Part shown: positions 1 to 44,924 of the stretch, one piece after another | How the letters are laid out: every line of letters starts with the position of its first letter | Position numbering within the stretch: position 1 is the first letter of the stretch | Notes under the pieces: model-generated | What the model was told of the DNA's origin: nothing | What the model saw: the letters and a program-made list of their open reading frames with translations, nothing else | The model's database searches: none | IMG/VR virus record: IMGVR_UViG_3300029480_000006 | Span: 1 to 44,924 of that record | Length of the DNA: 44,924 bases | Strand: one strand, 5' to 3' | Source of the DNA: a virus | Position numbers and translations under genes: made by a program

Positions 1-99
1 TATGTTAACAATGCTATTAATATCATGCAATGTACCATGCTTTGCTAATTCAATACATGATATACAAGACAATATTGGCACAGATAAATTCGCTCACTT
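1..99. repeat. Terminal direct repeat; bases 1-99 are identical to 44826-44924 (circular-genome assembly overlap)
   Basis: Base-by-base comparison of window start and end gives 99/99 identity. Confidence 0.9.
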
Positions 100-283
100 C
101 GGTGTTGGCTATGTAATATCTAATGAACTTCAACATGCAGGCATGAGTAAGCTTGAAGCGGTGGCAACAGTGACATTTCTTGCTTATGCAAAAGAAAAAT
201 GGGTAGATGACACATTCAGTAAGTCGGATATCGGTGCTACAGTTTTGGGTGGAGTGATACCGCTATATAAGAAGGAATTTTAA
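1..283 (+). CDS. Small secreted/lipoprotein, 3' part of a gene that starts at 44811 and wraps through the terminal repeat
   Basis: Full N-terminus MKRIIMLTMLLISCNVPCFANS is a signal peptide with a lipobox-like LLISC. The ORF continues in frame from 44811 into 2..283. Confidence 0.6.
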   Translation, partial: MLTMLLISCNVPCFANSIHDIQDNIGTDKFAHFGVGYVISNELQHAGMSKLEAVATVTFLAYAKEKWVDDTFSKSDIGATVLGGVIPLYKKEF

Positions 284-286
284 GTT

Positions 287-373
287 TACTTTACTTTTTG
301 CGAAAATCTATACATTTACTTGACTTTAAAAATAAAGTAGGTGTGTAGATTTAGCGAAAAAGTAAAGTAAATA
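287..373. repeat. Long inverted repeat: 287-313 and 347-373 are near-perfect reverse complements, about 33-nt spacer
   Basis: Arms gtttactttactttttgcgaaaatcta and tagatttagcgaaaaagtaaagtaaa(t), read directly from the sequence. Confidence 0.7.
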
Positions 374-402
374 AAAAAAGTGCAGCCGAAGCTACACTTT
401 AA
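372..402. terminator. Bidirectional intrinsic terminator between convergent genes
   Basis: Hairpin agtgcagc-cgaa-gctacact flanked by an A-run on the left and a T-run on the right. Confidence 0.5.
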
Positions 403-403
403 A

Positions 404-703
404 TTATTTTTTTATTTGTAAAATTTGTTTTAACCACCAAACTACATCAAGGTTATTTTTATCTAAATAATCTATAATCTCATCTTTAGATGTAGAAAAC
501 ATAAGATTAATAGCTAATTCAATTGGAAAATCAGATGGTAGAGTTTCTCCGTTTGGGTGTTTTAAAGATAATAACTTTTCTTTTAGTTGTTCATCTGTTA
601 ATCCTAAATCGACTAGCTCGTATCTTATATCGGATTTAATTCCAATAAAATTAGTATTTTTTATGTTGACATTTTTACAATTTTTTAAAACAAGTCCTTT
701 CAT
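404..703 (-). CDS. Hypothetical protein (minus-strand moron between tailspike and lysis genes)
   Basis: 99-aa ORF opposite to the genome-wide + orientation, with its own terminator. No recognisable domain. Confidence 0.45.
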   Translation of the reverse strand: MKGLVLKNCKNVNIKNTNFIGIKSDIRYELVDLGLTDEQLKEKLLSLKHPNGETLPSDFPIELAINLMFSTSKDEIIDYLDKNNLDVVWWLKQILQIKK

Positions 704-748
704 GGTATCACCTCAATAATATTATATATCAAAAAAGGAGTGAGTAAA

Positions 749-1072
749 ATGGAGTTTTTAGAGTCGAACTGGGGAACAATCTTAGGGTTATTGGTAAACA
801 TTGGGGTATTAAAGTATATATTAATAAGCTTAAAAGAAAAATTTGATGATTACCAAGCTAGGGCAGAAGCAAGAGATGATGCTACAAAAAGCTTGTGTAG
901 AACTCAAATTATAAGTATCTGCCACAAAGCACAGCGAGAAGGGCATATAGCATATTACAACTTAGAAAATTTAACGTTGCTATATAAATCTTATAAAGCT
1001 CTAGGCGGAAATGGTGCAGCAGAAAAAATGTATAACAAGACTATTAATTTGCCCCAAATAGAGGAGGAATAA
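749..1072 (+). CDS. Holin-like protein with a single N-terminal TM helix
   Basis: RBS AAGGAG 8 nt upstream of the ATG at 749. The track start at 740 is a GTG. TM segment WGTILGLLVNIGVLKYILISL, and position immediately upstream of the second holin and endolysin candidate. Confidence 0.45.
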   Translation: MEFLESNWGTILGLLVNIGVLKYILISLKEKFDDYQARAEARDDATKSLCRTQIISICHKAQREGHIAYYNLENLTLLYKSYKALGGNGAAEKMYNKTINLPQIEEE

Positions 1073-1073
1073 A

Positions 1074-1310
1074 ATGGAAGAAGAAAAATTTAATATCAAA
1101 GATGGTTTATCCATAGAAGAAACCAAAGTGAGTGCATTAATTATATTATGTGTACTCACTTTTTTATTTATGTTTGTTATGTACGTGTTAGAAAAAGATA
1201 TAACAGACAATCTAACAAGTATTATACAGACGTTGATCGTTGTCATTGGTGGAGTAAATTTAAGCAATTCCATATCAAATATTTTTATAAAGAGAGGTAA
1301 TAAGCAATGA
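1074..1310 (+). CDS. Holin (class II-like, two TM helices, 78 aa)
   Basis: Two hydrophobic helices, ALIILCVLTFLFMFVMYVL and LTSIIQTLIVVIGGV, with a charged C-terminus. Stop overlaps the start of the next gene (ATGA). Confidence 0.55.
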   Translation: MEEEKFNIKDGLSIEETKVSALIILCVLTFLFMFVMYVLEKDITDNLTSIIQTLIVVIGGVNLSNSISNIFIKRGNKQ

Positions 1311-1930
1311 CTGATGAACAATTAGCAAAAGAAATAGCAAATGGTATCATTTCTACAGGTGTAGAAGGCGGTTTTAATAGTGTTAGTCGCTCTAGTGCGG
1401 GCGATTATCCAAGTATGGGTGTAAGCCAATGGGAAGGCATAGGCGGACGTGGAGATTTGTTACTTAGCTATATAGATGGCGGTGCTAAATTTGCTGGTAG
1501 AAAATACAGTGATATAAGATACAATGGCGAATTGGAAGAATTAAAAGCATTATTAAATACACCACAAGGTCAAGAAGCACAACGCATTTTATTAGCTCAA
1601 GATTGTTTAGACAGATATGTACCACAATTGAAAAGAGTTCCAACCTTAGATGATAGCAGATGTTTTATTTATGCTGGTATTTGGTGCCCAACAAGTGAAT
1701 ATGTAGTAAGACAGTTTTTAACTAATAGATGTAATAGATATAATTTGCGTTCTCTTGAAACGCTCAAAGAAGTTTTCAAAACAGAATATTATATTGGTGC
1801 AGATGTTGGTGAGATTTATAAAGAAACTTATGAAAATAGAGCAGAAAATACTTATTATTATGTTGCAGCTATAGATTTAACAACACCTTATGGTGTTCCA
1901 GTATACGGAGAAGCAGGTAACGGAAGATAA
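1307..1930 (+). CDS. Putative endolysin with a weak GH108-like EGG(F/Y) motif; assignment mainly positional
   Basis: Translationally coupled to the holin. N-terminal GIISTGVEGGFNSV resembles the GH108 EGGY catalytic motif. No other catalytic family is recognisable by eye. Confidence 0.3.
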   Translation: MTDEQLAKEIANGIISTGVEGGFNSVSRSSAGDYPSMGVSQWEGIGGRGDLLLSYIDGGAKFAGRKYSDIRYNGELEELKALLNTPQGQEAQRILLAQDCLDRYVPQLKRVPTLDDSRCFIYAGIWCPTSEYVVRQFLTNRCNRYNLRSLETLKEVFKTEYYIGADVGEIYKETYENRAENTYYYVAAIDLTTPYGVPVYGEAGNGR

Positions 1931-1965
1931 TTATAAACAGATTTTATGGTTATAATTGTTAATTT

Positions 1966-2037
1966 ATCGGCTATTATATCGGTTTTTATATCGGCTATTA
2001 TATCGGTTATTTTATCGGTTATTTTAGCCGATAAATG
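1966..2037. repeat. Iteron array: five direct 12-bp units TATCGG(C/T)T(A/T)TT(A/T) plus one inverted unit (tAGCCGATAaat)
   Basis: Read directly: tatcggctatta|tatcggttttta|tatcggctatta|tatcggttattt|tatcggttattt|tagccgataaat. Perfect 12-bp phasing, preceded by an AT-rich tract. Confidence 0.85.
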
Positions 2038-2124
2038 AAATTAGATTGCATGATTCTTCCAGGATATTTTCTGCATGCAACAGTTAATTAATAAATAAAA
2101 TTTCAATTTAAGGAGAAATAAAAC

Positions 2125-2307
2125 ATGAATTTATGTAAAGATGATTATTTGAATTTATCTGAAGGGGAAAATCTAATTCCCTACAAATGCATATACGAAG
2201 ATGAAAACAAAGTAGTATTTGCTCCATTAAAATTTGTTTTAGATAAAAATAATGAACTAGTAGAAAATGGAGTAGACGAAACAAAGAAAATGGAATTTTT
2301 ACGTTAA
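2125..2307 (+). CDS. Hypothetical small protein
   Basis: 60-aa ORF with a strong RBS, AAGGAGAAATAAAACATG. Confidence 0.4.
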   Translation: MNLCKDDYLNLSEGENLIPYKCIYEDENKVVFAPLKFVLDKNNELVENGVDETKKMEFLR

Positions 2308-2327
2308 AGAAAAGGGGAAAATGAACC

Positions 2328-2537
2328 ATGAAAATTTTAGTATATTCTAGAAATCCACTTAACGCAGTAGAAAAAACACGTATTAAAGGCATTGTAACGC
2401 AATCTCATTGCCCAAATGAAAGCTTAAAAAACACATTTAAAAGATTTAGTTTCATGCAAGGCAATCAAGTAATTTATTTTGATGATATTACAATGCAAAA
2501 TAGAAACGAAGCGATTATTACAGAATTAGATGCTTAA
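2328..2537 (+). CDS. Hypothetical small protein
   Basis: 69-aa ORF with RBS GGGGAAAATGAACCATG. Confidence 0.4.
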   Translation: MKILVYSRNPLNAVEKTRIKGIVTQSHCPNESLKNTFKRFSFMQGNQVIYFDDITMQNRNEAIITELDA

Positions 2538-2543
2538 AAGAAG

Positions 2544-3032
2544 GTGTATGGATGTATGCATATGTTCTTAAATTTTGGGAGTTTTTACAAAAGAACGCTA
2601 CAAACGTTCTTATTTTTGGCGGTTTTGTGCTTATTTTGTTGTGTATCTACTGGCTATTGTGCGGAAAATACGTATCTAATAACAGAGAGTCAGTTGACCA
2701 AATTAGAACAAAACTTGACCGAGCTACAGACACAAAACAAGACATTGCAGACACAGCTACAGCAATCAAAGATACAGTTGGAGAACTCCAAGACAGCATT
2801 GGAAAAGCAGAAACAGCAATCGACACAGCTACAGGAGCAAGTCAAAGATTTGACCAAATCCTTGGAGAATGCCAAGACATTATTGAGCAAATACGAAACC
2901 AACCAGCAAAATGATTATGCTATAGGAATTGGACTGGGAAATAATGGTGTGGCCATAAATGCAGATGTGAAAAAAACATGGCTATACATGGATAAAGACA
3001 CAGTTGCTATAGGCATAAAATATAAATTTTAA
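2544..3032 (+). CDS. Secreted/lipoprotein-like coiled-coil protein ending in a beta-rich aromatic C-terminus (o-spanin-like or OM-associated); start may be at the Met at 2562
   Basis: Signal-peptide-like N-terminus (KRTLQTFLFLAVLCLFCCVSTGYC), a Q-rich heptad coiled coil, and C-terminal ...AIGIKYKF. Fully overlaps 2552..2914 in a different frame. Confidence 0.45.
   Translation: MYGCMHMFLNFGSFYKRTLQTFLFLAVLCLFCCVSTGYCAENTYLITESQLTKLEQNLTELQTQNKTLQTQLQQSKIQLENSKTALEKQKQQSTQLQEQVKDLTKSLENAKTLLSKYETNQQNDYAIGIGLGNNGVAINADVKKTWLYMDKDTVAIGIKYKF
2552..2914 (+). CDS. Membrane-anchored coiled protein (i-spanin-like: N-terminal TM plus helical ectodomain)
   Basis: TM VLIFGGFVLILLCIYWLLC followed by an 80-aa polar, helical region. 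Overlaps 2544..3032 in another frame. Confidence 0.45.
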   Translation: MYAYVLKFWEFLQKNATNVLIFGGFVLILLCIYWLLCGKYVSNNRESVDQIRTKLDRATDTKQDIADTATAIKDTVGELQDSIGKAETAIDTATGASQRFDQILGECQDIIEQIRNQPAK

Positions 3033-3043
3033 AGGGGTTTCGT

Positions 3044-3283
3044 ATGTTAGAAAGTAGGAAGATTGCAAGAAATTTTTTGAAAACAGCAACTCTAAAAGAT
3101 TATAAGAAAATCTTAAGAGAAGCCAAAATAACAGAAATACAAATTAAAATATTATATCTAAAAATCTTTAAAAATAAACATGTATTCCAAATAGCTAATA
3201 GATTACATGTAGCACCAGAAACAATAAAATATAACCTAACGCAAATTTATGATGCTGTTAGCAAGGTTCTAAAACAAAAGTAA
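3044..3283 (+). CDS. Small sigma-70 region-4-like HTH transcription regulator
   Basis: ITEIQIKILYLKIF...QIANRLHVAPETIKYNLTQ matches the region-4 pattern (L-T-E-x-Q ... I-A-x-x-L-x-V-x-x-x-T-I-K). Confidence 0.55.
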   Translation: MLESRKIARNFLKTATLKDYKKILREAKITEIQIKILYLKIFKNKHVFQIANRLHVAPETIKYNLTQIYDAVSKVLKQK

Positions 3284-3310
3284 GCTACCTTAGGGTAGCT
3301 TCTTTTTTTA
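3283..3310 (+). terminator. Intrinsic terminator
   Basis: Perfect 7-bp stem agctacc/ggtagct followed by tcttttttt. Confidence 0.7.
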
Positions 3311-3406
3311 TGCCTTTTTTTAATTTTTATTACACTTTTATTTAATCTTTTTAAAAATAAAAAATATTTATACTAAAAATAACGAAGTTGAACGGAGTAA
3401 AAAACC

Positions 3407-3826
3407 ATGATGTATGAAAATTTTAGACAATATGTAATTGAAGGCGACAAAATTTGTGATAAAGACCTATATGGAAATAAAACTGTAATAGGTGTAACAA
3501 ATAAAGCGTATGAGGATTTAAACAAAATAACAGAAGAATATTACAACAAATTAGTAGAGTTAGGTGTAATAGTTCCAGAAAAGACACCAGAACAAATACA
3601 ACAAGAGCAAAATCAGCTCATGCAGGACTTGTTGCAACAAATAAAATATAATAATCAGCAAAATTTAGAACTATCGGCAAAAATAAAAGAAATGAATAAA
3701 GAAATAGAGGAGTTAAAAAATGTTAAATCCGCAAATAATATCACAGATGATGGGGTTAAATCCACAGCAGGCAAGCAAATTGCAACAAGCGTGGGGACAA
3801 GCAAGCAATATGGCCAAAAACGTTAA
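3407..3826 (+). CDS. Hypothetical coiled-coil protein (Q-rich)
   Basis: 139-aa ORF. The last ~35 aa overlap the next gene and are low-complexity. Confidence 0.45.
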   Translation: MMYENFRQYVIEGDKICDKDLYGNKTVIGVTNKAYEDLNKITEEYYNKLVELGVIVPEKTPEQIQQEQNQLMQDLLQQIKYNNQQNLELSAKIKEMNKEIEELKNVKSANNITDDGVKSTAGKQIATSVGTSKQYGQKR

Positions 3827-4100
3827 TACACAGCAAGATGCAATTAATTTATTACAACAAGCTGGTATAAATTCTACAACTCTAGCCAAAGTAAAAGGAG
3901 CATTAAACAATCCTATGGCTACAGTCTTAGCAAATATGGCAGGCATAAATCTTAATGATATACGAATGAAGATAGATGCCTTAGCAGGTGGAAATACAGG
4001 TGGTAACACCATTCAAATTAATAGACAGGCTGGTAATAATAATCCAGTAACAACAAATGGCTTAGATAAGTTTAGACGAGGTCTAAGCCAACTAAAATAG
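3720..4100 (+). CDS. Hypothetical Q/N-rich protein
   Basis: Strong RBS GAGGAG 9 nt upstream of the ATG at 3720. 126 aa. Confidence 0.5.
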   Translation: MLNPQIISQMMGLNPQQASKLQQAWGQASNMAKNVNTQQDAINLLQQAGINSTTLAKVKGALNNPMATVLANMAGINLNDIRMKIDALAGGNTGGNTIQINRQAGNNNPVTTNGLDKFRRGLSQLK

Positions 4101-4156
4101 CTTATACAGCAAAATTTGCTTGTATAAAATAAAAATTTTATAAAGGAGTGTTTTCA

Positions 4157-4693
4157 ATGGATGAAAAAAACACAGGAATGAGTGGATGGGGACTTATTAT
4201 CTTCTTAATTCTTTTATTCTGGATGTTTACAGGTGGCGGTTTTGGAGGTCTTTTTGGTAATCGTAATTGCTACAATAATTGCGGTGGTACTTCTAATTGC
4301 CAGGTTGAAAAACAAGAAATTATTGACAGTGCTAGAACACAGTATTTAATCGAACAAACAGCACGTCAGACACAGGAAATGACCAATGCAGGCATTAATG
4401 CACTTGGCAATAAAGTAGATTATTATCAAATCCAAGGCTTACGTGATAAATTGGCTGAAGCTAATAATAAAAACTTACAATTAGAAAACAGAATTTATAG
4501 CGATAATAAATTTAATGCTCTTGAAAGAGCAAATGAAGGCATGTTTACTGCATTAGACCAAAAAATTTCACAGTTAGCATGCAATATTCCACAGCGTCCA
4601 CCATATTGGGGTGCAGGTTTTATTAATTGTGGCACACCAATTCCTCCTGGATATGCATACAATACAAATTGCAATTCTTGTACAAATTGCTAA
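4157..4693 (+). CDS. Membrane protein with N-terminal TM and Cys-rich termini
   Basis: ATG at 4157 with RBS AGGAG at an 8-nt spacer. The track start at 4148 is a GTG. TM GWGLIIFLILLFWMF, and C-terminal CGTPIPPGYAYNTNCNSCTNC. Confidence 0.55.
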   Translation: MDEKNTGMSGWGLIIFLILLFWMFTGGGFGGLFGNRNCYNNCGGTSNCQVEKQEIIDSARTQYLIEQTARQTQEMTNAGINALGNKVDYYQIQGLRDKLAEANNKNLQLENRIYSDNKFNALERANEGMFTALDQKISQLACNIPQRPPYWGAGFINCGTPIPPGYAYNTNCNSCTNC

Positions 4694-4722
4694 TGCTCCG
4701 TCAATAAAGACGTGATTTTATA

Positions 4723-4747
4723 GGCGGTGTAACAACCGCCTTTTTTA
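4723..4747 (+). terminator. Intrinsic terminator
   Basis: Stem ggcggt/accgcc with loop gtaaca, followed by a T-run. Confidence 0.7.
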
Positions 4748-4770
4748 ATTTAGAAAAGAGGTAATAAAAC

Positions 4771-5139
4771 ATGAGTTGTATCAATAATTGTCAAGTTTGC
4801 CCTAATTTAATAGCTTCTACAAATGTTGCTATTAGTGGCTCTGTACTTCAAATCACAATCCCTACCATGACCATTAACGATAACCAGAAAATCTGCTTAT
4901 TAATTGCCCAATCAATTCCAAGTGGTGCAGGTGTATTGCCAATTAATATTATTAATGGTTCCAATACTTTAACTCTTATTAATAAATGCGGTAAACCAGT
5001 ATATGCAGACCAAATTAGAAGCAGACGTATTTATGTATTATGTGCAAATACTGCTACACCATCTGCTACTGTTAAAACTAATAATCTTTGCCCAACAGCT
5101 TTTGTACCACCACAATTAACAGGTACAGCTACAGCTTGA
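4771..5139 (+). CDS. Hypothetical Cys-rich protein
   Basis: 122 aa. N-terminal CINNCQVC, several further Cys, Thr/Ala-rich C-terminus. Confidence 0.45.
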   Translation: MSCINNCQVCPNLIASTNVAISGSVLQITIPTMTINDNQKICLLIAQSIPSGAGVLPINIINGSNTLTLINKCGKPVYADQIRSRRIYVLCANTATPSATVKTNNLCPTAFVPPQLTGTATA

Positions 5140-5156
5140 TAAGAGGTGAGTAAAAA

Positions 5157-5405
5157 ATGAATAATGGAGCTAGTTTTTTAATAGGTGTTTTGGCTGGATT
5201 TTTTATTTTTACAGAAACAGGTAAAAATATAGCAAACAGCATGGCTAATATAGCAGTAAATCAAGCAGTCCCAGGAGCGACAGCTTTGATGAACGTTGCA
5301 GCTAAAGCAATTAATCCAATACCACCTACAACACCAACTCCAACGCAAGAAGCAGTTAATCCAATTCTTGCAACAAATCCAAAACAGGAGGCAATCAAAC
5401 CATGA
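5157..5405 (+). CDS. Small membrane protein with Pro/Thr-rich tail
   Basis: TM FLIGVLAGFFIFT, then PIPPTTPTPTQEAVNP. Confidence 0.45.
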   Translation: MNNGASFLIGVLAGFFIFTETGKNIANSMANIAVNQAVPGATALMNVAAKAINPIPPTTPTPTQEAVNPILATNPKQEAIKP

Positions 5406-5923
5406 TAGATACAAAATCTTGGACTAAAGAAGCAATGTATCAAAAAGTTTTAGAACACCAAATGCAAGGTGTTATATTCCATAACGATATGATGCTATTT
5501 AATGCCTTCTGCTCCTTAGATTGCTACAGTAAAAAACATAAAGAACAAACCAAAGAAGAACAAGAAAAATTTGAAGAAACACAACTTTATTACTTGCAAA
5601 ATTATGGAAAAATATTAGAAACACCTAAATTTGAAAAATTACAGGTAGTATCTAAACAGCAAGAAGTTATGCGTTATACTCCAGACCAAGTAACCATAGA
5701 ATATAGAAAAAATTTCTTAAAAGAAACTTTTCAGAACTGGAAAAAATGGGAAGAATCCACAATGGAATTATATCTAGCATGCATGCATTACACGCTAGAA
5801 CATCAATGCATGGATTATCTTAAATTCCAGGAACTCTACAAAGATACATTTAAGGAACATAAATATATTCTCAAGGAAATAGAAAAGCTTCAGAAAATAA
5901 ATTATGATGCTAAGCTCTTATAA
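5402..5923 (+). CDS. Hypothetical protein
   Basis: 173-aa ORF translationally coupled (ATGA) to the previous gene. Confidence 0.5.
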   Translation: MIDTKSWTKEAMYQKVLEHQMQGVIFHNDMMLFNAFCSLDCYSKKHKEQTKEEQEKFEETQLYYLQNYGKILETPKFEKLQVVSKQQEVMRYTPDQVTIEYRKNFLKETFQNWKKWEESTMELYLACMHYTLEHQCMDYLKFQELYKDTFKEHKYILKEIEKLQKINYDAKLL

Positions 5924-5927
5924 ATCA

Positions 5928-5960
5928 AGCCCTACCAATAAAGGTAGGGCTTATTTTTTT
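5928..5960 (+). terminator. Intrinsic terminator
   Basis: Perfect 9-bp stem agccctacc/ggtagggct plus ttattttttt. Confidence 0.75.
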
Positions 5961-5983
5961 GCTCAAAAATATTTAAAATATTA

Positions 5984-6012
5984 TTGACACACCACGTTTA
6001 ACGTGGTATATT
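5984..6012 (+). promoter_or_regulatory. Sigma70-type promoter (TTGACA-17-TATATT) with a palindromic operator CCACGTTtaAACGTGG in the spacer
   Basis: Consensus -35 at 5984-5989, 17-nt spacer containing a perfect inverted repeat, and -10 at 6007-6012. Confidence 0.65.
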
Positions 6013-6053
6013 ATAGATGTAAGGTAAATAAAACAAAGAAAGGGGTTACCAAA

Positions 6054-6554
6054 ATGATGAAATTAACAAAACGTGAAATATTCTGGTTAGCACATAAATA
6101 CGCTAAAAGATTAGAAGGCGATTATAAAGCTAGATTTAATTGGAGTTTAAAATTTATTTATGATTGTATTAAGTTAATTAATTCTGAAAACGTAGAATTA
6201 AAAGGTAGCCCTAAACAAGTAAAATGGGCTAATGAAATCAGAGAAAACTTTAATTTTAAGTCCATATTATTTGAAAGATATATGGATGATAATACTTATC
6301 ATTCTTTTAATAATAAAATTTTATTTATCAATCTTGTTAAAAATACTGAAAATGCAAGCTTTATTATAGCTATGTATTTTCAAACTCCTGCTACTTGGTT
6401 TTGCGAATATGTAAAATATATAAATGGCGAAAGCAAAATAATGGAAGTAGGAAAAAAATATGACTCTTCTTTTTTCGTAATTGATGAAGAAGGAAGATTT
6501 TTGCAGTGCGAATGGAATGGAACACTACGCAAAAAGCAATATTTCAATTATTAA
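6054..6554 (+). CDS. Hypothetical protein, first gene of an autonomous three-gene cassette
   Basis: ATG ATG AAA at 6054 with RBS AAAGGGGTT. The track ORF 6003 begins inside the promoter. Confidence 0.5.
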   Translation: MMKLTKREIFWLAHKYAKRLEGDYKARFNWSLKFIYDCIKLINSENVELKGSPKQVKWANEIRENFNFKSILFERYMDDNTYHSFNNKILFINLVKNTENASFIIAMYFQTPATWFCEYVKYINGESKIMEVGKKYDSSFFVIDEEGRFLQCEWNGTLRKKQYFNY

Positions 6555-6569
6555 TATCGAGGTGATCAT

Positions 6570-7127
6570 ATGAATAAAATTAAACAAATGAGAGAAAAAC
6601 TAGGCTGGAGTCGTGCCAAGTTTTGCAGAGAGTTCGGTATTCCAATCCGAACTGTAGAAGATTGGGATAATGAGAGTATATCTAGTTATCCTAAAAGCTG
6701 GGTAGAAAAATTGATTTTAGAAAAGTTAGGAGAAATAGGTATGAAGAAAATGAATTTATATTTCTTTAAAGAAATAAATAAATTTTACGAAGGTAGAACA
6801 TTTTTACCAAAAAGATTAGATAAAATGTTTTATGATAAAACTGATGAAGAAGTATTGAATTTAAAATTTAGCATTGATGATGCTATCGTGATAGCAAATA
6901 GAGCACTTGAATTTGAACGTGAGATGTTTGATAACCAATATGAAAGACAATATGAGTATCTTGATGCTGATTTAAAACTTAAAAGAAAATATTTTGAATT
7001 ATTCAATAAAGAAGCAATGGATTTAAAAACCATTGATATGATAGTTGATATGGTAATATCTTGTGGCGGTGATGATTTAATAATTACAATAAATTTAAAA
7101 AAGAAAATTAAGGAGAATGTAAAATGA
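6570..7127 (+). CDS. XRE-family HTH domain protein with a C-terminal domain of unknown function
   Basis: N-terminus MREKLGWSRAKFCREFGIPIRTVEDWDN is a typical XRE HTH. Confidence 0.55.
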   Translation: MNKIKQMREKLGWSRAKFCREFGIPIRTVEDWDNESISSYPKSWVEKLILEKLGEIGMKKMNLYFFKEINKFYEGRTFLPKRLDKMFYDKTDEEVLNLKFSIDDAIVIANRALEFEREMFDNQYERQYEYLDADLKLKRKYFELFNKEAMDLKTIDMIVDMVISCGGDDLIITINLKKKIKENVK

Positions 7128-8017
7128 TTAAACTAATTAAAACTGAAAAAGGAATAAACATTGGAAAAGAAAAAAGATTGATTGTAGTAAATGATTTGTC
7201 TGAAATAAAAAATATAAATTTAGATGAAGATGAAGAAAAACTTACTTATAAATACTATAATGAAATAGATATTAATAATCCTGTATTAGATGATTCTATA
7301 AAACATTTGGAGGATTTATGGAAAAAATTAAAAGAAGAAATACAAAGCCTAACTTTATTTGAAGCAATAGAGAAAACGTTCTATTATATAGACTATATAT
7401 TTCGTTTAAATGATTCTTATAAAAATAATGAAGGTAAGATATGTCTACCATTAATACTAGAACCATACTCGGAAGAAGTAATTATTTATGTAATAGATAG
7501 CTGTATTAATGGCAAGATAAAAGGTAAATTTATAGTGGAAAAAGCCACAGATGAAATGATGTCATTTGCTAAAAGAAGAAACAACGAACTTGAATATGTT
7601 GATTGGAAAGATGATATTATTGATAATATTGCTAGTGATTTTCATAGTAATAGTTATTATGGAATTATAGCTATGGAAAAATTGATTGAATTAATCGAAA
7701 ATAAAAATCTTGAAGAGGCTATAGACAAGACGATTGACTTCTTATTTAATGATGAAGATATGTTGAAATATATATATTTATCAAGTTCAATGACAGAAAA
7801 TAAAGTTAGTCTCTCTTTTTATACAAATAGTCTAGGAGATAAATTTATTAAGAGAGAGCCTAAAAGCATTTATAGAGATTTTGTGATTTATAAGAATATC
7901 CCAGTTTATAAAATGGAAATTAGTGCATCTTTTTATGAAATAGAAATAGATGAGAATGGTTTTGATGTACGCAAAGAATTATCAAAAGAACAAATAGAAT
8001 TAGTAATAGGAAAATAA
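7124..8017 (+). CDS. Hypothetical protein (297 aa)
   Basis: ORF overlaps the upstream stop (ATGA), implying an operon. Confidence 0.5.
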   Translation: MIKLIKTEKGINIGKEKRLIVVNDLSEIKNINLDEDEEKLTYKYYNEIDINNPVLDDSIKHLEDLWKKLKEEIQSLTLFEAIEKTFYYIDYIFRLNDSYKNNEGKICLPLILEPYSEEVIIYVIDSCINGKIKGKFIVEKATDEMMSFAKRRNNELEYVDWKDDIIDNIASDFHSNSYYGIIAMEKLIELIENKNLEEAIDKTIDFLFNDEDMLKYIYLSSSMTENKVSLSFYTNSLGDKFIKREPKSIYRDFVIYKNIPVYKMEISASFYEIEIDENGFDVRKELSKEQIELVIGK

Positions 8018-8020
8018 AAA

Positions 8021-8046
8021 AAGAGCTACTATTTAGTAGCTCTTTT
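8021..8046 (+). terminator. Intrinsic terminator
   Basis: Perfect 9-bp stem agagctact/agtagctct followed by cttttg. Confidence 0.6.
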
Positions 8047-8164
8047 GATGTTATCTTACACTTTCCATAGGCTTATTCATATTCAAATACATTATAATGT
8101 TATAGTTAATAAATAGAAAGCGTAAGAACTGCATTAATATTTATATTTAAATTATACAACAAAA

Positions 8165-8193
8165 TTGACAATAGGTCTAATTTAATATATTAT
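8165..8193 (+). promoter_or_regulatory. Sigma70-type promoter (TTGACA-17-TATTAT) reading into an ORF-free structured region
   Basis: Consensus -35 at 8165-8170, -10 at 8188-8193. Confidence 0.5.
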
Positions 8194-8199
8194 AGAAGC

Positions 8200-8733
8200 G
8201 TAGACAATTTTCTTAACAATCAAATAAAAAGTTTTTAGAAATAAAAAAGACCAAACGTGTTGGTAGCACGATTGGTCTTGCCGAACAACCTACCGCAAAT
8301 AAGTTGTCCGAGTTGTTTTCTAAACTCATTATACTTATATATTAGCGATATGTCAACGACATATCATAAATTATTAATGATTTTAGGTAGGAATAGTAGG
8401 CACATTATAGCATTATCCCATTTTTCCAATGTCGGAAAAATGGTGAAGATGTTGTGATGTGTTTTTTAGTATCTAAAATCACTTGGCGGAATAAACGTCA
8501 AGAGCGTGCCTAGATGCTTATTCTAGGAGAGCGAGAGCTACACTTGGCGGAGTGTATAAATAAGTGGTTGCAGAAAGTAACCAACCGTATCACCAGCGGA
8601 GGCGGAAAATCGGTGGGGCATTTGGATATATTCTACTATCCAAATTTACCTAAGAGGGCGGAATGTTGTTAAACTCCCTTAATAAGCCTAAGTAAATAAG
8701 AACTCATGAGAGCCGTTTAGACGGCTTTTTTTA
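8200..8733 (+). ncRNA. Candidate large structured non-coding RNA (about 530 nt, promoter to terminator); strand and ends uncertain, may extend to about 9100
   Basis: No ORF >=60 aa on either strand in 8458-9109. GC clearly above the genome background. Many perfect hairpins, e.g. agaccaa..ttggtct, gatatgtcAACgacatatc, atttggata..tatccaaat. Upstream promoter and a downstream terminator. Confidence 0.4.
8711..8733 (+). terminator. Intrinsic terminator inside the ORF-free region
   Basis: Stem agccgt/acggct with loop ttag, then ttttttt. Confidence 0.7.
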
Positions 8734-9109
8734 TTTGAGTAATATATTTATATGGTTAAAAGTAGACAACGGTGGTTAAAGGCAACGTAAGTTGCAGATT
8801 GGGATTGTAGCATAAGCTATAAGCCGTATTAGGATAACATACGGAAACGTATGGTGGTTGGGGCAATTAAGTAACCATTAATATCCTACCTGTGTAAAAG
8901 CAGGAACTAGTAGAAAACTGGACTGGCAGACGCAAGAAAACCAGGCGTAAAAATATAGTTATATCTTTAGTAGAACGCTAAAGGTATAACTATACCTAGA
9001 ACACGGCTCCGCAATCCTCCCAAGCGTAATCGTTTTTGGGTTAGAAGTAAAGCCAAAGTTAGTGCCTAGTTTAAATAAATTTATATATACCAAGAAAGAA
9101 GATGAGTAG

Positions 9110-9298
9110 ATGCCAACGATAAAAGAAATAAAAGCTATAGCAAAAGATAGAGCTGTAAATCTACCAAAGAAAGCTAGAAAAGCCGATATGATACATATAT
9201 TGCAGGAGCAAGAGGGAAATAATCCTTGTTATGCTACTAAACAATGTAATATAGATGTGTGCCTTTGGTATAAAGATTGCCAAAAAGCTATAAAATAA
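9110..9298 (+). CDS. Small protein with Rho-N/HeH-like N-terminus and Cys-rich C-terminus
   Basis: MPTIKEIKAIAKDRAVNLPKKARKADMIHIL resembles the Rho N-terminal/HeH motif. Four Cys in the last 30 aa. Confidence 0.45.
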   Translation: MPTIKEIKAIAKDRAVNLPKKARKADMIHILQEQEGNNPCYATKQCNIDVCLWYKDCQKAIK

Positions 9299-9382
9299 TA
9301 GCCTGTATAAGCTGTTTAAAATCTTTGTAGGTATAAATACATTAAGATAAAAATAAAACAGCTATAAATGGATAAAAAATAA

Positions 9383-9422
9383 GAGCCTAACACTAATTTA
9401 TGTGCTAGGCTCTTTTATTATT
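9383..9422. terminator. Bidirectional terminator between convergent genes
   Basis: Hairpin agagcctaacac..gtgctaggctct flanked by an A-run and a T-run. Confidence 0.55.
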
Positions 9423-9669
9423 TTAGTACATATTCTTTTAATGCGTTAACTATATAATTATTTACGCTTCGACCATCAATTTTAGCTTTTTTTTCTATGA
9501 TTTCAAATAATTTTGGACCAATGACTATTAATTTCTTTTTTGTTTGTTTTTCATAATCAAGAATTTCTTTTAGATTTTTTTTATCTGTTATTACTTCAGG
9601 TTCTGGTTTGTTATCATCTAAACCTAATAGCATATCTGCTGGATTATCAAAAGTTTTAAAGTTGTCCAT
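9418..9669 (-). CDS. Ribbon-helix-helix partition/centromere-binding protein (ParG/omega-like)
   Basis: 83 aa immediately downstream of parA. C-terminus GRSVNNYIVNALKEYV is RHH-like (type Ib partition partner). Confidence 0.55.
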   Translation of the reverse strand: MDNFKTFDNPADMLLGLDDNKPEPEVITDKKNLKEILDYEKQTKKKLIVIGPKLFEIIEKKAKIDGRSVNNYIVNALKEYVLK

Positions 9670-10400
9670 TATTTATCCTCCAATATTTCTTTTACTAATG
9701 CTCTATAATCTCGACCAGCTGTAGAATATCTAGCATATCTAAATATGTCAGTCATTTTTGCTTGGGACTCTTTTATAGAAATGCTATCTCTTATTGTAGT
9801 ACTAAATACTTTTGTATTTAATCTTTTTGCTATATCAATAAGACTATTTAACATAGATTTTCCTAATATAGTTCGTTTGTTAAATCTAGTTATTAAAATA
9901 CCTTTTATACTAAGATTTTTATTAGATGTTTTTTGTATAGCTTGTACAGTTTTGTATAAATCAACTAAACCTTGCATTGGTAATAAATCTGCTGTAGTAG
10001 CAATTATTATAGAATTACTAGCAGTCAAAGCATTTAATGTAATTATTCCTAATGCTGGAGGAGTATCTATAATTACATAATCATAGTTGTTTTTCATCAC
10101 GCTTAAGATGTTTTTTAATACAGATTCCATACCAGATTTATTTTGTAGTAAGACTAGATTTTTCGATCCAGCAATAAAATCGTTTTCTATTGCTTCATCA
10201 ATTTTTATTTTACCAGTGAGTACATCTAAAATATCATGAGTATTTTTAGTTGCTTGCTGTAATAAAGTTAAATTGCATTGTGCATCTAAATCTAGCAATA
10301 ATACTTTTTTATTTTGCAATCTTAAACCTGCTGTTAAATTTTGGGCAGTTGTTGTTTTTCCAACTCCGCCCTTTTGATTTATTATAGAGATAATTTCCAT
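9669..10400 (-). CDS. parA: ParA/Soj-family partition ATPase (small type Ib ParA); true start is at the Met of MEIISIINQKGGVGKTT
   Basis: Deviant Walker A KGGVGKTT. RBS GGAGTG upstream of the ATG at 10400. The 48-codon N-terminal extension in the track ORF runs through AT repeats and is an artefact. Confidence 0.9.
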   Translation of the reverse strand: MEIISIINQKGGVGKTTTAQNLTAGLRLQNKKVLLLDLDAQCNLTLLQQATKNTHDILDVLTGKIKIDEAIENDFIAGSKNLVLLQNKSGMESVLKNILSVMKNNYDYVIIDTPPALGIITLNALTASNSIIIATTADLLPMQGLVDLYKTVQAIQKTSNKNLSIKGILITRFNKRTILGKSMLNSLIDIAKRLNTKVFSTTIRDSISIKESQAKMTDIFRYARYSTAGRDYRALVKEILEDK

Positions 10401-10535
10401 AATATCACTCCTTATATGTGGTATATATATATTATATAATATATATATAGAAATGCAATATATAATATATATAAAGTATATATAATATATATATACTTTA
10501 TATATATTATATAACACTATATATAGTGGTTTTTG
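10401..10535. repeat. AT-rich repeat/palindrome field upstream of parA (candidate parS centromere and promoter)
   Basis: Degenerate ATATATAAT-type repeats and the perfect palindrome aaagtatatat..atatatacttt. Confidence 0.6.
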
Positions 10536-10608
10536 CAAACTCAATCAAAGTCAGTCAGATTTTATAAAAAATCCATTTAGAGAATACATATTTTAAGCAA
10601 AATAAAAA

Positions 10609-10655
10609 AGGTAGATACTAGATATTGTGTTTCTAGCATCTACCTTAAATTTTTA
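10609..10655 (-). terminator. Intrinsic terminator for the minus-strand lipoprotein gene
   Basis: Hairpin ggtagatactaga..tctagcatctacc with a T-run on the minus strand. Confidence 0.55.
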
Positions 10656-10686
10656 ACTTCCTATTTCTTACAAAATATGAAGTTGA

Positions 10687-11253
10687 TTATAAAGAGTCAT
10701 CAATTGGTTTCCAGTTAGCTTTTATATCTTCATATGGCATTTTTATTTGTTCTTTAACAGCTAATACCAAATCATCTGGTATTGTGGTAGTTCTATTTAT
10801 TCTAGAAACGCAATCAAATTTAAGTTTTACTTCATTGGCTGTAGATAGTTTTTGAATTATTTCTTTATTTAAATTGAAATATCTAAAATTACTATGTTGA
10901 ACAACGTTATTTAATGATGATGTATCAATTAATGTTTGTCCAGCTTCTAGATATCTATAATCTGGATTTTTTAAAGCTACTACAGGATATTCAATACCAT
11001 CTATTATAAAAGTAGCATAAGGTAAGATTTTATCTTCATCTTTTCTTTTATCCATTCTAAACCAGTACATATCTTCTGTTGGTGTAGAATATTTTACAAA
11101 ACAAAGACCGAGATTAGCTCTAATACTTTGTACGCTTAAAGAGTAAGCGTTGTCCCATTCTGGTTCGTATGCTGTTCGTACATGTGCAAAACAACTAGAT
11201 ACCATTAATAAAATAAAAATAGAGCATAAAACAAGACTTCTCAAATAATACAT
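10687..11253 (-). CDS. Secreted lipoprotein (moron next to the repressor)
   Basis: Signal peptide MYYLRSLVLCSIFILLMVSSC with lipobox MVSSC. Confidence 0.55.
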   Translation of the reverse strand: MYYLRSLVLCSIFILLMVSSCFAHVRTAYEPEWDNAYSLSVQSIRANLGLCFVKYSTPTEDMYWFRMDKRKDEDKILPYATFIIDGIEYPVVALKNPDYRYLEAGQTLIDTSSLNNVVQHSNFRYFNLNKEIIQKLSTANEVKLKFDCVSRINRTTTIPDDLVLAVKEQIKMPYEDIKANWKPIDDSL

Positions 11254-11313
11254 AAAAACACTTCCTTCTATATTTATAGTATTATCTTAACATTTATATT
11301 ATTTTTATCAATA

Positions 11314-11346
11314 AAAAAGGCCACCATTAAAGGTGGTCTTTTTTTA
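11314..11346. terminator. Bidirectional intrinsic terminator
   Basis: Stem aaggccacc/ggtggtctt flanked by poly-A and poly-T. Confidence 0.6.
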
Positions 11347-11811
11347 TGCCCTTTTTTCTGTGGAATTGTCGATAGTATTTGTAGTAGTGGAAGCTATATA
11401 TTCGTTTTTTTCCTCTGCTACTTTTAATTCATTTGCTACCTGTTCTAATTTTTCATTATAAGTTTTTTCATCATCAGATTTTGAGCTTTTGTTAATTAAT
11501 TTATTCTGGGTGCTTAATAATTCTTTAGCCATTTTAAATAGATATTCTTGTGTTTCAGGTTCAAGTGAGTTAAGAATTTCAGTTAATTCTTTTTCATAAG
11601 GTGAACATGAAAAAATAGAGCCTTTTCCAGTTTGTAGCCAATTTTCAGAGATATTAAATGTTTTACATATTACTTTAATATGTCTTTCTGATAAAGGGTT
11701 TCTACCATTTTCAATCATTGAATATCCTGTTTGAGTTAATCCAAGATATTTAGCAAAAGCACTTTGATTTAATCCAAGAGCTTTTCTTGCTTGTTTTAAT
11801 CTTTGTAACAT
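11344..11811 (-). CDS. Phage repressor (XRE/CI-like HTH, no peptidase domain)
   Basis: N-terminal HTH LGLNQSAFAKYLGLTQTGYSMIENGRNPL. Divergent from the + strand early genes across an operator region. Confidence 0.75.
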   Translation of the reverse strand: MLQRLKQARKALGLNQSAFAKYLGLTQTGYSMIENGRNPLSERHIKVICKTFNISENWLQTGKGSIFSCSPYEKELTEILNSLEPETQEYLFKMAKELLSTQNKLINKSSKSDDEKTYNEKLEQVANELKVAEEKNEYIASTTTNTIDNSTEKRA

Positions 11812-11832
11812 ATAATCACTCCTTTTTTCTTT

Positions 11833-11876
11833 ATGTTAAAATTTTAACATAAAATTAATACAATGTAAAAGAAAAA
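11833..11876. promoter_or_regulatory. Two palindromic operators in the divergent repressor/early promoter region
   Basis: atgttaaaattttaacat (perfect 9-bp arms) and aagttaataaaaattaactt (perfect 8-bp arms). Confidence 0.6.
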
Positions 11877-11930
11877 TAACATAAAGTTAATAAAAATTAA
11901 CTTTGTATTAATAAAAATGAGGTGAATTAT

Positions 11931-12065
11931 ATGAAAAAAGATTATGTAGATGAAACAATTAAAATCTTTAAACAGTTAAATCCAGAAAATCAAAGATATT
12001 TTTTATCTCTGGTAAAAGTTGCTCAAGTAGCGGAAACAAATGCTAAAAATAAAAAAATAGCATGA
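11931..12065 (+). CDS. Small early protein (44 aa), first gene rightward of the switch
   Basis: RBS GAGGTG 7 nt upstream of the ATG. Below the 60-aa track cutoff. Confidence 0.4.
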   Translation: MKKDYVDETIKIFKQLNPENQRYFLSLVKVAQVAETNAKNKKIA

Positions 12066-12128
12066 TTAGGTTTAAAAACAGCATAAAAAAAGCAAGTAGA
12101 TATATAGAGAGATGATGACGATAAAGGT

Positions 12129-12746
12129 ATGAACGAAACGTTCACCCCTGCTGGTGGAAAACAACAAACATTATTTATAAACGAAAGTGGTTTATATAGT
12201 TTAGCACTTTCTTCAAAATTACCGAAGGCTAAAGAATTTAAACGTTGGATTACAAAAGAAGTTATACCTTCAATTAGAAAATATGGTGGTTATATTGCTA
12301 AACCACTAAATCAGCTTGATATTCTTGAAAAATCTATTCAAATAATGAAAGAACAGCAAAGAAGATTAGAAGAACATGATAATCGTCTTGCTAAGATTGA
12401 ATCTAATATTGAGCAGATAAAAGAACTCGAACAAATAAATGCCAGTAATTGGCGTCTATATTTTGGTTCAGTAACGAGAAAAATTGCAAAATATTATCCT
12501 TGCTTAGATATGGAAAATCCATATCAAGCAATTCGCCATGAGTTTTACGAACGTTTAGAAGCAGAAGCTCGTTGTGATTTAGATAGAAGATTAAAAAACA
12601 AGAAAGAAAGAGCTTATAAAGCTGGATTAAATAAAAATAAAATAAAAGAAATTAATAAACTCGATATTATCGAGGAAGATGCCAGGCTTATTAATAGTGC
12701 AATAGCAGTATTAAAGAAGATGTCGATACAGTATGGCATAAACTAG
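12129..12746 (+). CDS. Antirepressor-like protein retaining only the C-terminal half of a Bro-N domain (5'-truncated)
   Basis: GGKQQTLFINESGLYSLALSSKLPKAKEFKRWITKEVIPSIRKYGGYI matches the Bro-N C-terminal half. The N-terminal half is absent. Confidence 0.6.
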   Translation: MNETFTPAGGKQQTLFINESGLYSLALSSKLPKAKEFKRWITKEVIPSIRKYGGYIAKPLNQLDILEKSIQIMKEQQRRLEEHDNRLAKIESNIEQIKELEQINASNWRLYFGSVTRKIAKYYPCLDMENPYQAIRHEFYERLEAEARCDLDRRLKNKKERAYKAGLNKNKIKEINKLDIIEEDARLINSAIAVLKKMSIQYGIN

Positions 12747-12762
12747 AAAGGGGAAAAATAAA

Positions 12763-13107
12763 ATGATGATGCAATTAAAATATCTTGAAGCTATCAGAGA
12801 AATGGAGAAAGGTAATGTAGTTCTTCATTTTGATAAAAAAGATAATAAATTTCAGTTTTTAAAAATGGAAGAAGGAACTTTATTTAATGCTGAAACAGCG
12901 GAAGTAGTTGATTGGTGTACAGTAACACCTAAAGATGGATTTGCTCTATTAATTAAGAGAAAAAAGATAGACTTCGTGAGAATTGAATTTGCTTACGAAG
13001 GTGATGAAGAAACTAGAGTAGTTGATTTTCTTGATGAAAATTTTCACAAAATAAAAAAAGAGCATGGCATAGATTTACCAGCTCTTATAGAAAAGATAGT
13101 TAAGTAG
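12763..13107 (+). CDS. Hypothetical protein
   Basis: 114-aa ORF with RBS AAAGGGGAAAAATAAAATG. Confidence 0.5.
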   Translation: MMMQLKYLEAIREMEKGNVVLHFDKKDNKFQFLKMEEGTLFNAETAEVVDWCTVTPKDGFALLIKRKKIDFVRIEFAYEGDEETRVVDFLDENFHKIKKEHGIDLPALIEKIVK

Positions 13108-13144
13108 AAACACAAAGCGTTCTACTGGCTTAAAAAAATGGCGA

Positions 13145-13179
13145 AGCCCTTAGATTATTCGCAGTAATCTAAGGGCTTA
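13145..13179. repeat. Perfect 14-bp-stem hairpin upstream of rep (candidate RCR double-strand origin)
   Basis: aagcccttagatta-ttcgcag-taatctaagggctt. Confidence 0.6.
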
Positions 13180-13320
13180 AAACTAACCACATATAAAGTT
13201 TAATTAAATTATATATCAATAATGGTTAGGTGTCAATTTTTAAGCGTTCGGTGGAGCGTTTTGTGGACCTGCTAAAGGTATTATTTTAACAGGAAAATAA
13301 AAACAAGGAGGCTTAGAAAT

Positions 13321-14172
13321 ATGGCACTAGTGCAGAAAAAGGTATATGGAAAAAATTATATAGACCAGTTCCAATATTATAGTGGCAGATATGGAAAGAA
13401 TATACCTAATGGCCCTGCACTAGGTAAAACACCGCTGAAGCAGTTGCGTTACCAAGATAAAAAAGCAGAGCGTAACTGCCGATACAAAATTAATGAAAAT
13501 TTTGAGGGTGGAGATTTATTCTTAACGCTAAATTATCCACCACATAAAAAAATAGATATAAATGTGGCCAGAAAAAATATTAATACATTTCTAGACACAG
13601 TGAGAAAAATATATAAGCGAGAAGAAAAAAAGCTCAAGTATATTTACGTGGCTGGCATCACAAAAAAAGGTATGATACATTTCCACATTGTGATGAACAA
13701 GCACGATACTGATGTACTAACTAAAGCATGGCAAAGAATAGTTGGTACAGAAGAATGTAAATACCCAAGAGTAACGATAAGACATTTAGATTACAGTGGG
13801 GAATACAAAAAGCTGGCTTCTTACTTAATAAAAAATAGTAGGGAGCAATTTTACAGAAAGGAAAAGGTGCATAAGAAAAGATTTTGTGCATCTAAGAATT
13901 TAAAAATGCCATTAGTAACCACCAAAGTTATAAAAAATAATAGATGGTGGAACATGGCAACAAAAAAAGCCCCAAAAGGCTACATCATAGATAAAAATAG
14001 TATTTATGATGGTTATGGCTGGGCAGATAATGGTGGCTATTATGAATGTTGCAGAGTACAAAGAATAACCATGTATAGAATAGATAGCCAGTATCAGAAA
14101 TTTAAAAAGAGTAAGTACAGAAAGCCTTTGGAAAACATAGATGTACCAGAGGTAATAGAAGATTGGGGTTAA
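13321..14172 (+). CDS. rep: Rolling-circle replication initiator (HUH endonuclease Rep)
   Basis: Motif I FLTLNY, motif II HFHIVMN (HUH), motif III Y..ASYLIK (YxxK), in the canonical order. Confidence 0.75.
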   Translation: MALVQKKVYGKNYIDQFQYYSGRYGKNIPNGPALGKTPLKQLRYQDKKAERNCRYKINENFEGGDLFLTLNYPPHKKIDINVARKNINTFLDTVRKIYKREEKKLKYIYVAGITKKGMIHFHIVMNKHDTDVLTKAWQRIVGTEECKYPRVTIRHLDYSGEYKKLASYLIKNSREQFYRKEKVHKKRFCASKNLKMPLVTTKVIKNNRWWNMATKKAPKGYIIDKNSIYDGYGWADNGGYYECCRVQRITMYRIDSQYQKFKKSKYRKPLENIDVPEVIEDWG

Positions 14173-14176
14173 TAAA

Positions 14177-14365
14177 TTGGAAGTAATAAAGACCTGTGAA
14201 TATTGTGGTACAGTTTTCACAGCAAAAAGTCTAAGCTTCAGATATTGTTGCAATGATTGTAGACGTTTGAAACAAAATCAAAGAATGAGAATATATTTCA
14301 AACGTAAGAGAGAAAGCATAAAAGAGAAAAAATTAAAAATAAAGAAAGGAAATGAATTTATATAG
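14177..14365 (+). CDS. Small Zn-ribbon protein
   Basis: CEYC...CCNDC four-Cys arrangement and basic tail. Confidence 0.5.
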   Translation: MEVIKTCEYCGTVFTAKSLSFRYCCNDCRRLKQNQRMRIYFKRKRESIKEKKLKIKKGNEFI

Positions 14366-14380
14366 AAATGAATTTATATA
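14349..14380. repeat. Perfect tandem direct repeat, 2 x GAAATGAATTTATATA
   Basis: Read directly. The first copy spans the stop codon of the Zn-ribbon gene. Confidence 0.8.
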
Positions 14381-14502
14381 TAAGTTTAGGGAAATATCAA
14401 AAATAACAGGATTGAGTTATGGCATAGTAAAGGCTTATTACCCCAACATGGTATATATACAAAAATTGGCGGAGTATAAATTTTACGCAAGGACAGGTAG
14501 AT

Positions 14503-15243
14503 ATGAGTAATTATGGTGCATTTAATTTAAGACACTTAGCAAAAGGTCTTAAATATATAAATAACTTAAAGCTAGAAGAATTAGGAATAACAGCCAATCA
14601 AGTAAAAGTTTTAAAAAGCTGGCTTAAAATAACTGGTTTGAGTAATGGTAAGAAGTTAACATCACTAGGAAATATCATCAAAAAACATGATAGGTTTCTA
14701 GAAGAAGATATAACTATGCAAGTTCTTCACTACAAAATTTTAACTGCTGATAAAGACAGTATTTGGCAGTTTATATTTAAACTAGATGATTTTGATAAAC
14801 AGTATGTAATGAAGGAATTATCTGTTAAATATGAATTTAAGTCTGATTTAATAGTGGCAGATTTAAATGTATTGCTAAATATGTATATTCCTAAAATAGC
14901 AGAAAAAGAAAGCATGAATAGAGCTTTATTGCCATTAATAAGAAAACAGGGGGATTTCTATTGCAAAAGAGAGTACAAGCCTAATATATGGGTAGCATTA
15001 GCAATAATAATAGATAATCTACCAGAACCAACGCTAGATAATAATGCATCATGGTTAGAATTTAACACAATATATTCAACATTTAAAAATGTTTTTGGCT
15101 TGGAATATAGAACAGTGGAAGATATTTTATATAAATTACAAAATATGAGATTTGTAAAAATAAGAAAATCACATATAGAAATATCATGCAATTATACATT
15201 TTTAGATTGTATAGAAAAAGCATATAAAGAACTGGAGGTATAA
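14503..15243 (+). CDS. Hypothetical protein (246 aa)
   Basis: ORF with RBS. No domain recognised. Confidence 0.5.
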   Translation: MSNYGAFNLRHLAKGLKYINNLKLEELGITANQVKVLKSWLKITGLSNGKKLTSLGNIIKKHDRFLEEDITMQVLHYKILTADKDSIWQFIFKLDDFDKQYVMKELSVKYEFKSDLIVADLNVLLNMYIPKIAEKESMNRALLPLIRKQGDFYCKREYKPNIWVALAIIIDNLPEPTLDNNASWLEFNTIYSTFKNVFGLEYRTVEDILYKLQNMRFVKIRKSHIEISCNYTFLDCIEKAYKELEV

Positions 15244-15245
15244 AC

Positions 15246-15782
15246 ATGGATAGAAGTCTAAGAGGTCTTATCAATAATAAGAATGGAGCCTTATTTGAAA
15301 GTGAAATAATTGGCGGTTGCATGAAATATAACCTACAAGAAAGAGCCTTTATAGAAAAGACACCAGAACCATTTAAGGTATCAAAACCTTTGGAAAATGG
15401 ATTTTTTAAAGGTAGATTTACTTCTAAATCACAGCCAGATTTCAAAGGAACGCTCAAAGACGGATTATCTATAGTTTTTGAAGCTAAGTATACATCTACA
15501 GATAAAATTCGTGCAGATGTGCTTACAGAAAATCAAATGGAGTGCCTAGAAAAGCACTATAAATTAGGAGCTATAACAGGTGTAGTAATAGGAATACAAG
15601 ACCAATTTTTCTTTGTTCCGTGGAAGTTGTGGAGACTTGTTTACGAGCAATACAGACGCCAGTATTTAAGACCAGAAGATATACAAGCCTATAGAGTTAA
15701 ATTTAATGGCAACGTAAATTTTCTAGATTTAAAAAATGGCGGAAAAGTAGAACGAATAGAGGAATACAGGAGGGAAAATTGA
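15246..15782 (+). CDS. recU: RecU-like Holliday-junction resolvase
   Basis: GALFESEI, KTPEPFKV, DF.G....G.SIVFEAK and QFFFVPW motifs match the RecU family pattern. Confidence 0.7.
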   Translation: MDRSLRGLINNKNGALFESEIIGGCMKYNLQERAFIEKTPEPFKVSKPLENGFFKGRFTSKSQPDFKGTLKDGLSIVFEAKYTSTDKIRADVLTENQMECLEKHYKLGAITGVVIGIQDQFFFVPWKLWRLVYEQYRRQYLRPEDIQAYRVKFNGNVNFLDLKNGGKVERIEEYRREN

Positions 15783-15913
15783 TGATAAATAAAGATATTG
15801 AATATCTAAAGAAAAGAAGAAGAACGGAATTAATATGTAAAATAAGCCTACTATTAACAGCAATAGTAGGAACGATTATGGCGGTGAACTTAATTGCGAA
15901 TACTATTGATTGA
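15782..15913 (+). CDS. Small membrane peptide (43 aa)
   Basis: ATGA overlap with the recU stop, RBS AGGAGGG, and TM LLLTAIVGTIMAVNLIA. Below the track cutoff. Confidence 0.4.
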   Translation: MINKDIEYLKKRRRTELICKISLLLTAIVGTIMAVNLIANTID

Positions 15914-16796
15914 TATAGACAGCCATAATTTTCCTAATTTAGCATTGATGAAGCTTTCATCATATTTTAAAAGCAACAATCATAATGTTAGTTTTTTGAA
16001 ATTATCAAAAGATGATAAGAAAAACATATTACAAGGACAGATGCCTTTTTTCAAAGATGAATTTGATGGTATTTTGGCTGCTTGCGTCTTTGAAGAAAAT
16101 AAAGAAATAGCTAATGCACTTATAGATTATGGAGTTATTGTTGGCGGTACAGGATTAACTTTAAATCCTAGATGTAATTTACCATCCAAAATTGAAAATT
16201 CATATCCAGATTATGATTTATACAATATAAAAGATGTGGCATATGGATTTCTTACTCGTGGCTGTCCTCGCAATTGCCCATTTTGCATAGTTGGTAAAAA
16301 AGAAGGCAGTATATCAGTAAAAGTTGCGGATTTAAATCAATTTTGGAATGGTCAAAAAGTAATAAAATTACTAGATCCAAATCTATTAGCATGTAGTGAA
16401 CATATGGATTTACTAAAGCAACTTGCAAATTCTGGTGCATATGTAGACTTTACACAAGGTCTTGATGCTAGGTTAATAACAAAAGAGAATATAGAGGTTT
16501 TAAAGAAAATAAAAGTAAAAGCTTTTCACTTTGCGTGGGATAATCCACATGATGAAAAGATAAAAGAAAAGTTTTTATTTATAAGAAAGAATTTTAAGTT
16601 ACATCCTAGATATTTTAAGGTGTATGTACTTACGAATTACTGGAGTGATTTAAAAGAAGATTTAGATCCATATATAATGATTTTTAATAAATCAAACGCT
16701 CCCAAAGAAATAAAACATCTTCAACGTTGGGTAAATAATAAAATTATTTTCAATAGCGTTGATAAATTTGAAGATTACGATTATAAACGAGGCTAA
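15894..16796 (+). CDS. Radical SAM enzyme with N-terminal B12-binding/MTTase-like domain (about 300 aa; TTG start uncertain)
   Basis: CxxxCxxC at C124/C128/C131 (RGCPRNCPFC, nt 16263-16286). N-terminus ILLIDID...NLALMKLSSYF resembles a B12-binding or UPF0004 fold. Confidence 0.7.
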   Translation: MRILLIDIDSHNFPNLALMKLSSYFKSNNHNVSFLKLSKDDKKNILQGQMPFFKDEFDGILAACVFEENKEIANALIDYGVIVGGTGLTLNPRCNLPSKIENSYPDYDLYNIKDVAYGFLTRGCPRNCPFCIVGKKEGSISVKVADLNQFWNGQKVIKLLDPNLLACSEHMDLLKQLANSGAYVDFTQGLDARLITKENIEVLKKIKVKAFHFAWDNPHDEKIKEKFLFIRKNFKLHPRYFKVYVLTNYWSDLKEDLDPYIMIFNKSNAPKEIKHLQRWVNNKIIFNSVDKFEDYDYKRG

Positions 16797-16798
16797 AT

Positions 16799-17167
16799 AT
16801 GAGTAAAAAGAGATTTAAACACAAAAAATTACCATTCTGCGTAAAAGTATTAGATAACGATTTGGGTGAGCAATTCAAGAAAATCGCCGAGGAATTTGGC
16901 GAATTAGGAGAGGAAAACTCAAATTTATTAAACAAAATCAATAGAAAAGAATATATTTCTGCTGTAGATATAGAAAAAGCATTTCTAGAAGCGTTTGATA
17001 TAAGTCAAGCTGCACAGGGATATATGCATCTATTATTAATAATTTTTGGTAAGCATTATTGTTTAGATTTCAATAGCCTATTCAATAAAGCAATCAAGAA
17101 AAATAATGATAGAGGATACTATGAGGATGAACCATTTGATGTTGCTGATTGGGGAGATGATAAATAA
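16799..17167 (+). CDS. Hypothetical protein, possibly a MazG-like NTP pyrophosphohydrolase
   Basis: Acidic E-x-x-E-E...E cluster (LGEQFKKIAEEFGELGEE) and a second helix with EAFD, a weak resemblance. Confidence 0.3.
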   Translation: MSKKRFKHKKLPFCVKVLDNDLGEQFKKIAEEFGELGEENSNLLNKINRKEYISAVDIEKAFLEAFDISQAAQGYMHLLLIIFGKHYCLDFNSLFNKAIKKNNDRGYYEDEPFDVADWGDDK

Positions 17168-17346
17168 TGTGCCCACATACAGAGTATGATGCAGATGTAG
17201 GTTATATCTGCACGATAATGAAAGAACCATGCCCATATGTAAAACCACACTATACAGAAGAATGTGTAGAAATGGTAAGAAGTATGGAGATAGAAAAAGC
17301 TAAAAAAATAAATAGCGAGGTGCAGAAGATATGGCGGAAGGAATAG
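17167..17346 (+). CDS. Small Cys-rich protein (59 aa)
   Basis: TAATG overlap with the upstream stop. MCPHTEYDADVGYICTIMKEPCPYVKPHYTEEC. Confidence 0.35.
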   Translation: MCPHTEYDADVGYICTIMKEPCPYVKPHYTEECVEMVRSMEIEKAKKINSEVQKIWRKE

Positions 17347-17846
17347 TAAAAGATGGTATCAATATAAAAGAAATAAATAAAAAAGCAACTCGTAAAGGTA
17401 TAGTTATTGTATGTAAATATGTAGAAAATGGTGTAGAAAAAAGTGTAAGAGATAATCAAAGACCTGTAGAAAGATTTGAAGAAATATTAAAAGAATTAAA
17501 GTTTACAGGAATAAGGAACTTAGAACTGCCAGAATTTCTAATAGAAAGAATAATAATTACTGGAATTGAGCTTAAATGGAAAGATGAAGAATTAAAGGAA
17601 TGTAAATTACTTGGTTTATATAAAGCACCACATTCTATACCAATAGAAACTAAGTTTTATTCTTGGATATACCAATCAATAAATGAATTTGGGTATACAG
17701 AAAATGACATAAATTTATTAAATGAATTCCAGGAACAAGCAATATTGTATGCAAAAGGAGTGCGAGAGCAGATAAGTTTAATAGATATAGAAAATACAGA
17801 ATTTCTAGCACAACATGATGTGATGAAAACGGAGGAAAACGAGTAG
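17331..17846 (+). CDS. Hypothetical protein
   Basis: 171-aa ORF. Confidence 0.5.
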   Translation: MAEGIVKDGINIKEINKKATRKGIVIVCKYVENGVEKSVRDNQRPVERFEEILKELKFTGIRNLELPEFLIERIIITGIELKWKDEELKECKLLGLYKAPHSIPIETKFYSWIYQSINEFGYTENDINLLNEFQEQAILYAKGVREQISLIDIENTEFLAQHDVMKTEENE

Positions 17847-17997
17847 TGATATATATTAATAGTTTACCTAAAAATATGGTTAATAAAAGAGCCAAAATTT
17901 TAAAGAAAAATAAATATATTAAAAGAAAAATGAAAGCTAAATATAATGATATTTTTTGCAGATGGAATATAAAAATTGAAGAATATGAGGTAATTGA

Positions 17998-18486
17998 ATG
18001 ACAGAAAAAGAAATGCAACTTATGCTAGGAAAACATTTTGGAATTCAATATATCTGTATTCCAAATATTCTTATGACTGGCGAATATAAAAAAGATATCT
18101 TATCAGAAGTAGAAAAATTAAATCCATGGGAAAGACCAAGCAAGATGTATGAATCAGATTTTATATATATCACTAAATCTGGTTATTTAACTGAAATTGA
18201 AATAAAAGTCGACATAAACGACTTTAGAAATGATTTCAAAAAGAAAATATATCATTCATCACAGCTTGTCAGTTCTTTATATTATGCCTTCCCAGAAGAA
18301 TTGTATAAAAAATATAAAGATGAAATACACGACAAAACAGCAGGTATTGCAGGCATAATAACTGTTTCATACGATTGTGAAGTCAAAGCTAAGGCACCAA
18401 AAAGAAAAAACATTAAAGCTTTAACAGATATAGAAATAAAAGACTTCATGCGTATTGGCTGCATGAAATGGTTTAAGGAGTGGTAA
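17998..18486 (+). CDS. Putative PD-(D/E)xK-family nuclease
   Basis: ESDFIYI...GYLTEIEIKVD gives the D-x(n)-E-x-K arrangement. Confidence 0.45.
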   Translation: MTEKEMQLMLGKHFGIQYICIPNILMTGEYKKDILSEVEKLNPWERPSKMYESDFIYITKSGYLTEIEIKVDINDFRNDFKKKIYHSSQLVSSLYYAFPEELYKKYKDEIHDKTAGIAGIITVSYDCEVKAKAPKRKNIKALTDIEIKDFMRIGCMKWFKEW

Positions 18487-18490
18487 TAAG

Positions 18491-18847
18491 ATGATAAAAG
18501 AATGTGCTAATCCTAAATGTAAAAAATCGTTTCAGGCTAAAAGGAAAACTCAAAAATATTGTTCGGGAAAATGCAGAAAATATGTAGAAAAAAATAAGAA
18601 TGTTGAGCATGAAGAAACAAAGATAGATGGAGTGCCATTAAGAGAGTTTTATTGTCGTGAGTGTGGCGGACGTGTGGTTATAAAAACAGAAAAAGATAAA
18701 CGTACTGTATTTTGTTGTGTTCAACATGAGAGAAAGTATTGGAAACATCCTGGAAGATATAGCCATAGAGGGACAACAAATTTAGGTATGAGTGGAGGAA
18801 TGAGTTTAAATTCCTTGAAAAGAAGAGAAAAGTTAACATTAGAATGA
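18491..18847 (+). CDS. Double Zn-ribbon protein
   Basis: CANPKC...YCSGKC and CRECGG...CCVQH clusters. Confidence 0.5.
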   Translation: MIKECANPKCKKSFQAKRKTQKYCSGKCRKYVEKNKNVEHEETKIDGVPLREFYCRECGGRVVIKTEKDKRTVFCCVQHERKYWKHPGRYSHRGTTNLGMSGGMSLNSLKRREKLTLE

Positions 18848-19500
18848 CAAAAACAGAACAATACAATAATGAAGTTGTAAAAATATATAAAAATCCTTTG
18901 CTTAATGTAGATGAAGCTTTAAACGAGTATTTAAATTTTAGAAATACACAAGAGTTCTTAAAAAAACCAAAGGATAAAGTAAGTAGTTTTATATTATATA
19001 AACTAACAGAGGATTATATAAGAAAAAATCTACAGCCAAAGTCGTTTATAGAATATCAATACAATTTCAATGAGATATTATCTAGAGAAAAAGATAGATT
19101 AGTTAAAAATGGCATCTTAATATATACTGACAACTTACGAGTAACGAATGTTTTATTAACAAAGTTAAAGCGTAGATTTAAAGAATTAAATCCAGAAATA
19201 ATTCAGTTTAACGATTTATTGACAGGATTAATGTATATAGATAACAAGTCTATAGCTAATAAAATAGGTGAAGAATTAACAAAGTTAGAAGATAAAATTC
19301 GAGAAAAATACAACATTGAAGGATATGAGCTTTTAGCTAGATTACCTTTAATACAACAAAAATTAGAAGAGGATTATTCAATAATGGTTATGGCGGATAG
19401 AAAAGGTATTAAGTTAGTGCCTGTAGGTACGCCAAAACAAATAAAAAAAGCTCTTGAACTAATAGGAGGTAAACATGGACAATATGAACTTAAAAGATAA
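18844..19500 (+). CDS. Hypothetical protein
   Basis: 218-aa ORF, translationally coupled. Confidence 0.5.
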   Translation: MTKTEQYNNEVVKIYKNPLLNVDEALNEYLNFRNTQEFLKKPKDKVSSFILYKLTEDYIRKNLQPKSFIEYQYNFNEILSREKDRLVKNGILIYTDNLRVTNVLLTKLKRRFKELNPEIIQFNDLLTGLMYIDNKSIANKIGEELTKLEDKIREKYNIEGYELLARLPLIQQKLEEDYSIMVMADRKGIKLVPVGTPKQIKKALELIGGKHGQYELKR

Positions 19501-19660
19501 ATTGGATTATATAGAAATTGTCAGCAAGATGATTTTGAACTTCGTAAAAGATAATCCAGATATTGCTGATTTTCTCTTAAAAAATAAGGTAATAAAAACA
19601 GATAAAGAAACTGGTTTATCTGTAGTTATAACACTAAATAAAGGTGAACTAAATGGATGA
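19475..19660 (+). CDS. Hypothetical small protein
   Basis: 61-aa ORF. Confidence 0.35.
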   Translation: MDNMNLKDKLDYIEIVSKMILNFVKDNPDIADFLLKNKVIKTDKETGLSVVITLNKGELNG

Positions 19661-19868
19661 TGAAAAAATACATTTAATTTTTGGTGCAAGTGTATGTATG
19701 TATCTTATATGTTTTATATTTATGGTAATAAACTGGATTGAAGCTGATTGTATAGATAGTTTTATTACTGTTATTATCAGTGCTTTTATTGCCGACATTA
19801 TAGTCATGGTTCTTATTAGTTCTACTGTAGGGTTTTTCATAATGCTAATAAAGTTATTTTTTGATTAG
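19653..19868 (+). CDS. Small integral membrane protein (2-3 TM)
   Basis: Strongly hydrophobic segments across the 71 aa. Confidence 0.4.
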   Translation: MDDEKIHLIFGASVCMYLICFIFMVINWIEADCIDSFITVIISAFIADIIVMVLISSTVGFFIMLIKLFFD

Positions 19869-19896
19869 GAGAATATCTGTAAAAGAAGGTGGAAAA

Positions 19897-20274
19897 ATGA
19901 AGGTTGATGAAAAAAGGCGAAACGTAAGAAAAGTAGTAGATAGATTGGTAAACACTAGGATAGAAAATTTTATGCCAAACTATATAGCATATATGACTGG
20001 CACAAGTGTTGATGAAGCAGAAAAGTTTCTGGATGAGTTAACTTTAAAAGGTGCCGAGATTTTAAGAATAAATTATAAGTTTATATGTCCAGAATGTAGC
20101 AAAGTATTTTACTTTGAAAAAGCAAATGATTTAGTAAAATTTCAACAAAATAATTACGAGTGTCCAATTTGTGGTAGTGAAATACTAAAAGATGATATAC
20201 AAAATAATACATTCAAGATATATGTTTTAGATAAGGAGTATAGAGAAAGAAGAAAAAACAATGACAGAAGGTGA
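19897..20274 (+). CDS. Zn-ribbon protein (possible regulator)
   Basis: RBS AAGGTGG before the ATG at 19897. CPEC...CPIC. Confidence 0.45.
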   Translation: MKVDEKRRNVRKVVDRLVNTRIENFMPNYIAYMTGTSVDEAEKFLDELTLKGAEILRINYKFICPECSKVFYFEKANDLVKFQQNNYECPICGSEILKDDIQNNTFKIYVLDKEYRERRKNNDRR

Positions 20275-20280
20275 ATAAGT

Positions 20281-20463
20281 ATGGCGAGCGTAGAAGAGTT
20301 AAACAAGGCTATCGAAGTAATTAAAAACCATTGTAAAAGTTTTAAAGAAAGCGGAAAAGATTGTTATAGAGATTACTGCCCTTTTGGTACTAATTGCCCA
20401 TCTGAAATAGGAGATGTACCACCTTCAGACTGGGAAAAATTAGAAGAAAAACCAAACGATTAG
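20281..20463 (+). CDS. Small Cys-rich protein
   Basis: 60-aa ORF with four Cys. Confidence 0.4.
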   Translation: MASVEELNKAIEVIKNHCKSFKESGKDCYRDYCPFGTNCPSEIGDVPPSDWEKLEEKPND

Positions 20464-20485
20464 GATAAATATATGGGGAATAAAA

Positions 20486-20734
20486 ATGGGATTTGAGAAA
20501 AACATTTACCAAAAGCAACACCAGCTTTTAATAGATACTAGATTAAGAGCAGAAATAAAATATAAAGAGCTAATAAGCGAGTATATAAAGTTGGGAAAAC
20601 TTGGATTAGGAGCTAATGCATATATGAATTTGATGTGTGTAGGTGAAATTTTAGGATATCCAAAATCCAAAATAAACGAGGATTTAAGTAAGGAGTTAGA
20701 AAAAAATGGAACATCAATTAAAGATAATTCCTAA
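20486..20734 (+). CDS. Hypothetical small protein
   Basis: 82-aa ORF. Confidence 0.4.
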   Translation: MGFEKNIYQKQHQLLIDTRLRAEIKYKELISEYIKLGKLGLGANAYMNLMCVGEILGYPKSKINEDLSKELEKNGTSIKDNS

Positions 20735-20860
20735 ATACTTCAAAGAAATTGTTGATGGAAATAAAAATTTTGAAGTTATGTCTTGATGAATACGATAAAG
20801 AATTTTTAGTTAATGAAATGCGTGAAAGACTTATGCAGGCTAGTATAAAGGGTGAGTAAT

Positions 20861-20950
20861 ATGTTTATAGCAGGATTAATTATTGGCGGTTGTATAGGAG
20901 TAATGCTAATGTGCATACTACAGATAAATAGAGGTAATAAAATTGAGTGA
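20861..20950 (+). CDS. Small membrane peptide (29 aa)
   Basis: RBS AAGGGTGAG. MFIAGLIIGGCIGVMLMCILQ. Confidence 0.35.
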   Translation: MFIAGLIIGGCIGVMLMCILQINRGNKIE

Positions 20951-21146
20951 ATATATAAAAGGTAACGTAGGAATAGTAAAAAAGGATTTAATAGAGTATA
21001 TATATATTAAATTTAATATGGAGGTGGATGCTGTTTTGGTTAAGGCTAAAATAAAAAGCAAATCACCAAATAATGTTTTAATAGGTGTATATGCCTGTAG
21101 AGCAGAAGCTGAATATGTAATAGATAATATCTACAAAGAATTATAG
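20943..21146 (+). CDS. Small protein, paralogue of 21455..21715
   Basis: EYIKGNVGIVKKDLIEYIYIK aligns with KYIIGNMGLVKESAIEGIVIK. Confidence 0.5.
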   Translation: MSEYIKGNVGIVKKDLIEYIYIKFNMEVDAVLVKAKIKSKSPNNVLIGVYACRAEAEYVIDNIYKEL

Positions 21147-21158
21147 GAGTAAAAAACA

Positions 21159-21458
21159 ATGGCTCAATTCATATATTTAAACCATGAAAAAATAAGTGTA
21201 AAAAGCATATCACAGCTTCATAAGATACCAGAAGAAGATAAAGTAAAATTAAACGTAAACTTCATGGACAGAAAACAAAAAGATAAAACACTTATGGTTT
21301 TCACTGGTAAAGATGCATCTAAAATGGCAAATATAGCCATGTGTGAAATATATGGGAAAATAACAGAGGGAGATAATGTTTACTTAGAGGATATTAAAAC
21401 AAATTTAACAGCAAGATATCCTAAAAAAGATTTTATATATGAATTACAGGAGAAATGA
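21159..21458 (+). CDS. Hypothetical protein
   Basis: 99-aa ORF. Confidence 0.5.
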   Translation: MAQFIYLNHEKISVKSISQLHKIPEEDKVKLNVNFMDRKQKDKTLMVFTGKDASKMANIAMCEIYGKITEGDNVYLEDIKTNLTARYPKKDFIYELQEK

Positions 21459-21715
21459 AAATGAGCAAATATATAATAGGTAATATGGGTTTAGTAAAAG
21501 AGTCTGCTATTGAAGGTATAGTAATAAAAAGGAATAATGAAGTTTATGCAATATGTAAAGAAAAAGAAATTTTAATAAATAAATGTGAAAATAGTGTTGA
21601 AGCAGAGTTATTTTTAAATAAATGTATGATAAACATAGAAAAAGAAGATAAAAAAAATAATGATAAAGAAGAAATCTTAGCAGGCTTAATAAAATTAATG
21701 TTAATTAATAACTAA
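21455..21715 (+). CDS. Small protein, paralogue of 20943..21146
   Basis: Shared N-terminal motif. Confidence 0.5.
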   Translation: MKMSKYIIGNMGLVKESAIEGIVIKRNNEVYAICKEKEILINKCENSVEAELFLNKCMINIEKEDKKNNDKEEILAGLIKLMLINN

Positions 21716-21761
21716 GATTATTAACAAGATGATAAATATTAAATAGGAAGATAGGTATATT

Positions 21762-22298
21762 ATGGCGGAGAATAAAACAATCAAACAACTTAAAGAAGTA
21801 GCAAATAATATAATAGAAAATGTAATAGCAATTAATACACCAAAAAAGAATATAGCAAGCGATTTTTATAGAAAAGAAACAGTTAAGAAATTAAAATCTT
21901 ATCCTATTCTAAAGCAAAATATAGAGGAGTTTAAAAAGGATTTAGAGGATATAAAAAAAGAAAACTTTGAAACAGTTCCAGCAGTTCATGTGGTTAGTCC
22001 TAACAATAATACGGATAAATATTTAAATGATGATTTAGAGGAAAGAAGGTTTATCGAAAGTATAAAGATAAGAAAATCAATGTTACGAGATGTAAGAGCA
22101 ATAAAAGAAATTGAGAGGGCAATGGAAGCAATAAGGAATGAACCATATAATAGCATAATAGAAATGCAGTATTTTAAGCATATGAGTGCAGATAATATAG
22201 CCAATGAATTAAACTGTGATATAAAAACAGTATATAGAAACAGAATAAAACTAATAGATATTTTAACTATAAAATTCTTTGGCGGAGATGCCATATAA
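21762..22298 (+). CDS. ArpU/RinA-like late transcription activator (sigma region-4-like C-terminus)
   Basis: C-terminus YFKHMSADNIANELNCDIKTVYRNRIKLIDIL. Sits immediately upstream of the packaging genes. Confidence 0.65.
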   Translation: MAENKTIKQLKEVANNIIENVIAINTPKKNIASDFYRKETVKKLKSYPILKQNIEEFKKDLEDIKKENFETVPAVHVVSPNNNTDKYLNDDLEERRFIESIKIRKSMLRDVRAIKEIERAMEAIRNEPYNSIIEMQYFKHMSADNIANELNCDIKTVYRNRIKLIDILTIKFFGGDAI

Positions 22299-22336
22299 GG
22301 TGGAAAAAAGTTGCCCTTTTGTTTAAGGAGAAACAA

Positions 22337-22345
22337 TGCTATAAT
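22337..22345 (+). promoter_or_regulatory. Extended -10 promoter element, TGcTATAAT
   Basis: TG at 22337-38, TATAAT at 22340-45. Confidence 0.35.
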
Positions 22346-22436
22346 TTTTACAAGTAGAAATAAGGCAAGCGTTTAACTAATGGTATTTCTTAATCAGGAC
22401 AACTTAATATGACTTCACTTCCGTACATGAGAAAGA

Positions 22437-22469
22437 AAAGGCAGTCAAATTAGGCTGTCTTTTTCTTTT
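22437..22469 (+). terminator. Intrinsic terminator about 100 nt downstream of the promoter
   Basis: Stem aaaggcag/ctgtcttt (one G-U pair) followed by ttttctttt. Confidence 0.5.
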
Positions 22470-22485
22470 ATAAGAAGGTGAAAAC

Positions 22486-22698
22486 ATGACAGTAATAAAA
22501 TGTTATAAACAAAAATGCTATTACAATGTAGAAAATACATGTACACATAGAAAAATAAAGCTAAAACATGGCAAGTGTTTAAATTATACTAGGGACCAAG
22601 ATAAAACATTTAGTATAAAAGATTTGGTTCACGTAAAAAATACATGCCATAAAGAAAGCGGAAGATTTAAAAGTAATTCACATAAGTTATATAAGTAA
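22486..22698 (+). CDS. Small Cys/His-rich protein
   Basis: 70-aa ORF. CYKQKCYY...CTH...HGKC...CHK. Confidence 0.5.
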   Translation: MTVIKCYKQKCYYNVENTCTHRKIKLKHGKCLNYTRDQDKTFSIKDLVHVKNTCHKESGRFKSNSHKLYK

Positions 22699-22713
22699 TA
22701 TATATAATGTATA

Positions 22714-22753
22714 TAGAGAGGTATTGCAAATGCAATATCTCTTTTTTTGTTGG
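22714..22753 (+). terminator. Intrinsic terminator
   Basis: Hairpin centred on tattgcaAAtgcaata, then ttttttt. Confidence 0.55.
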
Positions 22754-22763
22754 TGGTGAGTAA

Positions 22764-23042
22764 ATGCTACAGAAAAAACATAGAGTAAAACTAACAGGCA
22801 AGAAGCTAAGAGAACTCAATCAAAAGATTTTTGAGCGAGATAATTATGCATGTATTGTTTGTGGTGCTTATGTATCTCCAGAACATAAATTTCATCATGA
22901 GCCAAATGCTCAAGACAAGACTGATGAATTATCTGGCGGTGTCGTGCTATGTGATAGTTGTCATTATGCAAGACATAATACAGATAGATTAAAAGAAATA
23001 AGAGATAAATGCAGGAGGTATTTAAAGAATATATATGGATAA
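22764..23042 (+). CDS. HNH endonuclease (packaging-associated)
   Basis: CIVCG...HH...N...CDSCH..H motif. Adjacent to the terminase genes. Confidence 0.85.
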   Translation: MLQKKHRVKLTGKKLRELNQKIFERDNYACIVCGAYVSPEHKFHHEPNAQDKTDELSGGVVLCDSCHYARHNTDRLKEIRDKCRRYLKNIYG

Positions 23043-23418
23043 TCCATTTATTATACCGACTAATCCAACACCAAAAGAAATAATAGAACTTACTGCTTGT
23101 GCTACTAATACACTTGCTTTGGTATCAGAAAAGTTGGCCAGATACAAAAATGTTATGGCGGATGCCGAGGACTTATTAAAGCAAATACAAGCAGAGAAAC
23201 TTTTATTATATATGGAACAATATCCCAAAGCTAATCAATTAAAGCTAAAGGCTTTGGTAGATGTAGATACAGATGTTCAACAGACAAAGAGCGTCTACAA
23301 GGAAGCCAAAGCAAAAGTTGTACTCACAGAAACAGAGTACAAGACATGGGACAATAGATTTATTTGTCTTAGAAAGATAGCTTCTATCATGGAAACGGAG
23401 CTTAAAAGTATAAGATAA
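23035..23418 (+). CDS. Hypothetical protein
   Basis: 127-aa ORF. Confidence 0.5.
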   Translation: MDNPFIIPTNPTPKEIIELTACATNTLALVSEKLARYKNVMADAEDLLKQIQAEKLLLYMEQYPKANQLKLKALVDVDTDVQQTKSVYKEAKAKVVLTETEYKTWDNRFICLRKIASIMETELKSIR

Positions 23419-23431
23419 TCATTATCAATCT

Positions 23432-23471
23432 ATAACAATTATCAATTAGATTATAAAATGATAATTGTTAT
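23432..23471. repeat. Perfect 13-bp inverted repeat (ataacaattatca / tgataattgttat) followed by a GC-rich tract; candidate cos/terminase recognition region
   Basis: Read directly. Sits between the HNH and terS genes. Confidence 0.6.
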
Positions 23472-23541
23472 CATGATGTACACCCCCACTGGAAAAGGTA
23501 CTCCGTCACGATATTAAAAGCCTAGGGGTCGCATTTCGCGC

Positions 23542-24099
23542 GTGAAAAATCGCATAAAAAATAAAAAAATGGGGTTGAAAGTTATGAAGTTGAAAAGTAC
23601 ACCCACAAAAGACAAAAAAACCGCAAAGGCTGATGAAACATGGGTTTATAGCACTACTGAAATCTGTGATTTTTTTGAAATAAGTGCTGAAACTTTAAAT
23701 AACTGGTATAAAAAAGGAGCCCCAAAAAAAGGATATGGAAAATGGAATTTAAAAGAGCTTATAAAATGGAAATATACGCAGACAGATTCTCCAGAAAAAC
23801 GAAAAATTAAAGCTGAAGCTGATCTAAAAGAAGCTAAAGCAGAGCAAGAATTAATAAAATTGGAGAAGGAAAAGGGTAAATATATACCAGTAAGCCAAGT
23901 AAAAGAAGATTTAATACAATTATTTGGTTATCTCAAGAAGGAAATAACATCTCTTGGCCATGAAGTAGCTACAGAGATAAATTCTTATGATGCAGAAATA
24001 GCAATTTCCGCAAAAGAAGTAATAGATAAGAAGGTAAACTATGTTTTAGAGTTACTGGCGAAGGGAGAAGGAAGAATTGGTGGCAAAAAGAAAAAATAA
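23542..24099 (+). CDS. terS: Terminase small subunit (start uncertain)
   Basis: HTH-like ICDFFEISAETLNNWYKKGAP. Position immediately upstream of TerL. Confidence 0.55.
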   Translation: MKNRIKNKKMGLKVMKLKSTPTKDKKTAKADETWVYSTTEICDFFEISAETLNNWYKKGAPKKGYGKWNLKELIKWKYTQTDSPEKRKIKAEADLKEAKAEQELIKLEKEKGKYIPVSQVKEDLIQLFGYLKKEITSLGHEVATEINSYDAEIAISAKEVIDKKVNYVLELLAKGEGRIGGKKKK

Positions 24100-24116
24100 T
24101 TTCCCCTAAATACATC

Positions 24117-25916
24117 ATGGAGGCTTTAGAAATATTCAAGCCTCCTAAAAAAATAACTGTAAGTGAATGGGCAGATGAAAACAGAATATTATCTGGTAAA
24201 GACTCGGCTAGTCCTGGACCATGGCGAACAGCAAAGACACCATATTTAAGAGATATAATGGATGCATTTTCTAATCCTAAGTTTCAGGAAATAACTTTTG
24301 TTGCTGGTACGCAGATAGGGAAAACAGCAGCAGAACAAAATATGATAGGTTATGCTATAGACCAAGATCCAGGTCCTATGATTGTTGTTTATCCAACGGA
24401 TAAATTAGGTATTTTTACAGCAGAAAACAGATTAAAGCCTATGTTTAATCTATCTCCAGCATTAAAAAACAAATTCCGTGAGGATAAAAGTAAGCAAGAT
24501 GAATTGCAGTTTGATGAAATGTATATTGCTATTGCTGGTGCTAATTCTCCATCAAATCTATCATCTCGACCAGTAAGATATGTATTCTTTGATGAAGCAG
24601 AAAAATATCCAAAATGGTCAGGTGATGAAGCAAATCCAATATCACTGGCGGAAGAGCGTACAAAAACATTCTGGAATAAAAAGAAAGTAAAAGTATCTTC
24701 TCCAGTATTAGAAGATGGTGTAATTTGGCAATCTTATAAAAAGGCAGATTTACAAATGGAGTATCAAGTGCCTTGTCCACATTGTGGTACGTATCAACCG
24801 CTATTTTTTCGACCTAGAGAAAAGGGAGAAAGCGGTGGCATAATGTGGCCAGAACAATATACAACACCAAGTGAAGTAAAATATACTGCTTATTACCAGT
24901 GCATGCATTGTAAACAGCCGATTTACGATAGGCAAAAGCCAGAAATGCTTAGATTAGGAAAATGGGTAGTTAAAAATAAAAATAAAGGTCATGCTAGTTC
25001 TATATCATTTCACTTAAATTCTATATATTCGCCATGGGTAACATTCGGCGAAGTAGCAGAAATGTTTTTAAAAAGTAAAGATACTCCAGAACAGCTAATG
25101 AACTTTATTAATTCATGGCTTGCTGAACCATGGAAGAATAATGCTAGTGAGTTAAATTCAGATTTAGTTATGGAAAAACAGCTAAATTATGAACGTGGAA
25201 CCATGCCAGAAGAAGCACAGATACTTACTTTAGGAATAGACGTACAGGTAGACCACTTTTGGTGGGGTGTACGTGCTTGGGGTGCTGGTCTTAAAAGTTG
25301 GCTAGTAGATTATGGAAAAGCTGAAACATGGACAGAACTAGATGAGATATTAGAGCGTAATTTTGCAGATACAAATGGAGAAATACGCAAAATAAATAGA
25401 TGTGGCATAGATGCTGGTTACAATACAGATGAAGTTTATCTATGGTGTGCTAGACATGGCGGTTTATGTATTCCTACAAAGGGTTCAAGTCGTTCCATGA
25501 ATACGTATTACAATACGTCTTTGATAGATAAAACACAGATAAACGGCATGAAATTATATGTCTATGACACAGATAAAATGAAAGACTTTATCGCAGGTAG
25601 ATTAACCATAGAAGCAGGCGATAAAGGGAGTTGGAATGTATATAAAGGTATAGACAGACGTTATTGCGACCAAGTTTGTTCAGAACAAAAGGTAGATGTT
25701 CGTAAAAAGAATGGACTGATAACGCAAAAATGGGAAAAAATAAGCACACATGCACAAAATCACATGCTAGACGTAGAAACAATATCTGCATTATTGGCAG
25801 AAGTATGCGGAGTGAGGTATTTAATGGAAAAAGAACCAGTTTTATATAAACCTAAGCCTAAAAAACAAAATAAAGCTAATTCTTGGCTTGGTGATACTAA
25901 AAATTGGCTTAAATAA
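24117..25916 (+). CDS. terL: Terminase large subunit, lambda gpA-like
   Basis: 599 aa. Walker A AGTQIGKT, Walker B-like VRYVFFDEAEKYP. HNH neighbour and downstream gpW/portal. Confidence 0.9.
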   Translation: MEALEIFKPPKKITVSEWADENRILSGKDSASPGPWRTAKTPYLRDIMDAFSNPKFQEITFVAGTQIGKTAAEQNMIGYAIDQDPGPMIVVYPTDKLGIFTAENRLKPMFNLSPALKNKFREDKSKQDELQFDEMYIAIAGANSPSNLSSRPVRYVFFDEAEKYPKWSGDEANPISLAEERTKTFWNKKKVKVSSPVLEDGVIWQSYKKADLQMEYQVPCPHCGTYQPLFFRPREKGESGGIMWPEQYTTPSEVKYTAYYQCMHCKQPIYDRQKPEMLRLGKWVVKNKNKGHASSISFHLNSIYSPWVTFGEVAEMFLKSKDTPEQLMNFINSWLAEPWKNNASELNSDLVMEKQLNYERGTMPEEAQILTLGIDVQVDHFWWGVRAWGAGLKSWLVDYGKAETWTELDEILERNFADTNGEIRKINRCGIDAGYNTDEVYLWCARHGGLCIPTKGSSRSMNTYYNTSLIDKTQINGMKLYVYDTDKMKDFIAGRLTIEAGDKGSWNVYKGIDRRYCDQVCSEQKVDVRKKNGLITQKWEKISTHAQNHMLDVETISALLAEVCGVRYLMEKEPVLYKPKPKKQNKANSWLGDTKNWLK

Positions 25917-25936
25917 TTTAAGGAGGTGAAACTATT

Positions 25937-26161
25937 TTGGAAACTGCAACGCAATTAGAAGAAAAATTGAGTAATCTACAAAAAGCTATAGAAGCTGTAG
26001 AACAAAATGGGCAATCTTATACAGCAGATGGAAAGATAAGCTTCACTAGGGCAGATTTAAAAACGCTATATAATAGAGAAGAAACTCTTATACAACGTTT
26101 AAATAATCTAAAAACTAATGGCAGAGGATATAGAACACTTGCCAAAATAGTAATGAGATGA
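25937..26161 (+). CDS. gpW-like head-tail joining protein
   Basis: 74 aa between TerL and portal. Pattern L..L..A.....G....DGK.ISFTRADL resembles gpW. Confidence 0.6.
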   Translation: METATQLEEKLSNLQKAIEAVEQNGQSYTADGKISFTRADLKTLYNREETLIQRLNNLKTNGRGYRTLAKIVMR

Positions 26162-27642
26162 ATGTATTAGAAAAAATAGTAGCGTTTATCTCTCCTGGTA
26201 CGGCATTAAAAAGAATGTATGCTAAACAAATGCTGAAATACTATGAAGCAGGCGAAATGAACCGCTTCACAGATAGTTGGCGAGCCCTAAATGGTGATGA
26301 TGAAAATATGGCAGCACCTGAAAGGGACATAATAAAAGCTAGAGCAAGATATCTAGAAAGAAATAGTGATATTGCTAATAGTTTAATATCTGCTTTTTTA
26401 CGTAATGTAATTGGCACAGGCATAAAACCGCAGGCACGTACAGGGAGTAAAGATTTAGACGATAAACTAGAAGAACTATGGAAAAAATGGGCAACTACAA
26501 ACTGTGATATAACAGGGCAAAGTACGTTTTATGAACTACAAAAAATGTTATTATTGCGTAGATTTGTAGATGGAGAAATCCTAGTAAATAAAGTCTATGA
26601 TAATAATGCTGAAATACCGCTTAAATTACAGGTTATCAAGACAGATTTATTAGATACTAGTAGATTTAATGGAAATGGCAAAAATGTTGTGCGTTCTGGT
26701 GTAGAGGTAACATCTTATTTAAAACCAGTTGCTTATTGGATATTACAAAAAACACCAGATGGATTTTTAACTTTAGACTCTAAACAAGTAAAAGCAGAAA
26801 ACATGATACATTTGTTTGATAAGACAAGCCCAGAACAAATAAGAGGTATTTCAGAGTTAGCACCACTTATAAAACGAACAAAATCAATAGAAGATTTTTT
26901 GGATGCTGAAACAATGAGTGCTAAGATAGCGGCTTGTTTTTCTATTTTTATCAAAAGAAATAATGGTGGTTATAATCAATATGCTGAAAATGATAAAAAT
27001 AGAATAGAAGAAATACATCCTGGAATGATTAGCTATTTAAATCAAGGTGAAAGTATAGAAACAGCAAATCCTAGCCGTTCTATGACATCTGCAAGAGATG
27101 TTGTAAATCTACAACAAAGATTAATGGGTGCAGGAGCTGGTTTATCGTATGAATTAGTAAGCCGAGATTTTAATAATGCAAACTTTTCTGCCGCAAGACA
27201 GGGATTTCTTGAGGACCAAATGACATTTAAGCCTATACAAAAATACATAATAGAACATTTTTGTAATCCTATATGGAGTGATTTTGTAGAAGCTTGTGTA
27301 TTAAAAGGTCTTATAAATATAAAAGATTTCTTCACTAATAAGGAAAAATATACAAATAGTGCTTGGATTGCTCCAGGCTGGTCTTGGATAGATCCAGAAA
27401 AAGAAGTAAATGCAGATATTAAAGCTATGCAAAATGGCGGTAAAACACTTTCACAATGGTGTGCAGAACGTGGAGATGATTGGCAAAGCCAACTAGACCA
27501 GATGGCAAGAGAAAAAGAATATGCCGAAAAACTGGGACTAAAATTAAATATCCACACTCCTGAAGCAGTACAGGCTGCACAATCAAATCATGTACAAAAT
27601 ATAGAAGGAGGAGGAAAAACAAGTGGATCTAAACAAGAGTAA
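26158..27642 (+). CDS. Portal protein (lambda gpB-like)
   Basis: 494 aa in the synteny position after gpA and gpW. Confidence 0.8.
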   Translation: MNVLEKIVAFISPGTALKRMYAKQMLKYYEAGEMNRFTDSWRALNGDDENMAAPERDIIKARARYLERNSDIANSLISAFLRNVIGTGIKPQARTGSKDLDDKLEELWKKWATTNCDITGQSTFYELQKMLLLRRFVDGEILVNKVYDNNAEIPLKLQVIKTDLLDTSRFNGNGKNVVRSGVEVTSYLKPVAYWILQKTPDGFLTLDSKQVKAENMIHLFDKTSPEQIRGISELAPLIKRTKSIEDFLDAETMSAKIAACFSIFIKRNNGGYNQYAENDKNRIEEIHPGMISYLNQGESIETANPSRSMTSARDVVNLQQRLMGAGAGLSYELVSRDFNNANFSAARQGFLEDQMTFKPIQKYIIEHFCNPIWSDFVEACVLKGLINIKDFFTNKEKYTNSAWIAPGWSWIDPEKEVNADIKAMQNGGKTLSQWCAERGDDWQSQLDQMAREKEYAEKLGLKLNIHTPEAVQAAQSNHVQNIEGGGKTSGSKQE

Positions 27643-29500
27643 GCAAGGAAATTTATCTAGGGAATTTAATCTTGATAGTGTAAATGAAGAAGAACGAAGT
27701 ATAGAATTATCCTTCAGTAGCGAAGAACCATACGATAGATGGTTTGGTACAGAAATACTAGAGCATAAAAGCGAAAGTATTGATTTAACAAGATTAAATC
27801 AAATTGGAGTATTACTTTTTAACCATGATTATGACAAAGTTATAGGTAGAATAGAAAAAGCATGGGTAGAAAATAATCGAGGTAAAGCTAAAGTAGTTTT
27901 TGATACTGATGAGGATAGTGAAAAGATTTACCAGAAGGTAAAATCTGGAACATTAAAAGGAGTTTCTGTTGGTTATAGAGTAAATAACTGGGAAGAAGTA
28001 GAACAAGGAGCATTAAGCACAGATGGAAGATTTCAAGGACCTTGTTCTATAGCTACTAGATGGATGCCATATGAAATTTCTATTGTTAGTGTACCAGCTG
28101 ATCCAACAGTAGGAGTAGGAAGAAGTTTTTCAGAAGAAGATAATGGGGGAATAAATATGCCAGAAAATAACAATGTAAAAGATAATAATGTACAATATAA
28201 TAATCAAAGAAATGACAACGAGGAATTACAAAGAAAATTAGAAGAAGAGCGTGCAAGAGTCAAAGAAATTAGACAAATGGCACGCTCTTTTAATTTAGAC
28301 CAGAAGTTTTTTGATAATTTAATTGATAATGGAACAAGCATTGAAGATGCTAGAAAATCTATATTAGAAGAATTAGCTAGAAATACAACACCTGTTAATA
28401 CAACAGCAAGTGTTCAAGTTGGAACAGAAGAAATTGATAAATTTAAACGTGCAGCTACAGATGGATTATCTATGCGTGTTGGTCTTAGAGTAGATAAACC
28501 TGTAGATGGTGCTAGAGAATTTGCAGGAAAATCTCTATTGAGATTGGCGGAAGAGTCTGTTTTTAGACAAACTGGCGAAGATATGCGTAATGCTAGAGAT
28601 ATTGATATTTTTGAGCGTGCATTAGAAGGTACAGGAGCATTTCCAATAATCTTATCTAATGTGGCCAATAAAACACTTCAAAGTTCCTATGAAGAAGCAC
28701 CAACAACATTCCAGTTTTGGACTGCTGTAGGCAGTAATAAAGATTTTAAACCAACTACACAAGTACAATTATCTAGTGCAGATGTATTAGAAAAAATGAC
28801 AGAAGCTGGAGAATTTAAAAATAAATCATTTAAAGAAACAAAAGTAAATACACAATTAGACACTTATGGTGCAAGCTTTGCAATCACAAGAAAAGCACTA
28901 ATCAATGATGATTTAGGAGCATTTACAGAGGTGATGGCTTTATTTGGCGAATCTTCTAAACGCATGATAAATCAAATGTGTTATAGCCTTTTAACAGGAA
29001 AAGATACTAAATTTGAAAATGTAGCCTTATTTGATAAATCTAAACATAATAATTTAGGTACAGGTAAAATTAGTATTGAAAGTTTGGCTGCTGCAAAATC
29101 TGCTATGTCTAAACAAACAGATATTAGTGGAAAGGCTTATTTAAATATTCAACCAGGCTTTTTAATTGTACCAACAGAATTAGAAGTAGAAGCTACACAG
29201 CTTGTAGGCTCTAGTGTAGATCCAACTAAATATAACAATACACCAAATCCATTCTTCAATAGATTAACTGTAGTATCCGATCCATATATTACAAATGCAC
29301 AAGAATGGTATTTGGCGGCGGCAAGAGGTAGATATCAATCTATTAAAGTTTCTTACTTGAATGGTGTTCAAACTCCAATTATTGAAAGAGCAGACGATTT
29401 TGATAGCTTAGGTGTAAAATATCGTGTTTATTTAGATGTGGGTGTAGATTTAGTAGATTATAGAGGTCTTTATAAATCTGATGGTAATGCAGCAGAATAA
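27623..29500 (+). CDS. Fused prohead protease, scaffold-like linker and HK97-fold major capsid protein
   Basis: N-terminus LLFNHDYDKVIGR...GVSVGY...SIVSVPADP (S78/U35-type protease). Middle coiled-coil ELQRKLEEERARVKEIRQ. C-terminal 330 aa are capsid-like. Confidence 0.75.
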   Translation: MDLNKSKQGNLSREFNLDSVNEEERSIELSFSSEEPYDRWFGTEILEHKSESIDLTRLNQIGVLLFNHDYDKVIGRIEKAWVENNRGKAKVVFDTDEDSEKIYQKVKSGTLKGVSVGYRVNNWEEVEQGALSTDGRFQGPCSIATRWMPYEISIVSVPADPTVGVGRSFSEEDNGGINMPENNNVKDNNVQYNNQRNDNEELQRKLEEERARVKEIRQMARSFNLDQKFFDNLIDNGTSIEDARKSILEELARNTTPVNTTASVQVGTEEIDKFKRAATDGLSMRVGLRVDKPVDGAREFAGKSLLRLAEESVFRQTGEDMRNARDIDIFERALEGTGAFPIILSNVANKTLQSSYEEAPTTFQFWTAVGSNKDFKPTTQVQLSSADVLEKMTEAGEFKNKSFKETKVNTQLDTYGASFAITRKALINDDLGAFTEVMALFGESSKRMINQMCYSLLTGKDTKFENVALFDKSKHNNLGTGKISIESLAAAKSAMSKQTDISGKAYLNIQPGFLIVPTELEVEATQLVGSSVDPTKYNNTPNPFFNRLTVVSDPYITNAQEWYLAAARGRYQSIKVSYLNGVQTPIIERADDFDSLGVKYRVYLDVGVDLVDYRGLYKSDGNAAE

Positions 29501-29515
29501 TAGGAGGAATTAAAA

Positions 29516-29854
29516 ATGGCAAATATTATAGCAACATATATACAAAAAGGTGAAACAATTGACTATGAAAATACAACAGGTGCACAGATTGAAGATAAAC
29601 AAGTTGTACCTTTAGCTAATTGTATTGGTATTGCAGGTGAGGTAATTCCAAATAAAGAAGTTGGTAGTTTATATCTTAATGGTGCATGGGAATTACCAGC
29701 AGCAACTTCTTTGGAAATTAAACCAGGTGATGCCGTTTACTGGAGTACGAGCGATAACAATATAAATAAAACAGAATTATCTAATGTTCCAGCAGGTATT
29801 GCTATTTCTCATAAAGAAGAGTCTGGAACATCTGTTGTTGTTAAAATTGGTTGA
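29516..29854 (+). CDS. DUF2190-type head decoration/cement protein
   Basis: GETIDYENTTGAQIEDKQVVPL...GEVIPNKEVGSLYLNGAWELP...IKPGDAVYWS...AGIAI...VVVKI matches the DUF2190 pattern. Confidence 0.65.
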   Translation: MANIIATYIQKGETIDYENTTGAQIEDKQVVPLANCIGIAGEVIPNKEVGSLYLNGAWELPAATSLEIKPGDAVYWSTSDNNINKTELSNVPAGIAISHKEESGTSVVVKIG

Positions 29855-30204
29855 TGAAAATGAACCTAAAAGAACAAATGAAGCAAGATGCAAATAATCT
29901 CTTAAATATTGATGAATTTGCAGAAATGGTAGTTTTTAATGAGAAAGAAATAAAAGCTATAGTGGTTTCTGGAGAAACAAATATAAGAGGAGATTATAAA
30001 TCTGTAGGAACTAGAGATGTAAAATATTTCTTAGTTCTAAAAGAAGATGTAAAAGGCTATAAAGCAAATGATGAAATAACACATGATGGTAAAAAATATG
30101 CCGTTATCCGCTCTATTTGGGATAACGGCTTTATTATTAAATTAGAAGCAGAAGCTAATAAGTCTGTAATGCCAAGGACAGGTGGAATGTATGGCAGATA
30201 TTAA
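29851..30204 (+). CDS. Head-tail connector protein (FII-like by position)
   Basis: 117 aa, by synteny. Confidence 0.45.
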   Translation: MMKMNLKEQMKQDANNLLNIDEFAEMVVFNEKEIKAIVVSGETNIRGDYKSVGTRDVKYFLVLKEDVKGYKANDEITHDGKKYAVIRSIWDNGFIIKLEAEANKSVMPRTGGMYGRY

Positions 30205-30814
30205 TTTAGTTAGAGTTTCTGTAGAAGATGAGGCACTTAATAAATTAGATTACTATGCAGAAGCATATCCAGTTTTTTATAAAAGAGCTTTAAAATCTTT
30301 GGGCTGGTATTCACAGCAAGAAATAAAAAAAGGGATAAGAAGTGGTGCTCCTGGCGGTAAAAAATATCAAGACTTGATAAAGCCATCTAAACGTAGGCAA
30401 ATGGATAAGGCTTTTCGTAAAAAAACGAAAAGTAGATATTTGCCTATGGGTAGATTGCGTAATGCCGTTGGTTACGATACTAAAGAAGTGAATAGAGGTA
30501 TTGTAACAGTCGGTTGGTTATCCAGAACAGCTGTTAGGATTGGTTCTATTATGGAAAAAGGTATTTATTACTATGTAACACCAAAAATGCGTAGAGCCTT
30601 ATTAAGAGGCAGAATATATACCAATAAGAAAATAATAGAAATACCAGCAAGACCGACATTTGGGCCAATGAGAGTAGTATTAGAGCCACAGCTAGTAAAT
30701 TATCTTAATACTAAAATTGAGCAATTTATACAAAATCCTAATTTGCGTGGAACAAAGACCAGCAATCGCAGATATAGAGTATATAATACAGGAATTACAA
30801 CAGGTGGATTATAA
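30182..30814 (+). CDS. Tail completion protein (gpZ-like by position and size)
   Basis: 210 aa, by synteny. Confidence 0.4.
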   Translation: MECMADINLVRVSVEDEALNKLDYYAEAYPVFYKRALKSLGWYSQQEIKKGIRSGAPGGKKYQDLIKPSKRRQMDKAFRKKTKSRYLPMGRLRNAVGYDTKEVNRGIVTVGWLSRTAVRIGSIMEKGIYYYVTPKMRRALLRGRIYTNKKIIEIPARPTFGPMRVVLEPQLVNYLNTKIEQFIQNPNLRGTKTSNRRYRVYNTGITTGGL

Positions 30815-31296
30815 TGTTATTTTTTAAAACAGCTTCATTAGTAAATTTAACAAGACTATTTGCCGAAAAATTGGCAGATAGTGAGGAAATAAAGCAATAT
30901 TGCACAGAGCATTATAAAAAAGAACAAATAGTATTTTTAGGTACAGATTTAAAACAGCCACCATCAGAGGATACTTGCCCATATATAGTAGTAGTCCCAG
31001 GGGAAAAACAAGAAGGATTAACGCAAAAACAATTTACGTATGTAGTAGATATAATGTGGTGTATTTCTAATAAAGAGATAACGCAAGATAAATTAGTAGA
31101 ATTTGTAGGAATGGATGAAGCAGACAATTTAGGACAATTGATATTAAATACAGTAGTAAATAGTCTAAAAAATTCTGTTGTAAACCAAATAGATTATAGT
31201 GTTAATGGTTTAACAGAATATCCGCAATTCCCAGGGCAAATGAGTCTTACAATCAACGTACCACATGTAATAGGAACAGAAAGAGTAGAATTTTAA
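30814..31296 (+). CDS. Tail terminator (gpU-like by position)
   Basis: 160 aa, by synteny. Confidence 0.4.
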   Translation: MLFFKTASLVNLTRLFAEKLADSEEIKQYCTEHYKKEQIVFLGTDLKQPPSEDTCPYIVVVPGEKQEGLTQKQFTYVVDIMWCISNKEITQDKLVEFVGMDEADNLGQLILNTVVNSLKNSVVNQIDYSVNGLTEYPQFPGQMSLTINVPHVIGTERVEF

Positions 31297-31311
31297 AGGA
31301 GTGTGAAAGTA

Positions 31312-32319
31312 ATGACTATTCAAGCAATGGGTGCTCATGGTAGAGTCGTCATGGAATTTGAAGAAAGTCCAGGAGTAGAAAATAGTGAGCATAAAAAAGG
31401 CATAAAAATAAACTTTATTAGTGCAAATGTACAAGCACAACAAAATCAAAATACTTCTAATGTAATCACTGGTAATCGAAATCCATCTGAACCATATCGA
31501 GGAAATATAGATGTACAGGGAGATGTAGAAGCACCATTAGATACAGCACAAATTGGTATGTTTTTAAAAGCTGCTTTTGGACCACCAGAAACAACTTCTG
31601 CTGGCGGCGAGAAATATAAGCACGTATTTAAATTAAGCCAAGACATGCCTTCTTTTACATGGGAACAAGGCTTCCAAGATATAAATGTTTATAAAAAATA
31701 TATTGGCTGTAAAATAAGCAAATTATCGTTTAGTTTTGGCGGAGATAATGAACTTACAGCACAAACAACAATTATGGGTGTAAAAGAAGTAGATGGTGAA
31801 GGAAGCAGTATGCAGGCAGATGCACCGACACTAGTAGGAAATAAACTGCAATTTGACCAAGTTACTTTCAAGGAAGATGGAAGCGAAAGTAATTTAGGCA
31901 CAGATTTTAGTTTAGATATAGATTTTGGCTTAGATGGAGATACTTATGCTATTGGTGGCAAAGGTTATCGTTCATTTATAAATGATGGTATTACTACCGT
32001 TACAGGAAGTTTAAAAGCGTTCTTTGTAGATAATACTGTTATAGAAAAAGCAGAAAAAGGAACACCTACAAAATTAGAAATAGGTATAATAAATAGTGAA
32101 GAAAGTTTGACTATTATCCTACCTGAAGTAGTGTACCAAAGAAATACTCCAGGTATTTCTGGTCCAGAAGGTGTATATATAGAAATGGATTATGGTGCAT
32201 TTTATAAAGATAATGAAAATGAAACAGCCATACAAATTGAACTTGTAAATAAAATTGCAAGCTATGATATACCAGCAGTAGAATCTGCATCCATGATGAG
32301 TAGCCAAAAATTGATGTGA
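31312..32319 (+). CDS. Major tail protein
   Basis: Immediately upstream of the G/GT chaperones and the tape measure. Confidence 0.6.
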   Translation: MTIQAMGAHGRVVMEFEESPGVENSEHKKGIKINFISANVQAQQNQNTSNVITGNRNPSEPYRGNIDVQGDVEAPLDTAQIGMFLKAAFGPPETTSAGGEKYKHVFKLSQDMPSFTWEQGFQDINVYKKYIGCKISKLSFSFGGDNELTAQTTIMGVKEVDGEGSSMQADAPTLVGNKLQFDQVTFKEDGSESNLGTDFSLDIDFGLDGDTYAIGGKGYRSFINDGITTVTGSLKAFFVDNTVIEKAEKGTPTKLEIGIINSEESLTIILPEVVYQRNTPGISGPEGVYIEMDYGAFYKDNENETAIQIELVNKIASYDIPAVESASMMSSQKLM

Positions 32320-32330
32320 GGTAAGTAAAA

Positions 32331-32666
32331 ATGGAAAAAGAAAAAGTAGAAAAAGCAAGAGAACAGGCTAAGAAAAATTTAGAAATCTTACAGAATTTAA
32401 TTAAAGAGAATAAACTCCCACAATATAGAGCGTTAACAAGAAAAGAACGCAAGAATATGACAGAGGCAGGAGTAAATGTATATTATGCAAAAATTGATGA
32501 AAATACTACAGTACAAAAACTATATGAACAAATGACGGATTGGATTTTGGATAATGTTTTCCCAGATTTCAATTTTGATGATTTAGATAATGGTTTATGT
32601 ACTGCATTTGCTACAAAATGCTTTGCTATGACATATAGTGATAATTTAGCCGAAAAAAACTTGTAG
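32331..32666 (+). CDS. Tail assembly chaperone G
   Basis: 111 aa, ending just after the slippery site. Confidence 0.8.
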   Translation: MEKEKVEKAREQAKKNLEILQNLIKENKLPQYRALTRKERKNMTEAGVNVYYAKIDENTTVQKLYEQMTDWILDNVFPDFNFDDLDNGLCTAFATKCFAMTYSDNLAEKNL

Positions 32667-33007
32667 AAGCTTGGCAATGGGTATTAGAAAAACAAGAGTA
32701 TTGCCAAGCTTGTAAAAAATTAAAAGGTAAAACACAGGAGGATTGTAAAAAATGTGAATACAATCCTCCTGTTTTATTGCCTGAAAATATAAGAATTTGG
32801 GAATTATGGTGTGCATGTTCTACGCAGTGGAAATATGGATTTGAAGGCCCTGTAGGATTAGATTATAGTGCAATAAATATTGTGGCCAAGAATATGGACA
32901 TGGAACTAAATCCGTGTGATATAAAAAAATTAAATGCAATCGAAACATTTACTTTAAATAAAATAAAAAATAAACCAAAGAAAAAGCCTGCTAAAAGGAG
33001 GAGGTAA
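32331..33007 (+). CDS. Tail assembly chaperone GT, made by a -1 programmed frameshift at 32654-32660
   Basis: Slippery heptamer A_AAA_AAC. The -1 frame opens at 32645 (TAA at 32642) and runs to 33007, abutting the tape measure gene. Confidence 0.8.
32654..32660 (+). promoter_or_regulatory. -1 ribosomal frameshift slippery site, A AAA AAC
   Basis: Read directly. Canonical X_XXY_YYZ heptamer at the end of G. Confidence 0.8.
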
Positions 33008-33009
33008 TT

Positions 33010-36000
33010 ATGGCCAGAAATGATGTAACAATACGAATAAATGCTAGGGATAATGCCTCTGCAACCTTAAAGCAGGTGGCACAAAGTAGCCAAAGGGCAT
33101 CTAAAGCCTTAGATAGTTTAAGTGGATTAAAAAACTTTGCAATAGATACAGCTAGTATAACAGCAGGAATAGCTGGATTTGAAGCACTAACTACAGCCAT
33201 ACATAATACTATTGGAGCTGTAGGAACATTCTATACTAGCATGGAAACAAACCAAGTCGGTATGGCTGGTATCTTATCTAGTATGACCACATTAAAAGGA
33301 AATGCTTTAGATTTTAATACTGCTATGGGAATATCTGGCAGTATTATGAAAAAATTAAATGATGAAGCATTGAGAACAGCTGCAACAAGTGAAGAATTAG
33401 TAAATACATTTAGAGCTTTATTAGGTCCTGGTCTTGGTGCTGGTATGGATGTAGACCAGATAATTCAATTAACTACTACAGGTGTTAATGCGGTAAAATC
33501 TTTAGGTTTAGATGGTACGCAATTAGTCCAAGAATTAAGAGATTTAGTACAAGGTGGAATACAGCCTGCTAGTTCTACTTTAGCAACAGCTTTAGGTCTT
33601 ACAGATAAAGATATAGAAGCTGCTAAAAGTAGTTCTCAAGGCTTATTCAATTTCTTGATGGAACGTTTAGAAGGTTTTAGACAAGCGTCCGAGTATACAC
33701 AAAATACTTTTAAAGGCAAATTTGACCAAATAAAAGAAGGTCTTACTCGTGGTGCAGCAAAAGGTTTTGAACCTATATTTGAAGCTGTAAAAGCACAAAT
33801 GGGTGAAATAGGGAATTATTTACTGCCTGTTGATGAAACCACTAAACAAATACAAATAAATCCGCAATTTATAAATGACTTGCAATATATAGCGAATGAA
33901 TCACTTATAATTGGCGGAAATATAAAAGAAATGTTTACTCCTATAGCTAGTGTAGGCTTACCAGCAATTACAGCTTTTGGTAATGCTTTAGTATATGTGG
34001 GAGAAAATATACAATCTATAGGATTGGGGCTTGCTACATGGTATGTACTTAGAAATATATCAACATATTATGTAGATATAACAGCAGCCGCTACAGGAGC
34101 TACAACAGCAAATACAGCATTAGGAAAAGCAGTATTATCTGTAAAAACAGCATATACAGAGCAAGCTTTATCAGCCAGACAAACCTATACAGAAGAAATG
34201 TTAGCGGCACAACAAGCTGCAACAACAGTAGTAGCAGAAGAAGCAAGAAAAACAGCTGCAAAACAAGAAGCTAATAGAGCCCAAATGGTAGCAATGGCAC
34301 AACAAAAAACAACTTATGCCGCAGTGCAAAGAGCAACACAAGCAGGATATATAGAACTGGCAAATACATTACAAATGCTTAAAGTTCAATATATGGAACT
34401 TGGTGTAAGTGCAGAACAAGCAGGAGCTATGCAAGTACAAGCGGCAAAACTTGCCAAAGCAGGGCAATTCGAGTTAGCACAGCAAGTAATAGCAACACAA
34501 CAAGCTCATATAAAAAATGCAGTAGCAGCAGAAGCTTCATCTGTAGCAGCTGTTTCAGGTGCAGGAAAAGCAAAAAGTGCTGTTAAAACATTGGGTAGTG
34601 CCGTGTTATCATTGGCTGGCGGTTGGTTAGGTGTAGCAGTAGCTATTGGATATGCTACATATCAATTAGCAGATTATATACAGCAACAAGGAAGAATTCA
34701 ATCATATAATCCTAATACTATAATTAGAAAAAATGCAGATGGTACTTATTCTAAACAAATAGAAATGGGACCTTTTGGACTTATAAAAGGTTGGAAATTA
34801 TTAAGTCCAGGAGAAATGGAAGAACATAATTATTGGACTCAATGGAACGAAAAAAATCAAAAAAATGCTGTAGGAAAGCCATGGTTACCATGGTCTACAG
34901 ATAATATAAATGATATAGGAAAAGATGTAGGAAATATTGCTGATACAATACAAGGATTATCAACAAAATTTAATACAACAGATGATGAAGAAGAAAAGAA
35001 AAAGAAAGAAAAAGAAAAAAAACTTTCGCAAAGTGATATAAAGAGCCAATTATTATCAGAAGCAGGAGCATATGCTCCTTTGATTGAAATAGCTGCACAA
35101 GATGCAGGAATAGCTCCTGAAATATTAGCTGCTTTAGTAAAAAAAGAGTCAACTTTTAATCCAAATGCAGTATCACCATCTGGCCAACATTTTGGATTAG
35201 GTCAAATATCAACAGCAGCTGCAAATGAAGTAGGTGTATATGGAAACTTATTCGATCCACAGACTAATTTAGTTGCTTCTGCAAGATATCTAGCCAAAAT
35301 GATGAATATGTTTGGCGGTAATCTAGAATTAGGATTAGCAGCATATAATGCTGGTGCAGGAAATGTACAAGATTATGGCGGAATACCACCATTTGCAGAA
35401 ACCCAAGATTATGTAGCTACGATAATGGGTTATTTAAAAGGTGAAGGTCTATCTGGTACAGGAAATAAATATATTACGCAATTTGCAAAAGAAAAAGCAG
35501 AACAATTAAAAGCTTTTCAGCAATTGCAGGCTGAATTAAATAGTAAATTAACAGAAGAAACAGGTACACAATACCAAGTAGGTATGCAAAAGATAAATGA
35601 AGAAATACAAAAATATCAAGAGCAAACCAGAAAAATGAGTAATTATGGTATAGATGTATCTGGGCTAAATGAACAAATAAAACAATTACAAGACTTAGAA
35701 AAAAATAAAGTAATAGAAAAATGGCGAAAAAGTTGGCAAGATTTAAAAGATAGTATTGCAGAAACAAACAGTGAATTAACAGGCAATAAACTTGCAAACT
35801 ATAGCATAGAATATACTAAACAATTAGATAAACTAGATAGCGAACGCAAAGAAAAAGAAAAAGCTGTAATGCAAGATCCAAATGACGCAGTAGCAAAAGC
35901 TGCTGTTGATGAATGGTACAATCAACAAAAAGAGCTTTTTCTAAAGGAAAAAAATGATAAAGTAAGGGAATATCTATTAAAAGAATATGACCTTGAAGTA

Positions 36001-36855
36001 GAACATAATAAAAATTTAATTGAATTAGAAAATAATACAGTAGAACAAACTAATGTTTTAAATAGAGAAGTTTTAAATAAAAAATTAACGTATCTACAGA
36101 CAGAATTAAATAGGGCAAAATTAACAGCCCAGCAACGAATAGACCTAGAAAATCAAATTTACGAAACTACTAGGGCAATAGATGAAATAGACTCCCAAAA
36201 TTTACTTACAGCATGGCCAGTAGCATTAAAAGAAATGCAAAGAGATACTACAAATTACGTAGAACTAATAGAAAGTGCTTTTGATAGCATAGAAGATAAT
36301 ATAACAGATAATTTTACTAATATGTTAAATGGGGCAGAAAGCTTTAGTGATGGTTTTGTAGATATTTTTGAAAATATGGCTAAAGAAGTACAATCTGTAG
36401 TGATGAAACAAATTGTACAACAAAGTATTATGAAGCCATTATTTAGTTGGCTTGGAAATATGATGGGCATGGGTATAGGTGGTGGTGGAGATACACTAAC
36501 TTATATTGAAGGAACAGGTTTTACTTTTAGAGCTAGTGGTGGACCAGTAGAAAGTGGCTCTCCTTATATCGTAGGGGAAAAAGGAAAGGAACTATTTATA
36601 CCAAATACAGATGGAACAATAGTACCAAACTTTAAACTAAGTGATTATACTGCTACTAATAAAGTAGTAACTCAAACATCTACTCCAAATGTAACAGTAA
36701 ATGTAATCAATCAATCTGGTCAAAATGTAACAGCTAAGCAAGAAGTAAAATCCTCTAGCCCAGATAATTATGTAATAAACGTAGTATTACAAGCGATAAC
36801 ACAAAATAAAGGCGGAATGAAAGATGCTATATCTGCTGTAGCAGGAAGGAGTTAA
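33010..36855 (+). CDS. Tape measure protein with internal lytic transglycosylase (SLT) domain
   Basis: 1281 aa. ES.F.P.A.S..G..GLGQIS and AYNAGAGNV motifs near residues 700-790. Confidence 0.95.
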   Translation: MARNDVTIRINARDNASATLKQVAQSSQRASKALDSLSGLKNFAIDTASITAGIAGFEALTTAIHNTIGAVGTFYTSMETNQVGMAGILSSMTTLKGNALDFNTAMGISGSIMKKLNDEALRTAATSEELVNTFRALLGPGLGAGMDVDQIIQLTTTGVNAVKSLGLDGTQLVQELRDLVQGGIQPASSTLATALGLTDKDIEAAKSSSQGLFNFLMERLEGFRQASEYTQNTFKGKFDQIKEGLTRGAAKGFEPIFEAVKAQMGEIGNYLLPVDETTKQIQINPQFINDLQYIANESLIIGGNIKEMFTPIASVGLPAITAFGNALVYVGENIQSIGLGLATWYVLRNISTYYVDITAAATGATTANTALGKAVLSVKTAYTEQALSARQTYTEEMLAAQQAATTVVAEEARKTAAKQEANRAQMVAMAQQKTTYAAVQRATQAGYIELANTLQMLKVQYMELGVSAEQAGAMQVQAAKLAKAGQFELAQQVIATQQAHIKNAVAAEASSVAAVSGAGKAKSAVKTLGSAVLSLAGGWLGVAVAIGYATYQLADYIQQQGRIQSYNPNTIIRKNADGTYSKQIEMGPFGLIKGWKLLSPGEMEEHNYWTQWNEKNQKNAVGKPWLPWSTDNINDIGKDVGNIADTIQGLSTKFNTTDDEEEKKKKEKEKKLSQSDIKSQLLSEAGAYAPLIEIAAQDAGIAPEILAALVKKESTFNPNAVSPSGQHFGLGQISTAAANEVGVYGNLFDPQTNLVASARYLAKMMNMFGGNLELGLAAYNAGAGNVQDYGGIPPFAETQDYVATIMGYLKGEGLSGTGNKYITQFAKEKAEQLKAFQQLQAELNSKLTEETGTQYQVGMQKINEEIQKYQEQTRKMSNYGIDVSGLNEQIKQLQDLEKNKVIEKWRKSWQDLKDSIAETNSELTGNKLANYSIEYTKQLDKLDSERKEKEKAVMQDPNDAVAKAAVDEWYNQQKELFLKEKNDKVREYLLKEYDLEVEHNKNLIELENNTVEQTNVLNREVLNKKLTYLQTELNRAKLTAQQRIDLENQIYETTRAIDEIDSQNLLTAWPVALKEMQRDTTNYVELIESAFDSIEDNITDNFTNMLNGAESFSDGFVDIFENMAKEVQSVVMKQIVQQSIMKPLFSWLGNMMGMGIGGGGDTLTYIEGTGFTFRASGGPVESGSPYIVGEKGKELFIPNTDGTIVPNFKLSDYTATNKVVTQTSTPNVTVNVINQSGQNVTAKQEVKSSSPDNYVINVVLQAITQNKGGMKDAISAVAGRS

Positions 36856-36857
36856 AA

Positions 36858-37268
36858 ATGTTATATTTTCCTAATATATCACCACCAATGTATCCGCTAA
36901 AAGAGGAAATAGATAATCCTGTTATATCATCCGATACCGAAAATGGAATGAGAATAACAAGAGCTAGATATACTAGATTAAAACGAAAATGGACACTTCA
37001 ATGGGACGCTCTAAGAAACACTAAAGAGCGTCCAGAATATGAAATGTTAAGAGATTTTTATATGCGTAAAACATTGGGCGGAGCAAATGCTTTTTTATGG
37101 ACTTATCCACCAAAAAGAAAGCAAAAAAACACAGTTTATATGCAAGAAAACTTTGATTTAAGACTAGAAGGAAAACAATTTTTGGTAAGATTTATAAGTG
37201 ATACATTTAGTTTTGAAGAAAAATTACCGAATATATGGACTGGTTCTGTACAGATAGAAGAAGTATAA
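36858..37268 (+). CDS. Minor tail protein (gpM-like)
   Basis: 136 aa directly after the tape measure. Lambda order M-L-K-I-J follows. Confidence 0.55.
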   Translation: MLYFPNISPPMYPLKEEIDNPVISSDTENGMRITRARYTRLKRKWTLQWDALRNTKERPEYEMLRDFYMRKTLGGANAFLWTYPPKRKQKNTVYMQENFDLRLEGKQFLVRFISDTFSFEEKLPNIWTGSVQIEEV

Positions 37269-37270
37269 AA

Positions 37271-37297
37271 AAAGACTGCTATAAAAAGCAGTCTTTT
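37271..37297. terminator. Bidirectional intrinsic terminator
   Basis: Perfect 8-bp stem aagactgc/gcagtctt flanked by A- and T-runs. Confidence 0.6.
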
Positions 37298-37781
37298 AAT
37301 TTGAGAGTTTATTATTATAAAACATCAATGTAGCAACATTATTTCTAAAAGATAAGATAATAGAATTATTATCTTTTTCCCATGTATATTGAGCTATTGT
37401 ATAATCCTGGTATTTTTCTGTTGGAGTACCAAATTTATCTATAGCATAATAATAAATTTTAGAAAACTTAGCTGAAGTATCGTCAAGATTGTTTTCAGCA
37501 GAGAAAAATATGCAAATAGAAGAAAGTTTATTATTTGTAAATGTAGCATATATTTCTTTATCTGCTTTACAATCGGCAATAGTTATATCTTTTAAAATTT
37601 TATATTTATTGTTATCTTGAACTACAGGATATTTAGCACTGATATCTTCAATTGTTTCACCATAATATAAATCTAAATCGCTTATTTGTTCTTTTGGTGT
37701 ATAGTTTTTATAAAAAAATATACCTAATAGAGAAATAATAAGAACAACGGATATAATTATTATTTTTTTCATATATATCAC
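37296..37781 (-). CDS. Secreted/membrane-anchored protein, a minus-strand moron inserted within the tail-tip operon
   Basis: Signal anchor MKKIIIISVVLIISLLGIFF. Opposite orientation to the surrounding tail genes. Confidence 0.55.
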   Translation of the reverse strand: MIYMKKIIIISVVLIISLLGIFFYKNYTPKEQISDLDLYYGETIEDISAKYPVVQDNNKYKILKDITIADCKADKEIYATFTNNKLSSICIFFSAENNLDDTSAKFSKIYYYAIDKFGTPTEKYQDYTIAQYTWEKDNNSIILSFRNNVATLMFYNNKLSN

Positions 37782-37814
37782 CTCGATAAAATTATAGCAT
37801 AAGGTGGTGAGGTT

Positions 37815-38429
37815 ATGCTACCATTATCTTTGGCGGCTAAGATAGAAAAAAACAAAATAGCTACAGATAGCTGTTGGATAACGTTATTAGAGATTTTTAT
37901 AGAAGGTCAAGATTCTATAAAGATTTGTAGTAATAATGTGGATGTAACATGGAATAATGCAGTATGGATTGCTTTCCCATTTACTGTAGACCAAGTAACA
38001 CAAAATAAAACAGAAATACCTACAGTTCCTATAAAAGTATCTAATATAACACGTGTAATAGAGCAATATATAGAACAATATGGCGGATTGGTAGGGACAA
38101 AAGTTATATTGCGTGTAATAAATAGTAATTTCTTAGAAAATGCAGTAGCAGAAGTTGAGGAAACTTTTACAATAGAAAGCACTACAGCAGATGCACAATG
38201 GGCAACATTTAATCTAGGTGGTTCACTCCCAGTCAAAATGAGATTTCCATTTAGACGAATTTTAAAAGATTGGTGTCCATTTGTATATAAAGGTATAGAA
38301 TGTGCAGCTACAAGTGATTTAGAAACTTGTCCGCATACATTAAAAGGCTGTAGAGAGCGTAATAATAGTAAAAGATTTGGCGGAGAATATTCTATAAGTA
38401 CAGGAGGTATCTATGTATCAAACAAATGA
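37815..38429 (+). CDS. Minor tail protein L-like with C-terminal four-Cys cluster
   Basis: C-x9-C-x9-C-x6-C (WCPFVYKGIECAATSDLETCPHTLKGC). Position after the gpM-like gene. Confidence 0.7.
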   Translation: MLPLSLAAKIEKNKIATDSCWITLLEIFIEGQDSIKICSNNVDVTWNNAVWIAFPFTVDQVTQNKTEIPTVPIKVSNITRVIEQYIEQYGGLVGTKVILRVINSNFLENAVAEVEETFTIESTTADAQWATFNLGGSLPVKMRFPFRRILKDWCPFVYKGIECAATSDLETCPHTLKGCRERNNSKRFGGEYSISTGGIYVSNK

Positions 38430-38817
38430 TTTTACAGACCTAATAGGAATACCGTTTAAAGACAGAGGCAGAGATTTAAATGGTTTAGATTGTTGGGGAT
38501 TGGCAAAAATAGTTTTTAAAAAATATGGTCAAGATATCCCAGATTATAATATTTGCTGTGAGGATATAACAAATATAGATAAAACTATAGATAAACAAAG
38601 GAGCTATTGGCAAAAAATAGAAAAGCCAGTAGCTCCTTGTTTAGTTGTTATGCATTTAGGCACTAAATTTTGTAATCATACAGGAGTTTATATTGGCAAT
38701 GGCAGATTTATTCATACCAGAGATAAAGTAGGAGTAAATATCGACCGCATAGACTCTATAAACTGGAAAAATAGAATAGAAGGATTTTACTTGCCACCTA
38801 AGAAGGTGAAAACATGA
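38413..38817 (+). CDS. Tail protein K-like NlpC/P60 peptidase
   Basis: Catalytic Cys in LNGLDCWGL and His in NHTGVYIGNGRFIHT. Confidence 0.75.
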   Translation: MYQTNDFTDLIGIPFKDRGRDLNGLDCWGLAKIVFKKYGQDIPDYNICCEDITNIDKTIDKQRSYWQKIEKPVAPCLVVMHLGTKFCNHTGVYIGNGRFIHTRDKVGVNIDRIDSINWKNRIEGFYLPPKKVKT

Positions 38818-41765
38818 AGCTAATTATTTTACAAAATCCTTTTAATATAGCAGGTAGAGAAGTTAAAGATTTAACCTATATTCCAGGAAAAAAATTAAGT
38901 GAGTATGTACAGCCTTATATAATGGGATTGCCATATAAAGATTTTTGCTATGCTGTTAATGGAGAAAAGAAAGAAGCAGATTATATTCCAGATAGTATGG
39001 ATTATATAGCTATATGCCCTGTAGTAGGTAAAGGCTCATTACTAGGCTCTATTTTATCTATTGGATTAGCTATTGTTACAGGTGGTATTGCAGCTGGTGG
39101 TATTGCAGCATGGGGATTAGCTGGAGGAACATTTTTAGCAGGACTTACAGCGGCAGCAGTAGGATATATTGGCGGAATATTAATAAACCATATATGTCCA
39201 ATGCCCAAAACTGATTTTAATATGAGTGATTTACAAAATTCAGTTACCTATGGTTGGGGAGAACAGCAGACAAGCAATACACAAGGTGGATGTTTGCCAG
39301 TTACTTATGGAAGTATGTATACGGCAGGTACAGAGCTTGCAAGACATGTAGATAGTGATGGTGAGCAACAATATTTAAATCTTATAGTATGTGGCGGAGA
39401 AGGCCCTGTAGATAGCATAGAGGATATCACTATAAATGATAATCCTATAGAAAACTATGAGGATGTTGAAATAGAAACACGTCTTGGAACAAATGACCAA
39501 GATGTAATTGCTAATTTTAATGACACATATGCAGACCAAAGTTTAGAATTTGAACTTTTAGTACCAGAAGAAAAGCCAGCAGGTGTAGGTGATGTATCTA
39601 ATCCAAAAGGATTTATAAGAAAAAAAGCAGATGTGCCTTTAACTTCAGAAGAATTAGCAGAAATACAGACATTGAAATTAAATTTATATCCAGATAGTGA
39701 TTATTCTACCCAGCAAATAGAAGGAAACTCCGCCCAAGGATTGGAAATATCATTCCAATTTCCGAATGGTCTTTATCATATGAATGATAATGGTAGTCTA
39801 GGAAATGCATCTGTAGTAATTTATGTTCAGTATAAAAAAGAAGATGCTACAGAATGGGAAAATTGGATATTAACAAAAATTGAAGATAACGATAATGCTA
39901 CGAAATATAAAAAATACCGCATAGATAATCTACAGGAAGGTAGATATACTGTGCGGTGTTTGTGTTTATACAAGAGTGGCGATACTACAAGGGACGCTAC
40001 AAGGATATATTGGTTTATTATTTCTTCTATCGTTTATGATGATTTTTGTAGACCAAATAAAGTATTAATTTCTATACGTGCATTAGCTACTAGCCAATTA
40101 TCTAATAGTATAAGCATAAGATGGAAGCAAACAGTAGAATATGTAAATGTATTTAATCCTAATACAAACGCATATGAATTAAAATCTGCTAGAAATCCTG
40201 CTTGGGTAGCCTACGATATGCTTCATCAATGTAAAAAATTAAAAAATATCCATACAGGAAATTTTGAATATGTAGTAAGAAATATACCAGCAAATCAAAT
40301 AGATTATCAAGCTTTTGCTGATTGGTCGGAGTATTGCGATACATTAGGATTAAACTTTGAACATATTTTTGATACTGTAAATGACCTATGGGAAGCACTA
40401 AAAACTCCAGAAACTTTTGGCCGTGGCAAAGTTTTAATGAGAGGTACGAAATATAGCTGTATTTGTGATAAACCAAGTGAGCCAGTACAGATGTTCACAG
40501 TTGGTAATATTCTTCAAGATAGTTATAGCAAGGAATATAGCGTAATAACAGACAGAGCAAACGCTATAGAGATTACTTTTATAAATAAAGCTAAAAACTA
40601 CCAAAAAGACGTAATAACAGTTTATGGTGATGATTACGACAATGAAGAAATATATCAAAATCCTACACAGGTTACACTATATGGCTGTACAGATTATGAG
40701 CAGGCATATAAATATGGTAAATACCAATTAAGGGTTAATAAAAAAATACGTACTTGCACATGGGATGCAGATATAGATGCTATAGCCTGTCAAGTTGGTG
40801 ATGTAGTATTACTTAGTCATGATGTACCACAATGGGGATTATCTGGACGATTATTATATGCCAATACTAACCACATTAAGTTAGATAGATTAGTAAATAT
40901 GGTTAGTGGTAAGCAGTATGCCATAATCGTAAGAATGATGGATGATACTTTAATAACTAAGAATATAGTATTTAAAGAAGGTGAAACAGATTATGTAGAA
41001 ATAGCAGAAGCCTTTGAAGAAATTCCTGAAGATTTTTGTATATATGCTTTTGGTGAAGTAAATAAAATGGCCAAACCATTTACCATAGTAGATACTTCTA
41101 GAAAAGATGATTTAACAGTGTCTTTAACAGGAGTTGAATATTTAGAATCTACCTATGAAGAAACGCAAGATGTGCCAGATATAGATTACACAGTACCAAT
41201 AACAAGTTATGAAGTAGAAGATTTAACAGCAAGAGAAGAAACATATATCCAGGATAATAATATACATTCCGATATAAATATAAGCTGGCAAATGCCTAGA
41301 GGTGGAGCAGATAAAGTAAATGTTTATTATTCTGTAGATGGCGGAAATGTATGGACTTTATATACTACAACAAGCTTCCAAACCGCTAGAATAAGTAATT
41401 TAAATAAAGGAACATATTATATAAAAGTATGCGTAGTAAATAGTTTAGGTGCTGTATCTAAAGGTGTAGTAGCCGTAGTAAACGTAACAGGAGTAATAGC
41501 AGATATAGATGTAACAGTAACAGAAAATAAAGTAATAGATTATACATCTACAGATTGGCAACAAGTAAATTTTGAAAATACATTTAAAGATGTACCAAGC
41601 TTATTTGTAATAGCACAAACAGAAAATGGTATAGCATATACAAAAAATATAACTACGACAGGATTTGAAGTAAAACAGATAGATATTACAACGCAAGAAC
41701 CATTAGAAGGGCAAATTATGTATGAAGCTAAAGGAGTGATACAAAATGCCAGCAGGAGTCTTTGA
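38814..41765 (+). CDS. Fused gpI-like (N-terminal about 120 aa, Gly-rich hydrophobic segment) and gpJ-like host-specificity/central tail fibre protein with FN3 domain
   Basis: GGIAAGGIAAWGLAGG segment, a gpJ-like N-domain (CLPVTYG...LIVCGGEGPV), and a C-terminal FN3-like repeat. Confidence 0.75.
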   Translation: MKLIILQNPFNIAGREVKDLTYIPGKKLSEYVQPYIMGLPYKDFCYAVNGEKKEADYIPDSMDYIAICPVVGKGSLLGSILSIGLAIVTGGIAAGGIAAWGLAGGTFLAGLTAAAVGYIGGILINHICPMPKTDFNMSDLQNSVTYGWGEQQTSNTQGGCLPVTYGSMYTAGTELARHVDSDGEQQYLNLIVCGGEGPVDSIEDITINDNPIENYEDVEIETRLGTNDQDVIANFNDTYADQSLEFELLVPEEKPAGVGDVSNPKGFIRKKADVPLTSEELAEIQTLKLNLYPDSDYSTQQIEGNSAQGLEISFQFPNGLYHMNDNGSLGNASVVIYVQYKKEDATEWENWILTKIEDNDNATKYKKYRIDNLQEGRYTVRCLCLYKSGDTTRDATRIYWFIISSIVYDDFCRPNKVLISIRALATSQLSNSISIRWKQTVEYVNVFNPNTNAYELKSARNPAWVAYDMLHQCKKLKNIHTGNFEYVVRNIPANQIDYQAFADWSEYCDTLGLNFEHIFDTVNDLWEALKTPETFGRGKVLMRGTKYSCICDKPSEPVQMFTVGNILQDSYSKEYSVITDRANAIEITFINKAKNYQKDVITVYGDDYDNEEIYQNPTQVTLYGCTDYEQAYKYGKYQLRVNKKIRTCTWDADIDAIACQVGDVVLLSHDVPQWGLSGRLLYANTNHIKLDRLVNMVSGKQYAIIVRMMDDTLITKNIVFKEGETDYVEIAEAFEEIPEDFCIYAFGEVNKMAKPFTIVDTSRKDDLTVSLTGVEYLESTYEETQDVPDIDYTVPITSYEVEDLTAREETYIQDNNIHSDINISWQMPRGGADKVNVYYSVDGGNVWTLYTTTSFQTARISNLNKGTYYIKVCVVNSLGAVSKGVVAVVNVTGVIADIDVTVTENKVIDYTSTDWQQVNFENTFKDVPSLFVIAQTENGIAYTKNITTTGFEVKQIDITTQEPLEGQIMYEAKGVIQNASRSL

Positions 41766-42123
41766 TTTCCCTATAAACCAAGGAGAGACATTTTACTACG
41801 AAATAAAGCTTCTAGGGCAAACGGAAGATGATGTCATAGATTTAACAGGATATACTGCAGAAATGCAGATAAGAAAAACAGCAGATAGTACAGAAATAAT
41901 GGCTACTCCTGAAGTAAAAATAAAAGATGCTACAAATGGCATAATATCTATATTTTTACCTACTACAGAAACAGCAAGATTACCATGTACAGGCCAACAC
42001 CATGATGAATATTTAGAGCTAGTTTATGACATATATATAAAATCTGGGACTTATTCTAATACACAATTTAAAACAAGAATTTTGAATGGATTTATAAATG
42101 TAAGTCCAAACGTAACGAGGTGA
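41746..42123 (+). CDS. Tail fibre-associated small protein
   Basis: 125 aa between the J-like gene and the fibre genes. Confidence 0.4.
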   Translation: MPAGVFDFPINQGETFYYEIKLLGQTEDDVIDLTGYTAEMQIRKTADSTEIMATPEVKIKDATNGIISIFLPTTETARLPCTGQHHDEYLELVYDIYIKSGTYSNTQFKTRILNGFINVSPNVTR

Positions 42124-42128
42124 AACAA

Positions 42129-42524
42129 ATGAGCGATATACAATGTTGCCACCAAATTAAGGTTTTAACAGGACAGATACCAGGACCAAAGGGAGATGTA
42201 ACTCCAGAAGCAAAAGAAGCTCTAAATGAAACTAAAAAATATAGGGATGAAATATTTGAAGTAAAAGATGGATTAACAGATACCATACTACAAGCAACAA
42301 CAGACATAAAAAATGCAGGTGATGAAGCAGTAAGCAATGTAGAAGGACTTGTACAACAAGCTGCTGAATCTGCTCAAGATGCTAAAGATTGGGGAAGTAT
42401 ACATGGACTTTGGGTTATAGATGATGCAGGAGGATTAATGCCAACTAGTTCTTCATTTACAACAGAAGATGATAGTTGGGAATTAGATGAAAATGGTGAT
42501 GTAATGCCAAAAGAACAAGGATAG
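42129..42524 (+). CDS. Tail fibre protein with collagen-like N-terminal motif
   Basis: RBS GAGGTG then ATG at 42129. IKVLTGQIPGPKGDV. Confidence 0.5.
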   Translation: MSDIQCCHQIKVLTGQIPGPKGDVTPEAKEALNETKKYRDEIFEVKDGLTDTILQATTDIKNAGDEAVSNVEGLVQQAAESAQDAKDWGSIHGLWVIDDAGGLMPTSSSFTTEDDSWELDENGDVMPKEQG

Positions 42525-42535
42525 GTGAGATACAA

Positions 42536-44812
42536 ATGACAACAAGAAATTTAGTTCCACGTTCTGCTAATGAAGGGCAATTAGGAACGGATTTAAAACC
42601 ATGGCAAGAAGTAAATGTAAATAAAGTATATGCCAGTAATAATGTACTTGTTTTCAATAACGTAGAAGAAATGAAATCAAGTAATAAAGTAAAATCAGGA
42701 TATACCATAAAGACATTAGGATTTTATGAGGCAAATGATGGTGGTGGTGCTGATTATGTAATTACCAATGATATAGGTGAAGATGAAGCTGATGAAGCTA
42801 GTATTATCGCTTTACAAAAAGGATTATATGCAAAACTATTGATAAAAGATTATATCAATATTAAATGGTTTGGTGCTAAAGGTGATGATGAAACAGACGA
42901 TACCGAAGCGATACAAAAAGCTGTTACCTATATAAATAAAAATGCTGGTACGCTATTTTTCACTGACGGCAATTATATAATATCTAACACAGGTAATAAT
43001 ATATTTGAAATAACATCGTCTAACGTAAGTATTACAGGTACTGCTAATTCCTTTATTAAATATAAAGGTGTTGGCGAAAGTGGTTATATCTTCCACGTTT
43101 TAGGTACTAAAGATACGTATTTAGAAAATATATCTATATATGGATTAAATATAGATGGGTACGGTCAAGAGTTTAAGGGTGGAAATACTTCAGAAACAAA
43201 AACAGAAACACACCCAAACCCCTATGCAAAAGGATTAACAGCTATTAGATTTAGTTTTGTAAAAAATATGTCCGTAGAGAAATGTTCTTTAAAAGAAATA
43301 TACGGAGAGGGAATTATCGGTCGCTACTCTTACCATGCTAATATTTTAGATAATATAGTAGAAAATTGTAGTGCTGGTAATATCGTAGCAGGTGGTATAA
43401 CAGGTTACGATGACCATGGAGATGGTATTGCCGTTTTCGGTAGTTATAGCGTTAGAATAAAAGGTAATTCTGTAACAAATAACAGAAAGTATAAAGTGCA
43501 TTTTAGTAAAGATGATGCACTTCATGATGTTTATGATTGTATTTGTGGTAGAAGTGGACTTGAATATGAATATGCTACTAATACAGATGGTATAAATGCT
43601 CCTAACAATGTAGAAAATTTAAATGATGATTTAAGCGGGACGTGCTTAATATTAGATGGAAATTTTGTTAAAGGATATACAAAAGGAACACATTTAGAAA
43701 GTAATGTAAACGTAGATGTAATTAATAATACATTTGTAGGAAACTATATAGATATTATGTGTAGTACACAATACACAAATATAAGTGGAAACAGATTTAA
43801 TAGGACAACAGTAGAAACAGCTCCTCAGTATGGATATGACCAATATTCTCGTGGTGGGGTTGCTATTTCTGAATATGGTACTAAACCTAAAAACATAATA
43901 ATAACTAATAACTACTTTAATAAATCCAGTATAACTTTAGCTAATAACAATGTTATTATAAGCAATAATATATTTAAAATGGATAATGATATTTCTGACA
44001 TATCTATAGTATCTAAAAATAGTGGTAGTGAAAATATAAACATAAATAATAATGTGTTTTTAGAAGGGAATAATAATAAAGCATGTTGTTATATTAGTTT
44101 ATTCGCTCCTATAAATGCTTCTATAGATGGAAATACATTTGATATGCAAGACAAGGAAAAGTATGCTATATATATATATAATGGTACACATAGTATAAAG
44201 TTAATAAATAATATTTTTAAAACAAATTCTATCTCTAAAGTATTGACAAAATATGAAAATAGTATTAGTAAAGATATTTTCCTTATTGGTAATAGAGTTT
44301 ATGGAAACTCAAATAAATGCGTATTGTTAGAAGTTTATGACCCTTGGGATGGGACAATACTTAATAACATTATGGAAAATAGAGAAGGTATTTTCTTCTA
44401 TAATACTGGAACTAATCGTGGTGTGTGGAATATTAATAATAATTTTGGGAGCTTAAAAACAACTGGATATGCTCCAAATGTAGAAGTAAATTCTTCTGTA
44501 ACGTCAATTAGAGAAAACTATATAATGCTAGGTACTCTTATAAGAAGCTTAGCTGGTAATGCAACAAATGGAGCTACAGGTAAAAAATGTACAAAAGCTG
44601 GATTTTTAACTGCATTAACATGGACTAGTGGTACAAAATATACAGCGTCTAATACAACATATGCTAATAGTGCAAACAATGTTTATTGTTGTACTAACGC
44701 TGGAAGTGGTAACTCTACAATAGAGCCTACACACACGGAGGGTACAGTTACGGAAAGTGATGGCTACACATGGGAATATATAGGTGTTAAAGCAGAATTG
44801 GAGAATTTTTAA
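42536..44812 (+). CDS. Tailspike/depolymerase with pectate-lyase-like right-handed beta-helix
   Basis: WFGAKGDDETDDTEAIQKAV signature of the pectate_lyase_3 superfamily and repeated N/G-rich beta-helix coils. Confidence 0.8.
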   Translation: MTTRNLVPRSANEGQLGTDLKPWQEVNVNKVYASNNVLVFNNVEEMKSSNKVKSGYTIKTLGFYEANDGGGADYVITNDIGEDEADEASIIALQKGLYAKLLIKDYINIKWFGAKGDDETDDTEAIQKAVTYINKNAGTLFFTDGNYIISNTGNNIFEITSSNVSITGTANSFIKYKGVGESGYIFHVLGTKDTYLENISIYGLNIDGYGQEFKGGNTSETKTETHPNPYAKGLTAIRFSFVKNMSVEKCSLKEIYGEGIIGRYSYHANILDNIVENCSAGNIVAGGITGYDDHGDGIAVFGSYSVRIKGNSVTNNRKYKVHFSKDDALHDVYDCICGRSGLEYEYATNTDGINAPNNVENLNDDLSGTCLILDGNFVKGYTKGTHLESNVNVDVINNTFVGNYIDIMCSTQYTNISGNRFNRTTVETAPQYGYDQYSRGGVAISEYGTKPKNIIITNNYFNKSSITLANNNVIISNNIFKMDNDISDISIVSKNSGSENININNNVFLEGNNNKACCYISLFAPINASIDGNTFDMQDKEKYAIYIYNGTHSIKLINNIFKTNSISKVLTKYENSISKDIFLIGNRVYGNSNKCVLLEVYDPWDGTILNNIMENREGIFFYNTGTNRGVWNINNNFGSLKTTGYAPNVEVNSSVTSIRENYIMLGTLIRSLAGNATNGATGKKCTKAGFLTALTWTSGTKYTASNTTYANSANNVYCCTNAGSGNSTIEPTHTEGTVTESDGYTWEYIGVKAELENF

Positions 44813-44924
44813 TGAAAAGAATAATTATGTTAACAATGCTATTAATATCATGCAATGTACCATGCTTTGCTAATTCAATACATGATATACAAGACAATAT
44901 TGGCACAGATAAATTCGCTCACTT
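44811..44924 (+). CDS. 5' part of the lipoprotein gene that continues at 1..283
   Basis: ATGA overlap with the tailspike stop. MKRIIMLTMLLISC signal peptide. Confidence 0.6.
44826..44924. repeat. Terminal direct repeat, copy 2
   Basis: Identical to 1..99. Confidence 0.9.

What the first reader, a model, noticed from the sequence alone, without database searches (positions are those of the whole stretch)
8050..9110. About 1-kb ORF-free, GC-elevated, hairpin-dense island with its own promoter and terminator: candidate large structured ncRNA
In a genome where almost every base is coding, 8458-9109 has no ORF of 60 aa or more on either strand. Its GC is visibly far above the roughly 29% background. 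It also contains an unusual density of perfect stems: agaccaa..ttggtct at 8243-8279, gatatgtcAACgacatatc, atttggata..tatccaaat, catacgGAAAcgtatg with a GNRA loop, and a roughly 16-bp stem atagttatatctttag..ctaaaggtataactat. A near-consensus sigma70 promoter (TTGACA-17-TATTAT, 8165-8193) points into it. A clean intrinsic terminator sits at 8711-8733. A hairpin at 8243-8279 followed by a T-run on the minus strand leaves the strand ambiguous. Size, phage context and low-GC host make a large ornate phage-associated RNA (ROOL or GOLLD class) or a novel structured RNA plausible.
Basis: partly seen in the sequence, partly recalled or inferred. Interest (0 to 1): 0.78.

Follow-up and report, generated by a model that had tools for sequence, protein, structure and literature searches.

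The report
Structured RNA module beside plasmid partition genes
The gene-free kilobase is a real, previously uncatalogued structured-RNA module (a long folded RNA, a short antisense RNA and a second folded domain) that gut phage-plasmids and a Megamonas conjugative plasmid keep next to their partition genes. It most likely serves as a protein-free replication and copy-control unit.

Summary
Window 8163-9065 is non-coding, GC-enriched (0.37-0.39 against 0.31) and folds far better than shuffles (z -8.5 and -4.8).

It is not ROOL, GOLLD or any other Rfam family. It is a conserved module with four parts:
- a sense promoter (8165-8193);
- a roughly 530-nt structured RNA that ends at a conserved intrinsic terminator (8708-8736);
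- a convergent perfect promoter (8356-8328) giving a roughly 80-nt two-hairpin antisense RNA over the sense 5' region;
- a second structured domain (about 8750-9065).

Across 21 sequences in five clades, 57 of 152 pairs show compensatory changes. 94% of cells are paired, against 34-43% when partners are slid.

The module always lies beside parA/parB, although gene order around it changes. It occurs in siphovirus-type phage-plasmid contigs from gut metagenomes. It also occurs in the 46-kb conjugative plasmid of Megamonas funiformis JCM 14723, in which Pfam detected no Rep domain among the proteins checked.

Best explanation (confidence about 0.5): an RNA-based plasmid replicon with countertranscript copy control. 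It is analogous, not homologous, to ColE1 RNAII/RNAI and to the non-RepA origins of parABS mycobacteriophages. The function is inferred from context, not shown.

The parts
8165..8193 (+). Sense promoter P+ (TTGACA-17-TATTAT). Conservation among relatives begins exactly here.
   Evidence: scores it 11/12. It scores 10-11/12 with a 17-nt spacer in all five clades. BLAST homology to relatives with different upstream genes starts at window 8163.
8200..8736 (+). Sense RNA1, about 530 nt, running from the inferred start near 8200 to the intrinsic terminator. Helices: H3 8378-8389/8470-8481; variable hairpin H4 about 8397-8465; H5 8482-8502; H6 8509-8527; H7 8530-8539; H8 8540-8555; H9 8566-8582; H10 8591-8615; H11 8620-8645; H12 8654-8680.
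   Evidence: MFE z = -8.48. H5, H6, H7, H10, H11 and H12 each have 1 to 6 pairs with compensatory changes. H3, H4 and H8 are conserved without a both-sided change, and H9 is mixed (82-90% of cells paired). 140 G.U cells against 5 A.C cells put it on the + strand. The start site is inferred from the promoter.
8328..8356 (-). Antisense promoter P- (TTGACA-17-TATAAT read on the minus strand).
   Evidence: scores it 12/12. Both hexamers are invariant while the 17-nt spacer varies in sequence but not in length across clades A-D. A 12/12 promoter sits at the equivalent place in the Megamonas plasmid.
8236..8321 (-). Antisense RNA of about 80 nt. It has stem-loop SL1 (8281-8311) and the terminator hairpin H0 (8247-8279) followed by a U-run (8236-8246). 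It is complementary to nt about 40-120 of RNA1.
   Evidence: The fold gives two hairpins, z = -5.3. SL1 has dG -14 to -16 kcal/mol on the minus strand against -2 to -9 on the plus strand in 17 variants. H0 has 7 of 12 pairs with compensatory change and is 100% paired on the minus strand. The ends are inferred.
8278..8294 (.). TTGCCGAACAACCTACC within the sense/antisense overlap. It is invariant apart from one compensated substitution in L040. It forms the 3' arm of antisense SL1, and its CCUACC could pair with GGUAGG at 8386-8391, which overlaps the 5' arm of H3.
   Evidence: Conserved in clades A-D. In the Megamonas plasmid it is replaced by five repeats of about 10 nt, CTACTAAAAG. The alternative pairing is an inference with no covariation behind it.
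8708..8736 (+). Intrinsic terminator H13 (stem 8708-8716/8721-8729 plus T-run) that separates RNA1 from domain 2.
   Evidence: Found. A hairpin plus T-run is present at this place in all five clades, although the stem sequence differs between them. No both-sided changes were counted in the aligned register.
8750..9065 (+). Structured domain 2. Helices: R1 8782-8795; R2 8801-8825; three-way junction R3 8830-8888 containing R4 8838-8853 (GAAA loop) and R5 8854-8878; R6 8889-8904; R7 8907-8921; R8 8930-8948, with a possible pseudoknot 8923-8926/8941-8944; R9 8954-8994; R10 9010-9026.
   Evidence: z = -4.79. R1, R3, R4, R5 and R6 each have 2 to 5 compensatory pairs. 159 G.U cells against 27 A.C cells put it on the + strand. 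No promoter better than 8/12 precedes it in any clade. It is retained where no gene follows it (clades B, D and E).
9110..9298 (+). 62-aa HeH/Rho_N-like protein with four conserved cysteines. It is a linked neighbour and probably not part of the RNA unit.
   Evidence: Pfam Rho_N at E 5.5e-4, below the curated cutoff. The family is small, 10 clusters. In clade B it heads the parA-parB operon. In clade D it is divergent from parA. In Megamonas it follows a serine recombinase.
9418..10544 (-). Partition genes, convergent with the RNA module: ParA ATPase (9669-10544) and an 83-aa putative centromere-binding protein (9418-9669).
   Evidence: AAA_31/ParA at E 7e-44. The RNA and parAB are adjacent in all five clades despite rearrangements.

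Best explanation
Window 8163-9065 is a self-contained maintenance module of a plasmid-type prophage.

Shown by the sequence and by comparison with relatives:
- A conserved promoter transcribes a structured sense RNA of about 530 nt that ends at a conserved intrinsic terminator.
- A convergent perfect promoter 120 bp downstream makes an antisense RNA of about 80 nt with two hairpins, complementary to the 5' part of the sense RNA.
- A second + strand structured domain of about 300 nt follows the terminator.

Inferred function: the module is a replicon that needs no Rep protein.
- The sense RNA acts as the replication-initiating or pre-primer RNA.
- The antisense RNA is the copy-number and incompatibility regulator. 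It binds the poorly structured target that contains UUGCCGAACAACCUACC and so redirects co-transcriptional folding of the sense RNA. One possible route is freeing GGUAGG (8386-8391) to form helix H3.
- Domain 2 either belongs to a read-through form of the same RNA or folds as the displaced DNA strand to load the lagging-strand machinery.
- parAB next door then segregates the copies.
For: (1) The RNA structure is real. 152 curated pairs are 94.2% paired, against 34-43% when partners are slid. 57 pairs show compensatory change, and the covariation score is 0.304 against 0.04-0.06. The strand follows from the G.U against A.C asymmetry.

(2) The sense and antisense architecture is conserved in five clades: P+ at 10-11/12, P- at 12/12 with a variable spacer of fixed length, the antisense terminator and the sense terminator. 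The antisense hairpin SL1 is stable only on the minus strand in 17 variants.

(3) The module is always next to parA/parB although the arrangement differs.
- Main clade and clade C: RNA, then the HeH gene, then convergent parB-parA.
- Clade B: HeH-parA-parB, then a convergent RNA.
- Clade D: RNA, then convergent parB-parA, then a divergent HeH gene.
- Megamonas plasmid: parA-parB-like genes, then inserted TnpB and methylase genes, then a convergent RNA.

(4) It is shared by siphovirus-type phage-plasmid contigs and by a complete 46-kb conjugative plasmid of Megamonas funiformis. In that plasmid it lies in a gene-free zone of about 1.5 kb, and Pfam found no Rep family in the hypothetical and relaxase proteins that were scanned. 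The remaining genes carry annotations unrelated to replication.

(5) The window has no integrase among the tested ORFs. Its only Rep-like gene (REP_ORF2-G2P, 13321-14172) sits downstream of the cI-like and Bro-N genes, in what is inferred to be the early lytic operon.

(6) Within the main clade, diversity is highest in the 5' third: pi 0.17-0.28 at 8160-8460, apart from two conserved stretches, against 0.01-0.15 for most of the rest. This includes loop inversion of H0. That is the pattern expected of an incompatibility determinant.

(7) There are precedents. A roughly 600-bp ORF-free transcribed region next to parA is necessary and sufficient for replication of non-RepA parABS mycobacteriophages (PMC7157519). 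A 1-kb gene-free region containing the ARRPOF motif suffices for replication of F. nucleatum pKH9 (PMC5737381).

(8) One RNA-free relative (L046) carries a winged-helix protein and an iteron-like array at the equivalent place.
Against: No experiment or transcript data exist for this family, so the replication role rests on position and analogy.

An intrinsic terminator in the middle of the module is not a feature of ColE1-type pre-primers, and domain 2 has no clear promoter.

GC skew gives no origin signal in the Megamonas plasmid.

The phage-plasmids do encode a REP_ORF2-G2P protein that could serve both lifestyles. Uncharacterised proteins of the Megamonas plasmid could also hide a new Rep.

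The proposed CCUACC/GGUAGG switch involves invariant bases and has no covariation support.

The family is narrow: five clades, mostly human-gut metagenome contigs plus one human faecal isolate. Many covariation events are therefore not independent.
Confidence: 0.5

Rival explanations
1. It is a large ornate RNA of mobile elements whose job is not replication. Examples would be an RNA-only assembly or scaffold like ROOL or GOLLD, or an anti-defence or defence RNA. The antisense RNA would simply tune its level.
For: The size, the many GNRA loops (GAAA, GUAA, GCAA), the multi-helix junctions, a possible pseudoknot and possible loop-loop contacts fit this. It is carried by phages and a plasmid, as ROOL and GOLLD are (PMC12286853 abstract). 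Variable cargo genes such as ArdA and Fic/VbhA lie beside it.
Against: No Rfam family matches, and there are no adjacent tRNAs. The strict linkage to parAB across rearrangements, and presence in a plasmid with no detectable Rep, point to maintenance. A convergent-promoter countertranscript is the classic plasmid copy-control layout.
Confidence: 0.2
2. Part of the module, especially domain 2 (8750-9065), works as folded single-stranded DNA rather than RNA. It would be a single-strand initiation or primosome-assembly signal on the strand displaced after initiation, or a single-strand origin for rolling-circle replication by the REP_ORF2-G2P protein.
For: Domain 2 follows a strong terminator and has no promoter better than 8/12. 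The displaced strand has the same polarity as the RNA, so covariation and strand asymmetry cannot tell the two apart. Weinberg et al. note that plasmid-associated motifs may act as ssDNA. The phage encodes an HUH-type Rep.
Against: 159 G.U cells, several of them invariant, and GNRA loops closing short helices are more typical of RNA. A candidate 6-bp contact between the H11 loop of RNA1 and domain 2 covaries: UUCUAC/GUAGAA against CUUAAC/GUUAAG. That would make both parts of one RNA. This reading is compatible with the replicon model rather than opposed to it.
Confidence: 0.12
3. It is an antisense-controlled leader or attenuator that regulates downstream genes (the HeH protein or parAB), like the countertranscript attenuation of pT181 and pIP501 or prgQ/Anti-Q of pCF10.
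For: There are convergent promoters, a terminator inside the transcript, and in the main clade a gene with a strong ribosome-binding site right after the module. RNAalifold paired AUUUACCU (8643-8650) with that ribosome-binding site.
Against: In clades B, D and E the module is not followed by any co-directional gene. It faces the 3' end of parB. About 850 nt of conserved tertiary-looking structure is far more than an attenuator needs. The terminator lies about 390 nt from the antisense target.
Confidence: 0.08
4. It is a type I toxin-antitoxin locus or a degraded or split protein gene.
For: The layout of antisense RNA and structured mRNA resembles hok/sok or Fst loci. Fst-like toxins do occur near parAB in relatives.
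Against: No conserved ORF exists. The 66-aa and 52-aa ORFs are broken by indels or stops in other clades and lack ribosome-binding sites. Substitutions are paired across helices, not codon-patterned.
Confidence: 0.03

Closest known systems
ColE1-type replicons (RNAII pre-primer, RNAI antisense, Rom)
   Same: A roughly 0.5-kb structured sense RNA from its own promoter. A short multi-hairpin antisense RNA from a convergent promoter covers the 5' part of the sense RNA. No Rep protein is adjacent. The variable antisense loops suit incompatibility specificity. A small (62-aa) protein gene lies downstream in the main clade.
   Different: No sequence or Rfam similarity. The antisense RNA has two hairpins and about 80 nt instead of three and 108 nt. 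An intrinsic terminator ends the sense RNA and a second structured domain follows. The hosts are low-GC gut Bacillota rather than Enterobacteria. The small protein is HeH/Rho_N-like, not a Rom four-helix bundle, and is not consistently linked. Dependence on RNase H and Pol I is unknown.
Non-RepA origins of parABS (cluster A) mycobacteriophages (Wetzel et al. 2020, PMC7157519)
   Same: An extrachromosomal prophage with parAB, no integrase and no RepA. An ORF-free region of 0.6-1 kb lies directly beside the partition genes and is proposed to initiate replication through RNA.
   Different: No detectable DNA similarity to any record in the phage collection. The orientation relative to parA differs. 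Here there is strong covariation-supported structure and a defined antisense RNA. Neither is described in the parts of that paper I read. Their function is shown experimentally, whereas this one is not.
Plasmid-associated structured motifs ARRPOF, GEBRO and PAGEV (Weinberg et al. 2017, PMC5737381)
   Same: Structured, GC-enriched non-coding elements in plasmids of low-GC anaerobes. ARRPOF lies in a 1-kb gene-free region sufficient for replication.
   Different: Those motifs are 223-349 nt. No Rfam hit was found here. This module is about 900 nt, bipartite, and has a countertranscript.
ROOL and GOLLD large ornate RNAs
   Same: Several hundred nucleotides, ornate, carried by phages and prophages of Bacillota, function unknown.
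   Different: No covariance-model match and no neighbouring tRNAs. This module has partition-gene linkage, an antisense partner and an internal terminator.
Countertranscript attenuation systems (pT181, pIP501/pAMbeta1) and pCF10 prgQ/Anti-Q
   Same: Gram-positive mobile elements, convergent promoters, and a short antisense RNA acting on a nascent sense RNA that carries a downstream terminator.
   Different: Those regulate a rep or conjugation mRNA a short distance downstream. Here no regulated ORF is conserved, and the structured RNA is much larger.

Membership tests
ROOL / GOLLD / OLE / HEARO / raiA (Rfam large RNAs) | Match to the family covariance model | tested here: not met
   0 matches at gathering score in the whole window. 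None of these families appears at E<=10 in 7900-9400 or at E<=0.05 in L036, L042, L043 and L044.
ROOL / GOLLD | Frequent adjacency to tRNA genes in phage or prophage DNA (recalled from the literature) | tested here: not met
   ARAGORN finds no tRNA or tmRNA in the 44.9-kb window.
Group I / group II introns, RNase P, tmRNA | Covariance-model match, and interruption of a host gene for introns | tested here: not met
   No Rfam hits. Flanking genes are complete and differ between relatives.
ColE1-type RNAII/RNAI replicon | Short antisense RNA from a convergent promoter, complementary to the 5' region of a longer structured sense RNA | tested here: met
   P+ at 8165-8193 and P- at 8356-8328, conserved in five clades. 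The antisense RNA has two hairpins.
ColE1-type RNAII/RNAI replicon | Homology to RNAI or RNAII | tested here: not met
   No Rfam match of any kind to the region.
ColE1-type RNAII/RNAI replicon | The sense RNA forms an R-loop at the origin and is processed by RNase H to prime Pol I | not testable with these tools
   Needs in vitro or in vivo replication assays.
RNA-based (non-RepA) prophage origin, sensu Wetzel 2020 | ORF-free region directly beside parAB in an integrase-less temperate phage | tested here: met
   for the window. for relatives.
RNA-based (non-RepA) prophage origin, sensu Wetzel 2020 | [quoted passage not shown] | not testable with these tools
   No transcriptome or genetics exist for this family. 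The promoters and terminators are only predicted.
ARRPOF motif | Match to the Rfam model | tested here: not met
   No hit at E<=10 or at E<=0.05 in relatives.
Type I toxin-antitoxin (hok/sok, Fst) | Conserved small hydrophobic toxin ORF with a ribosome-binding site inside the sense RNA | tested here: not met
   ORFs at 8257-8457 and 8514-8672 are not conserved, with indels and a stop in clade B. No hydrophobic peptide ORF was found on reading the sequence.
Iteron/Rep-protein replicon | A Rep gene with adjacent direct repeats | tested here: not met
   No direct-repeat family in 7900-9400 beyond chance two-copy matches, and no Rep next to the module. The Megamonas copy has five repeats of about 10 nt inside the sense/antisense overlap, but Pfam detected no Rep domain in the proteins scanned.

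The most novel reading that the evidence does not exclude
This is a new class of roughly 0.9-kb bipartite 'ribo-replicon'. A large, tertiary-structured RNA with its own countertranscript would be the sole element-encoded initiator of vegetative replication. It would be exchanged as a cassette, together with parAB, between tailed phage-plasmids and conjugative plasmids of human-gut Bacillota. The size and conservation of the fold suggest that the RNA does more than prime. It might, for example, recruit or position host polymerase or primosome, or form a higher-order assembly.
Probability: 0.3. Interest if true: 0.8.

Novelty: new variant of a known kind. Interest (0 to 1): 0.66.

Why it matters
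If the module is a replicon, it would show that protein-free, RNA-initiated, antisense-controlled replication is not confined to ColE1 plasmids and mycobacteriophages. Such replication would also maintain phage-plasmids and a conjugative plasmid in gut anaerobes.

It would explain how such elements replicate without a recognisable Rep. It would give a compact origin-plus-copy-control cassette for building vectors in poorly tractable gut Bacillota such as Megamonas. It would add a large (>800 nt), covariation-rich RNA family to the few known, which makes it a good target for structure determination.

It also gives a testable case of an incompatibility determinant (hypervariable antisense loops, with loop inversion) diversifying among related elements. 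Six variants with distinct antisense hairpins come from a single IMG/VR dataset.

Tried and rejected
- Rfam at gathering score and at permissive thresholds on the window and four relatives gave nothing relevant.
- BLASTN of the region against 50,697 phage records found no match, and against 72,556 plasmid records only the HeH gene in Megamonas. The Megamonas copy used as query hit only itself.
- An exact-pattern scan of 185,579 species genomes found no hit.
- The IMG/VR scans always returned the same nine contigs.
- Coding potential was rejected. The ORFs are not conserved.
- The RNAalifold long-range helices were rejected. GCCGA (8280-8284) with UCGGU is contradicted by the covarying local H10 stem and by clade C. 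AGCCGU/ACGGCU (8822-8827 with 9003-9008) is broken in clade B and in L012 and L024.
- An exhaustive search for extra covarying helices produced many two-state candidates that cannot be separated from phylogenetic noise. Only two loop-loop candidates are reported, as tentative.
- GC skew of the Megamonas plasmid follows gene orientation and gives no origin signal.
- A promoter for domain 2 was sought, and nothing better than 8/12 was found.
- NCBIfam and PDB sequence searches for the HeH protein and its neighbours were uninformative.
Full report
**What is in the window.** The stretch between the stop of a 297-aa gene (8017, followed by a bidirectional terminator hairpin at 8019-8046) and the start of a 62-aa gene (9110) has only short ORFs of 66 aa or less. 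GC is 0.37-0.39 in 8163-9065. The whole window is 0.309 and the immediate flanks are 0.22-0.29. The region ranks 7th of 1769 700-nt windows. The + strand folds much better than dinucleotide shuffles: z = -8.48 for 8200-8735 and z = -4.79 for 8736-9110. The consensus scan confirms the + promoter at 8165-8193 (11/12) and the terminator at 8708-8729. It also finds a perfect 12/12 promoter on the minus strand at 8356-8328.

**Not a known RNA family.** Rfam 15 gives no match at gathering score anywhere in the window. Only chance-level hairpin matches appear at E<=10 in 7900-9400. Nothing matches the equivalent regions of four relatives. There are no tRNA or tmRNA genes. ROOL, GOLLD, OLE, HEARO, introns, RNase P and ARRPOF are thus excluded as families.

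**Relatives.**
- Searches with the flanking proteins and with conserved RNA words found nine IMG/VR contigs and twelve metagenome contigs, at least three of them labelled human gut, of 35-55 kb. These carry the block at 83-94% identity.
- In contigs whose upstream genes differ, homology begins exactly at the -35 of the + promoter (window 8163). The non-coding block is better conserved than its neighbours. ParA falls to 48-63% and the ParB-like protein to 33-36% amino-acid identity, and the upstream 297-aa protein to 71%.
- Homologues of the 62-aa protein led to two more divergent clades, B (L039-L042) and C (L035-L038).
- A profile search then found the element in a MAG contig of an uncultured Bacilli bacterium (clade D, L044).
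- It also found it in the complete 46-kb plasmid of Megamonas funiformis JCM 14723 (clade E, record about 44,535-45,160).

**Structure and strand.** On a 21-sequence, five-clade alignment (A4) I tested a curated set of 26 local helices with 152 pairs.
- 94.2% of cells are paired, against 34-43% when the 3' partners are slid by 1-3 columns.
- 57 pairs have compensatory changes, and the covariation score is 0.304 against 0.04-0.06. None of 500 shuffles reaches the observed values on four of the five measures. The fifth measure, further standard pair types, is lower than in the shuffles.
- Well-supported helices include H5 (6 of 7 pairs compensatory), H10 (4 of 4), H11 (6 of 9), R3 (5 of 7) and R4 (5 of 6).
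- Non-Watson-Crick cells settle the strand. Helices H3-H13 have 140 G.U against 5 A.C, and domain 2 has 159 against 27, so both belong to the + strand. Hairpin H0 (8247-8279) has 0 G.U and 14 A.C, so it is fully paired only on the minus strand.
- The ORFs at 8257-8457 and 8514-8672 are interrupted by frameshifting indels or a stop in other clades. This is not a coding region.

**The antisense RNA.** The hexamers of the minus-strand promoter are invariant in clades A-D, while its 17-nt spacer changes in sequence but never in length. An equivalent 12/12 promoter exists in the Megamonas plasmid.
- Transcription from about 8321 would run about 80 nt to H0 and its U-run.
- The predicted RNA has two hairpins (z = -5.3).
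- The first hairpin, SL1 (8281-8311), is built from TTGCCGAACAACCTACC paired with a variable partner through several G.U pairs. The 17-mer is invariant except for one substitution in L040, which is compensated in SL1. In 17 distinct variants SL1 has dG -14 to -16 kcal/mol on the minus strand, but only -2 to -9 on the plus strand.
- The antisense RNA is therefore itself under structural selection, and its target in the sense RNA is comparatively open.
- In the main clade the 5' third of the module is the most variable: pi 0.17-0.28, apart from two conserved stretches, against 0.01-0.15 for most of the rest. The H0 loop occurs both as TTGGTAG and as its reverse complement.

**The terminator and domain 2.** A hairpin plus T-run is present at the equivalent place in every clade, with differing stem sequences. 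The curated H13 register shows no both-sided changes. Domain 2 follows about 20 nt later. It contains a three-way junction, several GNRA-capped hairpins, a 17-bp hairpin and a possible H-type pseudoknot. No promoter better than 8/12 precedes it. It must therefore be made by read-through or from a weak promoter, or it acts as DNA. It is not a leader. In clades B, D and E no co-directional gene follows it. A candidate 6-bp contact between the H11 loop (8631-8636) and 8910-8915 switches from UUCUAC/GUAGAA to CUUAAC/GUUAAG between clades. This is two-state covariation, and many such candidates arise by chance in this tree, so I treat it as tentative.

**Context.** The window is a siphovirus-type temperate phage. 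It has large terminase, lambda-type portal, protease-capsid, tail tube, tape measure, and L-like and J-like tail proteins. It also has a cI-like repressor, Bro-N, RecU and an HUH REP_ORF2-G2P protein. It carries ParA plus a small partner, and no integrase among the tested ORFs. It is therefore probably a phage-plasmid.

The RNA module is next to parAB in every clade although the order changes. The Megamonas element is a conjugative plasmid with a MobA/MobL relaxase and a Trb/VirB type IV secretion system. There the module lies in a gene-free zone of about 1.5 kb. Pfam found no Rep family in the hypothetical and relaxase proteins I scanned, and the other genes are annotated with functions unrelated to replication. 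That copy keeps both promoters, both terminators and the RNA core. It replaces the invariant 17-mer with five repeats of about 10 nt. An RNA-free relative (L046) has a winged-helix protein and an iteron-like array between the HeH gene and parA.

**Interpretation.** Several features are what one expects of a plasmid replicon with countertranscript control:
- a convergent-promoter sense/antisense pair with a hypervariable interaction region;
- strict linkage to partition genes;
- presence in both a phage-plasmid lineage and a conjugative plasmid without a recognisable initiator;
- insulation by terminators on both sides.

Two published precedents make a Rep-free, RNA-based origin in this position credible. 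One is the roughly 600-bp ORF-free transcribed region beside parA that is necessary and sufficient for replication of non-RepA mycobacteriophages (PMC7157519). The other is the 1-kb gene-free region of F. nucleatum pKH9 that contains the ARRPOF motif (PMC5737381).

The mechanistic steps are inference. These are that the antisense RNA redirects folding of the nascent sense RNA, that the terminator region or the read-through RNA provides the primer, and that domain 2 acts as RNA or as displaced-strand DNA.

I put about 0.95 on 'real sense/antisense structured-RNA module' and about 0.5 on 'replicon'. The main rival is an ornate RNA with another role in the mobile element. Against the replicon reading stand the internal terminator, the lack of any origin signal in GC skew, the presence of a Rep-like gene in the phage-plasmids, and the absence of any expression or genetic data.

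**Novelty.** The RNA family is not in Rfam and I found no paper describing it. In kind it resembles known antisense-controlled, RNA-based replicons. It differs in size, in its bipartite layout with an internal terminator, in host range and in being shared between phages and a conjugative plasmid. I therefore rate it a new variant of a known kind.

Noticed in passing
L039:5440-5590 (minus strand); L046:6590-6710 (minus strand): Fst-like type I toxin ORFs with ribosome-binding sites lie in the non-coding gaps next to the HeH-parAB genes of relatives. Their sequences are MEDLLLSFAVSVVAGVVANYLCKWIDGRK and MLFDFFIAVMAGIVSGVAVHYICKWLDS. The Megamonas plasmid has an annotated Fst toxin at record 35208-35315. 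The par neighbourhood seems to be a general maintenance hub.
   Followed up: partly
L046:6148-6370: At least six direct repeats of GGAGGAAAAAAAAGTGGGTAAT (iteron-like) lie between the HeH gene and parA of a mobilisable-plasmid-like contig (Candidatus Alectryobacillus MAG). They sit beside a 471-aa HTH_36 protein and a MobA/MobL relaxase. No RNA module is present there.
   Followed up: partly
L043:15330-15390 (Megamonas plasmid record about 45,330-45,390): Five tandem repeats of about 10 nt, CTACTAAAAG, followed by three copies of TTTATAG, replace the invariant 17-mer inside the sense/antisense overlap of the plasmid copy. They could be protein-binding iterons or repeated RNA sites.
   Followed up: no
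window 8260-8266 and the same columns in relatives (A4 columns about 136-142): The loop of hairpin H0 occurs as TTGGTAG in some members and as its exact reverse complement CTACCAA in others. This is a loop inversion, which would change kissing-loop specificity while keeping sense/antisense complementarity.
   Followed up: partly
window 9110-9298 and alignment A3: A small family (10 clusters) of 59-68-aa proteins has an invariant MPTIK N-terminus, an HeH/Rho_N-like helix pair and four invariant cysteines (C40, C46, C51, C57). They always occur on elements with this type of parAB. In Megamonas the gene follows a serine recombinase. No PDB or NCBIfam relative was found.
   Followed up: partly
window 2544-3032 and 2552-2914 (+ strand, two frames): Two overlapping ORFs in different frames both give about 50% amino-acid matches in relatives (L011, L012). 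One has a coiled-coil DUF7365 hit. Either there is a real overlapping gene or this is a compositional artefact.
   Followed up: no
L044:6750-6833: An AT-rich, near-perfect palindrome of about 80 nt, which caused spurious miRNA hits, lies between genes near the HeH-parA region of the Bacilli MAG contig. It may be a centromere or another DNA site.
   Followed up: no
L035:1710-4807 and Megamonas plasmid record 35689-38784: Clade C phage-plasmid-like contigs and the Megamonas conjugative plasmid share a cargo block on the opposite strand, next to the RNA/par region. It comprises a 539-aa protein, a 69-aa protein, SSB, a protein of about 105 aa, ArdA and nearby VbhA/Fic. This is evidence of recent exchange between the two kinds of element and a hint at Megamonas-like hosts.
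   Followed up: partly
window 14503-16796: DUF4007, RecU and a radical-SAM-like protein lie in the operon downstream of the REP_ORF2-G2P gene. Their functions were not examined.
   Followed up: no

What the first reader, a model, noticed from the sequence alone, without database searches (positions are those of the whole stretch)
9418..14172. Phage-plasmid lifestyle: ParA + RHH partition pair and HUH rolling-circle Rep, with no integrase anywhere in a complete genome
A small ParA (Walker A KGGVGKTT), a downstream RHH protein and an AT-rich palindromic repeat field form a type Ib partition cassette. An HUH Rep with motifs FLTLNY / HFHIVMN / YLIK lies 3 kb away, preceded by a perfect 14-bp hairpin. 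No tyrosine or serine recombinase is identifiable among the ORFs, and the genome is closed by the terminal repeat. A lambda-like virion module maintained as a partitioned, rolling-circle-replicating episome in a low-GC host is an uncommon combination.
Basis: partly seen in the sequence, partly recalled or inferred. Interest (0 to 1): 0.6.

Follow-up and report, generated by a model that had tools for sequence, protein, structure and literature searches.

The report
Likely plasmid-prophage of gut Megamonas
This is the complete 44.8-kb genome of a common human-gut tailed phage, probably of Megamonas, that has no integrase but carries a plasmid-type partition cassette, so it probably persists as a plasmid; this lifestyle is already known in other bacteria.

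Summary
The window is a circularly closed 44,825-bp phage genome with a lambda-like virion module. It has a CI-like repressor, a self-contained parA/RHH cassette with an AT-rich repeat array, and an HUH Rep (PF23343). No tyrosine or serine recombinase was found in any frame.

This Rep is not a plasmid marker. It has no hit in PLSDB and is the shared initiator of a group of Negativicutes/Clostridia temperate phages and small islands, many of which carry integrases. The "14-bp hairpin" is the predicted terminator of a conserved leftward small RNA. The likely nick site is a conserved CTTG(A/T)TAA..TATTA box just upstream of rep. Rep has no recognisable promoter of its own, so Rep-driven plasmid-state replication is not shown.

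The plasmid case rests on four points: no integrase; a par cassette sitting where relatives have int; ParA 53% identical to a Megamonas plasmid ParA; and dozens of stand-alone 40-45 kb contigs.

Next to par lies a covariation-supported non-coding RNA module shared with Megamonas plasmids. It is a candidate RNA-based prophage replicon, as in parABS mycobacteriophages.

Verdict: new member of a known kind, moderate interest. The extrachromosomal state is unproven.

The parts
1..99 (.). Exact 99-nt terminal repeat (copy 2 at 44826-44924). It is an assembly overlap that closes a 44,825-bp circular or circularly permuted genome.
   Evidence: Independent contigs of 40-45 kb that break at different positions.
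8163..8735 (+). Non-coding RNA module shared with Megamonas plasmids. Conserved + promoter at 8165..8193, predicted transcript of about 535 nt from about 8200. Its 3' domain (8486-8735) is a covariation-supported multi-hairpin RNA ending in the terminator 8708-8729. Candidate RNA-based plasmid-state replicon (inferred).
   Evidence: promoter invariant in 7 variants, and the homology block starts exactly at the -35 box; 19 of 55 pairs with compensatory changes in 10 sequences; homologue in plasmid NZ_CP048628.1 and related plasmid-like contigs. No Rfam family.
8240..8356 (-). Predicted antisense RNA of about 80 nt. Perfect sigma-70 promoter at 8356..8328, start near 8321, two hairpins and a U-run (terminator hairpin 8247-8279). 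Complementary to the 5' part of the long sense RNA.
   Evidence: 12/12 promoter. (both hexamers invariant; hairpin shows compensatory changes). (fold z = -5.17).
9110..9298 (+). 62-aa ORF with a weak Rho_N/SAP-like match. It belongs to the conserved 8163-9380 block. Its homologue on the Megamonas plasmid sits next to a serine recombinase (resolvase) gene.
   Evidence: Rho_N 5.5e-4, below cut-off.
9381..9414 (-). Intrinsic terminator that closes the parA-RHH operon.
   Evidence: 13-bp stem plus T-run on the minus strand.
9418..9669 (-). 83-aa partner of ParA. Disordered N-terminal tail plus a C-terminal ribbon-helix-helix-like domain (about residues 45-83). Predicted centromere-binding protein and autorepressor.
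   Evidence: phrog_582 Arc-like, 1.4e-6. (37% identity over 38 aa to the HicB/RHH domain of the plasmid ParA partner). (weak Arc/AvtR matches). (AF2 low confidence: inconclusive).
9669..10400 (-). ParA, 243 aa. Deviant Walker A KGGVGKTT at residues 10-17, no N-terminal DNA-binding domain (type Ib size class).
   Evidence: 53% identical to the ParA of the Megamonas funiformis conjugative plasmid.
10413..10544 (-). par operator/centromere-like region. Promoter-like site 10544..10516 is followed by six overlapping copies of TATATAATATATATA in both orientations (10424-10513).
   Evidence: A similar TATA-repeat field lies upstream of the plasmid parA.
10610..10644 (-). Terminator of the cI/lipoprotein operon. 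It makes parA-RHH a separate transcription unit.
   Evidence: Sequence read directly; inverted repeat I17.
10687..11253 (-). 188-aa predicted lipoprotein (signal peptide with VSSC lipobox). Alleles vary among relatives. Likely a prophage-expressed exclusion-type gene (inferred).
   Evidence: sequence; phrog_36074, unknown function; variable alleles of 188/214/228/232 aa.
11344..11811 (-). CI-like HTH repressor. Alleles vary among relatives, as expected for an immunity region.
12129..12746 (+). Antirepressor-like protein (BRO-N family) in the rightward early operon.
13133..13236 (-). Conserved leftward small RNA gene upstream of rep. Promoter TTGACA-17-TATAAT at 13236..13208, start near 13201. 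Predicted length about 70 nt, antisense to any read-through rep leader.
   Evidence: promoter with 17-nt spacer and at least 10/12 matches; at -79..-123 from the rep ATG in 11 of the 17 loci scanned (these 11 include the window and the near-identical L002) and at -183 in one more; hairpin directly followed by a U-run in about 8 of 12 loci, with different stem sequences; U-run offset or weak in the window, L002, L068 and L033. (z = -4.02).
13183..13229 (+). Inverted repeat CTAACCA / TGGTTAG bracketing the small-RNA -10 box. An equivalent hairpin with different arm sequences is present in other Rep lineages.
13242..13293 (+). Predicted double-strand origin. Short GC hairpin plus T-run (13242-13263), then the conserved box CCTGCTAAAGGTATTATTTTAACAGG (13268-13293) with mini-hairpin ACCT-GCTAA-AGGT. 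The consensus in relatives is CTTG(A/T)TAA(A/G)..TATTA, which resembles the pC194/phiX174 CTTG|ATA nick site (own knowledge).
   Evidence: the box is the only conserved block in an alignment of 13 lineages whose Reps are only 27-76% identical to the window's..
13321..14172 (+). HUH rolling-circle-type Rep, 283 aa. Motif I FLTLNY, HUH HFHIV, and YLIK with a single catalytic Tyr.
   Evidence: AF2 pLDDT 78.9. Weak Foldseek matches enriched for HUH nucleases: Helitron, AAV Rep, NS1, circovirus Rep.
15246..15782 (+). RecU-type Holliday-junction resolvase. It travels with rep in the window lineage and both Megamonas sister lineages; some more distant Rep-bearing loci have no RecU hit.

Best explanation
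The window is the complete genome of a temperate, cos-type (lambda gpA terminase) siphovirus-like phage of Megamonas or a related Negativicute. It has no integration machinery.

Its lysogeny side reads leftward: CI-like repressor, lipoprotein, then an independent autoregulated parA-RHH operon with an upstream repeat array. This operon occupies the position where related phages carry an integrase.

Most likely, after infection the cos ends close the genome into a circle. CI shuts off the rightward early operon. The circle is then kept as a low-copy plasmid prophage: the RHH protein binds the TATATAATATATATA repeats and the small Walker-type ParA segregates the copies (type Ib mechanism).

The HUH Rep with its RecU partner is the phage's general replication initiator, inherited with the early operon. 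It probably nicks the conserved CTTG-type box 30-55 nt upstream of its own gene. Its dose is probably gated by a conserved leftward small RNA and a terminator-like hairpin in the leader.

Which replicon runs in the plasmid state is unresolved. It is either leaky, small-RNA-controlled Rep expression, or the par-adjacent sense/antisense RNA module that the phage shares with Megamonas plasmids.

Shown: gene content, motifs, repeats, RNA covariation, absence of recombinases, distribution of relatives.
Inferred: plasmid state, centromere binding, nick site, small-RNA function, host.
For: Genome completeness and recombinases:
- Closed genome.
- No recombinase by Pfam/PHROGs or by a six-frame search with 22 recombinases from relatives.
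- No dif-like site and no tRNA.

Temperate features and the par cassette:
- Repressor and antirepressor are present.
- ParA, its RHH partner and the repeat array form a unit bounded by terminators.

Plasmid ancestry of the 8.2-10.5 kb block:
- ParA is 53% identical to that of the Megamonas funiformis plasmid NZ_CP048628.1.
- The adjacent non-coding RNA module is homologous to that plasmid family.

Comparison with relatives:
- Relatives with the same Rep-RecU core have a large serine or a tyrosine integrase on the leftward side, where this lineage has par.

Contig evidence:
- The exact ParA sequence sits on at least 20 contigs, none above 50 kb and 16 of 20-50 kb (those shown measure 40.0-45.1 kb).
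- Those inspected are permuted differently and show no host flank. The same holds for the Rep contigs shown and for IMG/VR and metagenome hits.

Host:
- The closest genomic Rep relatives are all Megamonas, then Dialister and Pectinatus.
- An Rz-like spanin fits a diderm host.

Precedent:
- About 20% of cluster A mycobacteriophages replace int with parABS and replicate as plasmids. Most of these use a par-proximal non-coding RNA (PMC7157519; PMC7969092).
Against: - No direct observation of an extrachromosomal lysogen. Metagenome contigs of free or induced phage would also assemble as stand-alone circles.
- Sister lineages carry ParA or TubZ together with integrases, and one of them sits in a 2.37-Mb contig. 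Partition genes in this phage group therefore do not by themselves imply a plasmid state.
- A sublineage with 76%-identical Rep has ParA-RHH and also a tyrosine recombinase.
- No promoter for rep independent of the early operon was found, and no iterons or DnaA-box cluster. A plasmid-state replicon is therefore not identified with certainty.
- The RHH fold was not confirmed by structure prediction.
- Two contigs of 50-200 kb (the longest 74,274 bp) that carry the 97%-identical Rep could not be inspected.
- About half of the left-arm ORFs have no detectable family.
Confidence: 0.6

Rival explanations
1. The phage does not form stable plasmid lysogens. It is effectively lytic or pseudolysogenic (a former temperate phage that lost int). 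ParA-RHH then serves another purpose, such as positioning replicating genomes during lytic growth or regulating transcription.
For: Integrase-bearing sister lineages also carry ParA (next to Rep-RecU) or TubZ. These segregation proteins therefore have a role that does not require a plasmid prophage. High-coverage stand-alone contigs (for example cov 167 and 343) fit active virion production. Rep lacks its own promoter.
Against: The par operon is a terminator-bounded unit on the lysogeny strand beside cI, not in the early lytic operon as in the sister lineages. The cassette and the neighbouring RNA module come from Megamonas plasmids. The repressor, the antirepressor and the variable immunity alleles are retained across many samples.
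Confidence: 0.2
2. The prophage integrates into the chromosome without an integrase of its own. It would use host XerCD, a helper element's recombinase, the HUH Rep itself, or an unrecognised recombinase among the ORFs of unknown function.
For: Many ORFs have no family. HUH enzymes and XerCD-exploiting elements exist (established knowledge: CTXphi, AAV Rep, IS91). Two long contigs carrying the near-identical Rep were not inspected.
Against: No dif-like site and no tRNA or att-like repeat. No host-flanked contig among the more than 60 loci examined for this lineage. The par cassette would then be superfluous.
Confidence: 0.1
3. One reading: the 45-kb episome is replicated in the prophage state by the HUH Rep through rolling-circle replication from the 14-bp hairpin.
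For: Rep is the only recognisable initiator protein in the genome. A conserved antisense-type small RNA upstream of rep resembles copy-number control of rolling-circle plasmids.
Against: The hairpin differs in sequence between lineages and in most of them is followed by a U-run on the minus strand, so it reads as a terminator. The conserved nick-type box lies elsewhere. This Rep family is absent from PLSDB plasmids and is used by integrating phages and islands. No promoter independent of the repressed early operon was found. Rolling-circle plasmids are usually far smaller (established knowledge).
Confidence: 0.2

Closest known systems
parABS cluster A mycobacteriophages (RedRock, Alma, LadyBird; Wetzel et al. 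2020, PMC7157519)
   Same: Temperate siphoviruses in which the integration cassette is replaced by a partition cassette. A non-coding, transcribed region next to par is the prophage replicon in most of them. Related phages in the same cluster keep an integrase.
   Different: They have type Ia-like ParA/ParB with parS, an actinobacterial host and no HUH Rep. Here the system is a small ParA with an RHH partner, the host is a Negativicute, and the plasmid state and RNA-replicon function are only inferred.
Type Ib partition systems (TP228 ParF-ParG-parH, pSM19035 delta-omega, pB171 par2)
   Same: Small ParA with a deviant Walker A and no N-terminal DNA-binding domain. Small RHH partner encoded immediately downstream. 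Repeat array upstream of the operon that overlaps its promoter.
   Different: No detectable sequence similarity of the 83-aa protein to ParG or omega. The repeats are an AT-only 15-mer. DNA binding and ATPase stimulation are untested.
Megamonas funiformis conjugative plasmid NZ_CP048628.1 and related 45-60 kb plasmid-like contigs
   Same: ParA 53% identical, with an RHH (HicB-family) partner downstream and a TATA-rich repeat field upstream. Homologous structured non-coding RNA with conserved promoters.
   Different: The plasmid has a type IV secretion system, a relaxase and two par operons, and no virion genes. On the plasmid, iterons (5x CTACTAAAAG) lie beside the RNA; the phage has none.
HUH rolling-circle initiators: Pfam PF23343 (plectrovirus ORF2/G2P), pC194/pUB110 Rep, phiX174 gpA, P2 gpA
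   Same: HUH and Tyr motifs. Predicted nick box of the CTTG|ATA type close to the gene. P2 is a precedent for an HUH initiator in a tailed temperate phage.
   Different: Single catalytic Tyr in a YxxK motif, against the two tyrosines of gpA. No solved structure is detectable by sequence. Here the gene is embedded in a 45-kb dsDNA phage with a RecU partner and an upstream small RNA.
P1 / N15 / Clostridium botulinum c-st phage-plasmids
   Same: Tailed temperate phages maintained extrachromosomally with dedicated segregation systems. c-st uses TubZ, as the sister lineages here do.
   Different: They have different replicons (RepA, primase-helicase), and for them the plasmid state is demonstrated experimentally.
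Antisense-RNA replication control (pT181/pIP501 attenuation; ColE1 RNA I/RNA II)
   Same: A short countertranscript with a terminator hairpin faces the rep leader, which contains a terminator-like hairpin. Separately, a long sense RNA has a roughly 80-nt antisense RNA against its 5' part, next to par.
   Different: No expression data. An alternative-pairing (antiterminator) logic could not be derived. The long RNA ends in an intrinsic terminator, unlike ColE1 RNA II.

Membership tests
Type Ib plasmid partition system | Small ParA-type ATPase (about 190-310 aa) with deviant Walker A KGGxxK[ST] and no N-terminal HTH domain | tested here: met
   243 aa; KGGVGKTT at residues 10-17; AAA_31 4e-44 covering residues 1-165; phrog_164. 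Below NCBIfam equivalog cut-offs, so it is a superfamily member, not a named equivalog.
Type Ib plasmid partition system | Small ribbon-helix-helix centromere-binding protein encoded directly downstream | tested here: inconclusive
   83 aa, with its start overlapping the parA stop. phrog_582 Arc-like 1.4e-6. Aligns to the HicB/RHH domain of the plasmid partner, E 1e-4. No Pfam hit above cut-off. AF2 pLDDT 62 with no beta strand predicted.
Type Ib plasmid partition system | Repeat array (centromere/operator) upstream of the operon | tested here: met
   Six copies of a 15-mer in 10424-10513, against 0.27 expected in the whole window. They lie between a promoter-like site and the parA ATG.
Type Ib plasmid partition system | Stabilises an unstable replicon in vivo | not testable with these tools
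   Needs a plasmid-stability assay.
HUH rolling-circle Rep (Pfam PF23343 REP_ORF2-G2P) | Match to the family model above its gathering score | tested here: met
   49.7 bits against 27.8, residues 66-172; phrog_3584 full length, 1.4e-41.
HUH rolling-circle Rep (Pfam PF23343 REP_ORF2-G2P) | Conserved HUH metal-binding motif and catalytic Tyr | tested here: met
   H120, H122, Y168 and K171 invariant in 21 sequences down to 25% identity.
HUH rolling-circle Rep (Pfam PF23343 REP_ORF2-G2P) | HUH endonuclease fold | tested here: inconclusive
   AF2 pLDDT 78.9. Foldseek against PDB gives no hit at E<=1e-3. The weak top hits are enriched for HUH nucleases: Helitron, AAV Rep68, NS1, circovirus Rep, with probabilities 0.9-1.0.
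HUH rolling-circle Rep (Pfam PF23343 REP_ORF2-G2P) | Cognate nick site (double-strand origin) near the gene | tested here: inconclusive
   The conserved box CTTG(A/T)TAA..TATTA is found upstream of rep in 13 lineages. Cleavage is untested, and the resemblance to the pC194/phiX174 site comes from memory.
Phage-plasmid (sensu Pfeifer et al. 2021) | Complete virion, packaging and lysis gene set | tested here: met
   TerS/TerL gpA, lambda-type portal, protease-capsid, tube, tape measure, gpL/gpJ-like proteins, spanin.
Phage-plasmid (sensu Pfeifer et al. 2021) | Plasmid partition and/or replication functions | tested here: met
   The ParA cassette is homologous to that of a Megamonas plasmid. The Rep is not of plasmid type.
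Phage-plasmid (sensu Pfeifer et al. 2021) | No integration module in a complete genome | tested here: met
Phage-plasmid (sensu Pfeifer et al. 2021) | Prophage observed as an extrachromosomal replicon in a lysogen | not testable with these tools
   Only indirect evidence: more than 60 loci of this lineage were examined and none is host-flanked; the contigs are 40-47 kb. No isolate genome with this lineage was found in one genome per species.
Antisense-RNA-controlled rep (pT181/pMV158 type) | Countertranscript gene (promoter plus terminator) opposite the rep leader | tested here: met
   12/12 promoter and a hairpin plus U-run in the window. The promoter is conserved, with a 17-nt spacer, in 12 of the 17 loci scanned (11 at -79..-123, one at -183; the 11 include the window and near-identical L002). 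A hairpin-then-U-run terminator is clear in about 8 of those 12. This is prediction only.
Antisense-RNA-controlled rep (pT181/pMV158 type) | rep mRNA overlaps the countertranscript, and its fate depends on it | not testable with these tools
   Overlap is inferred because no rightward promoter lies between the small RNA and rep. RNA-seq or reporter assays are needed.
RNA-based (initiator-free) plasmid replicon (ColE1-like; non-RepA parABS phages) | Long sense RNA with a short antisense RNA against its 5' part, adjacent to par | tested here: met
   Conserved convergent promoters at 8165..8193(+) and 8356..8328(-). Antisense fold z = -5.17. Structured 3' domain with 19 covarying pairs.
RNA-based (initiator-free) plasmid replicon (ColE1-like; non-RepA parABS phages) | The segment supports autonomous replication | not testable with these tools
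   Needs cloning into a non-replicating vector in Megamonas.

The most novel reading that the evidence does not exclude
The roughly 1.2-kb non-coding block next to par (8163-9380) consists of a roughly 535-nt structured sense RNA and a roughly 80-nt antisense RNA, and is shared with Megamonas conjugative plasmids that have no recognisable Rep. On this reading it is an initiator-protein-free, RNA-based plasmid replicon. The phage would then be a dual-replicon phage-plasmid: RNA-primed replication plus ParA/RHH segregation in lysogeny, and HUH-Rep rolling-circle replication after induction. This would be the first RNA-based prophage replicon outside Actinobacteria and would identify the replicon of a family of gut Negativicutes plasmids.
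Probability: 0.25. Interest if true: 0.7.

Novelty: new member of a known kind. Interest (0 to 1): 0.4.

Why it matters
- Megamonas is an abundant human-gut genus with almost no characterised phages or genetic tools. This phage lineage recurs in dozens of independent gut metagenomes.
- If it is a plasmid prophage, it extends the int-to-par swap seen in mycobacteriophages to Negativicutes.
- It would also provide candidate parts for Megamonas genetics: a par cassette, an RNA module and a Rep/origin cassette.
- For annotation pipelines: an HUH Rep or a ParA/TubZ gene in a phage of this group is not by itself a plasmid marker, because integrating relatives carry both.

Tried and rejected
- Megablast of 9-16 kb against GenBank phages: no match.
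- Rep against PLSDB by tblastn: no match. This rejects a plasmid origin for Rep.
- TerL against PLSDB: identity at most 33%, so no deposited plasmid is this phage.
- Rfam at gathering and E-value thresholds: nothing credible. No tRNA or tmRNA.
- dif-like site search: 0 matches. DnaA boxes: 12 against 15.9 expected and not clustered. Iterons in 8018-9110: none.
- AF2 of the 83-aa protein with 4 sequences: pLDDT 62, so not used for fold search. Only 3 homologues were found in the large protein database.
- PDB sequence searches gave nothing significant for the RHH protein or the Rep profile.
- The first alignment of 21 Reps was too diverse for the locus scan; it was redone with 13.
- I considered the 14-bp hairpin as the double-strand origin. 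I rejected this because its sequence is not conserved between lineages while its position after a conserved leftward promoter is.
- I considered the small RNA as a single-strand-origin primer RNA. I did not favour this because the promoter is a canonical double-stranded one and the flanking inverted repeat does not make its hexamers double-stranded.
- I tried to derive a terminator/antiterminator switch in the rep leader and found no convincing alternative pairing.
- PADLOC on the cargo ORFs gave only an SspB-like match for DUF4007.
- The 74-kb contig carrying the 97%-identical Rep could not be retrieved.

Full report
**1. What the window is**

The first and last 99 nt are identical. The sequence is therefore a closed 44,825-bp genome of about 30% G+C.

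The right two thirds encode a lambda-type virion module:
- small terminase and gpA-type large terminase;
- lambda-family portal;
- a fused S78 protease-capsid protein;
- tube, an SLT-containing tape measure, and gpL- and gpJ-like tail proteins;
- a pectate-lyase-like fibre.

An Rz-like spanin points to a diderm host. No tRNA and no Rfam family is present. GenBank phages hold nothing close: megablast finds nothing, and the best TerL identity is 40-46%.

**2. Check of the observation**

ParA is 243 aa when started at the ATG at 10400. The mechanical ORF from the TTG at 10544 runs through the repeat field and is not the gene; relatives are also called at 243 aa. ParA hits AAA_31, CbiA and phrog_164 strongly and has the deviant Walker A motif at its N-terminus.

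The 83-aa gene overlaps the parA stop. Pfam is silent, but phrog_582 (Arc-like) scores 1.4e-6. Residues 40-77 align with the HicB-family RHH domain of the protein encoded downstream of the closest plasmid ParA. AlphaFold with only four sequences was too uncertain to use. I treat the RHH assignment as probable, not proven.

Upstream of parA, the 15-mer TATATAATATATATA occurs six times in both orientations within 90 bp, against 0.27 expected in the whole window.

The cassette is a self-contained unit. It consists of a terminator of the cI operon (10610-10644), a promoter-like site (10544..10516), the repeats, parA, the RHH gene, and a terminator (9414..9381).

Rep matches PF23343 above its gathering score and phrog_3584 over its full length. 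H120, H122, Y168 and K171 are invariant in 21 homologues. An AlphaFold model (pLDDT 78.9) gives only weak Foldseek hits, but these are enriched for HUH nucleases.

The 14-bp hairpin is exact.

**3. No integrase**

Pfam and/or PHROGs were run on every ORF of 171 aa or more that is not nested antisense inside a longer gene, and on most smaller gene-like ORFs. They returned no tyrosine or serine recombinase, transposase or protelomerase.

As a more sensitive and lineage-appropriate test, I took 22 recombinase ORFs from related phages and searched all six-frame ORFs of at least 40 aa of the circularised genome. There was no hit, even at E = 10. A tyrosine recombinase found later in a sublineage also has no counterpart in the window. 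A dif-type site for host XerCD is absent.

**4. What relatives show**

Rep homologues and their genomic contexts define a phage group whose constant core is rep followed by recU.

| Lineage | Rep identity to window | Where found | Accessory genes |
|---|---|---|---|
| Window lineage | >=96% | Dozens of human-gut assemblies | parA-RHH beside cI; no recombinase seen |
| Sublineage | 76% | IMG/VR and metagenome contigs | A diverged parA-RHH allele plus a tyrosine recombinase between the tail-fibre and lysis genes |
| Megamonas lineage | about 53% | Megamonas MAG contig and IMG/VR | Large serine recombinase on the lysogeny side; parA downstream of rep-recU |
| Megamonas lineage | 46-49% | Megamonas genomes, IMG/VR, a 2.37-Mb contig | TubZ immediately upstream of rep; in several contigs a tyrosine integrase 8-10 kb further left |
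| Cellulosilyticum lentocellum prophage | about 36% | Integrated in a 4.7-Mb chromosome | int, rep, parA and a ParB_N gene |
| Small integrative islands (about 10 kb) | about 46% | Chromosomal contigs | int, regulators and rep only |

Cultured phages with this Rep include the integrase-bearing C. scindens phage phiCs5676-1. Rep has no homologue in PLSDB.

Two conclusions follow:
- Rep is a phage and satellite initiator, not a plasmid marker.
- A segregation gene in this group can coexist with integration.

What distinguishes the window lineage is the complete absence of a recombinase, together with the placement of par as an independent operon on the repressor side.

**5. Evidence bearing on the plasmid state**

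The exact ParA protein is encoded on at least 20 contigs. None exceeds 50 kb and 16 fall in the 20-50 kb class. Those listed measure 40.0-45.1 kb, break at different points of the circle, and carry phage genes to both ends. The Rep, IMG/VR and metagenome hits behave the same way.

This is what a plasmid prophage would give, but so would free virions, so it is only supportive. Two longer contigs with the 97%-identical Rep could not be examined.

The best ParA match anywhere in PLSDB is a 46-kb conjugative plasmid of Megamonas funiformis, at 53% identity. That plasmid has an RHH partner downstream and a similar TATA-rich field upstream. The nearest genomic Rep relatives are all Megamonas, followed by Dialister and Pectinatus. 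The host assignment is therefore reasonably firm.

**6. Anatomy of the rep cassette**

I compared the 330 nt upstream of rep in lineages whose Reps are only 27-76% identical to the window's. A fixed architecture emerges.

(a) A leftward sigma-70 promoter with a 17-nt spacer and at least 10/12 matches. It lies at -79 to -123 from the ATG in 11 of the 17 loci scanned (these 11 include the window and the near-identical L002) and at -183 in one more. In the window it is a perfect TTGACA-17-TATAAT.

(b) About 25 nt downstream of that start, a strong hairpin whose sequence differs between lineages. In about 8 of the 12 promoter-bearing loci a U-run on the minus strand follows it directly; in the window, L002, L068 and L033 the U-run is offset or weak. 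This gives a roughly 70-nt small RNA.

(c) An inverted repeat bracketing the -10 box, with different arm sequences in different lineages.

(d) A short GC hairpin followed by T's.

(e) The only block conserved at sequence level: CTTG(A/T)TAA(A/G)..TATTA, 30-55 nt before the ATG. It can form a mini-hairpin with G(A/T)TA in the loop. From my own knowledge this resembles the CTTG|ATA nick site of pC194-type plasmids and phiX174, so I propose it as the double-strand origin.

No rightward promoter of even 9/12 exists between the upstream gene and rep. Rep is therefore probably transcribed by read-through from the CI-controlled early operon, through the region complementary to the small RNA. This fits antisense dosing of Rep, but I could not derive an attenuation switch.

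It also means that Rep expression in a repressed lysogen is not assured.

**7. The non-coding block next to par**

The region 8018-9109 has no credible ORF and is conserved in every relative of the lineage. In variants with different left neighbours, the homology begins exactly at the -35 box of a conserved rightward promoter, 8165..8193.

A perfect leftward promoter (8356..8328) is equally invariant. It would give a roughly 80-nt RNA with two hairpins and a U-run (z = -5.2), antisense to the 5' part of the rightward transcript.

The 3' domain of that transcript (8486-8735) is a multi-hairpin RNA ending in a strong terminator. In ten variants, 19 of 55 predicted pairs show compensatory double changes. 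It matches no Rfam family.

The same RNA occurs in the M. funiformis plasmid and in related 45-60 kb plasmid-like contigs. There it lies beside iterons and a second par operon, and no Rep gene is annotated.

In IMG/VR the motif is confined to the par-RHH phage lineage and is absent from the integrase-bearing sister lineages. It therefore travels with par, not with rep.

In cluster A mycobacteriophages that replaced int by parABS, a par-proximal non-coding RNA region is required for prophage replication (PMC7157519). By analogy this block is a candidate plasmid-state replicon. I give this about one chance in four. Alternatives are a regulatory or anti-plasmid RNA, or a type I toxin-antitoxin-like stabiliser.

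**8. Verdict**

The lifestyle inference is the best available reading (about 0.6) but is unproven.

In kind, this is a new member of the known class of phage-plasmids in which a partition cassette stands in for an integrase. It occurs here in a host clade, Negativicutes, for which I found no described example. The conserved rep cassette and the plasmid-shared RNA module are the parts most worth following up.

Noticed in passing
window 8163-9380 (core RNA 8486-8735; antisense 8240-8356): A conserved non-coding block. It holds a roughly 535-nt sense RNA with a covariation-supported structured 3' domain and a roughly 80-nt antisense RNA, both driven by invariant consensus promoters. It is shared with Megamonas conjugative plasmids and has no Rfam family.
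   Followed up: partly
window 13133-13236 (-); equivalents in L012, L017, L031-L034, L038, L068, L085, L089: A small RNA gene (consensus promoter, roughly 70 nt, terminator hairpin) is conserved in position but not in stem sequence. It lies upstream of rep in phage lineages whose Reps are only 27-76% identical to the window's.
   Followed up: partly
L012, L031, L032, L034, L077-L087 (TubZ); L033, L071-L076, L086 (ParA plus serine recombinase); L013 (int + Rep + ParA + ParB_N): Sister phage lineages place a tubulin-like TubZ or a ParA directly beside rep while also carrying integrases, and one sits in a 2.37-Mb contig. Segregation genes therefore coexist with integration in this group. This raises the question of whether these phages alternate between integrated and episomal states.
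   Followed up: partly
L012 about 9720-9850 and L034/L077/L080 about 9680-9780 (between tubZ and rep): Tandem repeats of about 11 bp of the type (A/T)ATCCGAGTA lie between tubZ and the small-RNA terminator. They look like a tubC-type centromere or Rep iterons.
   Followed up: no
L092 4878-5981 (-) = IMGVR_UViG_3300029561_000114: The sublineage with 76%-identical Rep carries a 362-aa tyrosine recombinase between the tail-fibre and lysis genes, in addition to ParA-RHH. It could be a dimer resolvase, a fibre-switching recombinase or an integrase. It has no counterpart in the window.
   Followed up: partly
L017-L020 (contigs of sample series ERZ272475xx): Integrative elements of about 10 kb with an integrase, Bro/Ant-type regulators and this Rep, but no virion genes, inserted next to molybdopterin genes. 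They look like phage satellites that use the same replication module.
   Followed up: no
window 14503-15243 and 15894-16796; L002-L004 537-4439; L027 4995-8896: The gene after rep is DUF4007 / SspB-like (PADLOC 5.7e-12) and is followed by a radical-SAM-like protein. Close relatives instead carry an SNF2 helicase, a PAPS-reductase/DUF3440 protein and a ParB_N protein in the cargo arm. This suggests a phage-borne Ssp/Dnd-like DNA-modification module.
   Followed up: no
window 27623-29500: A single 625-aa ORF fuses an S78 prohead protease domain to the major capsid domain.
   Followed up: no
window 9110-9298 and L001 5981-6190: A 62-aa ORF with a weak Rho_N/SAP-like match is 70% identical at DNA level to a gene that sits next to a serine recombinase (resolvase) on the Megamonas plasmid. 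In the phage it is preceded by about 350 nt of further GC-richer, hairpin-rich non-coding sequence (8740-9080).
   Followed up: no
window 3400-8017: A cargo arm of about ten ORFs with no detectable family, replaced wholesale in close relatives. It is a variable region between the lysis genes and the RNA/par block.
   Followed up: no
window 11826-11849 and 11882-11903: Two perfect palindromes (TTATGTTAAAATTTTAACATAA and AAAGTTAATAAAAATTAACTTT) in the cI / early-operon divergent promoter region. They are likely operators.
   Followed up: no
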